Notes under the pieces: generated by a model | Databases searched by the model: none | What the model was told of the DNA's origin: nothing | The model's input: only the letters and a program-made list of their open reading frames with translations | Shown here: in pieces, positions 1-64,000 of the stretch | Position numbering within the stretch: the stretch's first letter is position 1 | How the letters are laid out: every line of letters starts with the position of its first letter | Source of the DNA: Salminus brasiliensis | Lineage: Eukaryota | DNA length: 64,000 nt | Assembly: GCF_030463535.1 (NCBI RefSeq) | Contig: NC_132885.1 | Span: forward strand, 19,665,786-19,729,785 | Direction: 5' to 3' | Position numbers and translations under genes: made by a program

Positions 1-394
1 GCTGTTCACTGTGTCTGTTGTCTCTTGTATTAATGGCACTTATTGTATTGTTCAGATTCCATGTTTGCACACTTATGTATCTGTACTGTATTATTTCTGT
101 TCCATGTTGCACCATAGTCCTGGAGGATGTCATTTGTGTTCTTGTAATCGGATGGAATGACAATAGGAGAGAAAAAAAAGTTTGGTGAGAGAGAAACATG
201 AAAGTAAAAGTCATTTTTTAACATTAACTTTGGAGGTGAAGCTTAAATGGGTAGACGTTTAATCAAGTCAAATCAGGTTTATTGTCACATCACATTAATA
301 CAGGCATGAAGGTTAGTGAAAACTGTAGGTGCCTGGTAGTAAGTACAGTGCACAGTAGTAAAAACACACATATACAAAATAGGAAATACAGAAT

Positions 395-1130
395 ATGTAC
401 ACATTAACTTGCACTATACAAACTTTATACATATTCTATACATACTCTATACACACTCTATACACCATATATATTCTAAACATACACTATACATACACCA
501 TACATACTCTATACATACACAATACATACACTATACACTATACATACTCTATACACCATATATATTCTATACATACACTATACATACACTTTACATACTC
601 TATACATATTCTATACATACTCTATACATATTCTATACATACTCTATACATACTCTATACACCATATATATTCTAAACATACACTATACATACACTTTAC
701 ATACTCTATACATACACTATACACCATATATATTCTATACATACACTATACATACACTTTACATACTCTATACATACACTATACATACACTATACACTAT
801 ACATACACTATACACCATATATATTCTAAACATACACTATACATACACCATACATACTCTATACATACACCATACATACACTATACACTATACATACTCT
901 ATACACCATATATATTCTAAACATACACTATACATACACAATACATACACTATACACTATACATACTCTATACACCATATATATTCTATACATAAACGCT
1001 ACATACATTTTACATACTCTATACATACTCTATACACCATATATATTCTAAACATACACTATACATACACTATACATACACGATACATACACTATACACT
1101 ATACATACTCTTGCTTTCACTTTATACCAC
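395..1130. repeat. Tandem satellite of about 10-12 bp units (CTATACATAC[A/T]CT variants), about 730 bp, forming the tail of a dispersed element whose head is at 240-395
   Basis: Visible periodicity. The ORF-track proteins (YTYSIHTLYI...) are translation artifacts. Confidence 0.9.
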
Positions 1131-2774
1131 TGATACAGTAAAACATAGTTAGTGCACTCACAAAAGAAATCAGTCATTGTCATTTTAAAGAAGAAATAGT
1201 ATTTTAACTCTAGGCAGCAGGGGGAGCTGTGCAGTCACTGCTTAGCCCCAAACACCACCTTCACTGTAGAAACGTAGTATGTGAAGAGGGCAGACTGGGA
1301 CATGGCATTTGCAAATGATATGTAAATTAGAAGCTGTGTGAGGGCTAAGGGTGTAACAGTACACAGATGTCATGGTTCGAGTTTGGCACTAGTTCAGTAT
1401 AACAGGAAAAAGCAACAAAAAAGGTTTACGACTAGATTAGAAGAGAGTTGAGCAAGTTACAGTTTGTTCCACCCCTAAGCAGGTGTAGCCTGTGTTTATT
1501 TTATCATACTTTTTGATACACTGTAGAATATTTCTGAAATGTACAGTGATTTACATGTACAGTTTTACCTTTCATGTCACTAGACATCATTGTCAAGTAG
1601 TCTGCTAATCAGCTTGGACACAGCAGGTTTGGGAGTGAGTTGAGGACAGTGGGTGTTTAAGGGTAATAGAACACTGGCAAAATTGTGTAGATCCTTTGGA
1701 TTTGGGAGAGGTTCTTTTTAAAAGCTTGAAATTAACTTTAATCAGGTACTACAGAGTTCAGTAGTTCAAAACTTTTAGACAGTTTCAATTTAAACACTAT
1801 AGAAGAACTGAACCTGAGTGTATGTCTAGTTTAACTAATTTCACGAAATATTAAATGAAATGATGGTTTAAAAACATAGCCTACTTTATGACAAATATCC
1901 AGACACAGAAGAATGGGGTTGGGGGGGGGGGGGTATTAGAATAACTCTTCTAATTAGCTGTCTAATTGATGACTAAAATATTCTTCTAATTGACTAATTG
2001 ACTAAAATATTCTGTCAACCAATCCATTTAATTTGTGATTTTTTTGCATTAGTAATGGTTGGGGGCTAAAAAAGGAATTCTACACAAAAAATAAAATATT
2101 TAAACAATAAGAACATTTATTGGTTGCATACTTTGAAAAAAATATTTTTATTGATCACATTATGATGCACACAAACGTTCTTGAACATGTAAATTATACA
2201 ATTTTGCATTTTCAAATTTATAACAGATACACAATACACACTAACTAAGCAAATTAAATCATGTTTTTGGGGTTTTTATTTTATTTATTTTTTTCTAAGA
2301 GTCAAAGTAAAGCCTGTACAAAATAGCACCCCATCTTCGTCACTAACACCATCCTCATCAACATCATCAATATAAAAATTGAGGCTATTCCTTCATTCAC
2401 AGAGAACTGGAACGTTACTGAACACAGATTTCAACTAAGGTTTTGTTTAGATAGCAGTGGATCTAGTGGTAACTGAGGTCGTACGATGATTCAGAAATGG
2501 AAATGATAACAACATTTGATTGAAACCACAGTAGATTCTTAACCGCAGTCGATTGTCATTCTGTGCAGCAGAATTTAGAATATTCTCATAAAGGTAGAAA
2601 CAGTTTGGGAACAGCGCTCTTCAGAATTGCTTCTTGCTAACACAATATGTACATAGTATGTTACAGATAAAACCAAAAATGAGTAAAAACATAACCATAA
2701 AATCAATGACCTGTTGCACTGACATTGGCAGACCCAGTGCTTTGCACCTAGTGTTCCTCATCGAGGTCAGTTGA

Positions 2775-3053
2775 TTATTTAGGTAGTAATGGCTGTCGTT
2801 CAGCTGAAAAGAATCCAGTTATGGTTGTATGGCCTGTATACTTTTTTATTTGGTCCAGTTTGGTCTGTACATTGACCTCAGCACGCTCTTTGACCTCTTC
2901 TTTAAGTTTTACTTTCAGCAAGTTGTCAGTCTCTTCCAGTACGTATTCATTAAAGAGAGTCTTATTGTAGAACTTGTGTCCTGCTCTTTTTGAACAGCAT
3001 AAAACGAGTGCCCATAACACCAACATCCCACACAGGAGAGCCAAGCCAAAGAC
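2775..3053 (-). CDS. CALHM/FAM26-like paralog A, coding exon 2 (TM4 VFGLALL... plus C-terminal helix, stop)
   Basis: Acceptor tttattttcaag|GTCTTTGGC, in frame with ORF 2775..3074. Same VFGL/VYGL/IIGL exon-2 start as paralogs B and C. Confidence 0.6.
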   Translation of the reverse strand, partial: VFGLALLCGMLVLWALVLCCSKRAGHKFYNKTLFNEYVLEETDNLLKVKLKEEVKERAEVNVQTKLDQIKKYTGHTTITGFFSAERQPLLPK

Positions 3054-3197
3054 CTTGAAAATAAATGTTTGCAATGAGAAAGCATAATCAGCATCAAGAT
3101 AAATCCACAGTGGGTAACTAATTCATATTAAATAACACCATCATCCTGACACATCATTTCATTTGACAGAAACCAGTTGATTAAATACAGTACTTAC

Positions 3198-3671
3198 ACA
3201 TGACACACTTTTCCAGTGTCTCATAGCTGCATAATCGTCACCTGTAGGTTTGTTTTTACAAGCTGGTTGCTCACTTCTGACTGTTATGTTCCGTGATGTT
3301 GTTTGAAGGCAGACCCACCAGTCTCCATCTATCAGTGCAGTTACGATCCATAGCAAACCCACTGCAAAAGCTCTCAGAAGTCGATTAAGAATTACACCAC
3401 TGTAAGTACAACAGTTCCTGTCTGTAAAAATCTCCAAAAATGTGTTGTCCACCACGATTATAATGCTGAAAAAAATGATGAAGGGAAGAATCATATAAAG
3501 TAAGCAGAACCAGGCGTTGTCTTCAGGGTCGCACGGACAAACAAACTCCTGTTTGAAAAGATAACTGAAGGTAACAAAAAAGAAAGCCACAGCAAAAGCA
3601 CCACCAGCTGATGTTAGTACTTTTGGTAGGGCTGCAGTATCAAAGTTTGGATGTTGCATGGCAGGTTGCAT
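3198..3671 (-). CDS. CALHM/FAM26-like paralog A, coding exon 1 (N-term, TM1-3, FVCPC and LIDGDWWVC motifs); donor GTAAGT at 3197-3192
   Basis: ORF 3159..3671 minus. Motifs LLTSAGGAF, FVCPCD, ALIDGDWWVC resemble human CALHM5/6 (LLTAGGERIF, FQCPCS, ALLGGAFYEC). Donor immediately after KSVSC. The start could instead be the downstream Met (MQHPNFD). Confidence 0.65.
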
Positions 3672-5599
3672 GGCAGACTATTGCCTGCTTTGTGCTTTTT
3701 GAAATTGGGTTTGCTGGGAGGCAGTCCAGGGTATGAAAGTACATCAATAGAAGAAGCCTGCTTATGAATGAAAGGTAGAGGGGGAGGAGTCAGACCTGTG
3801 CTCTTTTCTCACCAGATATTTGCTATATCCTGTTTCCATTGTGTGCACAACAGATCTGGGCCTTTTAGTTATCTCATTTCAGATCTTCAGAATTTCATAT
3901 TATCTTTACTGGAGATCAGAAGCCGCTTTTGCACTAGACAAAGGTAGGCAGCCTTGGGCTCTCATGAGACAAGAGACAATATGAGTGAGATGCATGTTGT
4001 TGTTATCTAATAACATACAAAACTGCAATAGCAGCAATTACAATTATATTTAACATGAATTATGGAGGATGTTTATTTGTGTGATGTTCTGGGTGTTTAG
4101 GGTGAAAGCAGAGGAATCCAAAAACGGGGAAGGATTGCAAAGCAAAAGGTTTCCAAATATAACACTGTTTTCAGCCTGAACATAGCTCAGCTCACATAGG
4201 CTCAGCAAGCCATACAAAATGCCAGTATAGTAAGTGTAGACAACTCTGACTGCCAGACACATATGGAACATCTGATAATCATGTTAATGGTGGCGACCAT
4301 GACACTGATAAACATGGTAAAGGTGACTGTTGAAAAGGGATCTACCTAACCAACATGGCTCACTATCAGTGCAGTGAAAAACCTTTATTCATCGCCAAAC
4401 ACAGTGTATAGGAACTGTAATCCATTACATTTAAGTAATGAAATATTGACTTTTTGATTTCATTATATTATTTTGTTCCACTTTTCTTTGCTGAAGGCCT
4501 TTAGTTATGATGTTTCTTGAGGCTGTTGCCTCAAATTGTCTATAATGTTTAGGTTAGGGGACTGTGAGGGTCGTTACAAAGCTTCAGTATGTGTCTTCTG
4601 ATGTAGAAGCTATCTGTGTGTTTTGACCTCTTTAGTCCACAGCACTTGTTTGCAAAACTGATCTGTCTTGTCTAGATGTTCTATGGCATACTTCAAACAT
4701 TGAGTTTTGTAATAAGGTTGCATGTAAGGTTTCTTTCTTGCGTATCTTCCACAAAGATACACAGGCAATGCTGTACAGTGGAATAGTGCCCCACCCTCTT
4801 GACCTTTACGTTACCCTTCTTGCAGGCTCTTGTCAGTCAGAGTTTTGATTTGCCTCTCTTCAAGCATACAAGCAGTTATTTCAGCCTTTCAGAGATCTTC
4901 CAGATCTCATCTGGACCTCTGGAGTTCCCCTGAACACTTGTATGTCATCTACAGACTGACTTACGTTTAGAAAGGTCTTTAGAAAGGGGGTGCTACATTT
5001 TAAACGATGCTGGATTAGTTGTGTAGTTTTGCTGGTTTATAGGGTTGGGCGGTATCCCCTTTTTTTACACCATCATACCATTTTAAGATATTACCACGAT
5101 ATGCGGTATTAGTGGGGACGGGGAGTAGTGCAAGTTGTGCAAGTAGTGCAGATGGTCCTTTATTTTTGTAGCTTCTGTATGATATTATCCTGTGCTATTT
5201 AAGAACCACAAAACAATCAAATAAGAAGTTCTGTATGTTCCCAGTGTCACAGACTAAATTACCACCATGCACACCATTCAATAAATGTTAAACCATCAGT
5301 CTGCCAACAACTGCAAATGTTAAAGAGAAGCTGATTATCCTTAGTCAGCAAGATAACAATCTGCTCACCTGAAAGCCCACTTATACATTTTAGACAATAA
5401 TAACTCAGATCGAGCGACTGGTGTTGGTGGAAGGATAGAAAGCTGGACATAAAGGTTTTTTCAATGACTGAAGTCTAAAACTCACTGACACTACCGAATG
5501 CTGATGCTGAATGGTGTTACCACCTCAGCCAGGGTTTTGCTGCAGCCCACAGTTGCTGCTTGTTTGTGGGTCTTTCTGCTTTCAGTTTTGTCTACTGTA

Positions 5600-6440
5600 A
5601 GTGAAAGGCATGCTCAGCTGGGTTGAGGGTTTAAGCCATTTCAGAAGATTTCGTATTTTTAAGAAGCTACATAAAGAAGCTGTTTGAGTGACAGCATTCA
5701 GTAAATTGACCAGCACACAAGATCATCAGTTCAAACAGAAGTTACTTGAGTCTAAAATAAGGCCCAAAACAACCCAAGAACCATCAAGGCAAAGGTCTGC
5801 CATGAACGGAAAGCTACTAGAACATCAATATCATTGCCTCGCCATGGACTAACTAACAGGCTGCCTTTCAAGAAAGAAGCTCCTGCTTCAAAATTGACAC
5901 CTTCAAGCTCAACTAAAATCTGCAGCTGATTGCATGGACAAAGAAAAAACCTTTCACCCTAAAGTTTTTAGGGTCAAAGACAAAGATGTAAGACATTCTA
6001 CCCCAATCACAATGCATAACTCTTAAGCATTGTAGTGGTCGTAACATGTTTCTGGGGCTGTTTTAGTTACCTTACATTGCACAAAGTGGAGTCCTGAAGA
6101 AACCTTCAGCATCACCTTAAAACATCAGCAAGACGGCTAAAACTTGTAGACAATCAGGTGTTCCAACGGGACAGTGACCCCAGATGCAAATCAAATGTGG
6201 TTGGGAAAAGGATAAAGCAGATTAACATTAAGCTTTTGAAATGGCATTCCCAAAGTCCTGACCTCAAATATGTAGACTTTGCTTAGGTCCATGCCAGGAA
6301 ACTAACAAATTTAACTAATTCTGCCAAAATGAGCAATCAAATATTCAACAAGAAATCTTTCCAAAACCTGGCGACCAGAAGCATTTAACATCTTAGAAAT
6401 TTGCTAAGGGACTTTTAACCCAATATTAGGTATGCTGTAT
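5600..6440 (+). mobile_element. Degraded Tc1-like transposase remnant (...FQRDSDP...WHSQSPDLK...); an adjacent antisense Tc1-like fragment lies at about 4400-5110
   Basis: Decayed DDE-region motifs in translation. Confidence 0.5.
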
Positions 6441-8454
6441 GTATATGTATGTATATTTTTGATCATGTGTGTTTAATTTTGACCCTGTGTTGACTTCTGA
6501 CCCCAATCCCCCCCCCCCATTTGTGCAAAACACTTTTCTTTTCTTAGAACCAGAATGTAATCACTGAAAGCCCAACACTGTCTATGAGGAGACGTATGTG
6601 AACAGCCGACCACAAATGCCTGTATGTAGGTGCCTGCATATGTTCTCATGGCATTGTGAAAGAAAAAAAGACCTCAGCCTTTCTTTGATTTCTACCCGTG
6701 GTAAGTCTGCACTGTGCCTCAAACCAAGGCTTTCTGCTAACCCTGCACATTCTCAAAATGTGGTTGAGTGCATACATTGTCTCAGGGAAAGGCATCAGAC
6801 CTGTTTACAAGAATTTACCTAATTTCTCAGAATGTAAGCGTAACAAACAAGACTCCAGATGACCACTGCACTTCTGTACAAGCAGCAAAAACTGTGCAAA
6901 CACCAAAAAATCTAAACATGAGACACAGAAATGACACGTTTATAACTGGCTTTTCCTTTTCATGCATGTCTTGTTGACTTTAAAATATCCTTCAGTTATG
7001 TCCTATATTTTTTATATACGGTAGAGTTGGACTGTTTTATGTTATGACAGCTAATAACACTGCTTTCTGTCTTTGTGAAAAGATATAAAAAGCATTCTAC
7101 ACAGTGTAATATTTGATGGCTCTAGTGTAACATGGTACATGTACATATTCATGATTTTAGAACTTGAATGAACATATTTTAAAAGGTTTATCCTTATTCG
7201 CTATATTGCCTTGTGTAAAACTTTGTTTAGTGATTTTGTCTAATCTGTGTAAAGTAAAGAAGGGTATCCCTGCAATCTAAAGCCAGCTCCAAATGAGCGG
7301 TAGAACATTTTCATACACATCTCAGCGGATGAAAGCTTCGGCTTGTTAGTTGGTGCGTATGTGAGTTTGACTGTAAGTAGCAGAACTAAGGACACCAGAA
7401 ACAAAATAAAATAAGGTTGACAGTAACACGCTTTCTACTTATGGGGTGGAAGGAGCAATGACTGTTCCGTTCTGCAAAAATAACGGCAAAAGTGTCAGCC
7501 ATTAAATTTGCAACCAGAGTCTGTGCATTAAAGACCACAGGTGAAGCCAGACTCGCCTACTTAATTGGTAGACTGGCCCCTTCTCTGAGAATAAGCGTGC
7601 CTCAGACTGCAGAAGTAGAGGGCATAGAGTAGGATAGGAACAGTTGGGACTGCACATATCCCTTTTAAGTGCGGACAGTTGGGACATTCGACATCCAGCG
7701 AATACTGAATTGTCCCTAACAATATTTTTAATTATGTATTTGGTAAACCTCATTAAATGAGGGACGATTCAGTAGGCTATTAATCCTAAACGTGTGTGTG
7801 TGTTTGGCAATTAGCCTAATTTGGTGATATTCTCAGTCATTGACTAATGTGTATAGTCAATATAGTTGTGCTTACACAATAATAAGGTTATCTCAGTCCA
7901 TGGACACTTCAAATATTCACTTTAGTTAAAACATTTCCCACTTCCTGCACTACTTACTGTAGGTATTTGCCTGATCAACCTAATCAGATCATTAACAAGC
8001 CGTTCCTCAGGTAAAGTGGGTGTACTCGAGCAGGAAACATTAAGATGTGCAGGACAGGTGTTTACTTACCTCTCCATCTCCATCTGAATACTTCTTGGTA
8101 AAGGCTGGGATCTGTGGTATTTATGTAAAAGCTTGCTCTTTGTTTTTCTTTTGACTTTTTTAATGTATTAAGTCAATTCTATAAACATACCACAAGAAAC
8201 AAAATTCCAAATTCTCTTCGATTGTATTAATAAATACTCAATGCAGTTTGTGACCGTTATTGAAAAGTTGACTGCACATATCCCTTTTAAGTGTGCCAGA
8301 ATGTTTAATAAACATTACTTAAGCATTACTTTAACCTATATAGTCCTTAATTCTATCTTTTTGTGACCTGTATTGTAACACATTTCTACCCTTACTGAGC
8401 TTTCATTAAGCATTATTCAGTCATCGTTAGCACTACCTCATGTGCTACAATAGC

Positions 8455-8545
8455 AAGCTGCATAAAATTGCTTCATTTACATTTACGCCATTTAGAAGAC
8501 GCTTTTATCCAGAGCGACTTACAAAAGTGCTTTGCAATTTACTCA
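8455..8545. repeat. Fragment resembling a widespread teleost interspersed repeat (catttacatttacgccatttagaagacgcttttatccagagcgacttacaaaagtgc)
   Basis: I recognise this as a conserved core found in many fish SINE or dispersed repeats. I recall the family only vaguely. Confidence 0.35.
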
Positions 8546-9075
8546 AGAATAACCTTAGCTAGTTTGAATAGACTAAAAAATCAAAGATACCTCTAAGCTT
8601 AGACACTACTAAACACAAGTCAATATAGAGGCCTTAATACTCTACACTTCACTCAGTTCTGAGGGTGATTGTGGTCAAGAACATATGGTTATGTGAATGT
8701 AAAGGGTGAAGTAAGGAGGAACAAGTCAACCACAGCTTACAGATATTAACCCTTTTAATACACACCAAGGTAAACACAGACAGTGTAACCACCAGTAAAG
8801 CCACCAAGATGGTATACAGACTGTAAACATAGTCTGCTTACATGAAAAGGGAATCTGGTAGCACCAAAGGAAAAATCAGTTTCAAAACCAACAAACCAAA
8901 GAGTTAGGTTAGTTTTTTGTTTAAATTATTTAATGATGAACTGAGACATTGCTTCACCATTTAGTAATTGGTTGTAATATGTTTAATGGGTGATTAATTG
9001 AGACATTAGTTGAGACATAAATGAGTAATGCTTAATAATGTTTTAACTAGTACCAAGTAATAATTGGTACTAGGA

Positions 9076-11800
9076 TTTGGTCATGTTCAGGTTGCAGTTG
9101 ATCAGGATTTGGGGTTGATGCTGGTTGTGTTCAGGTTGCAGTTGATCAGGATTTGGGGTTGATGCTGGTCGTGTTCAGGTTGCAGTTGATCAGGATTTGG
9201 GGGTTGATGCTGGTCGTGTTCAGGTTGCAGTTGTTCAGGATTTGGGGGTTGATGCTGGTCATGTTCAAGTTGCAGTTGATCAGGATTTGGGGGTTTATGC
9301 TGGTCGGGTTCAGGTTGCAGTTGTTCAGGATTTGGGGGTTGATGCTGGTCGTGTTCAAGTTGCAGTTGATCAGGATTTGGGGTTGATGCTGGTCGTGTTC
9401 AGGTTGCAGTTGATCAGGATTTGGGGGTTGATGCTGGTCGGGTTCAGGTTGCAGTTGATCAGGATTTGGGGGTTGATGCTGGTCGTGTTCAGGTTGCAGT
9501 TGATCAGGATTTTGGGTTGATGCTGGTCGTTTTCAGGATGCAGTTGATCAGGATTTGGGGGTTGATGTTGGTCGTGTTCAGGATGCAATTGATCAGATTT
9601 GGGGGTTTATGCTGGTCGGGTTCAGGTTGCAGTTGATCAGGATTTGGGGTTGATACTGGTTGTGTTCAGGTTGCAGTTGATCAGGATTTGGGGTTGATGC
9701 TGGTTGTGTTCAGGTTGCAGTTGATCAGGATTTGGGGTTGATGCTGATGGGGTTCAGGTTGCAGTTGATCAGGATTTGGGGGTTGATGCTGGTCAGGTTC
9801 AGGTTGCAGTTGATCAGGATTTGGGGGTTGATGCTGGTCAGGTTCAGGTTGCAGTTGATCAGGATTTGGGGTTGATGCTGGTCGTGTTCAGGTTGCAGTT
9901 GATCAGGATTTGGGGTTGATGCTGGTCGTGTTCAGGTTGCAGTTGATCAGGATTTTGGGTTGATGCTGGTCGTTTTCAGGATGCAGTTGATCAGGATTTG
10001 GGGGTTGATGTTGGTCGTGTTCAGGATGCAATTGATCATATTTGGGGGTTTATGCTGGTCGGGTTCAGGTTGCAGTTGATCAGGATTTGGGGTTGATACT
10101 GGTTGTGTTCAGGTTGCAGTTGATCAGGATTTGGGGTTGATACTGGTTGTGTTCAGGTTGCAGTTGATCAGGATTTGGGGTTGATGCTGATGGGGTTCAG
10201 GTTGCAGTTGATCAGGATTTGGGGGTTGATGCTGGTCAGGTTCAGGTTGCAGTTGATCAGGATTTGGGGTTGATGCTGGTCAGGTTCAGGTTGCAGTTGA
10301 TCAGGATTTGGGGTTGATGCTGGTTGGGTTCAGGTTGCAGTTGATCAGGATTTGGGGTTGATGCTGGTCGGGTTCAGGTTGCAGTTGATCAGATTTTGGG
10401 GTTGACGCTGGTCGGGTTCAGGTTGCAGTTGATCAGATTTTGGGGTTGATGCTGGTCAGGTTCAGGTTGCAGTTGATCAGGATTTGGGGGTTGATGCTGG
10501 TCAGGTTCAGGTTGCAGTTGATCAGGATTTGGGGGTTGATGCTGGTCAGGTTCAGGTTGCAGTTGATCAGGATTTGGGGGTTGATGCTGGTCAGGTTCAG
10601 GTTGCAGTTGATCAGGATTTGGGGGTTGAAACTGGTCGGGTTCAGGTTGCAGTTGATCAGGATTTGGGGGTTGAAACTGGTCGGGTTCAGGTTGCAGTTG
10701 ATCAGGATTTGGGGGTTGATGCTGGTCAGGTTCAGGTTGCAGTTGATCAGGATTTGGGGTTGATGCTGGTTGTGTTCAGGTTGCAGTTGATCAGGATTTG
10801 GGGGTTGATGCTGGTCGTGTTCAGGTTGCAGTTGATCAGGATTTTGGGTTGATGCTGGTCGTTTTCAGGATGCAGTTGATCAGGATTTGGGGGTTGATGT
10901 TGGTCGTGTTCAGGATGCAATTGATCAGATTTGGGGGTTTATGCTGGTCGGGTTCAGGCTGCAGTTGATCAGGATTTGGGGTTGATACTGGTTGTGTTCA
11001 GGTTGCAGTTGATCAGGATTTGGGGTTGATGCTGGTTGTGTTCAGGTTGCAGTTGATCAGGATTTGGGGTTGATGCTGGTTGTGTTCAGGTTGCAGTTGA
11101 TCAGGATTTGGGGGTTGATGCTGGTCGGGTTCAGGTTGCAGTTGATCAGGATTTGGGGGTTTATGCTGGTCGGGTTCAGGTTGCAGTTGATCAGGATTTG
11201 GGGTTGATGCTGGTTGTGTTCAGGTTGCAGTTGATCAGGATTTGGGGGTTGATGCTGGTCGGGTTCAGGTTGCAGTTGATCAGGATTTGGGGTTGATACT
11301 GGTCGGGTTCAGGTTGCAGTTGATCAGGATTTGGGGGTTGATGCTGATGGGGTTCAGGTTGCAGTTGATCAGGATTTGGGGGTTGATGCTGGTCAGGTTC
11401 AGGTTGCAGTTGATCAGGATTTGGGGTTGATGCTGGTTGTGTTCAGGTTGCAGTTGATCAGGATTTGGGGGATGATGCTGGTCAGGTTCAGGTTGCAGTT
11501 GATCAGGATTTGGGGTTCATGCTGGTCGTGTTCAGGTTGCAGTTGATCAGGATTTGGGGTTGATGCTGGTCGGGTTCAGGTTGCAGTTGATCAGATTTGG
11601 GGGTTTATGCTGGTCGGGGTTTCAGGTTGCAGTGGATCAGGATTTGGGGGATGATGCTGGTCGTGTTCAGGTTGCAGTTGATCAGGATTTGGGGGATGAT
11701 GCTGGTCAGGTTCAGGTTGCAGTTGATCAGGATTTGGGGTTGATGCTAATCTGTTTCAGGTTGCAGTTGATCAGAACTTGGGGGTTGTTGCTGGTCATGG
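9076..11800. repeat. 44/45-bp minisatellite (GTTCAGGTTGCAGTTGATCAGGATTTGGGGTTGATGCTGGTCGT), about 61 copies, with a roughly 444-bp (10-monomer) higher-order periodicity
   Basis: The variant block gattttgggttgatgctggtcgttttcaggatg recurs at about 9507, 9950 and 10839 (spacings 443 and 889 bp). All ORFs inside are artifacts. Confidence 0.92.
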
Positions 11801-12052
11801 ATTTGCAGTAGGGGTTGAATGCTGTTGTGGAATATCAAGCAGGCCGGTCTTTTTCAGTTTATTTTTTGCATTTACTGTTGCCTTGACTTTGGACAGCTCT
11901 TTAATGCTCTTTTCTAGAAGTTGGTCAGTCTCCTCCAGCACATATTCACCATACAAAGCCTGCTTACAGGATTTGTATCCTTTGCTTTCTGAAAAATATA
12001 TACCTATTGCCCATAAAATTAATATCACAGCCAGCACAGCCAATCCATACAC
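11795..12052 (-). CDS. CALHM/FAM26-like paralog B, coding exon 2 (TM4 and C-terminus, stop at 11795-11797)
   Basis: Acceptor ctccttaag|GTGTATGGATTG, in frame with ORF 11795..12085. The stop codon sits inside the last degenerate unit of the 9076-11800 minisatellite. Confidence 0.65.
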   Translation of the reverse strand: MYGLAVLAVILILWAIGIYFSESKGYKSCKQALYGEYVLEETDQLLEKSIKELSKVKATVNAKNKLKKTGLLDIPQQHSTPTANP

Positions 12053-12156
12053 CTTAAGGAGAATGTTTGAAAAGAGAAAGCACAATTTTTATAAATTGTA
12101 GTTATTTAATTTAACAACATTTCAAGGAATACAAAATCACTAGATTGAATACTTAC

Positions 12157-12606
12157 ACGCGATTGATTTGTGAAGTGTCTGATATTTGCAAATTCATCAC
12201 TGGTAGGTTCCTTCTTGCAAGCTGGCTGTTCAGTCCTGACTGTTATGTTGGTTGACGTGGTCATAATGCACACTAGGCAGTCACCATCCAGGAGTACTGT
12301 TACAATCCATAGTAAGCACACAGTTGTAGCTCTCAGAATTCGCTTCAAACATGAAATTAATTGACAGGAGGAACAAAGATTAATAAAGATTTTGTCTGCT
12401 ACGATTATAATTCCAAAAAATATGGAAGCGGGTGCAAAAATGTAAATCGAGCAAAACCACAGGTTTTCTTCATGGTCGCACGGGCAATCAAACTCCAGTT
12501 TAAAAATATACTGGGAAGTAACAAAAAAGAGGATGCCTACAAATGCACCATCAGCTGATGTTAGCAGCTGTGATAGCGCTTTAGTGCTGAAGTCCGGATG
12601 GGTCAT
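12157..12606 (-). CDS. CALHM/FAM26-like paralog B, coding exon 1
   Basis: ORF 12106..12606 minus: MTHPDFSTKALSQLLTSADGAFVG...FDCPCDHEEN...TVLLDGDCLVC...HFTNQSR|gtaagt (donor 12156-12151). Confidence 0.7.
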
Positions 12607-15181
12607 TGTTGCTGCTCAGACTGTAACCTGACTTGTGATTGATGAACTTGCTGTTGTGAAGCAGTCCAGAGTATGAAGGAACACCTGAAGGGGACATTAG
12701 ATAAAGCCTGCTAAAGAGGGAGGAGTCACAACATGTTGTTGTTGTCAGTTCTTATTTCCTCTTACGCTGTTGTGGATTTTTATATATGATCTTGTTATAA
12801 ATACAGTACAAATATTCAGGGTGTACCTTTTCCCATTGCACCTCCAATCTTTGGAACTCTCTTTATGATAACCTTAGGGCTCATAAATGTTTTCTGCACA
12901 TTTTGGATTACGGCCTATCTGGCAACACTGTAGTAGAAAACAGTAGATGGATACTGAATTGATCAACTATGATTTTTATGTTCTTTAACGTAATATATGT
13001 CCATGCCCTTTCTGTCTGTGTAAATTGGGCATTTGCAGGAATATTTTGCATGTGAGTGCATGCATGTTTACTCTGAAGATATGACTCAGCCTTTACTTGA
13101 TTTGTATCTGGACTTCATTTGCACCTGTGCTTTGTACTGTACCAATGCATTTGGCACACATACTACCCTGCATTAGCTTTTGATGTGGTTGAGTGCATGC
13201 CTGTTCTCAGGCAGCAGACCTGTTTACTAAATTTCTACACAATTTCTCAGAGCATTAACGTAACAATCATAGGTGGGCATGACCACATTCACACGCTGAG
13301 CTTCCGTATGAACAGCAGCTGTGTTTTCTCAGTGTACAGTGGTATGTGTGGCACACTTTGTCAAAAGTTCTGTTACTGTGAAGAGTTAAGCAAGTAAAAG
13401 ATGGCCTAATTTCCAAAAGGCATAAAGTTAAAGATAAAAATTTGTCAACATTTGTCAGTAAGATCAATTTTTATTTCCATCTTTCACAGTTTTAAATAAC
13501 AAAAAAAGAAAAGGGGCCCAAAGAAAACAGTTGGGCACCCTGCATGGTCAGTGCTTAGTAACATCCCCTCTGACAAGAGTCTTTCAGGTTTTATTTGAGG
13601 GATGTTGGCCCACTTTCCCTTGCAGAGGTCATGTATAAGATTCTTGGGTCATGAAAGTGAAGCTGTATTGAACAGTTGGAAAAGAGGAGATAAAAGAAGG
13701 ATTTTAAGCTTCAGGATTGCTGCGGGAACCAGAGACTGTGGGAAGTCTCAATTGATGGTTGATGGTTCTCTCCCCCGCAGGTTTAAAATATTTGCATATT
13801 CTCAGACAATTAGGGTTGTCTTTAATGCACGTGCAGGTGGAAGCGAGGGAAGAGTTCATTTGGCGGCAAAAATATTAGCAGAAAAGGAAGGTCTTGTAAA
13901 AGAATATCGATTCTGTTGTTAAATAGCTGGCAATCTAAAGATTGACAGCCGCATGCAGTGGCAGAAAGGGCAGGATAAAAGGTTTAATGGCACGATGCTA
14001 ATAGCCAGGTGAAGAATAGGTCACGAATGCTCTAAAAACGGTCTTGAAATCATGCTGTCACAAGACCAATAAAAATATAGTCTTTGGCGGCCAGGGTCAT
14101 CATACATACATTTCATTTCTTGTCATGTCATTTTGGGTAAATCAAACATTTCCTGTTTTTCATTCATTTTGCCTTAACATTGATGGTATGGACAAAGTGT
14201 TTAAGCTTCCAACCAAACACAGCAGAGCAACTTTGTCCCTCTAAATTCTGACATTACAGATCGTTCACTTTTTTATTTTATATTTATTAGGAAATAAATG
14301 TATTAGTAAAAAGGTTCTGTTAGAAGCACAAATGTGATTTCAAATAAATTGACCACAGGCCACAGATTCATTCTGTAAACACATGCTACTAGGGAATAAA
14401 AAGTCACTACACTGCACTGCCTACTTTTAACTCTCCAAAAAGTAATTAAAGATATCCAGCTAATATTTAGGTTTCATTAAAAGAGATACGCAAAGCCTCA
14501 CTGTAATGCGAACTACAAAAATAATACAGAACTACAAAAAATACTTCATTAATTAATGAATGAACCAGTTTAACAATCTTACCTAAAAGAATGATTTACC
14601 AATTACCTTATTTACGGTCAATCAGCCAAGACATATTGGTTCCTCAAGACTGCTTCTTAATTTTACATTGGACAGATGCTAGGCTAGGCTGCTTTAAACT
14701 GGCCTCAATGAGTAAAATACTGTGTGTCCTTGTTGATTTTAAAGACTAAGTTATACCATGTTCTAAACCACATTGAGGTGAAATTGGTCCAGTGTTTATG
14801 AACAACCTAAGCTTACACTAAAGAAATACAGATATCAAACATATCTTGGCTAATAAACTACCTCTGGGATAAACTTAGTTTTAGTGTCTTTTAGACCACT
14901 TTTTTTATAAGCCTTTGTAGTTTTTTTGTAAGCAAAAGAAAGTATTGAGATGATCCTGCATATTTCAAAGGATGTGCTTTTCATGCAGAACATAAAATTA
15001 CAGCTAACGGTAGTAAAATGGTTAGAAATATCCTCCAACACCTTTCCATCCTAATAAATAACTCACACATAGGTGCTGTGGGTAACATAAGAGAATAAGG
15101 GTGCATGTCTCAAATTGAGGTTTTTTTTATGTAAATAAGAATTGATGTCAAGGTAAATTGAAGTCTGTCAAGTTGTAGATT

Positions 15182-15520
15182 TCATGGATGGGTCCTTGCT
15201 CCCTCCAAGTGGAATGTTGGGTGAGAAATTGTCCTCCAGACATTTTCCTCTGCAGCCCCTAGTGGCTCGTACTGAATATGACGGGCATCTCCCTGCCCAC
15301 TGTTCACAGGCTGACTCTGAACATATCTCAGTACATTCTCACTGACCAGCTTGGCTCTTTCCACTGCCTGCTCTTGTAGCTTTTCCTCCAGCATAGCAGA
15401 GGTCTCCCGCTCCACATAAACCTCAAACAATGACCTGTAATACGGCTTCCACCGGGTCTTGAGGGCTGAACTTACAGTCAACAGGAGAGAGAGTCCCAGA
15501 ATGAGAATCAGTCCAATTAT
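15182..15520 (-). CDS. CALHM/FAM26-like paralog C, coding exon 2 (IIGLILILGLSLL TM4 plus coiled C-terminus, stop)
   Basis: Acceptor tcttccag|ATAATTGGACTG at 15521/15520. Frame is continuous with ORF 15182..15481; the track M there is TTG. Confidence 0.65.
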   Translation of the reverse strand: MIGLILILGLSLLLTVSSALKTRWKPYYRSLFEVYVERETSAMLEEKLQEQAVERAKLVSENVLRYVQSQPVNSGQGDARHIQYEPLGAAEENVWRTISHPTFHLEGARTHP

Positions 15521-16573
15521 CTGGAAGACAGATACAGAGAGGTTTTAATGATTCAAGCCTGCACTCAAACCTTCACACACTGCAAGTTAAGATGGTTTAT
15601 TCTTTCTCCTGTAAAGTGGCCATTTGGAGAGTTTCTGTGTGACAGCGATGGCACATCATGCTGGTCATGTTTACACAGCTTGTCCTTAGTCTTCGACCAG
15701 TTGGTTGATTATATGAGGTGAGCTTCAGCTTGGTTTATATGAAAGCGTACTGCCACTCCAGCTTATTCTGGGTCAGATTTGTGGCCCCTGATCCCAGACC
15801 CATAGGCACACCCCAAAATACCTAACACAGCTACTTCCCAAAGCCTGTGCTGCAGCCAAGAAAGGCTGTGTTTCTTGACTGAAGGCTGTTTGGTTTTGTA
15901 AAGTGCTTACGATTATTATCATCATTATTATTCAAATTATTATTATCATTGTGAGAGCCATTATCTCTAAATATAGAAACCCTGGAAGAGTGGTGGATCT
16001 TCACAGAAGTCACAAGAGAACCCAGGCAAAAATGTAAGAAAGTCTACTTTACTTAAAGTTTAACTATATTATTAAAAGTAGCAAAGGACGCAACTCCCAC
16101 TATTTATAATGGCCTGCATGAGATGAACATAAAAAAAGGGCAGGGCTCAACATTACTGATGGAAGGCCAGGAAGAGGACGTTTTGACTTTCACCTGATGA
16201 AGGCCATGTGGTGCCCAAACTTCAAGACATTATTAATGCATTGGGTGAATAAAGGCATCTTTTACGCAGTGGGAGTTGCTCCTTCTTGGGTCAGGGATCA
16301 TTATTCCACCATTAGGAAGAGAGTCCTCTGACATCTGACATATACAATATACAATGGTGGTGGTTGTATAATGATGGTAGGATGCTTTACTACTTCAGGG
16401 CCTGGATGACCTGCTATAATTGACCGCTTGTGGTGCTCCTCAGCGCCAGAGGTAATGCCAGGGTACCTTCTATACCGTAGACACGTGCGTAAAATGAATG
16501 CACACCGCAGATTCAGCGTAAAAGGTTTGTGTGGTTGAATCCTGGTAAGAATTAGCATACAGTAAGTACTCAC

Positions 16574-17143
16574 CCTGGATTCGCTGTTGTACTTTCTTAA
16601 AGTTTCTGCTTCTTGCGGGGTTGGCAAATCCTTGCAGGCGATTTGTTCCCCCGTGCCGTTCACAACGACGGTCCGGACGCACACGTACCAGTCACCGTCG
16701 AGAAACGCGACCACGATCCAGAGGGATGCCGCGTAAAACACGTTCAGCACGTGTCTCCCGATCAGACCGCAGAAATGCCAGCCTTCCTCCCCGAAGCTTT
16801 TGGGGCGGTAACAGTAGCCGCCAGCACAACAGCAGCACTCAAACGTGTCACAGCACTCACTGCTGCTGCAGCACCTTTTCTCCGAGCGGACACAGCACTG
16901 ACACACATAACACTGGCACACCTTCAGCAGCTGCGAGTCCAGCAGGATGAGGATGAAGAACATGATTCCCACTGGAAGCAGCAGATAGAGCCAGCAGTGC
17001 ACCGCGGTCTCCTCGGGAGCTGTGCATGGACACGTGAACACGAACTTGAAGAAGATGACTGTGGTCACCACGGCGATGACCGTCCTTACAGGATGCCTGC
17101 TTAATACGTCCAGATTTGTCGGATAAGATGGATATCGTGACAT
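16574..17143 (-). CDS. CALHM/FAM26-like paralog C, coding exon 1, with Cys-rich TM2-TM3 loop insertion
   Basis: ORF 16301..17143 minus: MSRYPSYP...FTCPCTAPEE...AFLDGDWYVC...NSESR|gtgagt (donor 16573-16568). 190 codons. Confidence 0.7.
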
Positions 17144-17149
17144 ATTTAG

Positions 17150-17400
17150 GATATATATTGAAACCAGTGCAAATATAATACTGATTACGTGCCTCGCCGC
17201 ATTTTGTTAGGAGCCGTGTTGTGTTTAGAAACGCAAACCGACGGCACAAATGTCCGCCCAGCTTCCCATTGGATGTTGCGGGGAAGGTGAGGCGGGGTCA
17301 CGAGGAGTGAGCCAATGAGTGGAGCGCTTTGCTACGCATGTCCCGCCCTCTGGCCTGCTGACGTATGTTGGTCCATGCTTTAGGCTGTAATCTGAAGCAC
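17150..17400 (-). promoter_or_regulatory. Putative promoter of CALHM-like C: CCAAT boxes (ccattgg about 17268, gccaatgag about 17313), GC boxes (ggcggggtc, cccgccctc)
   Basis: Motifs lie 120-250 bp upstream of the ATG at 17143 on the minus strand. Confidence 0.35.
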
Positions 17401-20400
17401 GGGATGCGTCTGGAATCGCACACAGCTACTTTATTGTACATGCACTAAACTAGTGAATGCACTTCTAGTGCTGTTTTTAACTTACTGTTTAGTACAGTAG
17501 TACACAGTTTTAGACCCAGCCAGGTTGTTTTGCTCTTGGACTAAACTTCGCAGCTTCTGAGGGCGTGTCAGTGTTATGTGTCTTTCTCGATCCGGCTTTT
17601 CTCACTACCGGTTTTGTTCGCTAATGAGTTCAATTAAGTTTGTTCGAGCAGAAATAACGTGTACGTGCAGGAGGATGTACTGCTTATCTCAGTTTGTAGT
17701 CAGGTAGAAATATCTGTACAGGGCCACATATTGTTTTGTTCGTACCACCATCACCAAGATGTGATTCATGCCATGGCTATTGTATTCACTGCCATTTTTA
17801 CATTTTACATGAGTAATTTACCACAGCGAGAATTCCTGATCTTAATGAATGACTTAATGAAAAACAGCAAGGTGGGGATGAGATGAAACGTTATAATTGA
17901 GGAGACCAGCCACTGGATGAACTATGAATGGGAGCTCTCTTAAAGCTCAACATGGCGTCTGATTACGGAAGTCCCGCCTTTCAACATAAAGAGCCAATTA
18001 GATTGCTGGTTTCCCTTAAAGCGGAGGAACGACACGCTATGTGGAGATCTGCGCAAGCGCAGTAGCCAGAACAATTCGACAAATCGCGTTATTGAGCCAA
18101 AATATATAAACTATTAATGAGGGGTTTGTCAGATTTTATTAATGACTTAAAATGTCTTTGAAACAGTAATTTGACCTTAAGTTTAAAGTATTTTGGTCTC
18201 TACCCATCCATAATGACAGAAGCCTGGTCTTGAATGACTGGAAATATGGCTGTATAGTGAACAGACTTGCCTATAGAGACTTAAGGATAAGAGCACATCC
18301 ACTAACACAGATTTGATCAAAGCAGTTGTGGGGGTCTAGATGTTGTGAAGGGAGTTTTCTTCACCTTCATCTACTTTAAATGTTGTAGTCTGTTGTCTTC
18401 TGGGCCTTTTGGTGTTTCTGAGCTTGCCAGTGCATTCCTTCTTTTTCATAAAACCTCCTAAAATATCCATGTAGAGTTATTGCCCATGGCAGTTCTAATG
18501 TGAGTGTAGTCAGGGCTGGTGTTTTTATGAGCTACCAATGCAGGTTTGACAGCATTATAAGATAAAACAACATGGGTTACATGGGATAAAAACAACAATC
18601 TGGGATATCGATAGTATGTAATTTGTCACATAATACAAAGTCATATAGAGATTTTGGAGACAAAGAAATTCAAGTTATAAAATGAAAGTGATACAGTTTG
18701 CATGACTTTATGTGATTGTATCTCCTGCAAACAGAGTGTCTTGTGACTCCTGCAGAGTAAAATCTGTATAATCATTTAAACACTTTAGATATGCTGGTTG
18801 AAACGTTGCCTCATGTCAAAAGCACAGTTATCACAGATTAACCGTTCAGCCTCTGCCTTTTGGCCTTTGCCCAGATCTTCTGCTCACATGTTCAGATAAA
18901 CAAATTAAAAGTAAATAAACACATCATTCATATTTTGGCCACAAAATAAAAAATGGTTAATTACTGTCAGAGTAGATTGTTTAAAAATGAACTGTTTATC
19001 ATTTAGAAATGGAATGAAAAGCAGTAATAAAGCGAACATTTAAATATTTGAGAAAATACTGAACTTCATTTCATTTCGTTTTTCAAACTTAATATTAGTC
19101 ATTATTCTAAAGATGTGTCTGTTTTCCCTGTTTCTCGGTAAGTGAGTACATGTGTGTAACTTTGTATTGTGTTTTGTGCTTTATTTGCATTCATATAAGG
19201 TTAGCTAGCTAACAATCAGATAAGAAAAGTACAGAAATCTATAGCTAATTTGTGAAAGTGTATTGGCTAAGCATTACAGGGGAAAAATGATTGACTGCCC
19301 TCTAGCGTGCCCCTTCTTGCAATGAATTACAATGATTTGATAATGTGTCTTAATGAGTGCCCTTCTATGAGCACCTTTTCAATAGAAAAGGGTGCCATTA
19401 TGGAGTGCTCTCTATGCTGCTCCTATTTAGTTAGGGGTTTTGTCCCTACAGTGTCTGAATGAGTAGAGAAAATGAGACGCAGTGTTGTATAGTGTTCTCC
19501 TACAAGTATGAACATGATAAAGTGCCCAATTAGATGCTCCTGTAATGGAGAAATGCCTCTCAAGTGGATAAAATGAGATGCAGACCTGTGTGAGAATGTG
19601 CGCTGTAAAACCTTAATGCACAACTTATTTAATTAATTAAGTTCATTTAACATAAATACTACAGACAGGTGGAGTAACTTAAGGTGATTAAGTCAAACTA
19701 ACTCAAAAATGACTATATTGACTCTTTGCTCCATCTATTTGCATGTTGGGCCTGTCTTTCCCCCTCACTCACCATGATTGTGTAGTCATTCCCCCAGGCT
19801 ACCTTCCCCTATGTGTTCAGTTGGAATCTGTTGTGTCTAGCTGCCTGGCCTCAGTGCTGAAAGCTGTTAACACTAGTTGTTGCTGAGTGTGGCTGTATAT
19901 TGGCTTAATTCTGACATAAAGTGGACTAAATAAACTGTTGGTGCAGAATTATGTATCAGTGTTTGGCTGAATTTGTGCTTAGTTTTGTGCTGTTCCTGCT
20001 TAAGCACACCTGATTTCATTCACTTGTTAATTGGTGGGTTTAATAGTTTTTTTTTTATAGCAGGGAAATCAGTCATCTGTGCTGGGACAAGGAGCCCCTG
20101 TTGCCTTCTCTGCAATTCTGTTGTGAAGACCTTTGTTTTACAGTGTGGTGACGTTTCCTAATGAAAACCCCTTCAGGAAAAAAATGTGATGTGCTTGTCC
20201 ATATGTTTCCTCATAATCAAATATATTCTTTTTCTACAGGTGTCTGTCTGATGACATAAAAACTCATAAAGTGCTCATAGTGTTCCCTTCAGGTAGTTCA
20301 CAACAACAAGTACATTGTTGTTATTGTTGGTGAACATCTATTCCATCCATTTAGGTTTTTAGTTTTAGCCAGACTCCCTCTAGTATGTGCAGAAGCCAAG

Positions 20401-21329
20401 GAGAGAGCTGAACTTTTTAAGGCCTGAGGAAATGAAACAACACTGCATATTTGGTTTTAATTTGTATATTTGATATAACATAAATGTATTGCTCACAGCA
20501 GGTGAGATTGGATTAATATGGATTAACCTCTTACACTCTTGCCTTTTAAAAGTTACTCATGTAATCGCAAACATGCACAGATGGTCCACCAGGGGGCAGA
20601 AATGTGTATCTGCTCGTATCTCCTTATTAAAAATAAGTTATTATAGAATAAGTAATTCTTATTCGTTATAAACTATTATTTTTATTATTTAGTGTTTAAT
20701 AACTGTACGATTGTTAATTCGTTCATTATCACACTTGATTCACACTCAAATATGTATCAAATATGATACTCTTGTCTTTAAAGTCTGTAACCCTGACATC
20801 CTACTGCAGTGTGTGGAGGTAAGACAGCCAGCTTTCGTTTAAGATGTGAAGACTGAGTTTAGCCTAATTACGTAATCTTAATCTTAATCAAAGATGAAGA
20901 CAATTTTTTTTTAATCATATATGGTTCATATATCCTTTCGCGTGCTGGTGGGTCTCTATGTGGTGCAGCAGGTGCCAATTTTATTTATTTTATTGCTCCT
21001 GCCCTTTAAACAGCCACTGATTTCACTCCTTAGCACCTTAGCATTGGTAGCTATATAACATTCTATTTAATCCAAAAGTTCATTTCCTATATTTATTTAC
21101 TGTTATTTATTTGTGTTTTTTTATTTTAAAATATTTCGTGACAATGTAGGTTGTTATGTGAGTTTATTGTCACGTGCGTTTCCGTCATTGTTGTTTAATG
21201 AATTGCAGAACAAATCAAAATTAATTTATTTATTTTATTCTATTCAAACTTTTTTTTTTATTTCTATATTAAATTAATTTTGAAGGGGGTGTCAATTTTA
21301 AATACAGAAGAAAAAAGAAGAAGAAAAGT

Positions 21330-21548
21330 CCCGCACGATGGCAATGGGCTCTCACACAACCGTGCGCGCACTAGATGAATACAGAGGAGTGCGTGAAAGG
21401 GGGCGGTGTGAGCTGAGGGAACTGCTGGGCTGTGTCAGCCGTCCGGGAAGTCTTCCTGAGGCTTTTCGTGTGACAAGCCTCTGCGCTTTCACAACAGCCC
21501 TCAGCGGAGTAATAGGACGGTCCTCATTTGTGCTGTTTTGAGTACGAG
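21330..21548 (+). promoter_or_regulatory. parp4: CpG-rich PARP4 promoter and candidate noncoding exon 1 (donor gag|gtgcgt at 21548/21549)
   Basis: GC-rich island with GC box gggggcggtg. It has a strong donor and lies 350 bp upstream of the ATG exon, whose acceptor ctcttag is at 21892. Confidence 0.4.
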
Positions 21549-21897
21549 GTGCGTAAACACATTTATATCTACCTAATACACCGAAAATATGCTGTTGAGT
21601 TTGCTAGCTAGCTTTTAGCTAACGCTGTTGATCGTCTGTGTCGAGTTTATACAGCGGACAATTTACAGACTTTTCTGGAACGATGATCGTGTCTGAGTCA
21701 TGTAGTCATCTGCTCACAAAGCCTACTTATAGAGTTAGGTTACAGATTCAGTGCCATACGCAAAGGGTTGTTAGCTACTTCCTGGTAGTCTCCTCCCTCC
21801 TGTCAGCCTGTGTTTTGGTTCCTTTCTAAATCCACAAACTCTTACTTTCCTGATCCTTTCTCACCTGCTGCGTCTCTCTCTCTCCCTCTTAGTCATC

Positions 21898-22023
21898 ATG
21901 GCTGTGTTTGAGGGGTGCTCTGTGGTTCTAGACCTGAAGAAGGTGCCATATAAAGAGAAGAAAAGACTGATGTCAGCAATTGTAGAAAATGGAGGAAGCT
22001 TATCATATGTTGTCAACCTGAAG
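21898..22023 (+). CDS. parp4: PARP4 coding exon 1 (BRCT N-terminus, MAVFEGCSVVLDLKKVPYKEKKRLMSAIVENGGSLSYVVNLK)
   Basis: Resembles human PARP4 MVMGIFANCIFCLKVKYLPQQQKKKLQTDIKENGGKFSFSLNPQ. ATG at 21898; donor aag|gtaagt. Confidence 0.85.
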
Positions 22024-24021
22024 GTAAGTGTTGTCTTTTCCCCTGCACCCAACCCCCCCCCCCCCCTCCAGTGCCAGTCGTCATTGGAAGAAGAAGTGTG
22101 AAGGGCCAGATGTGCTATGTTAAAAAATATTCACCACAGGTCTAAAACTCCTTTGGGTTGTATTATGTTGTAGTAAAATGTTTATTATACCTTGTGTTTG
22201 TTGACAAATCATCCTTAAATAATGATTACTCAACTTAGTATTAACAACTACATAATCATTGTGTGAAACCTTGTATTTTCTATGCATCTATACAAATGAT
22301 TATCCGATACTTATATCATGTAGGCTTACACACATAGCTAACAATGTATGGCTTGTTTCTAACCCACATAATACCCACTTGTAACACGTATTGGTGTGCG
22401 ACATATAGAGTCACTTTGCATGGCATATTACTCACCCACTTACTAACTTACATGATATTTACTCATAAGAAGTATTATAACCTTATTACATTGTATGGCC
22501 TACTAACTCACATGACATGGCCTCCTGAGACACATTAACATGTAACATATGGAGTTCTATGGTAAAGGCGGGTGATTCACGCTTAAAGACATTTGCGTTA
22601 CTAAAACTATACATCAGCATGACAAGTGAGGCCACTCCATGTGTCTGAAGTCACTGTCATGGACCATCGTGTTGGCCCCAATTGGGACTGGTGTACTTTG
22701 TTTGAACTGAAGTGATATGGAGGGGATGCTGATAGGGTCGGACAAAGCGGCCTTCTCTCTGTGTGGGTAACTCCCTAACCTGCAGCTGCCTCGCACACAC
22801 ATAGAGAATGCTACACTGTCCAGCTTTGAGAAAATACAAAACATAGTCAAGGTCAAGCATGATGGTGGAGTCAGACACGTGAATCTGAGTACTAACATGT
22901 GCCATCTTGCATATTCACATAGACTAATCTGTAGAAACGCCTCATCGGCAGGTTTCACGTCATTTGGGGTATAAACGTGGAGTCAGATGAGAACGGGGTC
23001 AGAACTTTGCTTTGGGATGGTTGATACACTGTCTTTAATGCATTTGTTCTCCTGGATCCAGCATTCTTAAATAAATACTTTGGTTTGCTTCTAACTTCAC
23101 TCCACTCGTCAGCGACTCTTTCCACAAAACGAACACGCAAGGTGTCGGCCCCGGAAGAGGGGTGGGGTACGGGCAACACTATGTAGACATTTTTCTACAA
23201 TTACAACAGCTGTTTTTGAAAGGGCCAAGTTCAAGAAACTGTCAGGGATCTGTCGTGCTGTGCTGTGAAATTCTCCCATAATAAAATGTAATACAGTAGC
23301 TAGGATTGGTTAAGATGGGTAAATGTAGTAGCACAGTACGTTCTCCAAATGTTCCCAATATTTGATATTTTACAGTGATTGTACAAATTATTTTTATACA
23401 ACTGTTAACAGCACTAAATCCAGCTAAACTGAACCAGAACTTTTTATGGTCACTTTGCAATGAAACGCATGCAATGAATATACACATGCAATGATAAACA
23501 TGGTCAGATATTCCTCCACATTTTGTCAAAGGGCAAAAATAGAGGTACAAGGTTTTATGTGACAGCAGCTTCATATACACACAGTACTCTGCAGAGGTGT
23601 TGAGCACCTAAACACATGACACATTAAAATTATGTATCTTGTGTATTATGTAAGAGTGTTTACACTTGTAAAAAAACAACAACAACACCAGATCACATTA
23701 GACATGATGGTAAACAAAAATACACTCAGAAGAGACCAGAATTTCACATTTTGAAATTTTGATAGAAAGCTAGTTTGACACAACCAGCTTGGTTCCCAGC
23801 CATTGCTTGGATTTGTTAAATTCCCTTACAGGCTCTCCTGATTAAGCACTTTTTTTTTTACCAAACCAGATGTTGTGGATGGTAACTATGAATAATACTA
23901 GACTTCTATGAGGAGAGTCTTGACGCTGTTTTGATGAACACAGTGATGGTGTAGAAAAGTGAGATGGTCAAAGGATGTTCTTTAAGACTCACACACACTG
24001 ACTGCTGTGTTTTCTGCGCAG

Positions 24022-24217
24022 TGTTCTTTTGTGGTGACGAGCAGCCTGGAGGACCTGAGCAGCAACAGACTGAGAAGTGTCCAGAAGCACCAGATCCCTG
24101 TGGTTGGGTTGCAGTTTGTGTGGAACTGCCTGGAGAAAGGACTCCTCCTACCTATAGAAGAGCACAGCTTAAAACCACAGCCTTCCGATCTCACACACCC
24201 ACCACCTCCACACCCAG
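24022..24217 (+). CDS. parp4: PARP4 exon 2 (BRCT)
   Basis: Acceptor ctgcgcag. CSFVVTSS...IPVVGLQFVWNCLEKGLLLP resembles human CTHIILDN...IANPDFIWKSIREKRLL. Ends in phase 1. Confidence 0.85.
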
Positions 24218-24584
24218 GTATTACAGCCTTACACAGCTTTCTTTATGTAGACACCTTTCTTCACTGATGCAGACAATTAAAGACGGTTGCTACACATTTG
24301 ACATTTTTTAAACGTGATGTGTTTAGATGTTTGCTCAGCAGTGGAGATAAAAAGAGGGAGGGTGCCTGTATAAGAGGACTCACTGTAGTTTTTCACTGTC
24401 ACAGCTCGATTGTTATGTGTTAACCGTAGGTGTGTGTGCTTGTGTGTGTTTTATACATGTGTAAGGTGGAGTATGACTGTGTAACCAAGAAACTGGGTGT
24501 AGAAGAAATCTTGTTTAAGCTGCATTGCTAGTTTGTGAGCATTACACAGAGGCAATGTGTGCACTGTTGTTCTTTTTCACAAAG

Positions 24585-24727
24585 GTATGAAGTTGTCCAC
24601 CCAGTTTCCAGTGGGACTGAAGTCCAGTGATCAGATCATACCATGCACATTAAACAAGGATAATTATCAGGACATACCAGCATTTCCTTCATGTTTCCAA
24701 GTTGCCAAGTACACCATTTTTTACAGG
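24585..24727 (+). CDS. parp4: PARP4 exon 3
   Basis: GMKLSTQ...FQVAKYTIFYR resembles human ...DFEVAKYNTLEKV. Donor agg|gtgagt. Confidence 0.8.
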
Positions 24728-25483
24728 GTGAGTTTATCTTGACTGTTCATTTAAAATTATTAGAAATGCTCTTTACACTCACAAGATGGTCTTAACATCC
24801 AGGTGTATTTAAACTGCTCAACCCTTATCTTATCTCATAGGCTATACATTCTGGCACCATGGCTTTGTCTTTAACTCATTTCAGTCTGTCGCTAGAATAG
24901 CTGGGATACCAGCATGTTCACATTGGACATATTACATGTATCAGCATATGGAATTGAAACTTTCTTAATGCCACTGTGCATTCTCTCACCATACCAAAAA
25001 AGCATGATGCTGCCCTTATTGTTGGATACACTGCAGTATTTTATGAGCAAGCACACATCTCAACAGAGTCCACTTCACTTAGAGCTTTTTGCTCTTGGTT
25101 TATTTTTATAACAATAAAAAAAGTGTGAAATATATTCTTTTTTAGCATGTCCAAGCGGTTACTTTATGACCTACACCAAAACATTTTAAAGATGTTGTTT
25201 AAATATTTAAATAAAATAAATAAATACAACACTGAGAAATCCTATTAAAGAGGAATAAAAGACTAAAAGGTAGGGCTGGGCAATATGACAATATTGTATC
25301 ATAGTGTAATTAGTTGTTTTTAATTGGATACAGCAGATTTTGGATATAAATAAATATTGTGTATTAGGTAAATAAATTAAATAAAAGCCCTACTAAAGGG
25401 TATTTTCTTTGTATTATAAGGTTAATTAACTATAAAATAAAAGAAAAAGGTTCTGTGTTACTCTTTGTATTTGTATGTTGTAG

Positions 25484-25582
25484 GCTGCAGACAAGATCTG
25501 GTCAGTCCTGGAGCTTCAGAGTGCAAGAGGAGAGGAGGGACAGCAGTATCGCATTGTGAAGTCTGTTGTTCATGAGATGAAG
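25484..25582 (+). CDS. parp4: PARP4 exon 4
   Basis: Acceptor gttgtag, donor aag|gtgagc. 99 nt in frame: AADKIWSVLELQSARGEEGQQYRIVKSVVHEMK. Confidence 0.7.
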
Positions 25583-26025
25583 GTGAGCTTCTGAATCTGA
25601 AAGCACCTTAACCCTGAGAAACTCATCCCTTAGTTAATATGTAATGTTGTTACTTTAAACTTTAACATGTAAATACATACTTATGTAGCTGCGTAGTTTT
25701 CAGATTACACCTCTGCTCAGATTTTTTTAAAAGAATATAAGAATAGTAATGAAAAGTTCAAGAACAGTTTAAAGAAACTGTGCAGATCGGTTTCAATCTG
25801 TACATTGTCAGAATATCTTATAATACAAGTCTGTTGTAGTCAGTGTTTGTGATCTTTGATTTTATCAGAGTATTCCTTTACTCTATGCATCTGTGGGGCT
25901 GGTAGAGGCCTTACATAATTAGTTGAGGCTTAAGATGAGGAGGAATGAATGCTGCTTGGTCCTGATGTCATTATTTTTCTTCTTATTATTATTGTTATTA
26001 TTTTTTTGTTTTTTCTCTGCTACAG

Positions 26026-26184
26026 AAAACAGCAGAAAAAGATAAGCAGATGCACAGCTCCAGCTCCGAAGAAGCAGTGGAGGTATATCTGATATGGAGG
26101 GAGGAACTCTTTGGAAAAGGCTTTACACAGATGCAGACACTTCCTCCAGAAGCTCAAAAGCTGGCCTCCCATGGCCTGCAGCAG
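26026..26184 (+). CDS. parp4: PARP4 exon 5
   Basis: Acceptor ctacag, donor cag|gtcagt. ...EAQKLASHGLQQ resembles human EATQLASEQLQ. Confidence 0.8.
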
Positions 26185-26345
26185 GTCAGTCAACACTGCA
26201 TCACCAAGTAGATGCTGAATTAGCTGAAAAGGTTCTATTTGAGTGACGTTTAGAACAGAGCTGACATTAATCAAATGTGTCAAGTTTAATTGATCCAGGT
26301 TGAACATTTAATTGTGTAACAAATCATGGACTCTGTGACTGGCAG

Positions 26346-26483
26346 CTTTTGTTGGAGGAGAAGTTGAACTGCAGCACAGTCTCACAGGAGGTGGGCACCT
26401 TTGTGGAACTGATCTGGACCGAAGCCCTCGGGTCACTCAACAGCATTCTGATGGTTCCTGTTACCAGCATCAGTCTGAATGAT
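26346..26483 (+). CDS. parp4: PARP4 exon 6
   Basis: LLEEKLNCSTVSQEVGTFVELIWTEALGSLNSILMVPVTSISLND resembles human LLLEEVMNSSTLSQEVSDLVEMIWAEALGHLEHMLLKPVNRISLND. Donor gat|gttagt. Confidence 0.85.
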
Positions 26484-26613
26484 GTTAGTAGCATGGCAGC
26501 AATCAAATCATCATTTTCCTTTTTAAATGTTTTATTGAAACCTGTGACCTGTCTTGAATCAATAAATGCTTTAATGTCAGATGTAATGTATGTGTGCTCG
26601 CACGTGTTTACAG

Positions 26614-26772
26614 GTGAGCAGGGTGGAGGGTTTGCTTCTGGAGGCACAAAAGCGTCAGTGTGAGGATGAGGTGAAGGCTCTGCTGGAGGAGGTCAACACC
26701 CTGTTACCGCTTGTAATGGTGGAGCCTGACTCAAAACAAAAACTTATATCTAAGAAACTGGACCTCTGCCAG
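26614..26772 (+). CDS. parp4: PARP4 exon 7
   Basis: VSRVEGLLLEAQKRQCEDEVKALLEEVNTLLPLV...KKLDLCQ resembles human VSKAEGILLLVKAALK...LAKKADLCQ. Confidence 0.85.
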
Positions 26773-26856
26773 GTAACATATAACAAAATATTTTACTCTG
26801 TTACACCAGCTGCATCATATAATATCTGACTTTTAGAACTGTATTGACACCTCCAG

Positions 26857-27008
26857 CTGATTCGAGATATTCTGAATATGAGTGAGGCCACATTGGGAAA
26901 CCCCTCTCCATCCTCCTTGGGGAAGTATCGTGCCCTGAGGTGCAGTATTGAACTGGTGCAGCCCCAAAGCTCAGAGTTTCAGTCTGTCTCTCAGCTTTTG
27001 CAAGATAG
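26857..27008 (+). CDS. parp4: PARP4 exon 8 (PARP regulatory/catalytic region)
   Basis: LIRDILNMSEATLGNPSPSSLGKYRALRCSIELVQ resembles human LIRDMVNVCETNLSKPNPPSLAKYRALRCKIEHVE. Ends in phase 2. Confidence 0.85.
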
Positions 27009-27121
27009 GTAGGTGCAGTATGTACACCATGTTCCGGACATTTACGCCTTTATGTCTGTATGTGCTTATGCTTAAACTGTATGTGGTTACATTTTGGTTT
27101 GTTTGTGTTTTATTGCTACAG

Positions 27122-27253
27122 GCCAGTCCAAATCCAGCAGATACTGCGTGTGAATAGAGGGGCTGAGCTTCATATGTTCAAGGAGGAGCTAGGCAGCATT
27201 AAGCCCCTCCTACATTCTTCTCGCCCCAGCAGTTTTATGGGAATCCTGTCTCG
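27122..27253 (+). CDS. parp4: PARP4 exon 9 (catalytic His: LLHSSRPSSFMGILSR)
   Basis: PVQIQQILRVNRGAELHMF...LLHSS resembles human VDVLQIFRVGRVNETTEF...LLHGSPVQNIVGILCRG. Confidence 0.85.
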
Positions 27254-27732
27254 GTGAGAGTCTGTCTCTTAAGCTAGGCAGACCCTGTGCAAGTTTGGAA
27301 ATTTTGTTCTTTGGTGATTAGCCACACATTTATATTGTCCATCGAATACATCGAATGAAGTTGTCGGTCCGACTTGCATGCTGCGATGTGGGAGCTCACA
27401 CTGCACATGAAATGCAGCCCCTTGAGTTCTGTCTACATTTTGCATTTTGCAGCCTGTGTAAAACAGGTTGGGACATCAAGAAATCAGCTTATAAACTTCT
27501 CAAACTGTGAGACAAGCGACCAGATTTTCAGACATGTCAGAAACCCATCTGGTCATCCGACTGCTCACTCAGAGCTCGTTTGGGCAATTATTTGGGCATT
27601 GATTCTTTTCTCACACTGCACATCAAACAGTAGCCAATCTGAAATTCAGGCTTAATAACAGGCTAACATCATCTGGCTTCACACACACACAAATATTTTG
27701 GCTAAATCGAGGGGATTTGGTTCTGTGTGCAG

Positions 27733-27831
27733 GGGTCTGTTGCTGCCCAGGGTTGGAGTAGAGCAGCATGGCATTGAAAGAACAGATGTTGGGAATCTGG
27801 GAAGTGGCATCTACTTCAGTGACTCTCTAAG
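27733..27831 (+). CDS. parp4: PARP4 exon 10 (catalytic Tyr: GSGIYFSDSL)
   Basis: GLLLPRVGVEQHGIERTDVGNLGSGIYFSDSL resembles human LLLPKVVEDRGVQRTDVGNLGSGIYFSDSL. Confidence 0.9.
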
Positions 27832-28566
27832 GTCAGTGTTCCCCCACGGTTTTACATAACCCATTGAAATGGTCCATAAATGTTTATGATCACATGGTTT
27901 CAAATGGATCAGAAGTATTTAGAGGTTTTCACATGTAGGTCTTTTTAAATGAACTGAAGTCATTTCTGTTGAAGTGAACCAGAAATGGAAAGAGATGCAG
28001 CTGACCTCAATGTTGGCACAATTTTAAAGAGGACACTGTGGTGTTTCTGGTCATCTTAAACATTGATGAGATTGATAGCATTAATAGTTCTAGTTCTAAA
28101 ATCTGATGAGCTGAAAAAAAGAATGTTATATTAACTGTTTTATTATGTTGTATTTTATTACATTGCATGCTGTTTGTTGTTAAGCCACCTGAGGGCACTG
28201 ATACACTGACCCATAAGCAAGTATTCTCCTAAGTACTAAGTAGTAAATACTGTGGCTGTATATACTGTAAGCCTTGAGTTTAGTGGAATGCAATGCATCC
28301 TGATGGACAGTTTGTTTTTCCATGGCTCAGAGAATTTACTGTAATAAAAAGCACCCAGAAACAAATTTTATTGAGACCACCAGAAGTTATAAGTACAGAA
28401 AACCAGAATGACTCCGCATCCTTAAAACAACAAATATGTTAGACTGCTAAAATGCTAAAATGGCCCAGAATAAAAATCTATAAAAACTATAACAAGAACT
28501 GAAATTGGGCATCCATGTGCTTTGGCATATGATGCTATATCCTTATGTATCTGTTCTGTGTTCCAG

Positions 28567-28750
28567 CACTTCTATCAAATACTCCAAACCCAGTGCGATG
28601 GATGGCTCTCGACTACTGCTGGTATGTGATGTTGCTCTGGGTCAGTGTAAGGACCTGCACAGGAGGGACATCACACTGACCAGCGCTCCTGAGGGCTACA
28701 GCAGTGTGCATGGGGTTCGCCACACCCAAAAAACACGCACTGACTTTGAG
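28567..28750 (+). CDS. parp4: PARP4 exon 11 (catalytic core)
   Basis: STSIKYSKPSAMDGSRLLLVCDVALGQCKDLH...SAPEGYSSVHGV...TDFE resembles human STSIKYSHPGETDGTRLLLICDVALGKCMDLH...APPGYDSVHGV...TDFE. Confidence 0.9.
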
Positions 28751-28835
28751 GTAAATCTTGAACACAAACATTTTTCTAGGTTAAAGATCTTATAGTTTGG
28801 TGACACATTGCTTTTGTGTGTGTCTTTCTATTGCA

Positions 28836-28986
28836 GGATGATGAATATGTGGTGTATAACACAGATCAGGTCAGGCTGAAATATGTAGTTCAGTACTCTC
28901 TGGAGGAGGACCAGGTGAAAAACTTTCAGCCTCATGTTGACACATCTGTAGAGCTTGTAAACCCTGCCACAACCTCTGAACTCTGT
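28836..28986 (+). CDS. parp4: PARP4 exon 12 (catalytic Glu: DDEYVVY)
   Basis: DDEYVVYNTDQVRLKYVVQYS resembles human DDEFVVYKTNQVKMKYIIKFS. Donor t|gtgagt, phase 1. Confidence 0.85.
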
Positions 28987-29039
28987 GAGTGTCTTACCTG
29001 TTCATCACATTTTCACTATTTCTACCCTCATTGTCCATT

Positions 29040-29640
29040 ATATCAGCTCCACTTACCATATAGGCGCACTCTGTAGTTCTATAATTACAGACTGTAGTCC
29101 ATCTGTTTCTCTGCATTCTCATTTCACCCTGTTCTTCAATGCTCAGGACCCCACAGGACCACCACAGAGCAGGTGCTATTTTGCTGGTGGGTCATTCTCA
29201 GCACTGCAGTGACACTGACATGGTGGTGGCATGTTAATGTCGTTCGAGCTGGTACAAGTTAATTAGACACAGCAGTTTGAGCTGCTGGAATGAGAACAGT
29301 CCACCAACCAAAAAAAATCCAGACACCAGCGTCCTGTGGGCAGCGTCCTGTGTGATGGATCACCAACTCTAACTGTGCAGCAAGAGAGGAGCTTTTGTCT
29401 CTGTGTTTACATCTGCAAGGTGGACCAACTAGGTAGGAGTGTCTAATAGAGTGGACAGTGAGTGGACACAGTGTGTAAAAACTCCAGCAGCACTGCTGTG
29501 TCTGATCCACTCGTACCAGCACAACATACACTTACACACCACCGCCATGTCAGTGTCACTGCAGTGCTGAAAATGACCCACCACTCAAATAATAGCTGCT
29601 CTGTGGGGTCCTGAGCATTGGAGAACAGGACAAAAGGAGG
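29040..29640. mobile_element. MITE-like element with about 95-bp terminal inverted repeats (29128-29226 vs 29528-29630) in PARP4 intron 12
   Basis: tgctcaggaccccacaggaccaccacagagcaggtgctattttgctggtgggtcattctcagcactgcagtgacactgacatggtggtgg vs the reverse complement of accaccgccatgtcagtgtcactgcagtgctgaaaatgacccaccactcaaataatagctgctctgtggggtcctgagca. Confidence 0.7.
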
Positions 29641-29945
29641 CTAACAAAGTATGCAGATGAAACAAATGGTTTCACAGTCTGATGGCCGTGAATAAATGGT
29701 CCTGGACTTGTCAGTCTTCACATAATGTTTGCCTGGGGTAGACGCTGTGCCTCTCTCTGCATGTTTAAAATAAAATCTGCACCTATGTTATGTTATCTAA
29801 TAAATGTAATGGCCTTGAATTAGGTTTTTAGAGATCTCACTCTTTTCTAATGAACTTAACTACTACACTAATTTTGGATGTTTAATGTGGAATTGTTGTA
29901 TTGTGTGTGTGTGTGGGTGGGTGTGTCCGTTTTCTGACTCTTCAG

Positions 29946-30088
29946 TGTCTAGTGATGACAGTGAGGATTTGGAGGTGACTAAGAATCCTCTAGAAGAGGT
30001 CACTGCTGGTTTGTTGGACAGCAGTGGAAAGACACTCCCCTTGCAGGCTGTCCATGTGAGGTGTAAGCTGATAGACCTGCTGTCTCAG
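29946..30088 (+). CDS. parp4: PARP4 exon 13 (start of VIT region)
   Basis: ...KTLPLQAVHVRCKLIDLLSQ resembles human GNLVPLEDVHIKGRIIDTVAQ. Confidence 0.8.
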
Positions 30089-30297
30089 GTACATTTTTAC
30101 ATGGGAACAGTGATTTTCGAAGTGATCTCTTACCAGTGTTGGTGTTCAGAACTGTACTGCAGAAAATGCAGCATTTTTCTCTTTCATTGATATTCTGTAA
30201 TAATAATAACAATATGAATAATAGCAGTAATAGTAGTGCATAATTGTACCCTCATCACGTTTCACTATAGAACTTGTGTTCCTCTTTCTGTCATCAG

Positions 30298-30429
30298 GTT
30301 ATCATTTTCCAGACATACACCAATGAGAGCACAGTGCCTATTGAGGCAAAATATGTCTTTCCTTTAGAAGAGACAGCTGCAGTGTGTGGCTTTGAGGCCT
30401 TCATTAATGGGAAGCATGTTATTGGAAAG
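30298..30429 (+). CDS. parp4: PARP4 exon 14 (VIT)
   Basis: VIIFQTYTNESTVPIEAKYVFPLEETAAVCGFEAFINGKHVIGK is near-identical to human VIVFQTYTNKSHVPIEAKYIFPLDDKAAVCGFEAFINGKHIVGE. Confidence 0.92.
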
Positions 30430-30545
30430 GTGATTGTTCTCAGCTCACTTCATCTTCTTCTAGTTCTGATTTAGTCTACAGTGTCTTGTTACTGTAACTC
30501 TTCTAATATATTTTCCTTTTTGTTCTCTTTTTCCATCTCTCTCAG

Positions 30546-30632
30546 GTGAAGGAAAAGGAGCAGGCTCGTAAGGAATACAGGCAGGCTATAGAGAAAGGCC
30601 ATGGAGCCTACCTGATGGACCAGGATGCGCCT
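30546..30632 (+). CDS. parp4: PARP4 exon 15 (VIT)
   Basis: VKEKEQARKEYRQAIEKGHGAYLMDQDAP resembles human IKEKEEAQQEYLEAVTQGHGAYLMSQDAP. Confidence 0.9.
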
Positions 30633-31101
30633 GTATGTTTCTGTCCTTTCTGTTCAAGGGCATTATTGTTTTTTGTTCATTTCCGTACCATTTCCAGACC
30701 ATATATTAAATTTAAATGTACACTCATATGGTCATTTGACTTTGTACCCATAAATATGATCAAAATATGTATTCATAAGCATAAACAAAAGTATTTTAAT
30801 ACCACAAAATAAAAATATACGAAGTTCAAAGTGCTGCTGTTGGTAATTGCAGCTTGGAGATCTATACAGACAGGAGTAATTAGGTTTTTGCAGCACTGAG
30901 GTTCAGCCTTGGCTCATTACTCCTGGTTTGCAAAGGAGCAACCCTGTATCATTGTTCTGACATCGGGTATTTGATGTAGAGCAGTGGGTAATAACACTGC
31001 CCTTCCCAAGACATACTAGTATCCCATACTCTGTCCACTGCAGCATGCAAAAAAAGTCTTGAAGATCCATTCTTTACCCTGTTTGTGTGTTTGTGCTTCA
31101 G

Positions 31102-31266
31102 GATGTGTTCACCATCAGTGTGGGGAATCTGCCCCCTGGTGCTACAGTGCTGATCAAGGTGACCTTCATCACGGAGCTGGTTGTGAGAGCAGGCAGCATC
31201 CTCTTCTCTCTGCCAGGCAGTGTGGCTCCATGGCAGCAAAGTGCCGCTCTCAACCAGAGAACCCAG
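31102..31266 (+). CDS. parp4: PARP4 exon 16 (VIT)
   Basis: DVFTISVGNLPPGATVLIKVTFITEL...VAPWQQ resembles human DVFTVSVGNLPPKAKVLIKITYITEL...VAPWQQ. Confidence 0.9.
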
Positions 31267-31823
31267 GTACAGCAGGACCTTTAATTCTCATTATTATTTA
31301 ATCCTCTCTTCCTAAAGCTCCTGTAACCTGTTTAAGAAACCATATTTATTAATAATCTGTTTACTATTTAAAACAGTTTGACCTGAAATGTTGTGCTAAT
31401 ATTTTAAGTAATAAGATAACCAGTTCGAATCTCCGGTAATGCAGCTTTGCCTTCAGCAGCCAGGACCTGAGAGAGCACAACTGGCCATGCTTGCTCTGTT
31501 GGCCAGCACAGGCATCTGTTAACTGACTCACCAGGTCCAGTTCTTTCCTCCGAGTGCGTTTTCACTGCCTTCTGATGCTGCATTGGCGGCAGGTCGAAAA
31601 GAGGCAGTGGCTGACTTTACATGTCTCAAAGGAAGCATGTGCTAGTCCTTACCCTCTTGTGTCGGGAGCATTGCAAGTGGGTTGGGTAATTGCTTCTTCT
31701 AAATTGGGGTAAAAAAACAGTTATAAGGTAAACGAATTGGTGTGGTTCAAGAAACACAGAGAAATAAAAATAATGTTTTCTAGATGAGCTTACCCTGATG
31801 AGGAGAGTGTGTTTGTGTTGCAG

Positions 31824-31867
31824 GTGTCTGTAGAGAAGGTGTGTGTAAACGAGCTCCGGCCATCAGG
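31824..31867 (+). CDS. parp4: PARP4 exon 17 (small, 44 nt)
   Basis: VSVEKVCVNELRPS resembles human DTVEKICIKEIGTK. Frame across the flanking exons requires this exon. Confidence 0.7.
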
Positions 31868-31960
31868 GTGAGAATCACATTTCAGAGATATTTAGAAAAA
31901 AAATATTATTTTAGCAAATCCATGACAAACGTTTCTGTGTTTTTCTTTTCTGCTTTCTAG

Positions 31961-32039
31961 GGAGTTTTCTTTGAGTATGTCCATCGAGATGCCTTATGAG
32001 ATCAAAGATCTTGATTGTTCTCATCTTTTTGAAATAAAG
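31961..32039 (+). CDS. parp4: PARP4 exon 18
   Basis: EFSLSMSIEMPYEIKDLDCSHLFEIK resembles human SFSLTMSIEMPYVIEFIFSDTHELKQK. Confidence 0.85.
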
Positions 32040-32151
32040 GTATGTTTATTTGTTTGTTAATTGGAGTTATAATATGTTGGTTTTCCTAAAAGAATGTTGT
32101 CCAGTCTTTATGTTCTCTATATATGGATGTGGTGTCCTGTTTTTCTTCTAG

Positions 32152-32289
32152 AGGACAGACTGTAAGGCTGTAGTCAGCACACTACCAGAGCAGACTCTAA
32201 GCACTGACGGCTTCCAGCTCAGCTTCACTCTGTCTCAGATCCACATGCCCAGAATGTGGGTGGAGAAACATCCAGAGAAAGAGAGTGAG
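32152..32289 (+). CDS. parp4: PARP4 exon 19
   Basis: RTDCKAVVSTL...HMPRMWVEKHPEKESE resembles human RTDCKAVISTM...YLPRMWVEKHPEKESE. Confidence 0.9.
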
Positions 32290-32394
32290 GTAAAATATGA
32301 ATATGTTCATGCCTGTTCTGCAGTCTTTATTTAGATATATAAGAAAATCTGGTTCTGTGTTTCTCAAGTCTATGTATGTGCTTTACCCATCTAG

Positions 32395-32584
32395 GCCTGC
32401 ATGTTGGTGTTTTATCCAGACTTTGAGTCCAGTGGCGTTTCTAGTGTGAGTGATGTGGTCATTCTGCTGGACACATCAGAGTCCATGCGGGGAGAGGCCA
32501 TGTTGAATGCACGCAGAATTGCTCTTAAGGTTCTTAACACACTGGATAGTTCACTCCGGGTAAACATCATCTCCTTTGGGACAG
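32395..32584 (+). CDS. parp4: PARP4 exon 20 (vWA start, MIDAS DxSxS: LLDTSESM)
   Basis: ACMLVFYPDF...VVILLDTSESMRGEAMLNARRIALKVLNTL...VNIISFGTG resembles human ACMLVFQPDL...VIICLDCSSSMEGVTFLQAKQIALHALSLV...VNIIQFGTG. Confidence 0.9.
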
Positions 32585-32968
32585 GTTAGTATTTACTAAT
32601 TCCTTTTTTTTTTTCTTTTGGAATATGGGACCTGCCTCATAAACCATGCTGTTAATAAAGCATGATGATGTTTTTAGTTTGTAATTACATGTATCATGAT
32701 AAATATTGTGTATCTTGAAAAAAGTCTTTAAATGTCTTGATATAGTATTTTTACCATATCACCTAACCCTACATGAGACCCAGGACATATATAGATAGAT
32801 ATATTAATTATATATAATTTCTGCATCACTGTAAATGTTTCCATGTTTGTTCAGAGAAATCTGAAATCACTGTGTGCTGCAGAATGTCTTTTTGATTAAT
32901 ATCACATTCTTTCGCCCTTTTATGCAACTGTATTGTAAATGTGGTGTCCCAACATTGTCATTTAATAG

Positions 32969-33045
32969 ATTATAAAGAGGCCTTCCCTTCAGCAAATGTG
33001 CTAGACAATGAAAATGTGTTTACCTCAGCCAAGAAGTTCATCATG
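32969..33045 (+). CDS. parp4: PARP4 exon 21 (vWA)
   Basis: DYKEAFPSANVLDNENVFTSAKKFIM resembles human GYKELFSYPKHITSNTMAAEFIM. Confidence 0.75.
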
Positions 33046-33749
33046 GTGAGTATTCACCCTCAGAGCCAATGCTACTTTTGTTCATAGAAATACCATATGT
33101 CTCCTTTTATGTACCACTGTAAAACCCAGTTTTCTTAGTTTACTGACGACGTTTACAAAGCAAATGATCATCCCATCCCAATTTAACCTGGCCTGACTGT
33201 CCAAGCTATAGGATTCCATAATAAAAATCTGAGATTCGAAGAGAGTAAATATTTCCCAAGATGGGTATTTCTTTACATTATAATTATTTTTTTACCAAAA
33301 ATAAATGTAGGAACACGTCTCATATTTTTGAAAACTAACTTCTAGTTAGAAAACTAAACTAGTTTAGACTTGGAAAAAAAAAAAATTCACACAGACAGTA
33401 TTTCAAATAACAGAGTTATTAAATAGTGCAGTCATGCTTTAAGCAATAAACTCCAAAATAAGGGTTTGTTTTAGGACATGGTGAGACAACTTTAAAAATC
33501 ATAAAAAATCATTTGCTTACTTGCATGAATTGCATTGGTGACATGGTGTAAAATGTCCCAAATAGGCTTAGGCTTAAAAGTAATAAAAGCTCAAATGCAC
33601 AATGGACCTAACTGAGAAAAAACATCTGTAACTAAATGAAGTATATTCACATAATAAAGTGTTCTATATTGTTTCATTGGCAAAGTAGCATGCATTTTTT
33701 AGAAGCGATGAGAGAGCGAAGTTGCACCCATTGCTGACACAGATGAGCA

Positions 33750-34060
33750 AATGCATAGACACACATCTAGTCCCTGTAGAGAAGTATAGCCAATAGAATA
33801 GGACTCTCTGGAGCAGATACACAAGACCTGTTGGTACTATGCCTAATGGCAGGCTGTGAAGCAGTGGAACTGTGTTCTCTTAAATGATGGTGCTCCATAC
33901 AATACTTTTAGGATGAGTTAGGGATGAGGTGAGGTGGTGATCATCCAATATCTTGACCTCACTAACACTCTTGTTGATATATGCAATCAATATATACAAT
34001 AGAAAGCCTTTCCTTTACAGTAGAAACAGTTACTCCAACAAAAGAAAGATGCCCTTTGGT
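33750..34060 (+). mobile_element. Tc1-like transposase 3' fragment (…DLTNALV.EW..IP…) in PARP4 intron 21
   Basis: Homologous copies at 35000-35340, 41700-41790, 53390-53650, 61100-61340 (plus orientation) and 60790-61030 (minus orientation). Confidence 0.6.
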
Positions 34061-34266
34061 TTGAAAGAATAGCAGGTGTCCCAATACTTTTGCACATATA
34101 GCACATCACATATTCAACATTGTAAAATGTAGCTCAGATGTTCCAATGTCACCTGACACTTGACAACTGTAAACAAAGCAGTCCATATCATGAATAGATT
34201 TGTAAAATGAGCTTGCGTTTGTATTCTGTTGGTTAGAATAGTTTTATTTTTCTGTTCCACTGTTAG

Positions 34267-34454
34267 TCCTCTCCTGCTGTTGGTGGCAGCACTGAACTGT
34301 GGAGGCCTCTGCGCAGCCTGAATCTGCTGCCTCCGTCACGTGGTGTGAGGAATGTGCTGCTGATGTCTGATGGGCATGTGCAGAATCAGCCTCAGACCCT
34401 GCAGTTGGTACGAGAAAACGCCCGCCACACACGCCTCTTCACCTGCGGCCTCAG
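34267..34454 (+). CDS. parp4: PARP4 exon 22 (vWA)
   Basis: ...ELWRPLRSLNLLPPSRGVRNVLLMSDGHVQNQPQTLQLVRENARHTRLFTCGL resembles human DFWKTLRYLSLLYPARGSRNILLVSDGHLQDESLTLQLVKRSRPHTRLFACGI. Confidence 0.9.
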
Positions 34455-34612
34455 GTCAGCACTCCGCATCTTCAGACAGTCATTAAGCACACAATTCTAT
34501 GTTACAGCTGAACCTAAAACAATGCACCCAAATTCAAAAATGCTATGTCCATGTAAATGCCTAACCTAGTATCTGTGGCTGTATCTAATTATGTGTTTGT
34601 GCTTGTGTGCAG

Positions 34613-34712
34613 CCCAAGAGCTAATCGGCACATGCTTAGAGCTCTGGCTCAGGCAGGTGGAGGAGCTTATGAGTTTTTTGACACCAAGACAAAACACTCC
34701 TGGGCTGAGAAG
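34613..34712 (+). CDS. parp4: PARP4 exon 23 (vWA)
   Basis: SPRANRHMLRALAQAGGGAYEFFDTKTKHSWAEK resembles human GSTANRHVLRILSQCGAGVFEYFNAKSKHSWRKQ. Confidence 0.9.
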
Positions 34713-34802
34713 GTCAGTTCAGTGCTTTATTACCTCATGGATCTTGTAGGTGTGCATGGGTGTAACATGTGGTTGTGATACATGGCTGCTTGGGTGTTTC
34801 AG

Positions 34803-34973
34803 GTGAATTCTCAGGTGAAGTGCATGGCATCTCCTGGCTGTAGTTCAGTAGCAGTGAAGTGGCAGCAGTTCAACCCCACAGCACCCCCTCCTGTTCAAGC
34901 ACCCTCCCAGCTACATGCTCTCTTCAGTGACTGTCACACTCTGGTCTATGGCTTCGTGCCACACTGCACTCAG
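34803..34973 (+). CDS. parp4: PARP4 exon 24
   Basis: ...SVAVKWQQFNPTAP...LVYGFVPHCTQ resembles human SVSVKWQQLNPDVP...LVYGFIPHCTQ. Confidence 0.9.
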
Positions 34974-34999
34974 GTATCTCAACATGACTTCTGATACGC

Positions 35000-35340
35000 C
35001 AAAGCATTGTGCCCTGTAAATAGTGCAATAGAGAAGTACTGACAATATAACAGGACTCTTTGGAGCAGATACACTTGAACCTGAGGCATCGTGCCTAATG
35101 CCAGACATGGGCTAAAAGGGTATAAAGCCCCCCAGCATTGAGCTGTGGAACACCGGAGCTGTGTTCTCTGGTATGATGGTGCTTCATACAATACTTTTGA
35201 GATTGTAACATCCTGACCTCACTAATGCTCTTGTGGTTTAATGTAATCAAATCCTCACAGCAATGTTCCAAAATCTAGTAGAAAGCCTTTCCTGAACAGT
35301 AGAGACAGTTACTCCAGCAAAAGCAGGACAAACTCTTTAT
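35000..35340 (+). mobile_element. Tc1-like fragment in PARP4 intron 24
   Basis: ccagacatgggctaaaagggtataaagccccccagcattgagctgtggaacac...cctcactaatgctcttgtgg... Confidence 0.6.
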
Positions 35341-35413
35341 TTAACACCCTTGATTGTGCCCCGTAAATTCATCTTTAGCATTTGTGAGCTCAAAGATTTT
35401 ATTGTTTATTTAG

Positions 35414-35494
35414 GCTACTCTACTTGGTGATCTGAGTGGGCAGGAAATTAAGACGATGGTTTCCACTACAGAACTACAGAAGACTAAAGGAACA
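35414..35494 (+). CDS. parp4: PARP4 exon 25
   Basis: ATLLGDLSGQEIKTMVSTTELQKTKGT resembles human ATLCALIQEKEFRTMVSTTELQKTTGT. Donor aca|gtaaga. Confidence 0.85.
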
Positions 35495-35610
35495 GTAAGA
35501 TTTGGACATCCCTGTATTATTGCAGCATATAATATGTCGCCTGTTACTGTTTTGTCACTGTTTTGAGTGTTAAAAGCATTGTGTTGTATTTTTGTGTGTC
35601 TGTATTGTAG

Positions 35611-35691
35611 TTTCTTCACAAACTCACAGCAAGAGCCATCATCAGAGACTATGAGGACGGCAGTCTCGGCTCTAGCGAAGCAGAACATGAA
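35611..35691 (+). CDS. parp4: PARP4 exon 26
   Basis: FLHKLTARAIIRDYEDGSL resembles human MIHKLAARALIRDYEDGIL. Donor gaa|gtatgg. Confidence 0.85.
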
Positions 35692-36002
35692 GTATGGACT
35701 ATAGATGGGGTTTCACTTATGTTTAATTTGCTTTCTGAGCTTTGGATCTATGGACTGCTCTGTGACTTTTGAGAAATTAAAATTAATTCTTGACTAAACC
35801 AAAGTAACAGTTATTAACAGTAGCTTAAGGTATATGGTTGTATTGCTTGTAGAAAACTACATTTTGTGGTGCATTCACAGACGTCCCAAGGAACAAGCAT
35901 GCTTTTATTCGGGAAGTGCATCTGTATCCGTAAAGTGTGTAACAGACAAAGGACACAGGATTGATATGGGCTGTTCTAAGACTGTTGTTTCTGCTTTTTT
36001 AG

Positions 36003-36098
36003 GGGAAGAAAGCTGAGCTGAAATCTTACATCATCGAGCTCAGCAAAGAATTCTCCATCCTGTCCCAGTTTACCAGCTTTGTTGCCATTGAAGAAAGG
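36003..36098 (+). CDS. parp4: PARP4 exon 27
   Basis: GKKAELKSYIIELSKEFSILSQFTSFVAIEER resembles human MKKQTLKSLIIKLSKENSLITQFTSFVAVEKR. Confidence 0.9.
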
Positions 36099-36339
36099 GT
36101 ATGGTTACTGTTGACTGAAAGACCACTTTTAGCATTAACCTGTTAATACACTTATAATGCTTTCATTAAGTTCTTTTAACTAAAGGTCTCTGCAAAAGAC
36201 TTCGTCAATAATGAATAACTGGGTAACTGAAAATGCTCATTGCTGTGGGATGTGCTAAAGTACTGTATAAGAATGTACTACATTCATTTCCAGCTGTACA
36301 AAAGGATGAACTCTCTTTTCCATCCTCACCTATTTGTAG

Positions 36340-36459
36340 GACAAGGAGCAACCTGAATCTGGAATCACTGATGTTCCAAAACTAATTGCAGAGGAGGATG
36401 TTGATATTCTGCCGTACATGGGCTGGACTGAAAAGGAGGACAGATTTTTGGAGGATGAG
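36340..36459 (+). CDS. parp4: PARP4 exon 28
   Basis: ...ITDVPKLIAEEDVDILPYMGW resembles human FPDIPKVSELIAKEDVDFLPYMSW. Confidence 0.85.
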
Positions 36460-36566
36460 GTATGGCATTTGACAGGTTCCGATATGATTTGTGTATTATT
36501 AGCTCAGCTGTGTAGAATGTGTATTTGGAGTCTAGCTTACTTCATAGTTTTTCCCTTTTCCTGCAG

Positions 36567-37467
36567 GAGGATTTTATTGATGAGGCCTTGGATAGTGATT
36601 CATTGGATTTTTCATTGGATATTCCGTTAATGGCTGCTTCCATTGATCACCAAGTAATGAGGGCAACATGTTGCTTAAGAAGGCCTAACATTGCACCAAT
36701 ACTTGCCCCCACTTCTGATCTGCCCAAGCCAGAATTGGTTTCTAGTGATTTTGCTTTCCCTCCTCTTTCTGACTACGCAGCACATTCTCGCCCTAGTCCT
36801 AAGTCAAGACAAGTCCGCTCTGAAATGACCTCAGATGTCCCCAGGATCTCAGCTGCATGTTTGAAAGAGGAACATTTTATGCCACAGAAACCAGATACGT
36901 TTGATTCACTGGCTATGAAAAAAATAAATAAATTAGCATCCCGCCCTGCTTCTTCTCTCAGAGGGTATACTTCATCGAATCGAACAGTACCTGTTTGTGC
37001 TGATGCCCTTCCTTATCCTTCCCAGCTAATTCCTCAACTTAATTCTGGTTTTGCGTCTAAATCTCTTGCTTCGTTCTGCACTTCTGAGGCTCTTCTTTCT
37101 CCTGCTCCTCCTCCTCCTCCTCCTCCTCCGCCCCCTCCTGCCCCTACCTCTAAGCCCATTCCTGCTTTTTATTCCGCTCTTCCACACACCCCTCCTCCTC
37201 CTGCTCTCCCTTCCATTCCTAGTTCCTTTAGTTCAGGTTCCTTTCAGCCCCATGCATCTTTTCAAACTGCTGATGCTGCCATTCCTCCTCCTCCTCTTCC
37301 TTCTCATAGATACAGATTAGCAGCTCTTTGTGTTCCTCAGTCTTCTTTTTCTCAGTACCAATTTGCTGCTCCTTCTACATCTTCCATTGCTGCTGTGGGT
37401 CCTCTTACCCTTCTTACTGCATCAGAATCAGCAGTGTGCTCAGAAGAACCTGAATGTTTAACAGAAG
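36567..37467 (+). CDS. parp4: PARP4 exon 29, large (901 nt) low-complexity Pro/Ser-rich exon with a PPPPPPPPPPPP run
   Basis: ORF 36519..37505. Acceptor cctgcag at 36566, donor g|gtaagg at 37468. Corresponds to the Pro/Ser-rich C-terminal half of human PARP4. Confidence 0.8.
37104..37131 (+). repeat. parp4: (CCT)n trinucleotide repeat inside PARP4 exon 29, encoding poly-Pro
   Basis: cctcctcctcctcctcctccgccccct gives PPPPPPPPPPPP. Confidence 0.9.
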
Positions 37468-37606
37468 GTAAGGAATACCACATCAGTGTCAAGAGTCCTT
37501 TTTAGCTCAGTGGTTTCAGATAATCACTGTACTTTACATGACATGTATATACAGTTTTTCCCCTTTTTCTCTTTGTTTTGAATTTGGTTTTGCACTTTTA
37601 TTTCAG

Positions 37607-37750
37607 TTCCTGGTTCCACTTTATTCGGCTCAATCTCCAGACCGTTTGCTCCTCGTCCGACATCTGTTATTGTTTCTGCGGGTTCTCCTACCCATCCTGC
37701 GGCTGAATCGGAGGTGTTATCACAAGAACGTTTTCCTCATGGACCAGTAG
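37607..37750 (+). CDS. parp4: PARP4 exon 30 (48 aa; tandem duplicate of the exon-29 tail and exon-31 head)
   Basis: Acceptor tttcag, donor gtag|gtaagg. Both flanking mini-introns (139 and 112 bp) are paralogous. The exon is needed to keep frame from phase 1 to phase 1. Confidence 0.65.
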   Translation, partial: FLVPLYSAQSPDRLLLVRHLLLFLRVLLPILRLNRRCYHKNVFLMDQ

Positions 37751-37862
37751 GTAAGGAAGGCCAAATCAGCGTCTGGAGTTCTTTTTAGCTTCATGGTTTA
37801 AGAAAAACGTATCACTGTACATCACATGATCTATGTATTTTTTTCTTTTTTCTCTTGTCTAG

Positions 37863-38215
37863 CAACATCCACTGCTGGTTTGAAACTTGTTCCTGCCACT
37901 TCAGGTTTTACCTTATTTCGCTCAAACTCCACTGCATGTGGCTCAAGCTCCTTTTCATTTGGCTCAAGCCCCTCTTCATTTGGCTCAAGCTCCTTTTCAT
38001 TTGGCTCAAGCCCCTCTTCATTTGTCCCAGGCCCCTCTTTGTTTGGCTCAAGAGAGAAAAAGTCTTCTTTAAAACATGGATTTTCTTTTAGTCAAAGACT
38101 AAAATTTCATGTTGAGGGATCTGAGGATACCCAACTGCAGAGGGACAGTAAAGGTGAACAATACAGGCGTCCTGACCAGATCAACTGGGATGACCTTTTT
38201 CATCTTCAGCATCAG
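37863..38215 (+). CDS. parp4: PARP4 exon 31 (SFGSS/FG-like 24-bp repeat block then ...QINWDDLFHLQHQ)
   Basis: ORF 37826..38233 frame. ...INWDDLFHLQHQ|DGYWEC resembles human ...VPWTELLSLQTEDGFWKL. Confidence 0.8.
37955..38060 (+). repeat. parp4: About 24-bp coding tandem repeat (tttggctcaagcYccYtttca) x4-5 inside PARP4 exon 31, encoding SFSFGSSPSSFGSS...
   Basis: Direct reading; the three listed ORF-track frames (37826, 37855, 37887) all show the periodicity. Confidence 0.85.
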
Positions 38216-38619
38216 GTACACACAAAACTGTGAGCTTCACATAAGTGTTACTATGCGATACGTAAGCTTAGGGACAATGCCCTCCTTTATCTGTTGAGCA
38301 TACAGAGTTAACGTGATATGCTCAAACTTTGAATTTTAGATAAACTCATGAATGTGAGACAGAATTATTTTATGGTAATGGCCATTTTCTTGGCATGTGT
38401 GTTACACAGTTTTTTATAAATTAGGATTATGATTTTTTATAAATTATTTTTTATAAACGATGACATGTATTTGTGTGTATGTATGTATGTATGAATGTAT
38501 GCTCTGGCACTAATTGAATTCCATAAAACAGTCCTCACAAAAATAATAGCCGGACAATAATACACAATAAAAAAAACATTCTTTGTTTAATTAATCATTC
38601 ATTTATCTGTTGAATGCAG

Positions 38620-38722
38620 GACGGCTACTGGGAATGTACAGGGAGCCTGAGTAGATTCCTCGGCCTGGATGTAGACTTCTTTGCCAACGTCTTCCTGAAG
38701 GAGAAAGGCATCTGCTCCTTGG
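38620..38722 (+). CDS. parp4: PARP4 exon 32 (MVP-interaction region)
   Basis: DGYWECTGSLSRFLGLDVDFFANVFLKEKGICSLG resembles human DGFWKLTPELGLILNLNTNGLHSFLKQKGIQSLG. Confidence 0.8.
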
Positions 38723-39299
38723 GTAAACAGCTCCTTTAATTTCTGCTGTTCAGTTGAGCGCTGGACCAGAAGAGGTATTTCTAGAATACAATGGGAAATA
38801 TGATTCAATGTGTCTTCATCATAAGTTGATTTTTTTGTCTTTTTAATTATATATTTGATCTACAGTTTCAAATGAAGGTATTACAGCTAGTCATTTGGAT
38901 GGTGCCATAGAAGAACCACTTTTGGATCCATAAACAACCATGTTTTTAAAGGGAAGGTTTTTTAGATCTCTAAAAGGTTCTTCATTATGATGTTATTCAC
39001 ACATCTCTATCACAAACGTGCTTCTTTATGGAACCAAAAATGCCTTTTTAATGTCACCCCTCACAGAACCTTATGTAGCATCTTTTTTAAAGAGTGTAGG
39101 ACAATTAATCACATCTTTACTAGGATACTGCTTAAGATCTAAGGACTGAGAGTAAATTCTGCTTCGTCCTTGTTTATGTTGAAGTGAGTTAGTGTCAGTG
39201 TGGCATTGTAGCATTACTTGACAACTCTGCAAGGTGGAGGTGTGACTCCATTGTAACAGCCAGAAGCAGTTATTTACCTCTGGATGTTTCCTCTGTCAG

Positions 39300-39432
39300 G
39301 TGTAAAGGCACATGCTGACATCCTGAAACTGGTGGCCACAATGCTGGTGCTCCAGCTGATGCGAGTGATGAAGATGGTGGAGGGGGAGCTGTTCCAGTCT
39401 CTCTTCCGCCTCTCTAACTTTCCTGAGTCCAA
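39300..39432 (+). CDS. parp4: PARP4 exon 33
   Basis: GVKAHADILKLVATMLVLQLMRVMKMVEGELFQSLFRL resembles human GVKGRECLLDLIATMLVLQFIRTRLEKEGIVFKSLMKM. Confidence 0.85.
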
Positions 39433-39876
39433 GTAAGAAACTTTTTCATGTTTTTGAGCACATTGTGTTCATAGTATGTGCTTTTTAAGTACTGCAAGTA
39501 ATTCAGCAAAATGTCATACTGTAGTATCGTGATATACACTATATGTCCAGAAGGATTTTCATCACCATTTCTGAGTAGTGACTTGGGCTACTTTAAGGTG
39601 CGATATTGCTAAAGGTAGGATTTCAGTTAGACAGACAGCATGTAAGCACTGTAGTGTTCTGAATTACTTTTAGAGAAAAAAATATTATTTATTTATTTTA
39701 TCATTGTGGTTATATTCATCATGATTCCCAATGAACTTATCAAGTAAGCCATTAAATATAATCACTGGAGCCTGAAGTTGTCATTTTAGACTATATGTAG
39801 TTTAAATTATTTAATCTAAAATTAAATCATTAATTTGTGATTTTGTGTGTGTGTTTGTGTGTGTTTTCATCTTTAG

Positions 39877-40078
39877 ACCAGCGTGCTATGAAGCAGTGAA
39901 GAAGGCAGTGGACTGGGTCTGCTGGGCAGACAGACAGTACCCGTGTGTGTACAGCAGACTGGAGTTTGGCTGTAACTGGGAGTCCTGCACACGGCAGCTG
40001 CTAGGCCTGGACTCGCTGCCACCCTGCTCCCCTCTGACCCCTGTCCTACAGAGGAGCACACAAGTGCCAGTCATGTAG
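39877..40078 (+). CDS. parp4: PARP4 terminal exon 34 (stop TAG at 40076-40078)
   Basis: ...QYPCVYSRLEFGCNWESCTRQLLGLDSLPPCSPLTPVLQRS resembles human ...QYPSICPRLELGNDWDSATKQLLGLQPISTVSPLHRVLHYS. Total CDS is 5466 nt (1821 aa) with every junction in frame. Confidence 0.9.
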
Positions 40079-43000
40079 AGAACACACTGCCACAACACCA
40101 CAGGTTCAGTGTTACTTATAACTGGGATTGGAAAGATGAGATGGAAGAGTTGTAAAAAAGTCTGTATGGGATTTTTATGTGCCATGAATGGAATGTGCCA
40201 ACTGTGGAAGAGACAAGAAAATGGCACCTTATGTACCAGACATTTTACATATTTGTCAGCGTTTTAGTCAAATTGGTGCATTAACTAAATCATGAGTTTA
40301 CAGTACAGATGAAACATTCGTTCCATAGGCCAGAACTGGGCCGATAAAAGCAAATTTAGATATCAGGAAAAAGTGATTTTCATATCGTATTATTTCAGGG
40401 CTGTGTGGACATGTCAAATCCGATCTTTTTAAATACGATTTGCGTCATTTTTATATGTGGTCCTACATATCCTAGAACGGCTATGTATTCGATTTGTGGA
40501 TATGCAACACGAGTGTGAACAGATTTCATGCGTATTGCTATGTAGAACATTAACATTGTTTTCCTAGCTAGTTTTAAACTCCCATCTCTCTCAGACCATG
40601 TCACACCTTAGACACGTGTCCAAATGAATTGAGCTGAGTTAAGAATTGATTGTCTCTTTTCAAAAGAAATTGACACAGTGACAGACTTTCCAATCAGTCC
40701 GGCCCACTTCCTCAAAAGAACTTAACTGAAACTACATTCAGGTTCATATTTTTCTTTTTTTTTAATTTGTTCATGTTCTTTTGTCCATTGAAAAATGGAA
40801 GTTTTACTCAATAATATATGTGCATTGTTAAAGGTGTGTGTTTTTTTTTTTTCTTGGAGTTTTGGTTCAAATTTGAAGCTAATGCATGACACAATGCAGT
40901 GCAATACTCTATATAATATATATACTCTATATAACTATACTTAATAAGCAATTGACTTCCTTTAGGTCTCTTGCACTTTCATAGCATGTAGACTACCAGT
41001 CAAATGTTTTAAAACACCCTCCATTTTTTCAGTAGTCCACTGTCAGTGTTGCATGGCCCACTCAAGCCTACTGTGCTTGTTTTTCCATCTTTAATTTGAG
41101 CATTGATTTTTATAATGCCACTCTCCCTGTCAAACCTGCAGCTCCAAGTCTCACAGTTTCACAGTTGAAACTAAGAGTTGGTCCAGTGTTAAGATGCGCT
41201 ACCACGTTAGCTGCCTATCACACAAGGTGTTGACTCTCAGAAACTTGTCTTCTGATGATGTTGTGGATGTTCTCTAGTTTTAAAGAGCTTCTTGTTGTAG
41301 GAAACTGAACTCCCGACATTCCGTCTTAATCTGTAATTTCTCAAAGGACAGAGCAACACTTTTAGGAGGTCAATATCCCTTCCTTTATTAAATACTGTGG
41401 CACAGAATGCTGTAACACTCAGTTTTTACACTGATTTTATGTAGAAAAAGGGGTTGTACATTATTATGTTTACATTAGCTGTCAAAGCCTGATTTACTTC
41501 CATTGCAACAGACTAGCTGTATGTTGTTAACCAATGACTTCTTTAAAACAATCCCCTAAACATCCCCCCCCATACCATAATGTACCATTGCAAGTTGGTC
41601 AATGGACATAAATGTCAATAAAAACATTAAATATCAAGTAAAATAAAAAAAAAACATTTGACCGGTAGTGTATATGCATGGGTTAATAGTTAATTATAAG
41701 TATCAGACATTTAACTTCTGTGGCTTAATGCAATCAAATACTCACAACAATGTTCTAACTTCTAGTCTAAGGCCCACATGAATGCTGTGTTCATGAAATG
41801 TGTATATATATATTAAAAGTGTATATTAGTAGCTGTATGTAAAGGGCAGTAAAAGGAATGGGCCAGGTTTGGGATTTGGTAAATCAGAATGTGCTGTTTG
41901 CATTAATGTGGGTCTCTGCTTCCTGTACGTTTATCGTTACCTAAATAGTGTAGATACATATATAGCAGTGCAACTAGTCAAAAACTAAAGGTTCTACCGA
42001 AGTTATTGCTGTTTGTGTTCGAGTGAAAGAGTTGTGCACTCTTTCTGATCAGCAGTATGTAATACCTACATAACACGTATCAAAGGTTTGTGTTCGTTCT
42101 CAGTAATTTACACCTTTTTTGAGTTTTCCTTTGGACCCTCATGTATTTGCAGTCAGTTAGATTTGTCTTGCTCCCTCTAATGGCGTTCTGACTGTGACAG
42201 AGTTGCTGAAGTCCTGTGCTATGGTGCTTGTGGACCTATGTAAGATTAAGTTGGGAAAAAAGCATTTAATTCTGCATGTTTAAAAAGGCTCACTGATCTT
42301 GCATTTGTACAGCCAGGCCAACAACATGCTTAAGAAAAAAATAAAAGAAGAAATATTTGCATATTTTCACTGTGAAAAGTAAACAAATCTATTTTACATT
42401 TTGATTGACATATCTAGCGTAAGTTGAATCAGAAAAATTCTGCATAATACGTCAAAGCCTCTTATGATGCTAAATAATAATGTAATAATTTTCCTTGTGT
42501 TGAATAGTAGGTTAATGAAGGTTTCTGATGGGGGGTGCAACTTAGAGGAAGACTTTAACTGTGGAACTTTAATAAAGAAAGAAGAACATAAAGGAAATAT
42601 CTTTGACTGGACTCTATGTTTTTGACCCCTTCTGACACATACCAGCACTTTTCTGCTACACCCACTAACCTAGTTCTAGATCTTACAGTACAGTATCGGC
42701 ATAGCTCATGCACTGAGGATGTAAAGCGTTCACCAGGTCTGACAGAATTTGACAGAAATGGAAATTAGCTTGAGCATTTATTTTTATTTTGTTACTTTAC
42801 AGAAACCATGTCGCTACAAAGTACAGCATAGCTAATATTTCTAGCTAAACAAATTGCTAACTAGCTAGCTAACACAAGCATGTTGCGTTAGCTATGGCTG
42901 ATGTAAATTAGCTGGTGTATAAATAAATATATATCAGAAGTTGGACATTTCTGTTTTGTATGTTCTTTACTATTTGATCTCATGAAATATATTCAAATTA

Positions 43001-43822
43001 TTTGAGATACTGGATTTCTGGTTTTCATGAGCTATAAACCATACAAAAAAGTCACTTTATTTAGAAATATGTCACTTTACATGTAATGAATGTAAAATAT
43101 ATGACAATTTACTTTGTTGAATTTAATTCTGAATAAAATTAAACTTTTTTTTACAATATTTTTTACATTTTTGGATATTACTATCCCTACGATCACTATT
43201 CACCTTTTGACAAACATAAACTCCTTTAAAAAACCTAGGCCATCATGGCTGGTCACCAGCAACAAGACAAACAAGGTTTAAGCTTGAGTTTATTTATTGA
43301 TAATTAATAACTGATTCTGCAGGAACTATTCTGAGGTCTCTGATTATTTAATATAAATGTAATTCAATCTCTGCAAGTTGTTTAACCTGTTGTATGATTT
43401 CCCTAGTAAATTTGGCTTCATGGGTTTCACTTAATCCTGTGAAATGCATGGCTAAATGACTATTTTCATCCTAAAGAGACTGTAGGTATGAAAGCATCAT
43501 TTCCATGTGTTTTCACTCTGAGCATAGGTGAGAACCCTTAGAACATATTAGTGGTTTGTTTTTTCAGGGCTTCACTTAATAAAATGGCACTCTGCCATTT
43601 CAGCTCAGCCTTATCAGTAGGGTCAGCATACGCCTCTCAGTGACAATATTGACAGAAGGAGCAGGTAGTACTCCCATGCTTCAGGCTGAGATGAGGAATG
43701 AAGCTGGCATGAGGTCGACAGACAGGAGCGGACCTTCAGCAGAGCGCGTCTGTCAGAAATGAAGAACACACGGATCGATTCATCAGCACCGTAGCACACA
43801 CTCCGTATCAGATGACTGCAGC

Positions 43823-43854
43823 ATGGCTTCGATTGGACAGATCATCTTTTGGAG
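43823..43854 (+). CDS. vtcn1: VTCN1/B7-H4 coding exon 1 (MASIGQIIFW)
   Basis: ATG at 43823. Resembles human B7-H4 MASLGQILFW. Donor ag|gttatc is weak; phase 2 joins exon 2 to give S. Confidence 0.65.
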
Positions 43855-44035
43855 GTTATCTTTCTGCAACTTTCTACATTACTCAGATTGACACCACTAT
43901 GTTTGACTGTGTTTTTACGGTGCCATAAAACTAATCTCAATTGATTATACATTTGGAATCACTTTATTCATAACATTACTTTGATTGTTATTTATGGAAA
44001 AATCAATGTGTCATTTTTGATGTTTTCTCTCACAG

Positions 44036-44100
44036 CATGATTGTCCTTATATTTGTATGTGCTGGACTCATCATTCTCCTATTGGCAATTGCATTTTCAG
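44036..44100 (+). CDS. vtcn1: VTCN1/B7-H4 exon 2 (signal/TM-like hydrophobic segment MIVLIFVCAGLIILLLAIAFS)
   Basis: Acceptor ctctcacag, donor g|gttagc. Resembles human SIISIIIILAGAIALIIGFGISG. Confidence 0.75.
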
Positions 44101-44384
44101 GTTAGCCTGAATGTTCTGAACATATTTTACTATTTATCAATCTCCTAACTGTTTTTCTATGCATCTTGTATGAAAAGCTTATTGTTGTATTGTTGTGATA
44201 TATAGATAGATTACAACTTCATAAGATCTTAAAATGAAGCGTTATAACAGGAGGTACATAAACCAGTGACTATTACAAACATATGTTGCTGACGCACAAA
44301 AAGACTTTTCAACATAATTTAAATTGTCGGACAGTTGTTCTTTACATTGTGTCAATGCACACTCATCAGCCATAACATTAGTAC

Positions 44385-44790
44385 CACTGACAGGTGAAGT
44401 GAACATTAGTTACATTCATCTACAGTGGCATCTGTCAAGAGGTGGGATATATTAGGCAGCAAACGAACAGTCAGTTCTTGAAGGTGATGTGTTAAAATCA
44501 TAGGTAAGGATCTGAGCCACTTTGACCACTTTGATCTGGGCCAACTGTGTCAGAACACAGTTGGCCAGTGGTCAGTACCTACTAAAAGTGGTCCAAGAAA
44601 GGACAACCGGTGAACCGGTGACAGGGTAATTGGCACCAAAACCTCATTGATGCAATTCATGGAGGCCCCATCTCACAAAAGGGGTTTTACGGAGGCCATG
44701 CCTCGACGAGTCAGATCTGTTGTGGCTGCTCGAGGGAGGCCTACTCAATATTAGGCAACTAATGATACAAATGTTATGGCTATGGTCCAA
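44385..44790 (+). mobile_element. Internally deleted Tc1-like element (TIRs ccataacattagtaccac.../...caaatgttatgg; retains transposase C-terminus PRRVRSVVAARGRPTQY*)
   Basis: Inverted termini plus the characteristic Tc1 C-terminal peptide. Confidence 0.7.
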
Positions 44791-45355
44791 TAGAAATGCT
44801 TCTAAACTTGGAATAATAATAAGTTTACATTGACTTTTATTGGAGATTTTGGAGATACAAGGTTTTTGTGTGACAGCAATGCTATTTTAAATTTCCATTA
44901 AAAAGGGATATGTGGGCAAATAATAGAGCGTAGTTATATACAAATTATATATATACAAAGGAACACACAAAAAAAATGGACTAGTTCAATAAAACAATTT
45001 GCAAGATTGGAGTTAGGAGTGAGAAGCAATAGACACCCTTAAAAGGGAGGGAGGGGGGATTTAAAGGGTTTTCTTATATATACACAAAATAATGGTAATA
45101 TATCAAAGGGTATTATATCATATGAATGCCTAAATTATGTAAAATCTTATAGATGGTTCATTAAAGAACCTTTTAGAAATAGTTGTGCATAACACCAAAC
45201 AGGGCTCCACTGGTTAAACATTTTAGTGCCTGATACAGCGGCAACATGCCTTCTTTCTAATTTAGTCAAATTTAGTTTAAGCAAACATTAATTGGTTGTT
45301 ATTATTATTGTCAAGGAATAACTGTATTTTCTGTACATGTGTGTGTGCTCCTAAG

Positions 45356-45715
45356 CCTCCCAGGGCACTGTGAAGACTAGTGCCCCCTTTCCAGTGGGTA
45401 ACCTAGGACAAGACGTGGTTCTGGAATGCAGGTTCCTCACGAAAACTGGAGGGGATCGTTCTAGTGACGTGCTCATCACCTGGGAGAAAGATGGTCTCAG
45501 TGGGTTGGTTTATCAGTACAAGAACAACGCAGCACAGTTACAGGATCAGAACTCACTGTTCCAAAACCGGGCTCAGCTCTTCCCAGATGCCATCGCTGGT
45601 GGCAACGCTTCCCTAGTCCTGAGGAGTGTAAGGATGGCGGATGCAGGTGTGTACCGCAGCAGTGTGAGTGCTCCTGGAGTCTGGGGTAGAGTCGACATTG
45701 ACCTTAGAGTGAGTG
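45356..45715 (+). CDS. vtcn1: VTCN1/B7-H4 exon 3 (IgV domain)
   Basis: Phase 1 to phase 1. ...DVVLECRF...VLITWEKDGLSGLVYQYKNN...FPDAIAGGNASLVLRSVRMADAGVYRSSVS resembles human ...GILSCTFEPD...IVIQWLKEGVLGLVHEFKEG...FADQVIVGNASLRLKNVQLTDAGTYKCYII. Confidence 0.85.
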
Positions 45716-45902
45716 GTAAGCAACTCCAGTGTATTTTAGTATATTCAAAAATGGGGGGGTGTAACAATGCAGGCAGCCCGTGACTGAATTTGATTCATGA
45801 TACAAAATGATTCACTGTGTGTATGTGGTAAGCCCTAACTTTTGAACGATCATGATACCTCATCATGACATTCATGAGTGTTGTTTTGTGTGCTGTTTGC
45901 AG

Positions 45903-46151
45903 TCTATTCAGTTCCCACGATCTCCAAGTCAGACAATGGCCTAAAAGCTGAAGCTCCAAGATGGCAGTCCAACCCTACGGTAATCTGGTCAGACCAAAAC
46001 GGAAAACAGTTAAACAGCAGCACCCAGTTTAACAATGTTTCAGAGGGAATCGTGCAAGTGGTGAGCAACCTTACAGGCCCACTGACAAGCACCGAGACGT
46101 ACACCTGTGTAATCCAGAACCCCCTCATCAAATCAGTCTCTGCAGTAACAG
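45903..46151 (+). CDS. vtcn1: VTCN1/B7-H4 exon 4 (IgC domain)
   Basis: Phase 1 to phase 1. LKAEAPRWQSNPTVIWSDQNGKQL...ETYTCVIQNPLIKSVSAVTG resembles human LRCEAPRWFPQPTVVWASQVDQG...NTYSCMIENDIAKATGDIKVT. Confidence 0.85.
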
Positions 46152-46479
46152 GTATGCACGAAATAGCCTACATGTTTGTAGACATATAGCTGTACCAACA
46201 CGCATAGATATACAGCCAAACACAAATGGAAACAGTCGTGCTCACCCACAATGAAAACATTTACACAAGCCCTAGTGATGGCACCAGCCTATCTTTATTC
46301 AGTGATACTATGGCAACTACAGCAAGTATGCCCAATAAACACTAAGGTCTCAAGACTATTGGTCTGTCTAAAGGAATGATCTCAGAGCATGTTATGGGAA
46401 AGTCACACACCATTAGTTGTAGTCCAAAAGGCTGGCCAAAAAATGACCCATTCTTCTTGATTCTTCTTTGACTCGGCAG

Positions 46480-46586
46480 GTGATGGAGATTTGAGGAGTT
46501 CATATTTTCTGACTAGTTCATCACCAAAAGCGCTGCCATTACAACTAGCTGGGATAACCCCCCTTCTTCTCTACATGCTGGAATGA
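46480..46586 (+). CDS. vtcn1: VTCN1/B7-H4 terminal exon (hydrophobic GPI-signal-like tail ALPLQLAGITPLLLYMLE, stop TGA at 46584-46586)
   Basis: Acceptor ctcggcag. Tail resembles human B7-H4 C-terminus ...SWALLPLSPYLMLK*. Total CDS is 813 nt (270 aa), in frame. Confidence 0.7.
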
Positions 46587-46748
46587 TGAAGGGATTCAAG
46601 AGCTTGATGGAAATTGTACGCCAACCACAGGGACTGCTCTAAAATACACTGTGGTAAATGTGTGTTTGTTGATTTTTAATTTGTAGACTTTGTAACTTGA
46701 CGTCCTTGAGAAGAGACAGTTCCGACAGACTTTTCTTAGATTGCTGTA

Positions 46749-46754
46749 AATAAA
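46749..46754 (+). terminator. vtcn1: AATAAA polyadenylation signal about 165 nt downstream of the VTCN1 stop
   Basis: ctgtAAATAAAtgtaaataataag. Confidence 0.45.
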
Positions 46755-46972
46755 TGTAAATAATAAGGATCTTTTCTGTCACCTATAGATTTTTTTTTCT
46801 CAAATATCAAATCAATCTCCAGTTCTACTCATAGTAAATATGTCATTAGGGAACAGGTTTAGTGAAACATTGGGACACTTCACAGTTTTGGACAAATCAC
46901 ATGAAAAATAATGTTCAGAATGGTTAAACTCCTTTACTGTTCACTACATCCTGCTTACTAAATGCTTCAAAC

Positions 46973-46974
<2 letters not shown>

Positions 46975-47024
<50 letters not shown>
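46975..47024. repeat. (TA)n microsatellite, about 25 units
   Basis: Direct reading. Confidence 0.95.
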
Positions 47025-47026
<2 letters not shown>

Positions 47027-47289
47027 AAAAAAGGTTCTCTGGCTAATAATGTAGAACCATTTCTAAAAGAAGCTGGATAGGTTTTCCTTTTATGTAAAGA
47101 ACCATTTTATGGCAAATAACTATATATGCATTCATATATAGTTCACTGAGTTGTTCTTTTTGATGGTTCTAGATATAACCAGGGGAACGTTTTTTCACAA
47201 TTTGATGCACAGCTGATATGACCTATAAGAAAAGCCAATTTATCACATTAACATTTAGAACATAATCTTCAATTACATATTGAATATGA

Positions 47290-47572
47290 GGGCAGTGGTG
47301 GCTCAGCGGTTAGAGCGCCGGGCTATCGATAACAACGTTGTGGGTTCGATTCCCTGGCTCTGCCACTGTTGGGCCCTTGAGCAAGGCCCTTTACCCTCTC
47401 TGCTCCCCCGGGCGCTGGAGTTGGCCGCCCACCACTCTGGGTGTGTGTGTACTCACTGCCCCTAGTTCACTAGTGTGTGTGTTCACTACCACAGCTGGGT
47501 TAAATGCGGAGGACACATTTTGCTGTACAGTGTACACTTTACAGTGACAAATATGTGCACCTTTACATATTC
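47290..47572 (+). mobile_element. tRNA-derived SINE (GGCAGTGGTGGCTCAGCGGTTAGAGCGCCGGGCTATCGATAAC...GGGTTCGATTCCC... with box A/B, GGGCCCTTGAGCAAGGCCC core)
   Basis: tRNA-like head with Pol III A and B boxes; the 3' part is shared with the 62588 copy. Confidence 0.75.
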
Positions 47573-48189
47573 TTGCTGTCATATAAAAACATTGTATCTT
47601 CTAAATAGTAGCAACAAACTATTGATCCACACAATGTAAAAAAACTGACAGATGTTCAAAACAGCAACAAAGAGAGAGAGAGAGATACAAGATTTTTGCA
47701 TGACCCCCATCTTTAATAATATTGAAAACAAATCACCTCACGTCCCTCAGCTGGAACACAGGGGTTGGCGGAGTCCAGCAGACCTGGTGGGCTGGAGTCC
47801 AGCACAGTTTGCACACAACTGCTTCATTTCAGTGTGTAATTAGCGGACTTTGTGGGTGTATATGGGGTGTGAGAATAATAATGGAGGGGTCTGGATCGCC
47901 ACTTTGCTTACTGCAGGTGTCAGCAATTCCAACAGTTTGGAGATTTCCCTGGCCAAACACGCCTGGTTCTGTTCAACAGTTTAATCCCAGGTTTAGTTTG
48001 CCTCCTAAATTTAGAAACCCCCCAAATGTACTGGAATTGATGAGCCCTGCTCAGGGCAACAGACTAGCGCCCCAAGTGGTGTGGCATGGCGTCGCTTGCT
48101 GAAGGGCACGGTGTACAGTGAGCAGGTCTAGCCCCGGTTTACTGTATAGTTAACAGACCACAGGCTGGTCTTTCTCTCCAGCAGATGGA

Positions 48190-48300
48190 GGCAGACATTG
48201 GCTGAGCCTCGGAGAGCAGTACAAGTCCCGCCCACAAACGCGTCCGCGTTCGCTGATTGGTCCACAACAAAGGTTCTCAACTCTCAGAGGAACTCGGCGG
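48190..48300 (+). promoter_or_regulatory. trim45: Putative TRIM45 promoter: GC box (gtcccgccc), inverted CCAAT (gctgattggtcc)
   Basis: Motifs lie 230-340 bp upstream of the ATG at 48531. The local GC-rich stretch is gcgtccgcgttcgc. Confidence 0.35.
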
Positions 48301-48530
48301 AGAGTCGCCAAACTTTGTTGGAGGCAGAAAGTAAAGAGTATTTATTAACGGTGTTTATCCTTAGAACGGTTTTCATAAACTTAACAGAGTCAGGAATTTC
48401 AACTGTAGTCAGATTTCTGAGGTGTTTTTGAGGCTCGCCTGGTTTTCTTCTTTGTTATTCGGTTATTCGGAGCCATTCTGGCGAAAGTGTTGCAGAGCTG
48501 ACTGGATTTAGCTACGTTGCTACGGTTACG

Positions 48531-49021
48531 ATGTCATTCCGTGAGGGAGATCTAGCTCACGAGCCCAAGTCTGGGATTAAGACGATCCACGGGAATGGGA
48601 ATGGGAATGGGAATGGGAATCTCAGTAACTCCAGAGCCGTGTGTCGGGTCTGTGACCGGATGTTTAGGGAGCCTAAAATCCTCCCGTGTCTGCACACTTT
48701 CTGCGCCGACTGTATTCGGCAGATCGAGCCGTTCTCCGTGCTGGGCGCTGACCGGAGGAGACCGTGGTCTGGGGATGAGGGTCTCGGGCGCAGTCCGATC
48801 CCTCTGACGGTCCTGTGTCCTGCGTGCGATTCCGAAGTGGACCTGCCCTCATCGGGCGTGGATGGGCTCACTACTGACCACCTTGCCCTGGACGAAGTGT
48901 TCATGGAGACTCTCCTGTTGGAGGACAGCGTCTTGTGTGATCTGTGCAGCGACAGTGATGCAGGGAAGCGGTGTGAGGTGTGCTGCGTCAACCTCTGCGA
49001 CTTCTGTAGCCAGGCTCACAG
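48531..49021 (+). CDS. trim45: TRIM45 coding exon 1 (RING C3HC4 plus B-box 1)
   Basis: CRVCDRMFREPKILPCLHTFCADCIRQIEPFSV...VLCPACDSEVDLPSSGVDGLTTDHLA...CDLCSD...EKRC.VC..NLCDFCSQAHR resembles human TRIM45 CPLCLGLFKAPRLLPCLHTVCTTCLEQLEPFSV...ILCPVCDAQVDLPMGGVKALTIDHLA...CDLCND...CQTCKANLCHFCCQAHR. Donor ag|gtcagt. Confidence 0.9.
48591..48620 (+). repeat. trim45: (GGGAAT)5 hexanucleotide repeat inside TRIM45 exon 1, encoding (GN)5
   Basis: cac GGGAAT x5 ctc gives HGNGNGNGNGNL. Confidence 0.9.
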
Positions 49022-49739
49022 GTCAGTATGAGCTCATGTTTATTGGTGTAAATGTACAGACTGTCTTATGCAAACGTTTCCATGCGTTTTTGGTTTTCTA
49101 AGTGGGATTAGGTTCACATCCTCTACAAAGACACGTCTGCACATTCCCAAGCACAGTTACTGTGTATGATGTGCTTGATTGAACATATTGCAAAGACTAC
49201 AAAATGTTCAAAAATAATGGCAAATGAAATAAGTTATATATATGTTAATTTCAGATAATATACAGAAATTGAGCTTTAAAATGTGTCATATTTAAGTTAT
49301 ATTTCCACCAAGAAAATTAGCTAAATGTGACTTTTCAACAGGGGTGTCCAAACTTTTGCAGAAGACTGTACTCTTGAGTTTTCTATCTTAAGCTTTTTGG
49401 CTTTATTTTTTCCTGCTGTAACTTTTTCTGATTACCGTCATTTTTATTAGATATTAATTTATATTACTTTTAACTGCTGAAATCATGAACTAATGTTTTT
49501 TTTCTCTTTCCAACAAATTAATCTCATTAATGTTACCATGTCATAAAAGAATCCAAATAATTATAGATTTTCTATCATTTCTATTGGTCCATCCATCATG
49601 AAATTTTGACACAATGTAAATAAGAACAGCCAGATTTACATAATCTCAAACAATGAACAAAATGGCATTACTACATTTATTATATGCTATATGTATATTT
49701 ATTATATTAATATACACTATTTGTATTTTTTATACACTA

Positions 49740-50140
49740 TATGTCCACTATATGTGCAGACACCTGCTTATCCAGTGTTTCTTCTCAAATAAAGTGTGTT
49801 AAAGTGTGTTAATAGGGAGTTTGTCTTCTCTTTATTATGATAACGGCTTCATCTCTTGTAAGAAGGCTGGAAGGCATGACACTAGACATTATAACATTGC
49901 TATAAGGATTTGATTGCTTTTCAGCAATGAATGAGGTACTGATAAACATGTACCTCTTTTGGAATAAACAAACAAACATAATTTCAAACGTGCAAAGTCT
50001 CACATGCAGCTGCTTTTCTATAGAGATTGTACACTGTATGCTCAACAGAACGCCTCTGTCAGCAATGGGTGCACTTTAGAGTAGCTAAACACACTTATTA
50101 AAAAGGGTGTCTGGATGTGTTTGGACATATAGTGCCGCAA
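49740..50140. mobile_element. Deleted Tc1-like element in TRIM45 intron 1 (TIRs cactatatgtccactatatgtgcagacacc / ggtgtctggatgtgtttggacatatagtg)
   Basis: Inverted termini about 400 bp apart. Confidence 0.5.
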
Positions 50141-50387
50141 GACCTTCATGAGTTGAATTTAGATTGTTAGCAGAGAGAAATCTCTGCAGGGCTGTGGCTT
50201 TGGGTGCAGCTGCAGTCTCTATGACCACCCCCCTTCCCACTTAACAGAAGAAGCCAATAATATTTTTTGTGGACACAAAATTTAGGCCCAAGGGCCCCTG
50301 GGTGGCCAGTTAAGCTTTCCCCCAGCTGTGGCCTTCCAGCACAGACTTTGATATGTCTGACTTAACACATTGCACTGTTCTCCACAG

Positions 50388-51139
50388 GAGGCAGAAGCGG
50401 ACATCAAGTCACTCTATCCATAGCTTGGACGACCTGAAGTCCCAGGGTCGTCTCTCCCGGCCTGTCCTGTGCTCGCTGCACCCAGGTCAGGAGCTGCGGC
50501 TCTTCTGTGACCCCTGTGACCTGGCCGTTTGCCTGGAGTGTGCTGCCGCGTTTCACCGGGACCACCAGTGCAGCCCAACTCATGATGTCATTAACCAGCA
50601 TGGTGATCGTATCCGGGAGCTGGTTTCTGGGAGCCTGAGGCCTCGTCTCGGCCGTCTGGAGGAGGCGCTGCGACGTGTGGAGATATCCCAGGAAGCCTTA
50701 AAGACTCGCACTGATTCGCTGGCGAGCGAGATTCGGGCTTTTGCTCGGAGCTATGCCAGTGCGGTGGAGGCCCACTGCTGCTCTCTGCTGCGCACTCTGG
50801 AGGAGCTGAGGCTTCAGCGGCGAAACCAGCTCAACCTGCAGAGCGTCCAGCTGCAGCAGGCACTGTCCGACGCCCGCGGAAGTGTGGAGTTCGCAGAACG
50901 CCTGCTCACATGTGGCTCTGAAGCAGAGATCCTGAGTGCCAAGGGAGTCACCATGAGGAGGTTAATGAGCCTGCTGGAGTGTGGCTATGATCCACACCCA
51001 GCCACAGTCGGGAATGACAACGGTAGCAGTATGTACTTTTTACCACAGGAGAGCGCTGGGCAGGTGGACAGCTTCCCCATGGTTGGAGTCCTGCATGCCA
51101 GGACAGTAGACCCCAGCAAATGCACCATCCAGGGAGAAG
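50388..51139 (+). CDS. trim45: TRIM45 exon 2 (B-box 2 plus coiled coil)
   Basis: RQKRTSSHS...PVLCSLHPGQELRLFCDPCDLAVCLEC...HQCSPTHDVINQHGD...VDPSKCTIQGE resembles human RQKKTTYHT...PILCPVHPAEELRLFCEFCDRPVCQDC...HPCDFTSNVIHKHGD...VDPAKCVLQGE. Confidence 0.9.
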
Positions 51140-53389
51140 GTAAGGATAAGGGTTAAAGAGGCAAGTTAGCAGTAGTTCATGGAAAAACATGATGGATTCT
51201 TTTGCCCTATCACAGAGCATGTAGGAGGTACTGGTGCATATTTCAGCAATAGAAGAATAGTTTATTAGGCAGCTTTGTCGTTCAGCTGAAAGAAAAGCGA
51301 TTTAGTGGTGGAGGGGTGGAGTTACTGAATGACACATTGGTTCTGGGCCATACAAGGCTAAGGTCCTGGACATAACTATTTTTGTAATTACTATTTTTGC
51401 TAGTTATTGGATAATATAGCTCTGGGAAGACACAGCTGTGATGAGCAGTCAAGGTTATTTCATAGTTAGTGATTTCTGAATGCTCTCATAGTTCAAATAT
51501 TAGTTCTGTGATGTTTAAATTTGAGGAATAACTTCTTTGCATTATAATTAGTATAATCATTTATTTGCATTATTTGAGCAGTTGATATTTCTGCAAATAA
51601 ATGCTCCAAAAAGCAGTATTTTTATTTGGAATTCAGGGGAAATGTTGTCCGTGGTTTTATGAAATACAACGCAAATGCAAATTTCCCTAAACACACTGCT
51701 TATAAATAGTAAAACCAGAGAAACTGATAATGTAGGGTGGTCTCTCTTTCCAGAGCTTTTTCCAGAATGCTAAAACTGAAGAATTGCATGTCAATATAAT
51801 GATGTATTGATATTAACAATAAATCACCCAGAACTGTAAAAACTTGATGAAGCAATTTTAGATGTTTTGATGTTGATATTGAGTGTAGGTGTGTGACTGG
51901 CTCAGTACCCAGGCGAGCAATATCAGTTCTCGCACAATGCTGTTTTACTTCCTAACCCCACTGTAGAAATAGTTAAATCCACTGTAGACAACTCTAGGGC
52001 ACGGGTGCATAAGGGGTCAGATACAATGAACTCTGCAGAATTTGCAGAGAGTACAGCTGCAGCAGGCACACATGCTGTCACTACTAGAGTGCATACCACT
52101 GCCACACTCTCATGCTCTCATCTGGATTTGCTCCAAACCACATTATTCACAATGAAAATACATCACCTGCCTCTTCAGTCAGTTCTGTTCTGTTTGAACA
52201 TCTTACTTTTTCTGCCACAAGCAGAATATACAAACACACACACACACATGCACGCACATGCCTGGGGGAATGGAATGCAGGGAACACTAGTAGATCACAT
52301 TCCTGGTTCCCATGGCAACTTTTCAGTTGGTGGTGTCAGTCCTGGTTTCCTTTGCTGTGTCACAACGTGCCTCATTAGAGGTTCACTTACCAGCCAGACT
52401 GTTAAAAAGACCCTGAGATGGTGTGAAAAGCACACAGCTGTGTGTATTATCATTAGTAACTATTATCATTTATTATTTTTTTATTATTTTGTTTTTTAAC
52501 CAGGTGAGCAGTTTTGAAGTATGACTTTGTTTCTGTCTGAATTAAACCCTGCACTGTGGTGCAGAAAAAGCTCAGAGAGAAGCATAGTCAATGCACTCTC
52601 TTTACTATAGTGTCTCTGTAAAAACCACCTCCATTGTGTAGTGTGCTAAGTCTGTGTGTTGCCTGTACTGAGATAAAAACACTTATGTGAAATCCTCTGT
52701 CAGCAGCTTGTCGCTACATATTGCACCCATGTCCTACTTCTACAGTCACTGTGCTGCTAGAACGTTTGCGAACCTTCTGGCTTGCCCATGTGGTCTGGAG
52801 TAAACGTTTTGGAGGGTAATGGCTTCCTCCTTGCTCTCTTGCCACAAACACAGTTCTTATTCAGTGGTGGACACAGGGACATTGACATCACTCAGTGCAA
52901 GATATCTGCCAATCTGACTGCCTATTTTATTGGGAGGGTAACTGTAGTATATATTTTTGTCATTTGTATAATTAGACTCTAGATGATTCTGATTTATGCA
53001 AAAGTTTTAAAAAAAAATGGGAAGGCTCCGAAACCTTTCTAGTGGCACTGGACCTGATTTGTAGTTTGAAATGTAGGTGACTAAGAGTCAGTTTTTCACA
53101 CAACTGCAGTGCCAGTGGTGACTCGAGGCTTAATAGGCTTAATATGGCTCTAAAAACTAGCTCTAAAGCTTGACACTGTTCTCTTTGATAGGATTTAGAT
53201 CTGAGAACCAGGTATGTGCTAGTGTAAATAACAATAGGCCATTCCACTCAGACAGGGCAAAACAAAAAAATAAATTCTACCTCTTTAGTTTAGTGCTTGT
53301 GGTTAATGATGGAGTAACAAGTTATAGAATGCAAAGCTCTGGAGCAGCTGCACATCTGAGTCTTTGTCTAATGCCATGCGTCAGCTGGG

Positions 53390-53650
53390 GGGTGTTATTT
53401 GGGCAGAACTGTGAGCTGTAGAGCAATGAAACTGTGTTCTCTGGAGGGATGTGCGGTGCTCCACTGAATATCTTTGGGATGAGTTGGTGCAGCGTTTGGC
53501 ATCTAGAACTAATCGTCCAACAACAGTACCTGACCTCACTAATGCTCTTGTGGCTGAATGCAATCAAATCCTCACAGCAAAGTCCCAGAGTCTAGAGAAA
53601 ATCCTCCCCAAATATGCATAGGCTATTACTGCAGGTGGGACAAACTCCCT
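53390..53650 (+). mobile_element. Tc1-like fragment in TRIM45 intron 2
   Basis: Same family: ...cctcactaatgctcttgtggctgaatgcaatcaaatcctcacagcaa... Confidence 0.6.
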
Positions 53651-54260
53651 TTTAATACCCCTGACTGATGAATGATAAATTAAGTAATGGCTTAATCTGT
53701 TACTATTAAAACCTGGCATCATTATTTACTCTACACCAAACCTTTGGGGGCTTTTCATTTTTAGGTGTGTGACTTCTTCTTTGCCGTAGGTTAATTGATG
53801 TGCTTGATGGAAGGAAATGCTGTTGTTATGTTTATTATCCTGACGTTAATCTTTTTTATGTATGTGATAATCCACAAAGTCGTGCCGTAAGACCACAGGC
53901 TCAGATTCAAGTGGCACGTCTGGCTGAGTGTCTGAATCTGAGGTCAGCTACATCTATAAAGCTGGAATTTGTCACTAACAGCTGCAGCTGTAATTAAGAC
54001 AGAGCCCAAGAGCCATGCGCCTGCCATCTGGAGCCATTCACTCCATTTAGCTTTAACTGATAAAATAAAAAGACGTCGAAATGAAAGAGGAAATGTTCAT
54101 TAATAAAATCAGCCCACTGGAGTTCTGCTTTGGTGCTCTGTGCTTTTGTGCCTTATTACAGTCCTCACACAGAAGCTGTAAAAGTCTCCCGGTCTCAGCT
54201 TGTCTCTGAAAAAGGGTCTCCTGAGGAACTAAGGCGTGTTCTGTGCTCTGTAACCCACAG

Positions 54261-54390
54261 GTGTCCAGCAGGGTGTGGTAAGTGAAAGGGGTGAGTTCTC
54301 ACTGGTCTGCAAGGACTCTGCAGGGGAGCCCATGGGCAAAGGAGGAGACCCTGTACTAGTCAGCATAGTCCACAAGGACAGGAAGGACTG
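54261..54390 (+). CDS. trim45: TRIM45 exon 3 (filamin/Ig-like repeat start)
   Basis: FSLVCKDSAGEPMGKGGDPVLVSIVHKDRKD resembles human FTLLCKDAAGEIMGRGGDNVQVAVVPKDKKD. Confidence 0.9.
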
Positions 54391-54473
54391 GTGAGTGTGA
54401 CCCCCAACTGAGAGAGAGTTACTGCCTGCATGCCTTTAAGGTAGTGGTTAAACTGCTGCCCAGAATGATAAAA

Positions 54474-54477
<4 letters not shown>

Positions 54478-54505
<28 letters not shown>
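54478..54505. repeat. Poly(T) run, about 28 nt, in TRIM45 intron 3
   Basis: Direct reading. Confidence 0.9.
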
Positions 54506-54509
<4 letters not shown>

Positions 54510-54880
54510 AGGGAATGCTAATGATGTAACCTACAGGAGTCTCCTGAGTGTTATATGTAATGTGGACAATAGTAATTTTTTGGAAAATAATGACTCTTAT
54601 TTACTATTTTTTAATCTTACTATTCGTCTTAAAATAACTACTTTCTGTAAAGAAGCTTTTGGAGGTATTAAGCCTTCTGAATGAAGGTTTCTATCTGTGC
54701 CACTGTGAACACCTCCGACTTACCGAGTTATTCAAAAATCACTTCTATTTTCACCTTTTAATTATAGAAAAAATTCTGAATATATACTGGACTTCCCCTT
54801 TAAGTGAGTGTGTTTGGGTGTTTTACAGTATACTGATGGCACAACTCTTTTTGTTTCACAAACCTTTTGTTTCCCTTCAG

Positions 54881-54995
54881 TGTAGTGGAGGCGACTGTGG
54901 TAGATAACAGCGATGGTTCATATGCTGTCTCCTACACCCCCATGGAGCCTGGGTCATACTCTGTATGGGTGTGTGTGCAAGCGCAGCACGTGAAG
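54881..54995 (+). CDS. trim45: TRIM45 exon 4 (filamin repeat)
   Basis: DNSDGSYAVSYTPMEPGSYSVWVCVQAQHVK resembles human DNKDGTYYISYTPKEPGVYTVWVCIKEQHVQ. Confidence 0.9.
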
Positions 54996-55104
54996 GTAAA
55001 GCTGGGATTGATAAAACTGTGTTTTAGTTTAACCATCCAGTCTTATTGCTCACAAAGGTGGGATGTCTCTACGACTGATGTCCCAGTGTTCTCTGCTCCT
55101 GCAG

Positions 55105-55231
55105 GGCTCACCTTTTGTGTTGACTGTGAAGAGTAAGTTCCGGCACCATCATGGCATCTTCCACTGCTGCTCCTTCTGCTCCAGTGGTGGCGCTAAAGAG
55201 GCTCGCTGTGGCTGCACAGGAACCATGCCAG
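55105..55231 (+). CDS. trim45: TRIM45 exon 5
   Basis: GSPFVLTVKSKFRHHHGIFHCCSFCSSGGAKEARCGCTGTMPG resembles human GSPFTVMVRRKHRPHSGVFHCCTFCSSGGQKTARCACGGTMPG. Confidence 0.92.
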
Positions 55232-55966
55232 GTAGACGTTTGATAGACTTTAATAGACTTTATGTAGGCTTTAATAAATTACAATAGTCAGGTAGTGGTA
55301 AAAAATTAATGCTGCTGTTTTTTGTATTTCATAATTTTAACAGTTGAAAATAGAATAGAAATAACTATAAATACAAATGAAAACTTATTTATTATTCCAT
55401 AATAAAGTATTATATATTATATAGCACATTTTATTTAGGAAATGGAGCTCAAAGTGTTTCACAATCTATAATAAAAAATTATAAAATACAACAGTAAAAA
55501 AATTAGTTATTTAAATTTCTAATTATTAATAAATTAGAATAAAATATAAAAACAGAAAAATTAAAACACTTTTTTGACGTAATCGATTATATACTACCGT
55601 GTGTGTGTGTTTGTATGTGATTATATATCTGATAGATCTGCTAATTTTGTTGCCTTGTACTTATTCTTACTGTCAACAATATAAAGTAAAATCTATCTAT
55701 TATACATAATCACTACTGTAACTGTTTGATTTACAAAACAAAACACAAAAAAAGGATTAAGCATGAACTTTACAGCATTTTGACTGGAGATCTGCTGTTA
55801 AAAGATTAGCGTAGTCCAGCGTAGTCCTTTTGCACTGTCCAACGGAGAAACTCTAAATGCAGTTTACTATAAAAATAAAATGTACAGATTGCATGTGGTA
55901 TGCTTTTGTAGTACATGAGCTGGTTTTGATACTCATGGTCCTCTGTTGTGTGTTGGGCATGCTCAG

Positions 55967-56115
55967 GAGGCTTCCAGGGCTGTGGACATGGCCATAAGGG
56001 TCATCCAGGAAAGCCGCACTGGTCGTGCTGCGGGAGTGTAGTGGAGGCGTCTGAGTGTGTGCGAACTCTTGGGCCAGGCTCTCCTCGTGGACGTGTCCGA
56101 ACTGTGGAGCTCTAG
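55967..56115 (+). CDS. trim45: TRIM45 terminal exon (stop TAG at 56113-56115)
   Basis: GGFQGCGHGHKGHPGKPHWSCCGS...RTVEL* resembles human GGYLGCGHGHKGHPGHPHWSCCGK...RTVAL*. Total CDS is 1764 nt (587 aa), in frame. Confidence 0.85.
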
Positions 56116-56130
56116 AAAAAGTCCAACATC

Positions 56131-56158
56131 AGGAGGAGGAGGAGGAGGAGGAGGAGGG
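56131..56158. repeat. (GGA)n microsatellite just 3' of the TRIM45 stop
   Basis: aggaggaggaggaggaggaggaggaggg. Confidence 0.9.
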
Positions 56159-57417
56159 GAGTCTTCTCAGATCTACGTTGTACGAGATGTTCTGCAACTT
56201 GCAAACATGCCCTTGTTTTTAATGTCATTGTTATTTTTAAATGTCACACAGTGTCTGTGTCAGTCAGACACACTGTGTCAGGTTATCACACATTATTTCC
56301 AGACAAACACCGAAAATACCACTCCGGCATACCACTCCTTATCATTGTGAAGCCAACAGTTTCACATTGATGCTCTGTTTGAAGTGTTCTGTTTAAATGT
56401 CTATTTGAAGTGCTTTAAGCAAGATTTGAGCCAACCAAAGATTCAAAGGTGCTAAATATGAACATGTGGATCAACAGAGTTAAGTATTCCTAAACCAGCT
56501 GTATGAAGAGAGCAAGATTTTAGCAGGGCTGTATTATAGAATGATTGTATATACCTTCAACACTGCTGTATTTTAATACTCACTCACTGGTTTACTGCAT
56601 CACATCTGTATGAGCGCAGACTCTCTAGGATTGCTCAAGTATAATAATAAACTAGTAATGTTGCATTAGGTCAGTATGGAGAGCAATATATTTTCTTTAA
56701 TCTGTGAATGTGAGTGCTATACCAAAGACTGCCAATTCTATAAATCGCTGCTGTCCAGTGAAAGCCATGCATCTCCAAGTTTTGTCCATTTTTAGTTTTC
56801 TCTGTTTTGAACCCTGTAGCTGCTCTGTACACCATGCACAGTGTAATTCGGGATGAATTAGACCAACAGAAATGCTCTTTTATTTTACATTGACTTCCGT
56901 TCTTCTTCTGTAACGTTCCCAATTTGGAGATGCATGTTTTTCACTGGACTGCAACGAAATATGCTTTGGAACTTTTCATTCCTAAAAACCTTTAATATCT
57001 TTGGTTCCAATGCTAGTATCTGTAGTTTTCCTGTACATCAAATAAACAGTTGGAGCTTTCAGCAAATAGTTAGCTGGACTTATGTCTACTGATAGAATCT
57101 CTGCTTCCTTCCTCCTTTATTGTGTGTCTGTTTTGTGGAAAAGCAAGGTGAATGAAAATATCTAGAAGAATAGTTAGTTGGAAAGACATGTAGCTTGATA
57201 TCACAGGAACACAGATAACGTATCTTGTTACTTTCAGGGCGAGGCTTCTTTGTTTAAAGTGCCAATTAAAATGAACTTACTTTAAAACCTGATAACAGTT
57301 AGCATTTACACATGTGGGTGTTTATTGCATTTTATTTTTGACAATCACTAAAATACTTCCTAATATACTACAAATTATTCGTATAATATTTTATTGACAT
57401 AGGAAAAATAAGCACAT

Positions 57418-58150
57418 ACAGTGGTGCTTAAAAAGTTGTGAGCTATTTAGAATTTTCAATATTTCTGCATAATGTTGACCTTAAACTTCATCAGATTTTC
57501 ACAAAGGTCCTAAAACTAGATAAGGACTAAATATCAGACCGTTATTTATTGAGGTAAATGATCCTATATTACGGATCTGTGAGTGGCAAACGTATGTGAA
57601 CCTTTAGGATTAGCAGATCACTTGAAGGTGAAATTAAAGTCAGGTGTTTTCAGTCACTGGGATGGCAAATATGTGTGAGTGGACGCCCTGTTTTATTTAA
57701 AGAACAGGAGCTATCAAAGTCCATACAAGTTTGTGGAAGTATATCATGGCATGGAAAAAGAGTTTGGACACCAATCCAGTATCAGACAGATGGAGGAACA
57801 AATGGATGAAATTCAAGACCATTATTACCCTCCCCAGCTCGACTAACAACCATCACATCAAGCGCAAGATGTGGGTCATGCAGCAAGACAATGATCCTAA
57901 GCACACGAGTCATGCTACCAAAGAATGGCTAAAAAAGAATGAAGTTAATGTTTTGGAAAGACCAAGTCAAATTCCTGACCCTAATCCAACAGAAATGCTG
58001 TGAAAGGATCTGAAGAAAGCAGTTTATGGGAGTTACCAGAAACATTTAGCCGGGGTCACACCAGATACTTTTAGGACAGTTTAGTGTCTGAATAAAATGT
58101 GTGACATGCTTTTGCTAAAATATCTCGAGGATCAGACAGCACACAGTGAA
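57418..58150 (+). mobile_element. Tc1-like DNA transposon remnant (TIR tacagtggtgcttaaaaagtt...; transposase fragment ...[11 protein letters not shown]...[13 protein letters not shown])
   Basis: ORF 57731..58003 carries the DDE-region signature [10 protein letters not shown] and SQSPDLNP-like motifs. Confidence 0.8.
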
Positions 58151-58685
58151 GAGCTGGTTGAAATGCCTGTTTCTTTTAAATTATAATGCACACACTGTTT
58201 ACTGGTCTTGTCCAACATTACTACCATACTGCCATACACATCTTAAGACTATGTCTAGAGTCTTTTACTAGGCAGGTTCACATGAAATGGCACATGAAAC
58301 ATAACATGCAATTTTATGCCACAACACCTTTTTCAAAACAAGGAGCAGATGTTTTGGTCCTGAACTCCCCACCGTTGAAAGGCCATTGAAGATTCTATGC
58401 AGCCAGTGGTGGTCTGGCAAAACTAGACTTGCCTGTTTTTTCTTGTTGTCCCTGTTTGCAGTAGCTAGCTAACATTTACTTCACCTTGAGTTCACATCTC
58501 TCTCACTCCCTCATTCATGGTCTGCTACAGTCTAAAGTTTGAGGGTAAAAGTACATTTTCCAAGAAGACCCCCCAGAAAAAAGCAGCCCATGACCTTACA
58601 ATTTGACCTTCTGCTTTTGCATGCCTTTGGATGATTGTGGTATAATTGTAACAGGACTGCTTGTAATGCAAGAAGCAGAGCCAAA

Positions 58686-58930
58686 TGTGCAATCTGAGTG
58701 CAATATTGTGCATTAAATTCAATTCAATTATATTAAATTCAAATTTATCAATTAAATCAAATTCAAATGATGTTTATTGTCATATCACATTACACAGGTG
58801 TAAAGGTGAGTGAAAAACTTGCGTAGTCCCTTACAAAAATATACACAATAACTTATTACACTATACGTATACTACACACATTATACACCTACTATACATA
58901 CACTATTTCTACTCTCTTTGTACAGTATGG
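58686..58930. repeat. Second copy of the same dispersed element (head homologous to 250-400) with only a short ctatac-type tail
   Basis: caaatgatgtttattgtcatatcacattacacaggtgtaaaggtgagtgaaaaac resembles caaatcaggtttattgtcacatcacattaatacaggcatgaaggttagtgaaaac at 270-325. Confidence 0.7.
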
Positions 58931-60789
58931 CACTGACATTTCTCTGTATAGATCCAGTTTTAGTAGATGTGCTGCCATATATCTTTCACAACAAATGTTA
59001 TCACAAAGCTTTACAGAGATCCGGGCCTCTTTTGAGCAAGCCAAAGGTGACAGTGGTAGGAAAAACTCCCTCAGATTGAGAGCTCTACCCCAAGACTCAA
59101 AGAGGGAACAAATCCTACTCCGGTCGACACTGGATAACACAACAAATGACAGAACAACAAGACTAAAAATTGACAAAAAAAGCATAGTATCTCCCTTTTA
59201 AGATTTTTTGTCAAATGTACATAAGAGGTTTTGTAATGTAGTGTTTAATTATTTCATCCACTTGCTTTCGCTGATAAGTCTGTAGAAATCTGTGGGATTT
59301 TTTGTACAATGTTATCCCTTCAATGATCAGGTAGCACAGCTTTTTAAACAGAACTTGGTGCACAGGTTCCTAAAGCTGGTCCTGGAGTATCCCCTACCCC
59401 TGCACACATTAGCATTTTACTGCTTTAACACCCCCAGCTCAAGTCAAGAAGGCCTTGTTAATGAGCTGATTTGTTGGATCTGGTGTGTTTAAACTGAGAA
59501 AACACAAAACACTTGCAGGACAGGGAGCCTGCAGGAAGAAGTTGTTATTAGTCAGACGGTTGTTTTCTAACACAGCACTAGGTGGCGGTGATGGACTATG
59601 GCTTAGACACAATGTATAAAAAAAATAATAAAAAAAAGGTCAGGCAGCTCAGGGTCTGCAGTGGAAGTTGTGTAACTTGGTCATTTCTACAGCATGCTCC
59701 TTACATCCTAATTTAAATTGGTATCAGCCCACCAAAACCGGCTGTCTGGACGGAGCATTTACAGTCCAATGTTATTCAGCATGTTATCCGAAAGGGTCGG
59801 TGTGACTGCAGATTTACCTTCCAGTCAGACAGAGGCATACCTGATTGCAATCAGGCTCAGTCTTCAAACTGCTTTTTTTTTGTTTTTTTTGGGGGGGGGT
59901 TTATGAGGCATGCTGCTGCTTGGCCAGAATAGAAACCTGTGACCATATCGGCCTTTTGTTGATAAGGCTAATGACCTGTGGTTCTGGTTCTGGTATTTTA
60001 TTCATTTCATTCAGACCCTGTTAGCCTGCATTTTGCTTTTCTCTATTGATTAGTTCTGTCTATGCAGTGTAATACGCTGTTATTGCCAGTATCGCAATAA
60101 ACTACTTTCTTTATTAAATTCACACCTTTTCAACACAGCTGATTTTCACCTTAGCATAGGCATGTTCAGCCGGCTTCCTCACTGCCTTACATAAGTTCGG
60201 TACAAGGTGAGAACTTGCTGTCTATCAGTCATCCATCACATCTCAGTTCCACGACCCCAGTGTTGTTATAAAAAACCTGGTTCTTTATTCTTCACTTAAA
60301 ATTACAATTTCATCTCTTCATCTCTTATCTTAAAGATTTCAGACACAAGGCTTGTCTGAATAATTTATCTAGATTAGTTTATATCAGCAGTGTGTCAATA
60401 ATTCATTTGCCAAGAGAAATCTGGTTTCCAGGACAACTTGCATAACATAGTATTGGAGCCCCTTTGGGCTGCTTAGATCTGTTTGAAGTAGAGTGCGAGA
60501 TGCTCAGCTCCTCTGCAGAGACCGGTGTCACACATTTAGACCTGACAAGCTGTAGATGAAAAACACACTTAGGTAGGCCCGTATTTTATGCACAGAATTA
60601 GGAGAATATTGGTGTTACGTGTTGAAAACAGGCTATAAAATATAACGTACGCTATATGGGCAAAAGGATTGGGGCACCTGCTCATTCATTGTCTCTTCCG
60701 AAGTTAAGGGTTTGTCCTGCTTTTGGTGGAGTAACTGTCTTTACTGTCCAGGGAAGGCTTTCTACTATAGGGGCATTAGTGAGGTCAGG

Positions 60790-61340
60790 ATTTTGAATGA
60801 TCACCCCCACACCTCATCCGCAACTTCCCAACTCATCCCAAAAGGATTGGATTGAGATCATGCCATCATTCCAGAGAACACAGATCGACTACTCCACAGC
60901 TCAATGCTGGGGGGCTTTATACCCCTCTAGCCCAAGCCTGGCATTAGACATGGTGCCAATAGGTGCATGTCCATCTGCTCTAGAGAGTCCTGTTCTATTG
61001 ACAGTACTTCTCTACAAGGACTAGACAAGCTGTATGCGCATCTCTGAAGTAGCTGAATGGATTTATTAGAAGGGGTGTCCACAAACATTTGGACATATAG
61101 TGTAGTTGCTTGTGTTTGGATAATAAAACCAAAAACACTATGTCCAAAAGTTTATGGACACCTGCTTATTTAACGTTTGTTTCAGTAATAGCTTCTACTC
61201 TTCTGGAAAGGCTTGCTATGAGGATTTGATTGTACTCGGCCACAAGAGCATTACTGAGGTGAAGTACTGATGTTAGTTTTTTAATTCTAGGTCACAAACG
61301 CCTCTTTAACTCATCGCAAAGATATCGGATGGTGCTCTGT
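60790..61340. mobile_element. Rearranged cluster of Tc1-like pieces: a minus-orientation fragment (60790-61030), a back-to-back TIR pair (61060-61160), and a plus-orientation fragment (61160-61340)
   Basis: ggtgtccacaaacatttggacatatagtg is the inverted complement of cactatgtccaaaagtttatggacacc, 40 bp away. Confidence 0.5.
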
Positions 61341-62587
61341 CATATCAGAGAATCCAGTTCTGATGCTTTGCAGGCCAGTGAAGGCATGTAAAGCATATTC
61401 CCCCTCTACAGCTGATACTTACGTCTGCTCCAGAGCATCTAGAGCCTTCTGTTGGCAGGGCTCTTCTAAGGAGATGAAACTAACTGTGCTCTATTATCTA
61501 AAAGAAGCATTAAGATGTAGTTCTTATTATTCATGGGCGGTCAATCAATGCACTTCAACTGAATAGACCTTGGATTGTAAACATCACGCAATCAAGGGAA
61601 ATGCCCCAAAGGATCCAAGAGTCCAGGCTAGGACTCCAACAACAACAAAAGATGTCATTGCATCACCTAGTTGGATGCCACTGACTGTTGGCTAAGCTGT
61701 GCCACAGAAACACCTCAAGTCCTGTTTTCATCATTTTTATTGCCTCATTACTTTTACTTAATATCCATTCGTTAAGTCACCGAGAGTGGTTTTTGCCAGT
61801 GACGCTCCAGAGAGAGCATATCCTAAATCTTTCCCCCTCAAACAGCATCAGTCGTCGTTCTGAACGCCACCCCAGCACCAGCTCTTGCTCTGAGGCTCAC
61901 AAGGCTCTGTTTATGCCTCACACCTGCCCGTCATGCCACATTCCCACTCGTCATCTTTCTTCTTGGCAACGTGGCAGAGCACTGTGCTGCTCCATTAACT
62001 GAATTGTCCGCTCCGGTGTCATCCCCATCTATTGTTATTGCTTATTGACAGACATCTCTCTGCACCAAAGCCAGCCAGTTTGCCCTTGAGTGAGTTAGCA
62101 CATCTCAAGGGTGACATGGTATCACACCCTGAGTTTATGCTATCATAATTCACCACTCTGCACTAATGCCTGGAGTCTACACTCTTAAAAAAGCTCCCAC
62201 AGAGGAACTGTGTTTGAAAAGGAGATGTGGGGAAGTAGCCCACCAGCTAGCTAGAATTCCCTAGCTACTGGCAACATTCCCTAATCTACAAGCTTACACA
62301 TCTCATTAAGGCTACAAAAAAGGTTCCAGAGAAAACCATCCACTGAAAGGTTTTCAGGGAACCTAATAATTACCAAGCCACAAGCTTTGTGATATACTAT
62401 TTTTGCCATATTACCCACTCCTTGTGTAAGAGGCGGAAAAGACATGACTATTGATCTGCTTACGGTACCAGTTCCTGATCATCTCTGATGATCTTTCTTT
62501 CAGAATAACCTCTTCACATTTTCCCCTTGACCTTGTTTATTTAGTCTCCAACTTTGTACGTTTGTACAATGTGCTACTTGCAGTGAG

Positions 62588-62770
62588 GGGCAGTGGTGGC
62601 TCAGCGGTTAGAGCGCCGGGCTATCGATAACGAGTTCGATAATCGAGTTGTCTGCCCACCGCTCTGGGTGTGTGTGTACTCACTGGCCCTAGTTCACTAG
62701 TGTGTGTGTGTGTGTGTGTTCACTACCACAGATGGGTTAAATAATGTATTTACAAATATGTGCACCTTTA
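62588..62770 (+). mobile_element. Second copy of the same SINE with an internal deletion (head and tail conserved)
   Basis: Head and tail (gtgtgtgtactcactg.cctagttcactagtgtgtg...cactaccaca..gggttaaat) match the copy at 47290-47572. Confidence 0.7.
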
Positions 62771-63337
62771 CCTTTTTTTGCTCTCCAAAATCTGCTTTTA
62801 TCCTCAATCTCAAATATGCCTCAAATGCATGCTGTTTATTTGCCTATTCTTCTCAGGCTGGCAGTGTGCTTTCTTCAGTCTGACTCAAACATCATCAGAT
62901 GTTTCCAGGGGGGTGGGGGTGGGGGTGGGGGGTTCTGCACCACACTTATGGCACATTTGCAACAGGCCAGAGAGCTGCCACTAATTCACCCTCTGAGGGT
63001 GAGTGAGATAAATCAGAGGAGTGCTGCTGTAGAGCAGGAACAGACTGGCCTACTGGCAGCTCAAGGCCTCGACAACGGAGTGAATTAAATGAATAGCTTC
63101 ACACCTCAGCAGAATGTGAGCACATTTTTTGACAGGCACACTTGTGCCAAGGCTATGAATCGTAGGCAAAGAATCTGATAAATAGTTGGAGAACAACCTC
63201 AGATCTGCTCCTACTTTTAGTAGCTGTGGCTGAGTTATTTTTAAACGGTGATGTACAGCATAACCCATGTTGTGTTGAGTGAGTGAAACACACAACTAAC
63301 GTTAAACTAAATGATGTGAATAAATGAAAAAGAACAG

Positions 63338-63509
<172 letters not shown>

Positions 63510-64000
63510 CGGTGCGTAATTGTGAGACGCTCCCTTGCTTTACTAAGCGCCACTGGATGGGATGTTGGAGGACTGAGGGGAGGAGTACTTAGTTGTTGCA
63601 GTGACAACATCCTGGACATAAGAGGCTGGCGGTGCCCATGGCTACTGAAAAAGGGAGGTTTAAGCGCGTCTAGATTCAACAGGAGGATCTGAAGACACGG
63701 AGATGCTTTAAAAAATCACTTCTCGGCGTTTTGGCCAGGGGCTGCGATTTAACCCGCGGCACCGACGAGGTGATGCAGCTGCAGCGGCTAGACAGATGAT
63801 CGGTCTGCTCCTCTACTAGCTCAGATGCCTTTACAGAAAAAGGCGCAGCATTCAGATCAGGTCGGGTGGATTTCGCTATTAAAAGAGGATTTCTCGCTTT
63901 AGTTAGATAACGTCCAGCAGCTGCGATGCCAATAATTATACTGTATTAACCACGGAGGCTAGTCTGTACAGAGGTGGTAATCTTGCTATTTGGTAAAGGT

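Follow-up and report, generated by a model that had tools for sequence, protein, structure and literature searches.

The three tandem genes described here, from a 64-kb window (the whole stretch of DNA analysed) of the Salminus brasiliensis genome, encode four-transmembrane subunits of the CALHM (FAM26) family. We consider it likely that they are CALHM genes of a fish clade, that the trio arose by lineage-specific duplication, and that its likeness to the human CALHM4-6 trio in gene number is coincidental. CALHM proteins constitute a small family of channels with large pores that release ATP. The family is understood only in part, and accounts of it concentrate on the six paralogues of vertebrates. 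In humans, several members are regarded as "dark" channels (PMC13183375).

Gene structure, family membership and subunit architecture

Spliced models built from the sequence yield three intact minus-strand genes, termed A, B and C, each with two coding exons and one phase-0 GT-AG intron (Table 1). The encoded proteins of 250, 235 and 302 aa lack internal stops, and the splice sites are canonical, with GTAAGT or GTGAGT donors and AG acceptors. A previous sequence-only reading of this DNA had proposed the same outer limits, sizes, orientation and exon number, all of which were reproduced exactly. Because the gene C model is 100% identical to RefSeq XP_072541252.1, a Salminus brasiliensis "uncharacterized protein," its two-exon structure is independently validated; no exact match to the gene A or gene B protein occurs in the protein collection searched. 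No fourth CALHM copy was found in the window by tblastn. Pairwise identities of 52% (A-B, E 5e-78), 32% (A-C, E 3e-26) and 27% (B-C, E 5e-17) place the mutual similarity of the three proteins far beyond chance.

Table 1. Features of the CALHM trio and its surroundings, in window coordinates.
Feature	Position	Strand	Description
Gene A exon 2	2775..3053	-	aa 159-250 + stop; TM4, C-terminal helix, short tail; spliced and AF2 models
Gene A intron	3054..3197	-	144 bp, phase 0, GTAAGT...AG; spliced model
Gene A exon 1	3198..3671	-	aa 1-158; N-terminal helix, TM1, CPC loop, TM2, TM3, DGDWWVC, extracellular loop 2 with N-I-T sequon; spliced model; Pfam PF14798 52.6 bits; AF2 pLDDT 85.4
Minisatellite between A and B	9078..11796	.	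44/45-bp unit, ~61 copies; context, not part of a gene
Gene B exon 2	11795..12052	-	aa 151-235 + stop; stop codon abuts minisatellite; spliced model
Gene B intron	12053..12156	-	104 bp, phase 0, GTAAGT...AG; spliced model
Gene B exon 1	12157..12606	-	aa 1-150; spliced model; Pfam 55.3 bits
Gene C exon 2	15182..15520	-	aa 191-302 + stop; TM4, C-terminal helix, distal W-R-T-I-S motif
Gene C intron	15521..16573	-	1053 bp, phase 0, GTGAGT...AG; spliced model
Gene C exon 1	16574..17143	-	aa 1-190; Pfam 52.1 bits; protein is XP_072541252.1
Gene C Cys-rich insertion	16769..16924	-	aa 74-125, TM2-TM3 cytoplasmic loop; 15 Cys in 52 residues
PARP4-like exons (BRCT, PARP catalytic, VIT)	23964..31301	+	extent of exons detected; divergent from gene C
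B7-family gene (VTCN1/CD276-like)	45370..46189	+	IgV and IgC exons
TRIM45-like gene	48531..55136	+	RING, B-box, coiled coil, filamin repeat

Assignment to the CALHM/FAM26 family, as first suggested from motifs, is upheld by Pfam, conserved residues, intron position and the folds that AF2 predicts for A and C; best matches outside the family were looked for, and none was found. All three proteins match Pfam PF14798 (Ca_hom_mod) with E-values of 7e-15 to 6e-14 and scores above the curated gathering cut-off of 25 bits. When the AF2 models of A and C (pLDDT 85.4 and 78.9) were compared with the PDB by Foldseek, the top 31 and 35 matches, respectively, were all CALHM1/2/4/5/6 or CLHM-1 (E<6e-3, TM 0.4-0.64), with the next match at E>1. 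The best of these were CALHM6 and CALHM5 for A, and CALHM5 and CALHM6 for C.

In CALHM2, extracellular disulfides pair C46 with C130 and C48 with C162, and F44, Y56, I61, P64 and W117 are conserved across the family (PMC13183375). The four disulfide positions align with cysteines 45, 47, 121 and 138 in A, 41, 43, 113 and 130 in B, and 38, 40, 155 and 170 in C. F44, P64 and W117 are retained throughout; the I61 position holds a hydrophobic residue in each protein (M in A, I in B, L in C), and the Y56 position, occupied by F, F and H, varies across the fish clade. Among the signatures noted earlier, FxCPC occurs in all three proteins (FVCPC, FDCPC and FTCPC), while LLTSA.GAF holds for A and B but not for C. 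DGDxxVC is likewise common to all, although it lies at the end of TM3 rather than directly before TM4. The shared intron position also stands: the phase-0 intron falls just before TM4 (..SVSC|VFGL in A, ..NQSR|VYGL in B, ..SESR|IIGL in C), where the alignment also places the introns of gorilla CALHM6 (..AQSQ|VLGW) and Metynnis calhm2 (..YESQ|LLGW). The proposed S[ER] ending of exon 1, however, fails for gene A.

Each subunit is predicted to begin with an N-terminal helix and TM1, followed by an extracellular CPC loop, TM2, a cytoplasmic loop and TM3; the next extracellular loop would carry two further cysteines as well as an N-glycosylation sequon and lead through TM4 into a long cytoplasmic helix. 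As judged from homologues, a ring of roughly 8 to 11 such subunits could form a large-pore channel permeable to ATP and ions. Channel activity, oligomeric state and S-acylation of the trio are all extrapolated here from remote relatives that share about 20% identity.

The Cys-rich insertion of gene C, modelled by AF2 with low confidence, is conserved in the orthologues from Colossoma, Prochilodus and Hemibagrus. CALHM1 is S-acylated at C100 and C207, and CALHM3 at C99, C200 and C204 (PMC10903462). Like C100 and C99, the insertion belongs to the juxtamembrane TM2-TM3 loop, and the gene C loop is probably a multiple S-acylation site. In gene A, TM4 is immediately followed by a CC pair, which CALHM1 and CALHM3 have as well. 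Unlike gene C, with its 15 cysteines in 52 residues, CALHM1 and CALHM3 have one or two in this loop.

It is possible, though on balance unlikely, that the trio proteins do not form pores alone and instead serve as modulatory heteromer partners, as CALHM3 does with CALHM1, or in a non-channel role. The CALHM C-terminal helix is taken here to be the assembly region, and in A/B-type proteins TM4 and this helix are the most divergent parts (38-45% identity), while the loops are conserved (67-77%). The replacement of Y56 and the co-location of three paralogues that could co-assemble point the same way, and CALHM3, which alone forms no functional channel, sets a precedent (PMC10903462). As indirect counter-evidence, the disulfide scaffold is complete, as is the fold predicted for A and C. 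At the family level, such a role is compatible with our main explanation.

Position of the fish clade among CALHM1-6

The trio belongs to a branch of sharks and teleosts that is mostly unnamed in public databases, a scope that is based on 30 sampled names: all 30 clade members looked up were teleosts or sharks/rays. A profile search recovered 491 clusters at 50% identity (E<=1e-3), with no close relative of human CALHM1-6 among the best 150, and the fish clade comprises at least 150 such clusters. Shark members carry the NCBI name "CALHM6-like." Fishes therein carry an additional, large CALHM radiation whose members are mostly labelled "uncharacterized" or spuriously named; no description of it was found in the literature searched.

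Identity to the human CALHMs is 19-28% for A, B and C, without consistent preference for any. By comparison, fish calhm1, calhm2 and calhm3 share 66%, 66% and 58% with their human orthologues, and lizard and human CALHM6 share 51%; CALHM4-6 evolve faster. The trio falls in a monophyletic fish clade, which likelihood topology tests placed best as sister to CALHM5+6, with RELL values of 0.78 (all taxa), 0.61 (sharks only) and 0.57 (teleosts only), as against 0.02-0.11 for "sister to (4,5,6)" and <0.01 for "sister to 4." CALHM4 pairs in trees with CALHM2 and not with the fish clade. These tests used a home-made program with a Gonnet1992-derived rate matrix and fixed within-group topologies, with CALHM4 and CALHM5 each represented by one sequence. 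The preference for CALHM5+6 is not significant (delta lnL 2.9, SE 2.6), and the central position trails the best tree by just 0.8-2.9 lnL units.

That central position would make the fish clade a deep third vertebrate CALHM branch, outside CALHM2/4/5/6 and with no special link to CALHM5/6, a placement we regard as unlikely. It is favoured by neighbour-joining with all 79 non-canonical sequences, in which the clade is sister to all CALHM2/4/5/6 at 95.5%, and it also accords with the small likelihood difference and with clade profile scores that are as high for CALHM1 (69 bits) as for CALHM6 (68.6) and reach 51 for C. elegans CLHM-1. However, once neighbour-joining is restricted to slow-evolving members this support is lost, the pattern that long-branch attraction would predict, and sharks alone give "sister to (5,6)" at 54%. 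All three likelihood data sets prefer that same grouping, and the C-terminal W-x-x-I-S motif of gene C is common to CALHM2/4/5/6 but not to CALHM1/3.

From the likelihood tests, the best Foldseek matches and the shared C-terminal motif, CALHM5 and CALHM6 are probably the nearest tetrapod relatives of the fish clade, which may be either a fast-evolving CALHM5/6 co-orthologue or an old paralogue lost in tetrapods. More tentatively, the clade could be a separate CALHM lineage as old as jawed vertebrates, a WGD ohnologue of the CALHM5/6 ancestor within the TRIM45-VTCN1 paralogon (human 1p13). Tetrapods would have lost this lineage, whereas sharks would have retained it and teleosts would have multiplied it to hundreds of fast-evolving genes, with one conserved sub-lineage, that of gene C, gaining a cysteine-string loop on the cytoplasmic side. 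If true, this scenario would also account for the grouping of CALHM2 with CALHM4 despite its location next to CALHM1 and CALHM3, given a three-gene cluster that predated the duplications.

Duplication history and the resemblance to the human trio

Genes A and B form a clade with three characiform proteins (P0001-3) at 99.5% bootstrap, which indicates that the A/B duplication is recent and occurred within Characiformes; consequently, the match in gene number with the human trio is a coincidence. Gene C groups with a Hemibagrus protein (P0004) at 100%, and an arrangement of C followed by an A/B-type gene also occurs in Prochilodus and Colossoma. The C-type gene has 1:1 orthologues in Characiformes and Siluriformes. 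The third gene had been taken for a strongly diverged member, but the reverse applies: with a dN/dS of 0.13-0.35, lower than the 0.39-0.54 of A/B, gene C is the conserved one. Under our main explanation, a conserved C-type gene would stand beside two fast-evolving, C-terminally shortened A/B-type genes that duplicated within Characiformes.

Decay of A and B into non-functional duplicates, leaving C as the only working gene, is improbable. Their raised dN/dS, their truncated C-termini without the distal motif, the gene B stop codon abutting a 2.7-kb minisatellite, and the lack of exact A and B entries in the protein collection searched would fit such decay. Yet dN/dS is clearly <1, the reading frames and splice sites of both genes are intact, the invariant family residues (the four cysteines, F44, P64 and W117) are kept, the AF2 model of A is confident, and A/B-type genes of the same structure are maintained in Colossoma and Prochilodus.

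The neighbours of human CALHM4-6 at 6q22, which we take to be DSE, TRAPPC3L and RWDD1, are absent from the neighbours identified in the 64-kb window (ORFs >=75 aa); PARP4-like, B7-family and TRIM45-like genes are found instead, and the latter two also flank the gene C orthologue of the catfish Hemibagrus. Nor did phylogeny give each window gene its own partner among CALHM4, 5 and 6, an assignment countered by the single fish clade, the grouping of A/B with characiform proteins and that of CALHM4 with CALHM2. Descent of the trio as a unit from a common ancestor with the 6q22 cluster, the orthology raised by the sequence-only reading, is therefore largely refuted and very improbable: the same-orientation tandem arrangement of two-exon genes, the CALHM6 intron position and phase, the probable proximity to CALHM5/6 and the shark names speak for it, but the position of CALHM4, the low RELL values for the two groupings tested that include it, the recent origin of A and B, the differing neighbours and the low identity relative to fish calhm1/2/3 speak against it. 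What survives is a looser link, in which the fish clade as a whole is mildly favoured as sister or co-orthologous to CALHM5/6, though never with CALHM4.

Overall, these results add a modest evolutionary point to what is otherwise ordinary gene-family biology, and the basic understanding of the CALHM family is unchanged. They do offer a caution for annotation, in that equal gene number and shared family signatures do not amount to orthology. Among the natural variants that may be useful for structure-function work are subunits with short tails and a cysteine-string loop at a position known to be S-acylated in CALHM1 and CALHM3.

Comparison with known CALHM systems

The trio resembles tetrapod CALHM5/6 (FAM26E, FAM26F) in Pfam family, predicted fold (A and C), four extracellular cysteines and phase-0 intron; in gene C the likeness extends to the distal W-x-x-I-S motif. 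CALHM5 and CALHM6 are also the best Foldseek matches of A and C. Identity is nevertheless low, at about 18-26%; the fish proteins have an extracellular loop 2 that is some 15-20 residues shorter, and where they carry DGDW, CALHM5/6 have G[AT]FYE. The distal C-terminal domain is missing from A and B, C carries a 52-residue Cys-rich insertion, the chromosomal neighbourhood differs, and the duplications arose independently. Human CALHM4 (FAM26D) has the same family and fold but is grouped with CALHM2, and among PDB entries it matches the clade profile most weakly (39.7 bits). Finally, the calhm3-calhm1-calhm2 locus of Metynnis hypsauchen (L004) is another characiform tandem trio of same-strand, two-exon genes, and its introns lie at the matching position. 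This canonical fish cluster consists of clear orthologues of human CALHM1, CALHM2 and CALHM3 (58-66% identity), to which the window trio shows no such closeness.

The gene trio and its neighborhood

Three CALHM/FAM26-like genes, here A, B, and C, lie in tandem on the minus strand, and their spliced models agree exactly in coordinates and length with those proposed from the sequence-only reading. Each comprises two exons separated by a canonical GT-AG phase-0 intron and is free of internal stops. Pairwise identity is 52% for A-B, 32% for A-C, and 27% for B-C, and tblastn recovered no fourth copy within the window. At every residue the gene C model matches RefSeq XP_072541252.1, a Salminus brasiliensis entry titled "uncharacterized protein", which validates the exon structure of C; the exact proteins of A and B were absent from the protein collection searched. 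Because the large minisatellite ends at the B stop codon, the B 3' UTR begins within the array.

Features of the window
Feature	Coordinates	Strand	Remarks
Degenerate tandem array	412..1111		11-bp unit (CACTATACATA); also scored at 62- and 91-bp periods; yields long spurious ORFs
Gene A	3671..3198 + 3053..2775	minus	250 aa, spliced model from sequence
Minisatellite	9078..11796		2.7 kb; 44/45-bp unit, ~61 copies, 92% matches; strong GC skew
Gene B	12606..12157 + 12052..11795	minus	235 aa, spliced model from sequence
Gene C	17143..16574 + 15520..15182	minus	302 aa, spliced model from sequence
PARP4-like gene exons	23964..31301, possibly to ~38.2 kb	plus	BRCT, PARP catalytic, VIT; divergent from gene C
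Proline-rich ORF	36519..37505		328 aa; may be C-terminal exon of the PARP4-like gene
B7-family gene	45370..46189	plus	IgV-IgC; PDB matches CD276, VTCN1
TRIM45-like gene	48531..55136	plus	RING, B-box, coiled coil, filamin; 3' of the B7-family gene
Tc1/mariner-like ORF	57731..58003	plus	Resembles a transposase fragment (judged by eye)
Dinucleotide run	~63300..63700		Extended (GA)n/(TC)n tract, read as poly-ER and poly-LS ORFs

Among the neighbors, the B7-family gene has VTCN1 as its best per-domain PDB match and CD276 as its best overall. In Hemibagrus, a catfish, the C ortholog adjoins one fused model that combines B7-type Ig and TRIM domains. This deposited 938-aa Hemibagrus wyckioides model (locus L003, 1..5401; Ig V-set, RING, B-box, filamin) probably joins into one the B7-family and TRIM45-like genes, which the window has as two distinct genes; the catfish locus leaves no room for a PARP4-like gene between it and the C ortholog. 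Human TRIM45 and VTCN1 are adjacent at 1p13.1, and this adjacency suggests that the trio lies within that syntenic block; no CALHM gene is known at human 1p13.1.

Family membership and attachment to the CALHM tree

Each of the three proteins clears the 25-bit cut-off of Pfam Ca_hom_mod, with scores of 52-55 bits. Two disulfide pairs together with F44, Y56, I61, P64, and W117 (CALHM2 numbering) are conserved family-wide in a 2026 survey of 5805 CALHM homologs (PMC13183375). In our alignment, A, B, and C retain all four cysteines, F44, P64, and W117; the I61 position is still hydrophobic, and Y56 is replaced by F, F, and H, respectively. AlphaFold2 models of A and C, built from input alignments of 70-73 sequences, were confident (pLDDT 85.4 and 78.9), and Foldseek against the PDB returned only CALHM1, 2, 4, 5, and 6 and C. 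elegans CLHM-1 to E ~5e-3, the remaining matches being noise (E>1). The intron aligns in position and phase with that of gorilla CALHM6 and of calhm2 from the characiform Metynnis; its flanking residues are S[RC] before and xxGL after in the window genes versus SQ and xLGW in the latter two. Taken together, the Pfam scores, conserved residues, predicted folds, and intron position show that the original call of CALHM/FAM26 genes was right; best matches outside the family were looked for and did not occur.

Within the family the trio is remote from its named members. As single sequences, A and C score only ~20 bits against PDB CALHM chains, compared with 174, 141, 119, 105, and 77 bits for human CALHM4 against CALHM2, CALHM6, CALHM5, CALHM1, and worm CLHM-1. 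A, B, and C share 19-28% identity with human CALHM1-6, none of which is consistently the closest. The human reference sequences were checked against databases: CALHM4 and CALHM5 matched PDB chains 6ytk and 7d60 at 100% identity, as CALHM6 did homolog P0167; agreement for CALHM1 and CALHM2 was confirmed over fragments only, and the CALHM3 reference had 350 residues versus an expected 344. Trees took database CALHM1 and CALHM3 sequences besides these references.

A first neighbor-joining tree (101 sequences, 222 columns) separated canonical CALHM1-6 from the other sequences, a clade of shark, ray, and teleost proteins that includes A, B, and C, with 100% bootstrap. We rejected this split as grounds for placing the clade outside CALHM1-6, since the bipartition shows only that the fish clade is monophyletic, and scored the attachment point directly. 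With all members, neighbor joining placed the clade sister to CALHM2+4+5+6 (95.5%); with slow-evolving shark sequences only, it fell with CALHM5+6 (54%), a shift that is the pattern expected of long-branch attraction. Twelve placements were then compared with a likelihood evaluator written for the task (reversible Gonnet1992-derived matrix, four gamma categories, 27 taxa, 235 sites). The best (lnL -10505.6) was sister to (CALHM5, CALHM6) with CALHM2 and CALHM4 paired, and RELL support for sister to (5,6), over two backbones, was 0.78. A central position lay 2.9 lnL units below (SE 2.6; RELL 0.11). RELL was 0.07 for sister to CALHM6 and 0.02 for sister to (4,5,6), and placements sister to (4,5,6), to 4, or to 2 were 10-12 units worse. 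The same ranking held in subsets (RELL 0.61 sharks-only, 0.57 teleosts-only). Two lesser lines of evidence point the same way: both models have CALHM5 and CALHM6 as their best Foldseek matches, and the W-x-x-I-S C-terminal motif of CALHM2/4/5/6, absent from CALHM1/3, is found in C as well as in some further members of the clade. On this basis, tetrapod CALHM5/6, of which CALHM6 is linked to immunity, are probably the sister group of the clade, a placement that is not statistically secure.

Relation to the human trio and constraint on genes A, B, and C

The trio had been proposed as the ortholog of the human 6q22 CALHM4/5/6 cluster, with strong divergence of the third gene. What survives of this proposal is the probable affinity to CALHM5/6 at the level of the clade; one-to-one correspondence is absent. 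CALHM4 was never placed with the fish clade, A, B, and C do not pair one-to-one with CALHM4/5/6, and the window neighbors (PARP4-like, B7-family, TRIM45-like) include no 6q22 gene. Instead, A and B fall with proteins of Colossoma and Prochilodus (99.5% bootstrap), and C joins its catfish ortholog P0004 (100%). In Prochilodus the C ortholog precedes two same-strand A/B-type genes, and in Colossoma it precedes at least one; this arrangement and these groupings make the layout a characiform feature, the product of an older split between C-type and A/B-type genes plus recent duplication. A DDE_3 transposase gene lies between the C ortholog and the first A/B-type gene of Prochilodus magdalenae (locus L001, 8215..8724).

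As for divergence, the opposite was found: C is conserved and the A/B-type genes evolve faster. One-to-one orthologs of C are 80-82% identical in two characiforms and 68% in catfish (dN/dS 0.13-0.35), compared with 53-56% for A/B-type genes between the same characiforms (dN/dS 0.39-0.54). In the A/B-type, the fastest parts are TM4 (45% identity), the cytoplasmic C-terminal helix (38%), and the tail (23%); the extracellular loops are 67-77% identical. C keeps a distal C-terminal region that is missing from A and B.

A fish radiation of putative channels

A profile of A, B, C, and three characiform homologs retrieved 491 clusters at 50% identity (E<=1e-3; 216 with E<=1e-10), and the best 150 of these included no close relative of any human CALHM. 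Nearly all of 30 clade members whose names were looked up are "uncharacterized" or "hypothetical", and none is from a tetrapod. P0007, P0018, and P0033 carry the RefSeq names 'serine/threonine-protein kinase samkC', 'golgin subfamily A member 6-like', and 'proteoglycan 4-like', misleading labels apparently caused by long low-complexity C-terminal tails. Teleost members span the tree (tarpon, bony-tongues, shad, sardine, cyprinids, catfish, salmon, smelt, tuna, fugu, betta, and others), and the basal group comprises sharks and a ray, two of them NCBI-named "CALHM6-like"; a profile of basal members returned six proteins, none from outside fish. Two sequence marks are particular to the clade, Y at A position 59 and a DGDW that closes TM3, and its second extracellular loop is shorter. 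A, B, and C are additions to a known family, within a fish radiation of which we found no description in the literature searched. As to canonical CALHM4/5/6 genes in teleosts, that literature shows only a stickleback gene named calhm5.2. A further divergent fish type, submitter-named 'CALHM5' (P0308 of Labeo rohita, locus L006, with no called neighbors within 10 kb; P0307; and P0072, which has two CALHM domains in a single protein), groups with the shark sequences.

Canonical fish genes resemble the human proteins much more than the trio does: the tandem calhm3, calhm1, and calhm2 of Metynnis hypsauchen (locus L004, 10001..28053) are 58%, 66%, and 66% identical to them. There the deposited 537-aa model P0165 joins calhm1 to a 5'-truncated calhm3, and because a separate calhm2 follows this fusion, the canonical fish cluster reads calhm3-calhm1-calhm2 on one strand.

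This analysis shows the sequence and structure of the three genes, their family membership, the predicted fold, and the constraint under which they evolve. By analogy with solved and characterized relatives, A, B, and C subunits would oligomerize into large-pore channels lined by the N-terminal helix and TM1, stabilized by two extracellular disulfides, N-glycosylated at a conserved loop 2 sequon, and possibly regulated by acylation. They may act as homomers, as heteromers with each other, or as CALHM3-like modulators. C also carries 15 cysteines within a 52-residue insertion (aa 74-125) in the TM2-TM3 cytoplasmic loop, conserved in its Colossoma, Prochilodus, and Hemibagrus orthologs and modeled with low AlphaFold2 confidence. 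We predict that the insertion is a multiply S-acylated membrane anchor; metal binding is a possible alternative role. S-acylation at CALHM1 C100 and CALHM3 C99 tunes gating and raft association (PMC10903462), and these sites lie in the same juxtamembrane loop as the insertion of C.

Follow-up and report, generated by a model that had tools for sequence, protein, structure and literature searches.

The 3'UTR of human SLC6A3/DAT1 carries a 40-bp VNTR, and MUC1, with a 60-bp VNTR, is a mucin-type coding minisatellite. Minisatellites are defined as tandem head-to-tail units 10–100 bp long, and euchromatin contains arrays of every unit size (PMC5615363). In alpha satellite, adjacent monomers are amplified and homogenized simultaneously, and the multi-unit amplification of adjacent units is a general outcome of tandem-array turnover (PMC5615363).

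The array described here lies between two CALHM-like genes of the window (the whole 64-kb stretch of DNA that was analysed), in a gene-bearing, euchromatic-type setting. With head-to-tail units of 10–100 bp in euchromatin near genes, it is a minisatellite, and it resembles the classical 3'-region VNTR of the SLC6A3/DAT1 kind in that the kilobase array is gene-adjacent, non-coding and strand-asymmetric (G/T-rich), and that its internal variant units record the duplication history. In contrast to a classical 3'UTR VNTR, the array begins inside the coding sequence, where the stop codon and the last 11 codons form a degenerate unit, and its 61 units make it much longer than typical 3'UTR VNTRs. 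The array belongs to a familiar class, the lineage-specific minisatellite. Our reading of it as a non-coding minisatellite, particular to its lineage, that flanks an intact CALHM-like gene of an otophysan teleost on the 3' side and probably derives from the terminus of that gene is made with good confidence.

A 61-unit minisatellite beside a CALHM-like gene

Tandem Repeats Finder (TRF) detected a single array at 9078–11796, with a period of 44 (also 89), 61.1 copies, 92% matches, 1% indels and a score of 4384. Segmentation of the array, anchored on a conserved core (GCAGTTGATCA), yielded 61 units, 32 of which were 44 bp, 28 were 45 bp and one was 46 bp in length, the copy number and the G4/G5 calls being those of one assembly and one haplotype. 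These results agree with the preliminary description, which had reported a 2.7-kb minisatellite of about 61 monomers of 44/45 bp. The units fall into 33 distinct sequence types, and their consensus on the plus strand is CTGGTCGGGTTCAGGTTGCAGTTGATCAGGATTTGGGG(G)TTGATG; a truncated first unit (GGATTTGG) begins at ~9073. A 30-nt core of the unit matched 58 times with ≤3 mismatches, all within the array (chance expectation, 0), and no copy was found by this core outside the array within the 64-kb window, in which the array is by far the largest.

The plus strand of the array is G+T rich (G 38.8%, T 35.6%, A 14.9%, C 10.7%), and CpG is depleted, with 32 observed versus 113 expected (observed/expected, 0.28). 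The chief variable site among the units is a CpG, which reads CG in 30 units, CA in 14 and TG in 12, and 44-bp units usually differ from 45-bp ones by a single G in a G4/G5 run. The CpG-site variants bear the signature of methylation-driven decay, and would later have been spread by duplication; most of the variation between units would then consist of CpG decay and the G4/G5 length difference.

The G-rich strand of the array folds weakly (about -3 kcal/mol per unit, z = -2.4) and the C-rich strand is unfolded; hairpin-driven slippage, considered in this connection, was set aside. The idea of a G-quadruplex was dropped, because no G3+ four-run motif with loops of up to 12 nt was found in the array.

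Three CALHM-like genes (A, B, and C) are located on the minus strand of the window, with Pfam PF14798 scores of 43.1, 55.3, and 40.4 bits, respectively, against a cut-off of 25. Gene B, which adjoins the array, has a putative two-exon structure with an intron of 104 nt, and its spliced 235-aa protein matches PF14798 with an E-value of 6.9e-15. The predicted exon junction (...NQSR|VYGLAV...) fits the contiguous ...ISRVYGLGL... of a Prochilodus homolog (P0001). Prochilodus magdalenae provided the closest homolog compared with gene B (51% identity, 242 aa), and an Astyanax fragment showed 66% identity over exon 1; both homologs carry PF14798. Judged from its sequence, gene B is an intact member of the CALHM family (CALHM / Ca_hom_mod), and its likeness to the Prochilodus and Astyanax proteins places the window in an otophysan teleost.

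Table 1. Positions of the array, its parts and the neighbouring features in the window
Feature	Position	Strand	Basis
First canonical poly(A) signals past the gene B stop, ATTAAA (8987–8982 and 8934–8929)	8929–8987	-	Motif scan; use putative
Palindrome, 13-nt arms, ~10-bp stem, abutting the distal array end	9047–9073		92% complementary
Minisatellite array, 61 units of 44/45 bp	9073–11796		TRF, unit table and composition
Block copy 1, units 10–19, IJKLBBMNOP, 443 bp	9479–9921		Identity to copy 2, 98.9%; to copy 3, 98.0%
Block copy 2, units 20–29, IJQLRBMOOS, adjacent to copy 1	9922–10363		Identity and type string
Ten off-pattern units, 30–39, TUNNNVWHOX	10364–10810		Single- and two-unit duplications in the type string
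Block copy 3, units 40–49, IJKYBBXZaX, 20 units after copy 2	10811–~11254		Identity and type string
Degenerate terminal unit with the stop TGA and the last 11 codons (PQQHSTPTANP)	11791–11830	-	Local alignment to the unit
Gene B exon 2, 85 codons and stop, acceptor AG 12054–12053	11795–12052	-	ORF and homolog junction; splice site putative
Gene B exon 1, 150 codons, ATG at 12606, donor GTAAGT 12156–12151	12157–12606	-	ORF, homolog and Pfam; splice site putative

One 10-unit block in three copies

The preliminary description had claimed that a diagnostic decamer of units recurs every 444 bp. The base-level autocorrelation of the array peaked at 44/45, 89, and 1332, and was blurred by the mixture of 44- and 45-bp units. 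Therefore, a unit-level analysis was used in its place, in which the edit distances among all units were calculated and their mean at each lag was compared with those from 2000 permutations of the unit order. Units 10, 20, and 30 places apart were more alike than in the permuted orders (z = -4.0, -3.3, and -3.6, respectively), indicating that the 10-unit periodicity is statistically real. Lags of 1 and 5 units also exhibited excess similarity (z = -3.7 and -3.1, respectively).

The whole of the lag-10/20/30 signal was traced to one 10-unit block that is present in three copies, as seen in the order of the unit types (one letter per distinct unit; slashes separate the segments): ABCDEFGCH/IJKLBBMNOP/IJQLRBMOOS/TUNNNVWHOX/IJKYBBXZaX/LHMObcPdefOg. 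The identity between copies 3 and 2 was 97.3%, and the other 10-unit block pairs in the array shared 91–93%. In copy 3, the unit-for-unit match is limited to the first 6–7 units, the remainder having diverged; units 10–15 and 40–45 are identical at 264 of 265 positions (99.6%). Units 1–9, 30–39, and 50–61 lie outside the 10-unit pattern. A short LHMO run toward the gene end of the array resembles part of the block.

Between the second and third block copies, duplications on a smaller scale were seen. Three consecutive units at 10452–10586 are identical, an exact run of 143 bp at an offset of 45 begins at 10442, and the adjacent unit pairs 30–31 and 35–36 are near-identical.

These results indicate that the block copies are far more alike than other blocks, whereas the block does not recur as a regular tandem repeat across the array; the structure is a local block duplication inside a minisatellite, and not an array-wide higher-order repeat. 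The earlier claim of a decamer thus stands in that a 10-unit block repeats, and not in its regularity, as the diagnostic variants recur only three times in all, at offsets of 443 and 889 bp. The proposed check by formal periodicity came out positive at the unit level, for a signal that belongs to a single block. Duplication of a 10-unit block accounts for part of the array, and lies among duplications of one and two units. With two adjacent copies and one displaced, partial copy, the suggestion of a centromere-style organisation was not borne out.

The principle known from alpha satellite applies here insofar as 10 units (443 bp) were amplified as one piece, with copies that are 97–99% identical compared with 91–93% for the other blocks. 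The array departs from alpha satellite in several respects: it has three copies only, one of them displaced and partial, with no array-wide period; its units differ by ~8%, not 20–40%; it spans 2.7 kb, not megabases; and it lies between genes, with no sign of a centromeric role.

Assembly is difficult for a 2.7-kb array whose 45-bp units are 92% identical; its length or internal order might come from a repeat that the assembler collapsed, expanded or shuffled, and the block copies would then be false duplications. We regard such an artefact as very unlikely. False duplications are normally exact, whereas the three block copies differ from one another by 4–10 substitutions and 1–2 indels; in addition, the variants form a coherent pattern of CpG transitions, and both edges of the array degenerate into unique sequence. 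The unit lengths agree between the three block copies at 9/10, 9/10, and 8/10 positions. Since these length states, mostly G4/G5, match across diverged copies, they were inherited with the block and represent real variants rather than random homopolymer errors.

Contact with the stop codon and origin of the unit

On the minus strand, which is the sense strand, two frames of the consensus unit are open (HQPPNPDQLQPEHDQ and INPQILINCNLNTTS), and the third, STPKS*STAT*TRPA, contains two TGA. In the real array, 34–67 stops were found in each of the six frames (35–67 in each sense frame), the longest open stretch is 143 codons of ~900, and the 32 units of 44 bp are not a multiple of three in length. 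Because every frame is so often stopped and half of the units are not a multiple of three, we conclude that the array is non-coding. It shares with the MUC1 type of minisatellite a unit length near a multiple of three, a position at the C-terminal end of a gene and open frames in the consensus. In contrast to that type, half of the units are 44 bp, each frame is broken 34–67 times, and the gene frame is closed by TGA in every unit.

It could be argued that the array is, or recently was, coding for a variable-length, 15-residue Pro/Gln-rich tail, (HQPPNPDQLQPEHDQ)n, and that the 44-bp units are homopolymer errors or recent frameshifts. The unit of 45 bp corresponds to 15 codons, two of the three sense frames of the consensus are open, and the 44/45 difference, one G in a G4/G5 run, is at a typical site of long-read errors. 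Nevertheless, the inheritance of the unit lengths with the 10-unit block marks them as real variants, the gene frame is the very frame that carries the stops and terminates before the first full unit, and unit 61 has a TAG in the open frame. The number of stops per sense frame (35–67) also argues against coding, and four open frames out of six are about the chance expectation for a 45-bp unit. The Prochilodus and Astyanax homologs end without the repeat peptide at their C-termini, a Pfam search of the repeat peptide gave no match, and neither did a search with the four open repeat frames joined in protein databases, which are thin for fish. We consider a coding array extremely improbable.

The stop codon of gene B (TGA, 11797–11795, minus strand) adjoins the array, as the preliminary description had noted, and the array end called by TRF (11796) falls within it. 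The tail of gene B is PQQHSTPTANP*, in agreement with the earlier reading. The 32 bases at 11799–11830, all of them coding, align to the 3' half of the unit and the start of the next in the register GGATTTG[CAGTA]GGGGTTG[A]ATGCT[-]GTTGTG, in which all 25 aligned bases agree and three indels occur. This score was reached by 0–2 of 1000 shuffles and by none of 2000 random window segments under three gap schemes. These results indicate that a degenerate unit makes up the last 32 coding bases of gene B (p of ~0.002 or below), and the derivation of the tail from a degenerate monomer, also proposed earlier, is upheld.

The frame of gene B corresponds to the third frame of the unit, the one with two TGA, and the TGA of the gene sits at a TGA of the unit. 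The gene tail, ...TCA ACC CCT [ACT GC]A AAT CC[A] TGA, parallels TCA ACC CCC AAA TCC TGA of the unit; the two insertions in the tail total six bases, so that the gene stop codon coincides with the unit TGA. The end of paralog A, ...CCT AAA TAA TCAACTGACCT, aligns in frame to CCC AAA TCC TGA TCAACTGCAACCT of the unit, with the two stop codons superposed, and MAFFT placed the two stop regions ('...CCT AAA TAA TCAACTG' and 'CCC AAA TCC TGA TCAACTG') in the same register. The score of paralog A against the unit was equalled by 9–11 of 3000 random window segments with moderate gap costs and by 296 of 3000 with strict ones. No significant similarity to the unit was found in paralog C or in two Prochilodus gene termini. 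As paralog A resembles the unit weakly to modestly, an origin in place is no more than suggested.

The two edges of the array differ in character. The most diverged units are nearest to gene B (7 edits separate unit 61 from its nearest relative, and 6 edits unit 58 from its own), so that the array fades into the gene. At the distal edge, the array ends abruptly in the truncated unit, which abuts a palindrome at 9047–9073 that folds as ssDNA at -8.3 kcal/mol (z = -4.5).

The sequence evidence suggests an origin of the unit in place, in the last codons, stop codon and proximal 3'UTR that the gene had ancestrally, and not in a satellite that invaded it. Origin in place is the more economical explanation, considering the likeness of paralog A, the gradual decay on the gene side and the lack of the unit elsewhere in the window. 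The alternative, in which a dispersed satellite or a transposon-borne repeat family was inserted or expanded beside gene B and overwrote its last codons, is unlikely in our view. It would be in keeping with the abrupt distal edge abutting the palindrome, with the 3' end of an L2/UnaL2-type retroposon 540 bp further on in the same strand, and with the short inverted repeats that flank the region of this retroposon end. However, no further unit occurs in the 64 kb, the array is bracketed by neither terminal inverted repeats nor target-site duplications, the gene-side edge decays gradually without a sharp end, and an invading satellite would not predict a stop region of paralog A that is unit-like in the same frame. 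The earlier proposal that a satellite invaded the gene has probably to be reversed in direction, as the frame of the gene is the TGA-bearing one, its stop lies on the unit TGA, and paralog A aligns. A transposon was likewise rejected as the carrier of the array, which lacks bracketing terminal inverted repeats; the UnaL2-like element, at a distance of 540 bp, was inserted separately.

Searches elsewhere carry little weight against a dispersed satellite, as fish DNA is almost absent from the metagenome, viral, protein and literature collections. Metagenome and viral contigs, which are nearly without fish DNA, gave 0 matches in exact 30-mer scans, and a 20-mer scan of metagenomes, with almost no fish DNA, gave 10 single matches, none extending past 20–32 nt, as expected by chance. 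A k-mer search of the literature for the unit found no paper. At a Prochilodus locus (L001) with two CALHM-like genes, neither such an array nor the unit was found; the genes there are 51% identical and their order differs, so that the locus is not a clean ortholog and its orthology is uncertain.

For an origin in place, the following course can be proposed. A segment of ~45 bp, reaching from the fifth or sixth codon before the TGA stop to about nt 27 of the 3'UTR, would have been tandemly duplicated, and gene B would still use the first copy, which is the most degenerate unit. The array then grew at several scales, as its pattern shows in single units (three identical in a row), in unit pairs and in one 10-unit (443 bp) block copied twice; the mechanism would be replication slippage, unequal exchange or gene conversion. 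Each 45-bp unit holds two TGA in the gene frame, so that a change of size downstream should alter only the last few residues of the protein; this would explain why an array flush against the coding sequence is tolerated.

Probable consequences for the 3' end of gene B

A motif scan detected no AATAAA or ATTAAA on the sense strand within the array, which does contain CATAAA variants; the first canonical poly(A) signals past the stop codon are two ATTAAA that lie 86 and 139 nt beyond the distal array end, and one AATAAA (11863–11858) lies inside the coding sequence of gene B, 61 nt before the stop. The distance from the stop codon to the first signal is 2808 nt for gene B, compared with 486 and 894 nt for paralogs A and C, respectively. 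The array most likely lies in the 3'UTR of gene B, as judged from these motifs, and would constitute ~96% of it if ATTAAA 8987–8982 is used. Expansion of the array would thereby have moved this signal out to 2.8 kb past the stop codon, versus 0.5–0.9 kb in the two paralogs.

No function need be invoked for the array. A far-reaching idea, to which we give very little credence, is that the array is a fossil record of a gene terminus that copies itself, every unit repeating the last codons, the stop and the first 3'UTR bases, and that it terminates itself in the gene frame. As the two remaining sense frames of the unit are open, the CALHM cytoplasmic tail could then gain a Pro/Gln-rich 15-residue repeat of variable length through a 1-nt indel in the terminal unit, loss of its stop, or unequal exchange in some haplotypes. 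Alternatively, under the same idea, 61 C-rich repeats in a 2.8-kb 3'UTR might serve as a length-variable regulatory platform, e.g. for poly(C)-binding proteins.

The identical adjacent units and the recent block copies make copy-number variation between individuals likely, and the array could plausibly serve as a marker of length polymorphism. The end of gene B will be difficult for gene predictors and read mappers; beyond annotation, the array matters little. It also illustrates that 'higher-order' structure can consist of a few local block duplications and need not be centromere-like organisation. Overall, the array is a small, clean example of a minisatellite that apparently originated in a stop-codon region, an origin that would explain its tolerance flush against the coding sequence, and one of the three tandem CALHM-like paralogs has probably acquired a very long 3'UTR from it.

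CALHM-like paralogs, and V-set and TRIM-like exons

Three tandem CALHM-like paralogs lie on the minus strand (Table), and a Cys-rich insertion (CQCYVCQCCVRSEKRCCSSSECCDTFECCCCAGGYC) is present in paralog C and absent from paralogs A and B. The Prochilodus magdalenae locus carries one A-like and one B-like gene, in the relative order opposite to that in the window. The V-set immunoglobulin-like exon appears, by eye, to be B7-family-like. Together with the RING/B-box TRIM-like exons, it presumably forms a gene arrangement similar to the VTCN1-TRIM45 region in other vertebrates.

Coordinates of features in the window
Feature	Position	Strand	Details
Second tandem array	412-1111		nested periods 11, 62 and 91 bp; 73-77% match
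CALHM-like paralogs (Pfam PF14798)	2775-3671, 11795-12606, 15182-17143	minus	three, in tandem
UnaL2 LINE 3' element (Rfam RF00436)	8482-8535	minus	56 bits (gathering score 55), E 5.5e-10
Inverted repeats around UnaL2	8405-8424, 9017-9036
Near-perfect palindrome (CTAGTACCAAGTA / TAATTGGTACTAG)	9047-9073		adjoins distal end of the array
AATAAA	11858-11863	minus	within gene B coding sequence, 61 nt upstream of stop codon
(CTC)13.7 run	37099-37139		encodes poly-Pro, in ORF neighbouring the 135-codon ORF
135-codon ORF	37826-38233	plus	contains 21-bp repeat
21-bp repeat	37915-38052		6.6 copies, 82% match
V-set immunoglobulin-like exon	45370-45783	plus
RING/B-box TRIM-like exons	48531-51156	plus
Perfect (CT)84.5 microsatellite	63339-63507

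Other tandem repeats

The second tandem array, which is more degenerate than the array of 45-bp units adjoining gene B, consists of CACTATACATA-type repeats, lies approximately 1.7 kb downstream of the paralog A stop codon, and shows no sequence relationship with the 45-bp unit. The 135-codon ORF encodes repeated SSSFSFGSSPSSFG, and its 21-bp repeat might represent a coding minisatellite within an exon rich in Ser and Pro.

Sequences beyond the distal end of the array

When folded as single-stranded DNA, the palindrome had an energy of -8.3 kcal/mol (z -4.5). Replication might stall at this site, or the palindrome might mark where an element ends. The UnaL2 match shares its strand with gene B, lies approximately 540 bp past the array and is followed by a TAAATG-type tail; it represents the 3' terminus of an L2-type LINE or SINE.

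A possible poly(A) signal within the gene B coding sequence

The AATAAA hexamer within gene B is the sole one between 11900 and 8000 on the gene B sense strand. If this signal is used, the resulting transcripts would lack a stop codon.

Follow-up and report, generated by a model that had tools for sequence, protein, structure and literature searches.

A cysteine string in the TM2-TM3 loop of a fish-specific CALHM paralog of Salminus brasiliensis: a candidate multi-palmitoylated juxtamembrane anchor

The paralog C locus and its cysteine block

The window, the whole 64-kb stretch of Salminus brasiliensis DNA that was analysed, contains the CALHM/FAM26-like paralogs A, B and C, which are all encoded on the minus strand. 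Paralog C consists of two coding exons. Exon 1 (17143..16574, minus strand) comprises 190 codons (aa 1-190) and was defined by its open reading frame and the donor AGG/GTGAGT. Exon 2 (15520..15182, minus strand) begins in frame behind the acceptor TTCCAG/ATA and contributes 112 codons (aa 191-302) and the stop codon. This two-exon model yields the 302-aa product that an earlier note on this DNA had predicted, and the product is 100% identical to the NCBI/UniRef entry 'uncharacterized protein [Salminus brasiliensis]' (P0001). Exon 1 encodes the N-terminus, TM1, the extracellular CPC motif (C38, C40), TM2, the poly-Cys loop and TM3, and also the extracellular loop past TM3, in which C155, C170 and the glycosylation motif N162-G-T are found. 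TM4 and the C-terminal helix are encoded by exon 2, as seen with tblastn and in the AF2 model (helices 176-213 and 217-259). The juxtamembrane segment behind TM4 of paralog C contains no cysteine.

The two other paralogs are built alike. Paralog B has a first exon of 150 aa (12157..12606, minus strand; open reading frame, 47 bits against PF14798) and a second exon at about 11795..12052 (minus strand) which a GT..AG model joins in frame, giving a product of 235 aa. Paralog A has a first exon of 158 aa (3198..3671, minus strand; open reading frame, 43 bits against PF14798) and a second exon at about 2775..3053 (minus strand), likewise in frame with a GT..AG model, and a product of 250 aa. At the position of the cysteine block both carry short loops, DKIFINLCSSCQLISC in paralog B, in which the Cys at +7 from the Asp at the end of TM2 is kept, and DNTFLEIFTDRNCCTYS in paralog A with 2 Cys; the peptides quoted for them in the earlier note are correct. 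Upstream of paralog C, a stretch collinear with the Serrasalmus locus in tblastx (17266..17402, no strand assigned) lies 120-260 bp 5' of the ATG and in front of the divergent PARP4 gene. We regard this conserved noncoding stretch as the probable shared promoter region of both genes. A 34-nt inverted match to the start of the block (17548-17581, 30/34 identical, E 4.6e-4), which also lies upstream of the gene, was discarded as a candidate feature. It is absent at 7/7 orthologous loci and was treated as chance or as a Salminus-specific scrap outside the feature.

The poly-Cys block itself, CQCYVCQCCVRSEKRCCSSSECCDTFECCCCAGGYC, comprises aa 76-111 (16811..16918, minus strand) with 14 Cys in 36 aa. 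It is part of the TM2-TM3 loop, which according to hydropathy and the AF2 helix boundaries extends from D69 to C125 (16769..16939, minus strand; 57 aa, 15 Cys). The quoted peptide is encoded on the minus strand as described earlier; the interval then given for it, 16770-16925, corresponds to aa 74-125. The count of 17 Cys in about 45 residues turned out to be too high, the actual numbers being 14 in the 36 residues of the block, 15 in aa 74-127 and 20 in the entire protein. The first cysteine of the block, C76, follows 7 residues behind D69, the end of TM2, and C125 is an invariant Cys at the start of TM3, on the cytoplasmic end of this helix. Both D69 and C125 are unchanged in all orthologues.

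The block is 39% cysteine, arranged in CxC, CxxC, CC and CCCC motifs. It contains no His and four acidic residues (E88, E96, D99 and E102), and it is not strongly basic. A six-frame scan of all stop-free 36-aa segments of the 64 kb identified it as the only outlier, with 14 Cys against 7 in the next-best segment (binomial P ~3e-10 per segment, ~1.2e5 segments); the cysteine density is thus far beyond chance expectation. The cysteines are encoded by 7 TGC and 7 TGT codons, and TRF found no tandem repeat at the DNA level of the block. With mixed codons and no TRF array, a microsatellite origin was rejected as a sufficient explanation. Searches with the block alone gave no Pfam family, whether metallothionein, zinc finger or other, at E <= 10, and in the PDB nothing but nanobody and toxin noise (E >= 0.23). 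A word index of 5.8 billion proteins returned no candidate sharing three words, a result that is uninformative on other families.

Family, fold and membrane topology

The assignment of paralog C to the CALHM/FAM26 family, made earlier from the sequence alone, is borne out by its match to the Pfam family Ca_hom_mod (PF14798), which scores 52.1 bits over aa 21-247 at a cut-off of 25. A profile built from 12 orthologues matches the solved chains of CLHM-1, CALHM6, CALHM5 and CALHM1 in the PDB. For structure prediction an alignment of 44 relatives was used, since AF2 with the 12 close orthologues alone gave an unusable model (mean pLDDT 45.7). The 44-sequence model reached a mean pLDDT of 78.6, with 85-97 in the core. 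The top 29 Foldseek matches of this model in the PDB are all CALHM1/2/4/5/6 or CLHM-1 with a probability of 1.00, and the next match has E > 2. The TM-scores of 0.40-0.66 are lowered by a differing orientation of the C-terminal helix, and the sequence identity of paralog C to the solved CALHMs is 14-20%.

Hydropathy analysis predicted four TM segments, 18-42, 46-80, 131-150 and 187-212; the hydrophobicity of the block is too low for a TM segment. AF2 modelled the block as coil with a pLDDT of about 50-56. Four cysteines, C38, C40, C155 and C170, are invariant in the 44-sequence alignment of relatives, and in the TM3-TM4 loop the N162-G-T motif hardly varies among the orthologues. In CALHM1, disulfides are reported for C42-C127 and C44-C161 (PMC8560582). 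The four invariant residues of paralog C correspond to these CALHM1 cysteines (C42/C44/C127/C161), and the same pairing is predicted for paralog C.

Hydropathy and the AF2 model both place the segment between TM2 and TM3, as the earlier note had stated. Structures of CALHM1 show the TMD2-3 loop on the cytoplasmic side and not within the centre pore (PMC10307800). Because the CALHM topology, the conserved extracellular cysteines and the NGT motif fix the orientation of the protein, we infer that the poly-Cys block is cytoplasmic as well, and that the string would run through the cytoplasmic loop from 7 residues past D69 until shortly before TM3. The cytoplasmic side claimed for it before is thus supported by the solved CALHM channels. 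Taken together, paralog C is best explained as an intact, expressed subunit of a fish-specific CALHM (FAM26) branch, for which a role as a large-pore channel is predicted.

Conservation of the block and its relation to other CALHM-like loops

Orthologues of paralog C were found in the Characiformes (Prochilodus, Serrasalmus, Astyanax, Hoplias), the Siluriformes (Ictalurus, Pangasius, Tachysurus, Hemibagrus, Trichomycterus, Silurus, Clarias) and the Cypriniformes (Cyprinus, Puntigrus, Danionella). The block is kept in nearly all of these orthologues with the consensus LCQCYVCRCCVRAExRCCxSxCCDxxECCCCAGGYCYRP. The order of the cysteine groups, CxCxxCxCC...CC...CC...CCCC...C, is well conserved in the Otophysi, and so are the aromatic residues Y79, Y110 and Y112 inside or beside the block. 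At 7/7 orthologous loci the gene has the identical two-exon structure with the block within exon 1. PARP4 is the divergent neighbour at all seven, and they are therefore positional orthologues.

A codon alignment of nine species was used to assess selection. The annotated Prochilodus model has a 4-aa N-terminal extension and its CDS was taken from Met5. The Nei-Gojobori dN/dS is the same in the block and in the TM core, 0.15 each, and reaches 0.16 in the remaining protein; dS is saturated at about 1.3-1.4. Conserved Cys columns swap TGC and TGT freely between species. Conservation of at least 90% was found for 11/14 cysteines and for 4/22 spacer positions of the block (Fisher p = 5e-4). These columns show that the purifying selection acting on the block is specific for the cysteines. 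Indels of 4-8 residues that delete Cys pairs are tolerated among the orthologues, and Cys pairs are missing in Astyanax, Trichomycterus, Puntigrus and Silurus. The CCCC run has a length of 4 in most species, 5 in Astyanax, 6 in Silurus and 8 in the Logan-derived fragment P0024, and most of the block is lost in P0015, Danionella P0021 and P0026.

Transcript evidence came from a Logan contig of 1311 nt (SRR8367569), which contains an unbroken orthologous reading frame of 301 aa spanning the exon junction and including the block. The contig represents spliced mRNA, because every genomic copy has an intron of 0.9-3.7 kb at the exon 1/2 junction. The block is thus retained in a spliced transcript of an orthologue, in agreement with the uninterrupted exon assumed earlier, and its conservation in Characiformes, Siluriformes and Cypriniformes argues against a local artefact. 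Removal of the segment by an intron and its absence from all orthologues had been named as the observations that would speak against the feature. Neither was found, since both the orthologues and the transcript retain the block.

A profile search in 1.84 billion representatives yielded 178 relatives at E <= 1e-3. The human CALHMs are more distant from the query than any of the 178, and those relatives that carry names come from teleosts and rays. The NCBI names in this fish-specific branch are 'CALHM5-like', 'CALHM6-like' or 'uncharacterized'. The loops were compared in the 84 sequences, otophysan orthologues included, in which TM2 and TM3 were both aligned. In almost all of the 84 the TM2-TM3 loop bears cysteines, forming a continuum from 1 to 26 Cys. 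The loop of Menidia has 26 Cys in 92 aa, followed by Mobula (18 in 67 aa), Boleophthalmus (16 in 84 aa), Micropterus (13 in 48 aa), the 'CALHM6-like' protein of Channa (10 in 36 aa) and Arapaima (9 in 42 aa), and that of Megalops, the nearest outgroup, has 5 Cys in 24 aa. Cysteine makes up 15.9% of the loop in the 56 non-otophysan relatives and 4.5% of their sequence outside it; the median per loop is 6 Cys. These relatives have the proximal motif D-K-x-F-x-R-x-C-[RK]-[CY]-Y-x-C-x-C-C in common, and a looser form, D-x-x-[FL]-x-[KR]-x-C-x-C/Y-Y-x-C-x-C-C, is common to most fish CALHM-like relatives.

In a rough NJ tree of the core the otophysan clade is monophyletic, and Cys-rich loops stand beside Cys-poor sisters, e.g. 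Menidia with 26 Cys by a sister with 7 and Mobula with 18 by one with 7. This pattern points to cysteine expansions that probably arose in the loop repeatedly and independently. Other relatives have a poly-Cys cluster right behind TM4 instead, e.g. P0104 with ...LIC-SCVRGKCCKECCKKRCCKCCYECCYECCCCKCC. As the proximal motif is shared and expansions occur in unrelated lineages, the block represents an elaboration of an ancestral Cys-bearing loop. By this comparison the otophysan block extends an ancestral juxtamembrane Cys motif distally, in a way specific to the clade (R90-CC...ECCCC...C111). The earlier view of a foreign module grafted into one paralog had to be given up, given the shared proximal motif, the median of 6 Cys in the relatives and the equal or larger expansions elsewhere. 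With relatives showing the same trend, the block is less singular than first supposed.

Candidate functions of the block and known counterparts

We consider it probable that the block is a multi-palmitoylated juxtamembrane anchor which would tune gating, microdomain partitioning or trafficking of the channel. Heavy S-palmitoylation had already been suggested in the earlier note; it stands as the best-supported reading, through the acylation sites of the family and the selection on the thiols, and is put forward here as a prediction. CALHM1 is S-acylated at C100 next to TM3 and at C207 next to TM4, and CALHM3 at C99, C200 and C204; ZDHHC3/7/20/15 carry out the modification, which affects voltage gating and raft association (PMC10903462). 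In the alignment, residue 100 of killifish CALHM1 falls on profile position 128, no further than one helical turn from C125. In the family as a whole the cysteines are inflated at two places, before TM3 and right after TM4, and these are the known acylation places of CALHM1 and CALHM3. The cluster of paralog C starts a few residues past the end of a TM helix, on the predicted cytosolic side, and the constraint falls on the thiols with loose spacing and number (1-26 Cys across relatives). A lipidation string, unlike a folded metal-binding domain, predicts that selection acts on the thiols and leaves the spacers free, that indels and different CCCC lengths are tolerated and that no confident fold is found, as is the case here.

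On this reading an ancestral Cys-bearing juxtamembrane motif grew into a string of 36 residues and 14 Cys in the cytoplasmic TM2-TM3 loop, and selection has maintained the string in Characiformes, Siluriformes and Cypriniformes alike. Many thiols of the block would be acylated by zDHHC acyltransferases embedded in the membrane. The acylated loop might then lie flat on the inner leaflet and anchor each subunit densely in the lipid at its outer rim, where it faces the bilayer. In analogy to CALHM1/CALHM3 and to the C-cys anchor of P2X7, this anchor could set gating or voltage dependence, the trafficking of the oligomer and/or its partitioning into lipid microdomains. Some properties of the block fit such an anchor less well. 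Its distal half lies 25-40 residues past the end of TM2, beyond typical single-site juxtamembrane acylation, and the acidic residues E88, E96, D99 and E102 are atypical of basic, membrane-hugging acylation motifs. The conserved order of the Cys groups in the Otophysi is not required by a model in which any cysteine will do. Furthermore, 14 acyl chains per subunit (>100 per 8-11-mer) would be unusually many, so that some of the thiols may have another role.

We therefore weighed several other explanations. That the segment is intronic, frameshifted or part of a pseudogene was suggested by a consensus donor-like GTGAGT within the Salminus block (16860..16855). As a cryptic donor this hexamer was rejected, since in the codon alignment it is absent from the orthologues and the codons 3' of it are under purifying selection; moreover, the reading frame is intact, the splice sites are canonical, seven loci share the structure and the spliced contig retains the block. 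An annotation artefact has thus a negligible probability. Hardly more credible is a neutral low-complexity expansion, i.e. replication slippage of TGC/TGT-rich DNA with a merely tolerated Cys run. The length of the CCCC run does differ between species, like expansions recur in relatives, and P0015, Danionella P0021 and P0026 lost most of the block. Neutrality is contradicted by a dN/dS of the block identical to the 0.15 of the TM core with dS saturated, by Cys columns which survive the TGC/TGT turnover, by conservation specific for the cysteines and by the missing DNA tandem repeat. Slippage is still the probable source of the raw variation seen in the length of the CCCC run.

The remaining alternatives assign another chemistry to the thiols. 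The cysteines could cross-link neighbouring subunits or knot the loop and thereby stabilise a particular oligomer, a structural role which we judge quite improbable. The cytosol is a reducing environment and the loop is predicted to be cytosolic; in addition, spacers and Cys number vary and no confident structure is predicted. Such a scaffold would make use of the many CC pairs, and the oligomer size of CALHM channels, which is variable, is set by cytoplasmic elements (PMC10307800). A metal-thiolate or redox module, whose thiols would bind Zn, Cu, Cd or Fe-S or sense redox state or nitrosylation and which would form a metal- or oxidant-sensitive cytoplasmic collar regulating the channel, is unlikely, though it deserves to be considered. 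The high Cys content with its CxC, CxxC, CC and CCCC motifs, the Cys-group order conserved across three orders, the acidic residues in a block that is not strongly basic and the distance of the distal cysteines from the membrane are all compatible with it. The loop has no Pfam match at E <= 10 and no PDB relative, Y79, Y110 and Y112 are conserved and His is absent from the block, all of which argues against the module. Classical vertebrate metallothioneins are not known to contain aromatic residues. Deleted Cys pairs, varying CCCC runs and a range of 1-26 Cys across relatives fit a fixed coordination geometry poorly, AF2 shows no confident fold, and the position behind a TM helix together with the second hotspot behind TM4 coincides with known acylation sites. 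With no Pfam match, conserved aromatics and indels that delete Cys pairs, the metallothionein-like site proposed earlier did not gain positive support. CALHM1 is reported to be controlled by S-nitrosylation (PMC11059852), which would favour a redox role. A bolder version, in which the >100 thiols of 8-11 subunits would form a ring at the cytoplasmic rim that binds Zn/Cu/Fe-S or buffers or senses redox state, instead of or besides a lipid anchor, appears rather improbable to us. If it were true, opening would be coupled to the metal or oxidative state, a principle undescribed for any large-pore channel, and such regulation would have evolved repeatedly in fish CALHM-like paralogs.

The block belongs to a family of channels that function in ATP release and in taste and immune signalling, and little is understood of how they are regulated. 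Among the few post-translational controls known in CALHM channels is the S-acylation of one or two juxtamembrane cysteines (CALHM1, CALHM3). The long-held, string-like thiol density at an acylation position amounts to a natural gain-of-feature experiment, and so does the repeated Cys inflation at the two acylation positions in fish and ray genes. Judging from this pattern, the lipid anchoring of both the TM2-TM3 loop and the segment behind TM4 may be tunable and selectable in the CALHM family. The natural variants with 1 to 26 Cys suit the probing of acyl load versus gating, oligomer size, lipid plugging of the pore and raft targeting. The analysis also draws attention to a CALHM clade that is fish-specific and uncharacterised and comprises at least 178 clusters at 50% identity. 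In the literature searched, which leaves most subscription journals outside, we found no description of a Cys-rich CALHM loop or of the fish clade, as the earlier note had supposed for the feature, and no mention of the gene symbols of the orthologues or of run SRR8367569. The family-wide pattern of Cys inflation appears to be undescribed and a useful lead.

Among known cysteine-rich proteins, the metallothioneins resemble the block in their content of about 30-40% Cys in CxC, CC and CxxC motifs. They differ in that the block gives no match to their profiles, contains aromatic residues, is juxtamembrane and varies in the number and spacing of its cysteines. The string of CSP-alpha (DNAJC5), with about 14 Cys in about 24 aa, is of comparable density. 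It belongs to a soluble co-chaperone of which it is the sole membrane anchor, whereas the string of paralog C lies between two TM helices, and the two proteins have no sequence relationship. The cysteine-rich domain of CSP-alpha is reported to be palmitoylated and to confer membrane attachment (PMC10903463). The tail of the SARS-CoV-2 spike, which is reportedly palmitoylated as well, is a further precedent for a dense Cys string.

A functional parallel is found in an ATP-related channel. The C-cys anchor of P2X7 is poly-palmitoylated, attaches to the inner leaflet and controls gating in that it prevents desensitisation, and its Cys number differs between vertebrate lineages (PMC7016195). Like the block, this anchor (SNCCRSHIYPWCKCCQPC) is Cys-rich from where a TM helix enters the cytoplasm. 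In contrast to the block it has 18 aa with about 6 Cys and is situated past the last TM helix, not in an inter-helix loop. Family and fold of P2X7 are unrelated to those of paralog C, and the analogy is a functional one only.

Within the family, human CALHM6 (FAM26F; 6ytv, E 2.9e-5) is among the closest solved relatives by sequence. Its loop LTGCCSSARASCGSALRGSLVC (LTGCCSSARASCGS...C) has a small Cys cluster at the same place as the block, with 5 Cys compared with the 15 of paralog C; a report on acylation of CALHM6 was not found in the literature searched. CALHM1 and CALHM3 share family and fold with paralog C and have a cytoplasmic juxtamembrane Cys by TM3, C125 being near residue 100 of CALHM1. 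They differ from paralog C in having one loop Cys instead of 15 and acylated cysteines behind TM4, where paralog C has none, and the string of 36 aa and 14 Cys is absent from CALHM1-3. The block is best classed as an S-acylation site already known from this channel family that has been elaborated to an extreme and conserved over a long time.

Cysteine-rich segments in fish and ray relatives

We found Cys loads of the TM2-TM3 loop that are comparable to that of paralog C, or even larger, in P0048 from Menidia menidia (26 Cys in 92 aa), P0040 from the ray Mobula hypostoma (18 Cys in 67 aa), P0062 from Boleophthalmus (16 Cys in 84 aa) and P0055 from Micropterus (13 Cys in 48 aa). The sister sequences adjoining these four proteins are Cys-poor. 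Since a ray is among the species with a Cys-loaded loop, the tendency to gain Cys is either older than the teleosts or convergent.

A second location was seen in the representative search, in which the fish CALHM-like proteins P0104, P0151, P0123, P0158 and P0101 carry a poly-Cys cluster directly after TM4. In these relatives the cluster replaces the one in the TM2-TM3 loop or is added to it, and in P0104 as many as 18 of 36 residues are Cys. Its position is that of the second known S-acylation position of CALHM1 and CALHM3.

The tandem array of the window

Paralog C (15182-17143) is part of a tandem array of three CALHM-like genes, all situated on the minus strand and sharing a two-exon layout. 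Paralog A (2775-3671) codes for 250 aa and paralog B (11795-12606) for 235 aa; the introns of both measure about 100-145 bp, and their short loops contain 2-4 Cys. At the Prochilodus and Serrasalmus loci a second Ca_hom_mod gene is likewise located downstream of the paralog C orthologue.

Long low-complexity or minisatellite stretches were identified at 409-1152, 10484-11520 and 63302-63692, the second of them between paralogs A and B. When translated, they contain repeated units of the HTLYI type and of the GVDAGQVQVAVDQDL / PNPDQLQPEPDQHQP type; among these stretches there is also a (GA/CT)n run.

Sequence features within and upstream of paralog C

Within the Cys block of paralog C, codons S95-E96-C97 contain the hexamer GTGAGT (16855-16860, minus strand), which resembles a consensus splice donor; it is not conserved in the other species compared. 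Some 400 bp upstream of the paralog C ATG there is a 34-nt inverted match (17548-17581, plus strand; 30/34 identical, E 4.6e-4 within the window) to the DNA that codes for the TM2 end and the beginning of the Cys block. As this match was not found in the orthologous loci, it is probably due to chance or a Salminus-specific scrap.

Inside the intron of paralog C, GGGCIMMVGCFTTSGPG (about 16356-16406, plus strand) resembles, when read by eye, the conserved Tc1/mariner transposase motif, and because of this likeness in sequence a decayed transposon is probably present there. In other species, one chimeric gene model, P0022 from Hemibagrus, includes a Tc1-like DDE domain, and the Prochilodus orthologue of paralog C is adjoined by a DDE_3 ORF.

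Neighbouring genes

PARP4 (vault PARP; plus strand, from about 21.9-27 kb onward) is the divergent neighbour of paralog C, and the head-to-head arrangement is found in Salminus and with the orthologues in all seven loci (L002-L008). A short non-coding block (17266-17402), 120-260 bp upstream of the paralog C ATG, is conserved. Given this block and the gene orientation, a bidirectional promoter common to paralog C and PARP4 is possible.

Farther downstream, the window contains a V-set immunoglobulin-like exon (45370-45783) and a RING/B-box TRIM-like gene (48531-51156), both on the plus strand. At the Ictalurus locus a V-set/C2-set gene adjoins the paralog C orthologue, and the Trichomycterus locus includes a SNF2/GRF-zinc-ribbon (TTF2-like) gene. 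The V-set, TRIM-like and TTF2-like neighbours bear a putative likeness to the human VTCN1-TRIM45-TTF2 neighbourhood.

Follow-up and report, generated by a model that had tools for sequence, protein, structure and literature searches.

VTCN1 (B7-H4) of the characiform fish Salminus brasiliensis lacks one canonical cysteine in each Ig domain: an ancient loss in IgC and an apparently recent one in IgV

The vtcn1 gene of the dorado, Salminus brasiliensis, encodes a protein in which each of the two Ig domains has lost one partner of its canonical intradomain disulfide, and the two losses appear to differ greatly in age. An earlier note on this DNA had taken them as one event of the Salminus gene; this does not hold, as the IgC state (Ala168) is ancient and shared by ray-finned fishes at large and the IgV state (Ser134) is specific to Salminus. 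We propose that the locus is probably a single functional vtcn1 encoding a membrane-anchored IgV–IgC ligand, both domains of which fold without the canonical B–F disulfide. The IgC disulfide would have been lost once, by a Cys to Ala change in the ray-finned stem before the sturgeon split, with the loss maintained since and Cys221 left behind as a buried orphan. The IgV disulfide would have been lost much later, in the Salminus lineage, through a TGC to AGC change (Cys134Ser) that made Cys57 a second buried orphan. Both orphan cysteines would then sit reduced inside the cores of their own domains, without a new bond, and the ancestral B7-H4 ligand function would be kept, because purifying selection has kept an equivalent Cys-Val-Ala-Cys set stable throughout the minnows (Leuciscidae). 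Within this proposal we infer foldability without disulfides, burial and a reduced state of the thiols, retained function, and Ser134 as the species-typical allele.

The window, by which we mean the whole 64 kb stretch of DNA that was analysed, contains vtcn1 on the + strand as 270 codons in five coding exons, assembled by frame and splice signals from the region between 40.5 and 48 kb. The reading frame is intact, as had been claimed, the introns are GT–AG throughout and the exons of the Ig domains are joined in phase 1. Exon 1 (43823–43854) carries the start codon, encodes MASIGQIIFW and ends at a GT donor, and it corresponds to the N-terminus of the annotated protein (P0001). The MASLGQILFW start reported previously is the human sequence, and neither MASLG nor GQILFW occurs in the window. 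Exon 2 (44036–44100) encodes an N-terminal hydrophobic signal/anchor that contains Cys19 and is modelled as a helix (4–32). The interval to which the earlier note drew attention, 45356–46151, is exactly exons 3 and 4. Exon 3 (45356–45715) is the IgV domain (Pfam V-set, E = 5.4e-8; PDB 4GOS, E = 1.3e-17), and exon 4 (45903–46151) is the IgC domain, which is C2-like (Pfam C2-set_3, 27.5 bits; pLDDT 91–95). Exon 5 (46480–46586, including the stop codon TGA at 46584–46586) supplies a stalk and a C-terminal hydrophobic tail ending in PLLLYMLE, in which residues 257–266 have low pLDDT. The architecture of a leader, an IgV domain, a C2-like IgC domain and a C-terminal hydrophobic anchor, with one Ig domain per exon, is therefore present in Salminus vtcn1.

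To judge by sequence and gene order, the locus is a VTCN1/B7-H4 orthologue, as originally proposed, and the gene is already annotated publicly: the product read from the window is 100% identical to the NCBI-annotated S. brasiliensis VTCN1. A protein search with this sequence returned 51 matches to fish VTCN1, those with names being called VTCN1 or VTCN1-like down to E = 1e-52, and human B7-H4 aligns at 35% identity over 246 amino acids (E = 3e-41). Searching the sequences of the PDB retrieved B7-H3, the IgV domain of human B7-H4 (4GOS, over 105 amino acids), PD-L1 and butyrophilins, with 4GOS the best per-domain match. Downstream of vtcn1 in the window, RING/B-box ORFs at 48531–49031 and 50353–51156 (both +) mark a trim45-like gene, and at five further fish loci (Hoplias, Serrasalmus, Electrophorus, Phoxinus and Pseudorasbora) vtcn1 is likewise followed by RING/B-box/filamin genes of the trim45 type; this shared neighbour across fish loci makes the orthology secure. 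No second exon with a GNASL or EAPRW motif was found anywhere in the 64 kb window. ARAGORN predicted no tRNA in the window, so a stretch near 47290 that resembles a tRNA can be no more than the remnant of a SINE.

All five positions relevant to the cysteine content of the protein are encoded on the + strand. Cys19 (TGT, 44058–44060) belongs to the N-terminal hydrophobic leader, and the ectodomain contains exactly two cysteines, Cys57 and Cys221. Cys57 (TGC, 45427–45429; VVLECRF) is the retained, partnerless B-strand cysteine of the IgV domain and is Cys in 51/51 fish and in 118/118 aligned tetrapod sequences. The canonical F-strand position of the same domain is Ser134 (AGC, 45658–45660; GVYRSSVS), and the canonical B-strand position of the IgC domain is Ala168 (GCT, 45947–45949; LKAEAPRW). 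Cys221 (TGT, 46106–46108; YTCVIQN) is the retained orphan on the IgC F strand and is Cys in 47/51 fish. The earlier observation that each Ig domain lacks one canonical cysteine is confirmed. The AGC and GCT codons had also been named correctly, although their positions had been given as about 45664–45666 and about 45933–45935, which is 6 and 14 bases off respectively. In alignments to human B7-H4, PDB 4GOS and B7-H3, Ser134 and Ala168 fall opposite canonical cysteines. Neither domain has the full canonical Ig set of a B-strand Cys, an F-strand Cys and a C-strand Trp; the C-strand Trp is kept in both, as Trp75 in IgV and Trp181 in IgC. The pattern is not a product of chance, both positions being otherwise almost invariant.

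Different splice choices that bring the cysteines back had been named in the earlier note as a possible refutation. Ser134 and Ala168 are both mid-exon, so the cysteines are not restorable by splicing. Two alternative sites were considered and rejected: a strong-looking donor (AGA|GTGAGT), which lies three codons short of the exon 3 boundary, and an acceptor at 45363 each lead to an out-of-frame or stop-containing product.

The age of the IgC change was assessed in an alignment of 51 ray-finned fish VTCN1 proteins (including Salminus), 120 tetrapod sequences and the human sequence. The B-strand residue of IgC is Ala in 51/51 ray-finned fish as against Cys in 121/121 tetrapod sequences. A wider search, in which cluster members were named, added Ala in sturgeon, paddlefish and gar, Gly in one killifish, and Cys in coelacanth, two frog lineages, a caecilian, turtles, alligator, birds and a monotreme. 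The paralogue B7-H3 likewise aligns with Cys at this position. Since Cys is found in lobe-finned fish and tetrapods as well as in B7-H3, it is the ancestral residue, and the change to Ala appears to have been a single event on the ray-finned fish stem, before the divergence of sturgeon and paddlefish, on a ray-finned sampling that runs from sturgeon and gar to percomorphs. It would take two substitutions to turn GCT into any Cys codon, which means that Ala168 is no single-base error. Across the fish compared, Ala168 is the normal state of ray-finned vtcn1 and nothing special to the Salminus locus. The orphan left by this change is not invariant: independent replacements of Cys221 with Leu or Phe are seen in clupeids (Alosa, Sardina), a mormyrid, hake (Merluccius) and gobies (Boleophthalmus, Neogobius). 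As a separate observation, half-cystines persist in these proteins over hundreds of millions of years despite the loss of the disulfide.

The IgV F-strand position has a different history. Here 47/51 fish and 117/121 tetrapod sequences have Cys, and Salminus alone has Ser. The tetrapod exceptions, with Trp or Tyr (P0102, P0104, P0115 and P0116), are truncated, unannotated primate UniRef isoforms without the following strand, and we read them as model artefacts. Among the relatives of Salminus, TGC is present at the site in the DNA of Hoplias, Serrasalmus and Electrophorus, and Astyanax and Colossoma have Cys at the protein level; the AGC of Salminus differs from the TGC of its relatives by one T-to-A change. 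The earlier note would have been refuted by orthologues with TGC at both positions; the outcome is split, as relatives do have TGC at the IgV site but orthologues never have it at the IgC site.

Two leuciscid cluster representatives have Val at the IgV F-strand site. The leuciscid motif, GVYRVTVNAPK, was found in Phoxinus, Pimephales, Rhinichthys and Siphateles as well as in one Logan transcript/assembly contig and three JGI contigs; the Val codon is GTC in the DNA of Phoxinus, Pimephales and Rhinichthys (three independent assemblies), and the outgroup Pseudorasbora has TGC. The B-strand Cys is kept in every leuciscid sequence with Val. Leuciscidae therefore have a Cys-Val-Ala-Cys set that matches the Cys-X-Ala-Cys arrangement of Salminus and that was independently gained and inherited family-wide. 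Ser134 itself would be a recent, Salminus-specific change convergent with that of the minnows, as read from one Salminus genome. In the collections searched, Salminus is represented by one sequence (a cluster of one member, one contig), and an exact look-up of P0001 in these collections returned no further contigs, as was also the case for the Colossoma (P0005) and Siphateles (P0026) proteins. Across ray-finned VTCN1 as a whole, the stem lineage gave up the IgC disulfide, and at least two independent losses of its IgV counterpart followed, in Leuciscidae and in Salminus.

The predicted structure is that of a two-domain B7 protein. An AlphaFold2 model built on a 20-sequence alignment has a mean pLDDT of 87.2 and a pTM of 0.74, with both Ig domains at 91–95, these values being no measure of stability and insensitive to single substitutions. 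Foldseek places it closest to ectodomains with two domains, those of PD-L1, butyrophilins and B7-H3, and its IgV domain superposes on that of human B7-H4 (4GOS) with a TM score of 0.92 and an rmsd of 1.2 Å. Residues 57 and 134 are placed on the B and F strand regions of IgV; in IgC the B strand carries residue 168 and the F strand residue 221. Known structures of B7 proteins with two domains (PD-L1, B7-H3) show the B/F core-strand positions buried and tens of Å apart. We infer from this geometry that Cys57 and Cys221 are buried and far apart, in the cores of two different sandwiches.

The reading most in need of weighing against our proposal is that Ser134 is not the norm of the species, in that the sequenced copy may represent a private or low-frequency allele, possibly a mildly deleterious one, or an error of base calling or consensus, the typical Salminus pattern being Cys-Cys-Ala-Cys. 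We consider this unlikely, although there is some case for it: AGC is one base off the codon of the relatives, the position is so widely Cys in fish and tetrapods, the collections searched contain a single Salminus sequence, and Ser134 is among just eight Salminus-specific changes and falls at the most conserved residue. On the other side, the same cysteine has truly been lost and fixed in Leuciscidae, as read in the DNA of three assemblies, in the Siphateles protein and in Logan and JGI contigs, which means that loss of the IgV F-strand Cys is tolerated in VTCN1. With about one to two real losses among about 50 fish proteins, a real change would be far likelier than an error at one given base of a modern chromosome-scale assembly, and the sequence context of Ser134 contains no homopolymer; we judge a base error very unlikely compared with a real change. 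These points do not separate a fixed from a polymorphic Ser134. A further reading, raised in the earlier note, is that of early pseudogenisation, with loss of the structural cysteines marking a loss of function and the onset of drift. Both canonical disulfides are indeed absent, and on general grounds a serine in a hydrophobic core should be destabilizing. The pattern of substitution contradicts this reading, which we regard as very improbable. One of the two losses, Ala168, is common to all ray-finned fishes, nothing interrupts the ORF, and every splice site is canonical. Pairwise dN/dS values among the vtcn1 genes of Salminus, Serrasalmus, Hoplias and Electrophorus are 0.23–0.35, and the terminal branch of Salminus comes out at about 0.21 in a triplet estimate; these are rough values (Nei–Gojobori on about 250 codons common to the sequences, dS being close to saturation in some pairs), and the Salminus branch is long, so that a very recent relaxation of constraint would escape the estimate. 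When Serrasalmus, Colossoma and Hoplias serve as outgroups, 8 amino-acid changes are unique to Salminus and 24 to Astyanax (binomial p = 0.007; Astyanax compared at the protein level only), and Salminus is the slower-evolving VTCN1 lineage of the two. Of the 60 ectodomain columns in which the remaining 50 fishes show conservation of 90% or more, three differ in Salminus (Val120, Ser134 and Ser175), within a family range of 0–9. A point against our own proposal is that Ser suits a domain core less well than the Val of the minnows; neither Val120 nor Ser175 is unique to Salminus, and these remaining departures at conserved columns offer no Salminus-specific compensating substitution. There is, in short, no loss of frame or splice sites, no dN/dS near 1 and no excess of changes at conserved sites. 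The minnows, with an equivalent cysteine set, are still constrained, with pairwise dN/dS values of 0.27–0.41 within Leuciscidae after loss of both disulfides. Judging from these substitution patterns, B7-H4 can evidently do without both Ig disulfides and still be viable and under selection.

Two other readings give the remaining cysteines a more active part. The earlier note had allowed for a new disulfide, which would be a Cys57–Cys221 bond, made either between the domains of one molecule or between molecules to give a covalent dimer. This idea draws on the presence of exactly two ectodomain cysteines in Salminus and on the odd number, three, in ordinary fish VTCN1 ectodomains. We nevertheless regard such a bond as highly unlikely, as the two residues lie on B/F core strands of separate beta-sandwiches in a confident model, and the orphan cysteines are retained without a correlated pattern. 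Nor does the fish alignment show any other conserved cysteine in these ectodomains that could act as an alternative partner. Orphan-type positions are filled by Val, Leu or Phe in other fish lineages, replacements that fit packing rather than bonding and lead us to expect a core-packing role. It is also conceivable, if quite improbable, that ray-finned B7-H4 is a naturally disulfide-independent Ig scaffold whose kept free thiols serve a separate purpose, for instance redox sensing, the reversible covalent capture of a ligand or partner, or function in a reducing compartment, and do not just fill the core. Of the three readings offered in the earlier note, the one favoured here is the disulfide-less pair of Ig domains, which forms the basis of our proposal of a functional ligand with reduced orphan cysteines.

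B7-H4, an immune-checkpoint ligand, is also a target for drugs. Even in mammals, the receptor through which it inhibits T cells is still unidentified (PMC5413580). Natural B7-H4 variants reveal which structural features are dispensable, and the variants described here could aid the engineering of disulfide-free B7-H4 ectodomains. The pattern that emerges is one of ray-finned fishes without the IgC disulfide and lobe-finned fishes and tetrapods that keep it, with two fish lineages that have independently come to lack the IgV disulfide too, the gene still being conserved. For annotation, the absence of a cysteine from a vtcn1 model in fish is no sign of a bad model or of a pseudogene. No mention of the cysteine pattern of fish B7-H4 was found in the full-text literature searched, although an earlier description is possible; a comparative study of B7 family evolution by Hansen et al. 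reportedly appeared in Mol Immunol in 2009. The finding is best regarded as a modest curiosity, which reveals neither a new kind of molecule or mechanism nor a dying gene.

Set against known systems, Salminus VTCN1 shares with tetrapod B7-H4 (human Q7Z7D3; IgV structure 4GOS) five exons, a MASxGQIxFW hydrophobic leader, an IgV and an IgC domain, a short hydrophobic C-terminal tail, the GNASL...DAGxY and EAPRW motifs and a trim45 neighbour. It differs from the proteins of tetrapods, amphibians included, and of the coelacanth in that these have all four canonical cysteines, whereas the Cys-Ser-Ala-Cys set of Salminus makes a B–F disulfide impossible in either domain. In ordinary ray-finned VTCN1 (for example Astyanax, Ictalurus, Danio, Lepisosteus and Acipenser; 45–82% identity to Salminus) the IgC disulfide is already absent, with Ala168 and an orphan Cys221 as in Salminus, but the IgV Cys57–Cys134 pair is kept. 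A parallel is provided by the Leuciscidae (Phoxinus phoxinus, Pimephales promelas, Rhinichthys klamathensis and Siphateles boraxobius), which have lost the F-strand Cys of IgV, carry Ala in IgC, keep both partner cysteines and have an intact gene under purifying selection. Leuciscidae belong to the Cypriniformes and Salminus to the Characiformes, so that the two origins are independent, and lineages in between, among them Astyanax, Serrasalmus, Hoplias, Pseudorasbora and Danio, keep the Cys. The replacement also differs, being Val (GTC, two base changes) in the minnows and Ser (AGC, one change) in Salminus, and the leuciscid state is seen in several species, that of Salminus in one genome. Disulfide-free Ig folds are known from unrelated families, among them domain 1 of CD2, the V-like domains of CD58 and CD48 and intracellular I-set domains such as those of titin. 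In domains of the CD2, CD58 and titin type both cysteine positions are usually hydrophobic, whereas Salminus VTCN1 keeps one cysteine of each pair.

Across all the ray-finned fishes examined, sturgeon through perch-like groups, the VTCN1 alignment shows Ala at the IgC B-strand cysteine position (Ala168 in Salminus, codon GCT at 45947-45949); the coelacanth and all tetrapods have Cys there. This position of an immune-checkpoint ligand cleanly separates ray-finned fishes, as a class, from coelacanth and tetrapods. The F-strand Cys of the same domain, thus orphaned, was later lost at least four times in ray-finned fishes: in clupeids, a mormyrid, hake and gobies. In Leuciscidae, the IgV F-strand Cys is replaced by Val (GTC; loci L004 of Phoxinus, L005 of Pimephales and L006 of Rhinichthys; proteins P0025, P0026 from Siphateles, P0172 and P0173), and the VTCN1 of these minnows is therefore also without both Ig disulfides. 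Within this family dN/dS of vtcn1 is 0.27-0.41.

In four primate VTCN1 UniRef entries (P0102, P0104, P0115 and P0116), a canonical cysteine is apparently replaced by Trp or Tyr. Such replacements are confined to shortened isoform models in which the following strand is absent and no Pfam domains are recorded. These entries are probably mis-spliced predictions and not real variants.

A trim45-like gene lies directly downstream of vtcn1 in the window and such a neighbour was also found at five other fish loci (Hoplias, Serrasalmus, Electrophorus, Phoxinus and Pseudorasbora). The Pfam and ORF scan placed its first exon, in which a (GN)5 repeat (GNGNGNGNGN) comes before a RING finger, at 48531-49031 (+) and the next large exon, with a B-box, at 50353-51156 (+). 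A (TA)n microsatellite with some 23 repeats (46980-47025) lies between the two genes, just upstream of a tRNA-like sequence (gggcagtggtggctcagcggttagagc...ggttcgattcc; approximately 47290-47480) that is similar to a tRNA-derived SINE; ARAGORN called no tRNA in the window. We note that part of vtcn1 intron 2 (approximately 44340-44790; e.g. '...cagccataacattagtaccactgacaggtgaag...') looks, judged by eye only, like what is left of a decayed Tc1/mariner-type transposon. Long spurious ORFs at 409-1152, 10484-10852 and 63302-63692 arise from low-complexity and tandem-repeat tracts, these being a repeat rich in Tyr, His and Thr, a minisatellite of 45-nt type (with units of VDAGQVQVAVDQDLG) and an extended (GA/CT)n run.

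Upstream of vtcn1, an open Pro/Ser-rich frame of 328 amino acids with a poly-proline run (PPPPPPPPPPPP) occupies 36519-37505 (+); it had no Pfam match, and a gene upstream of vtcn1 may have it as one large exon. Further upstream, three tandem minus-strand ORFs (3159-3671, 12106-12606 and 16301-17143) match Pfam Ca_hom_mod, the calcium homeostasis modulator or CALHM-FAM26 family, with E-values of 1e-10 to 1e-13. The ORFs look like a local gene cluster; the mammalian FAM26/CALHM4-6 genes are on a chromosome other than that of VTCN1.
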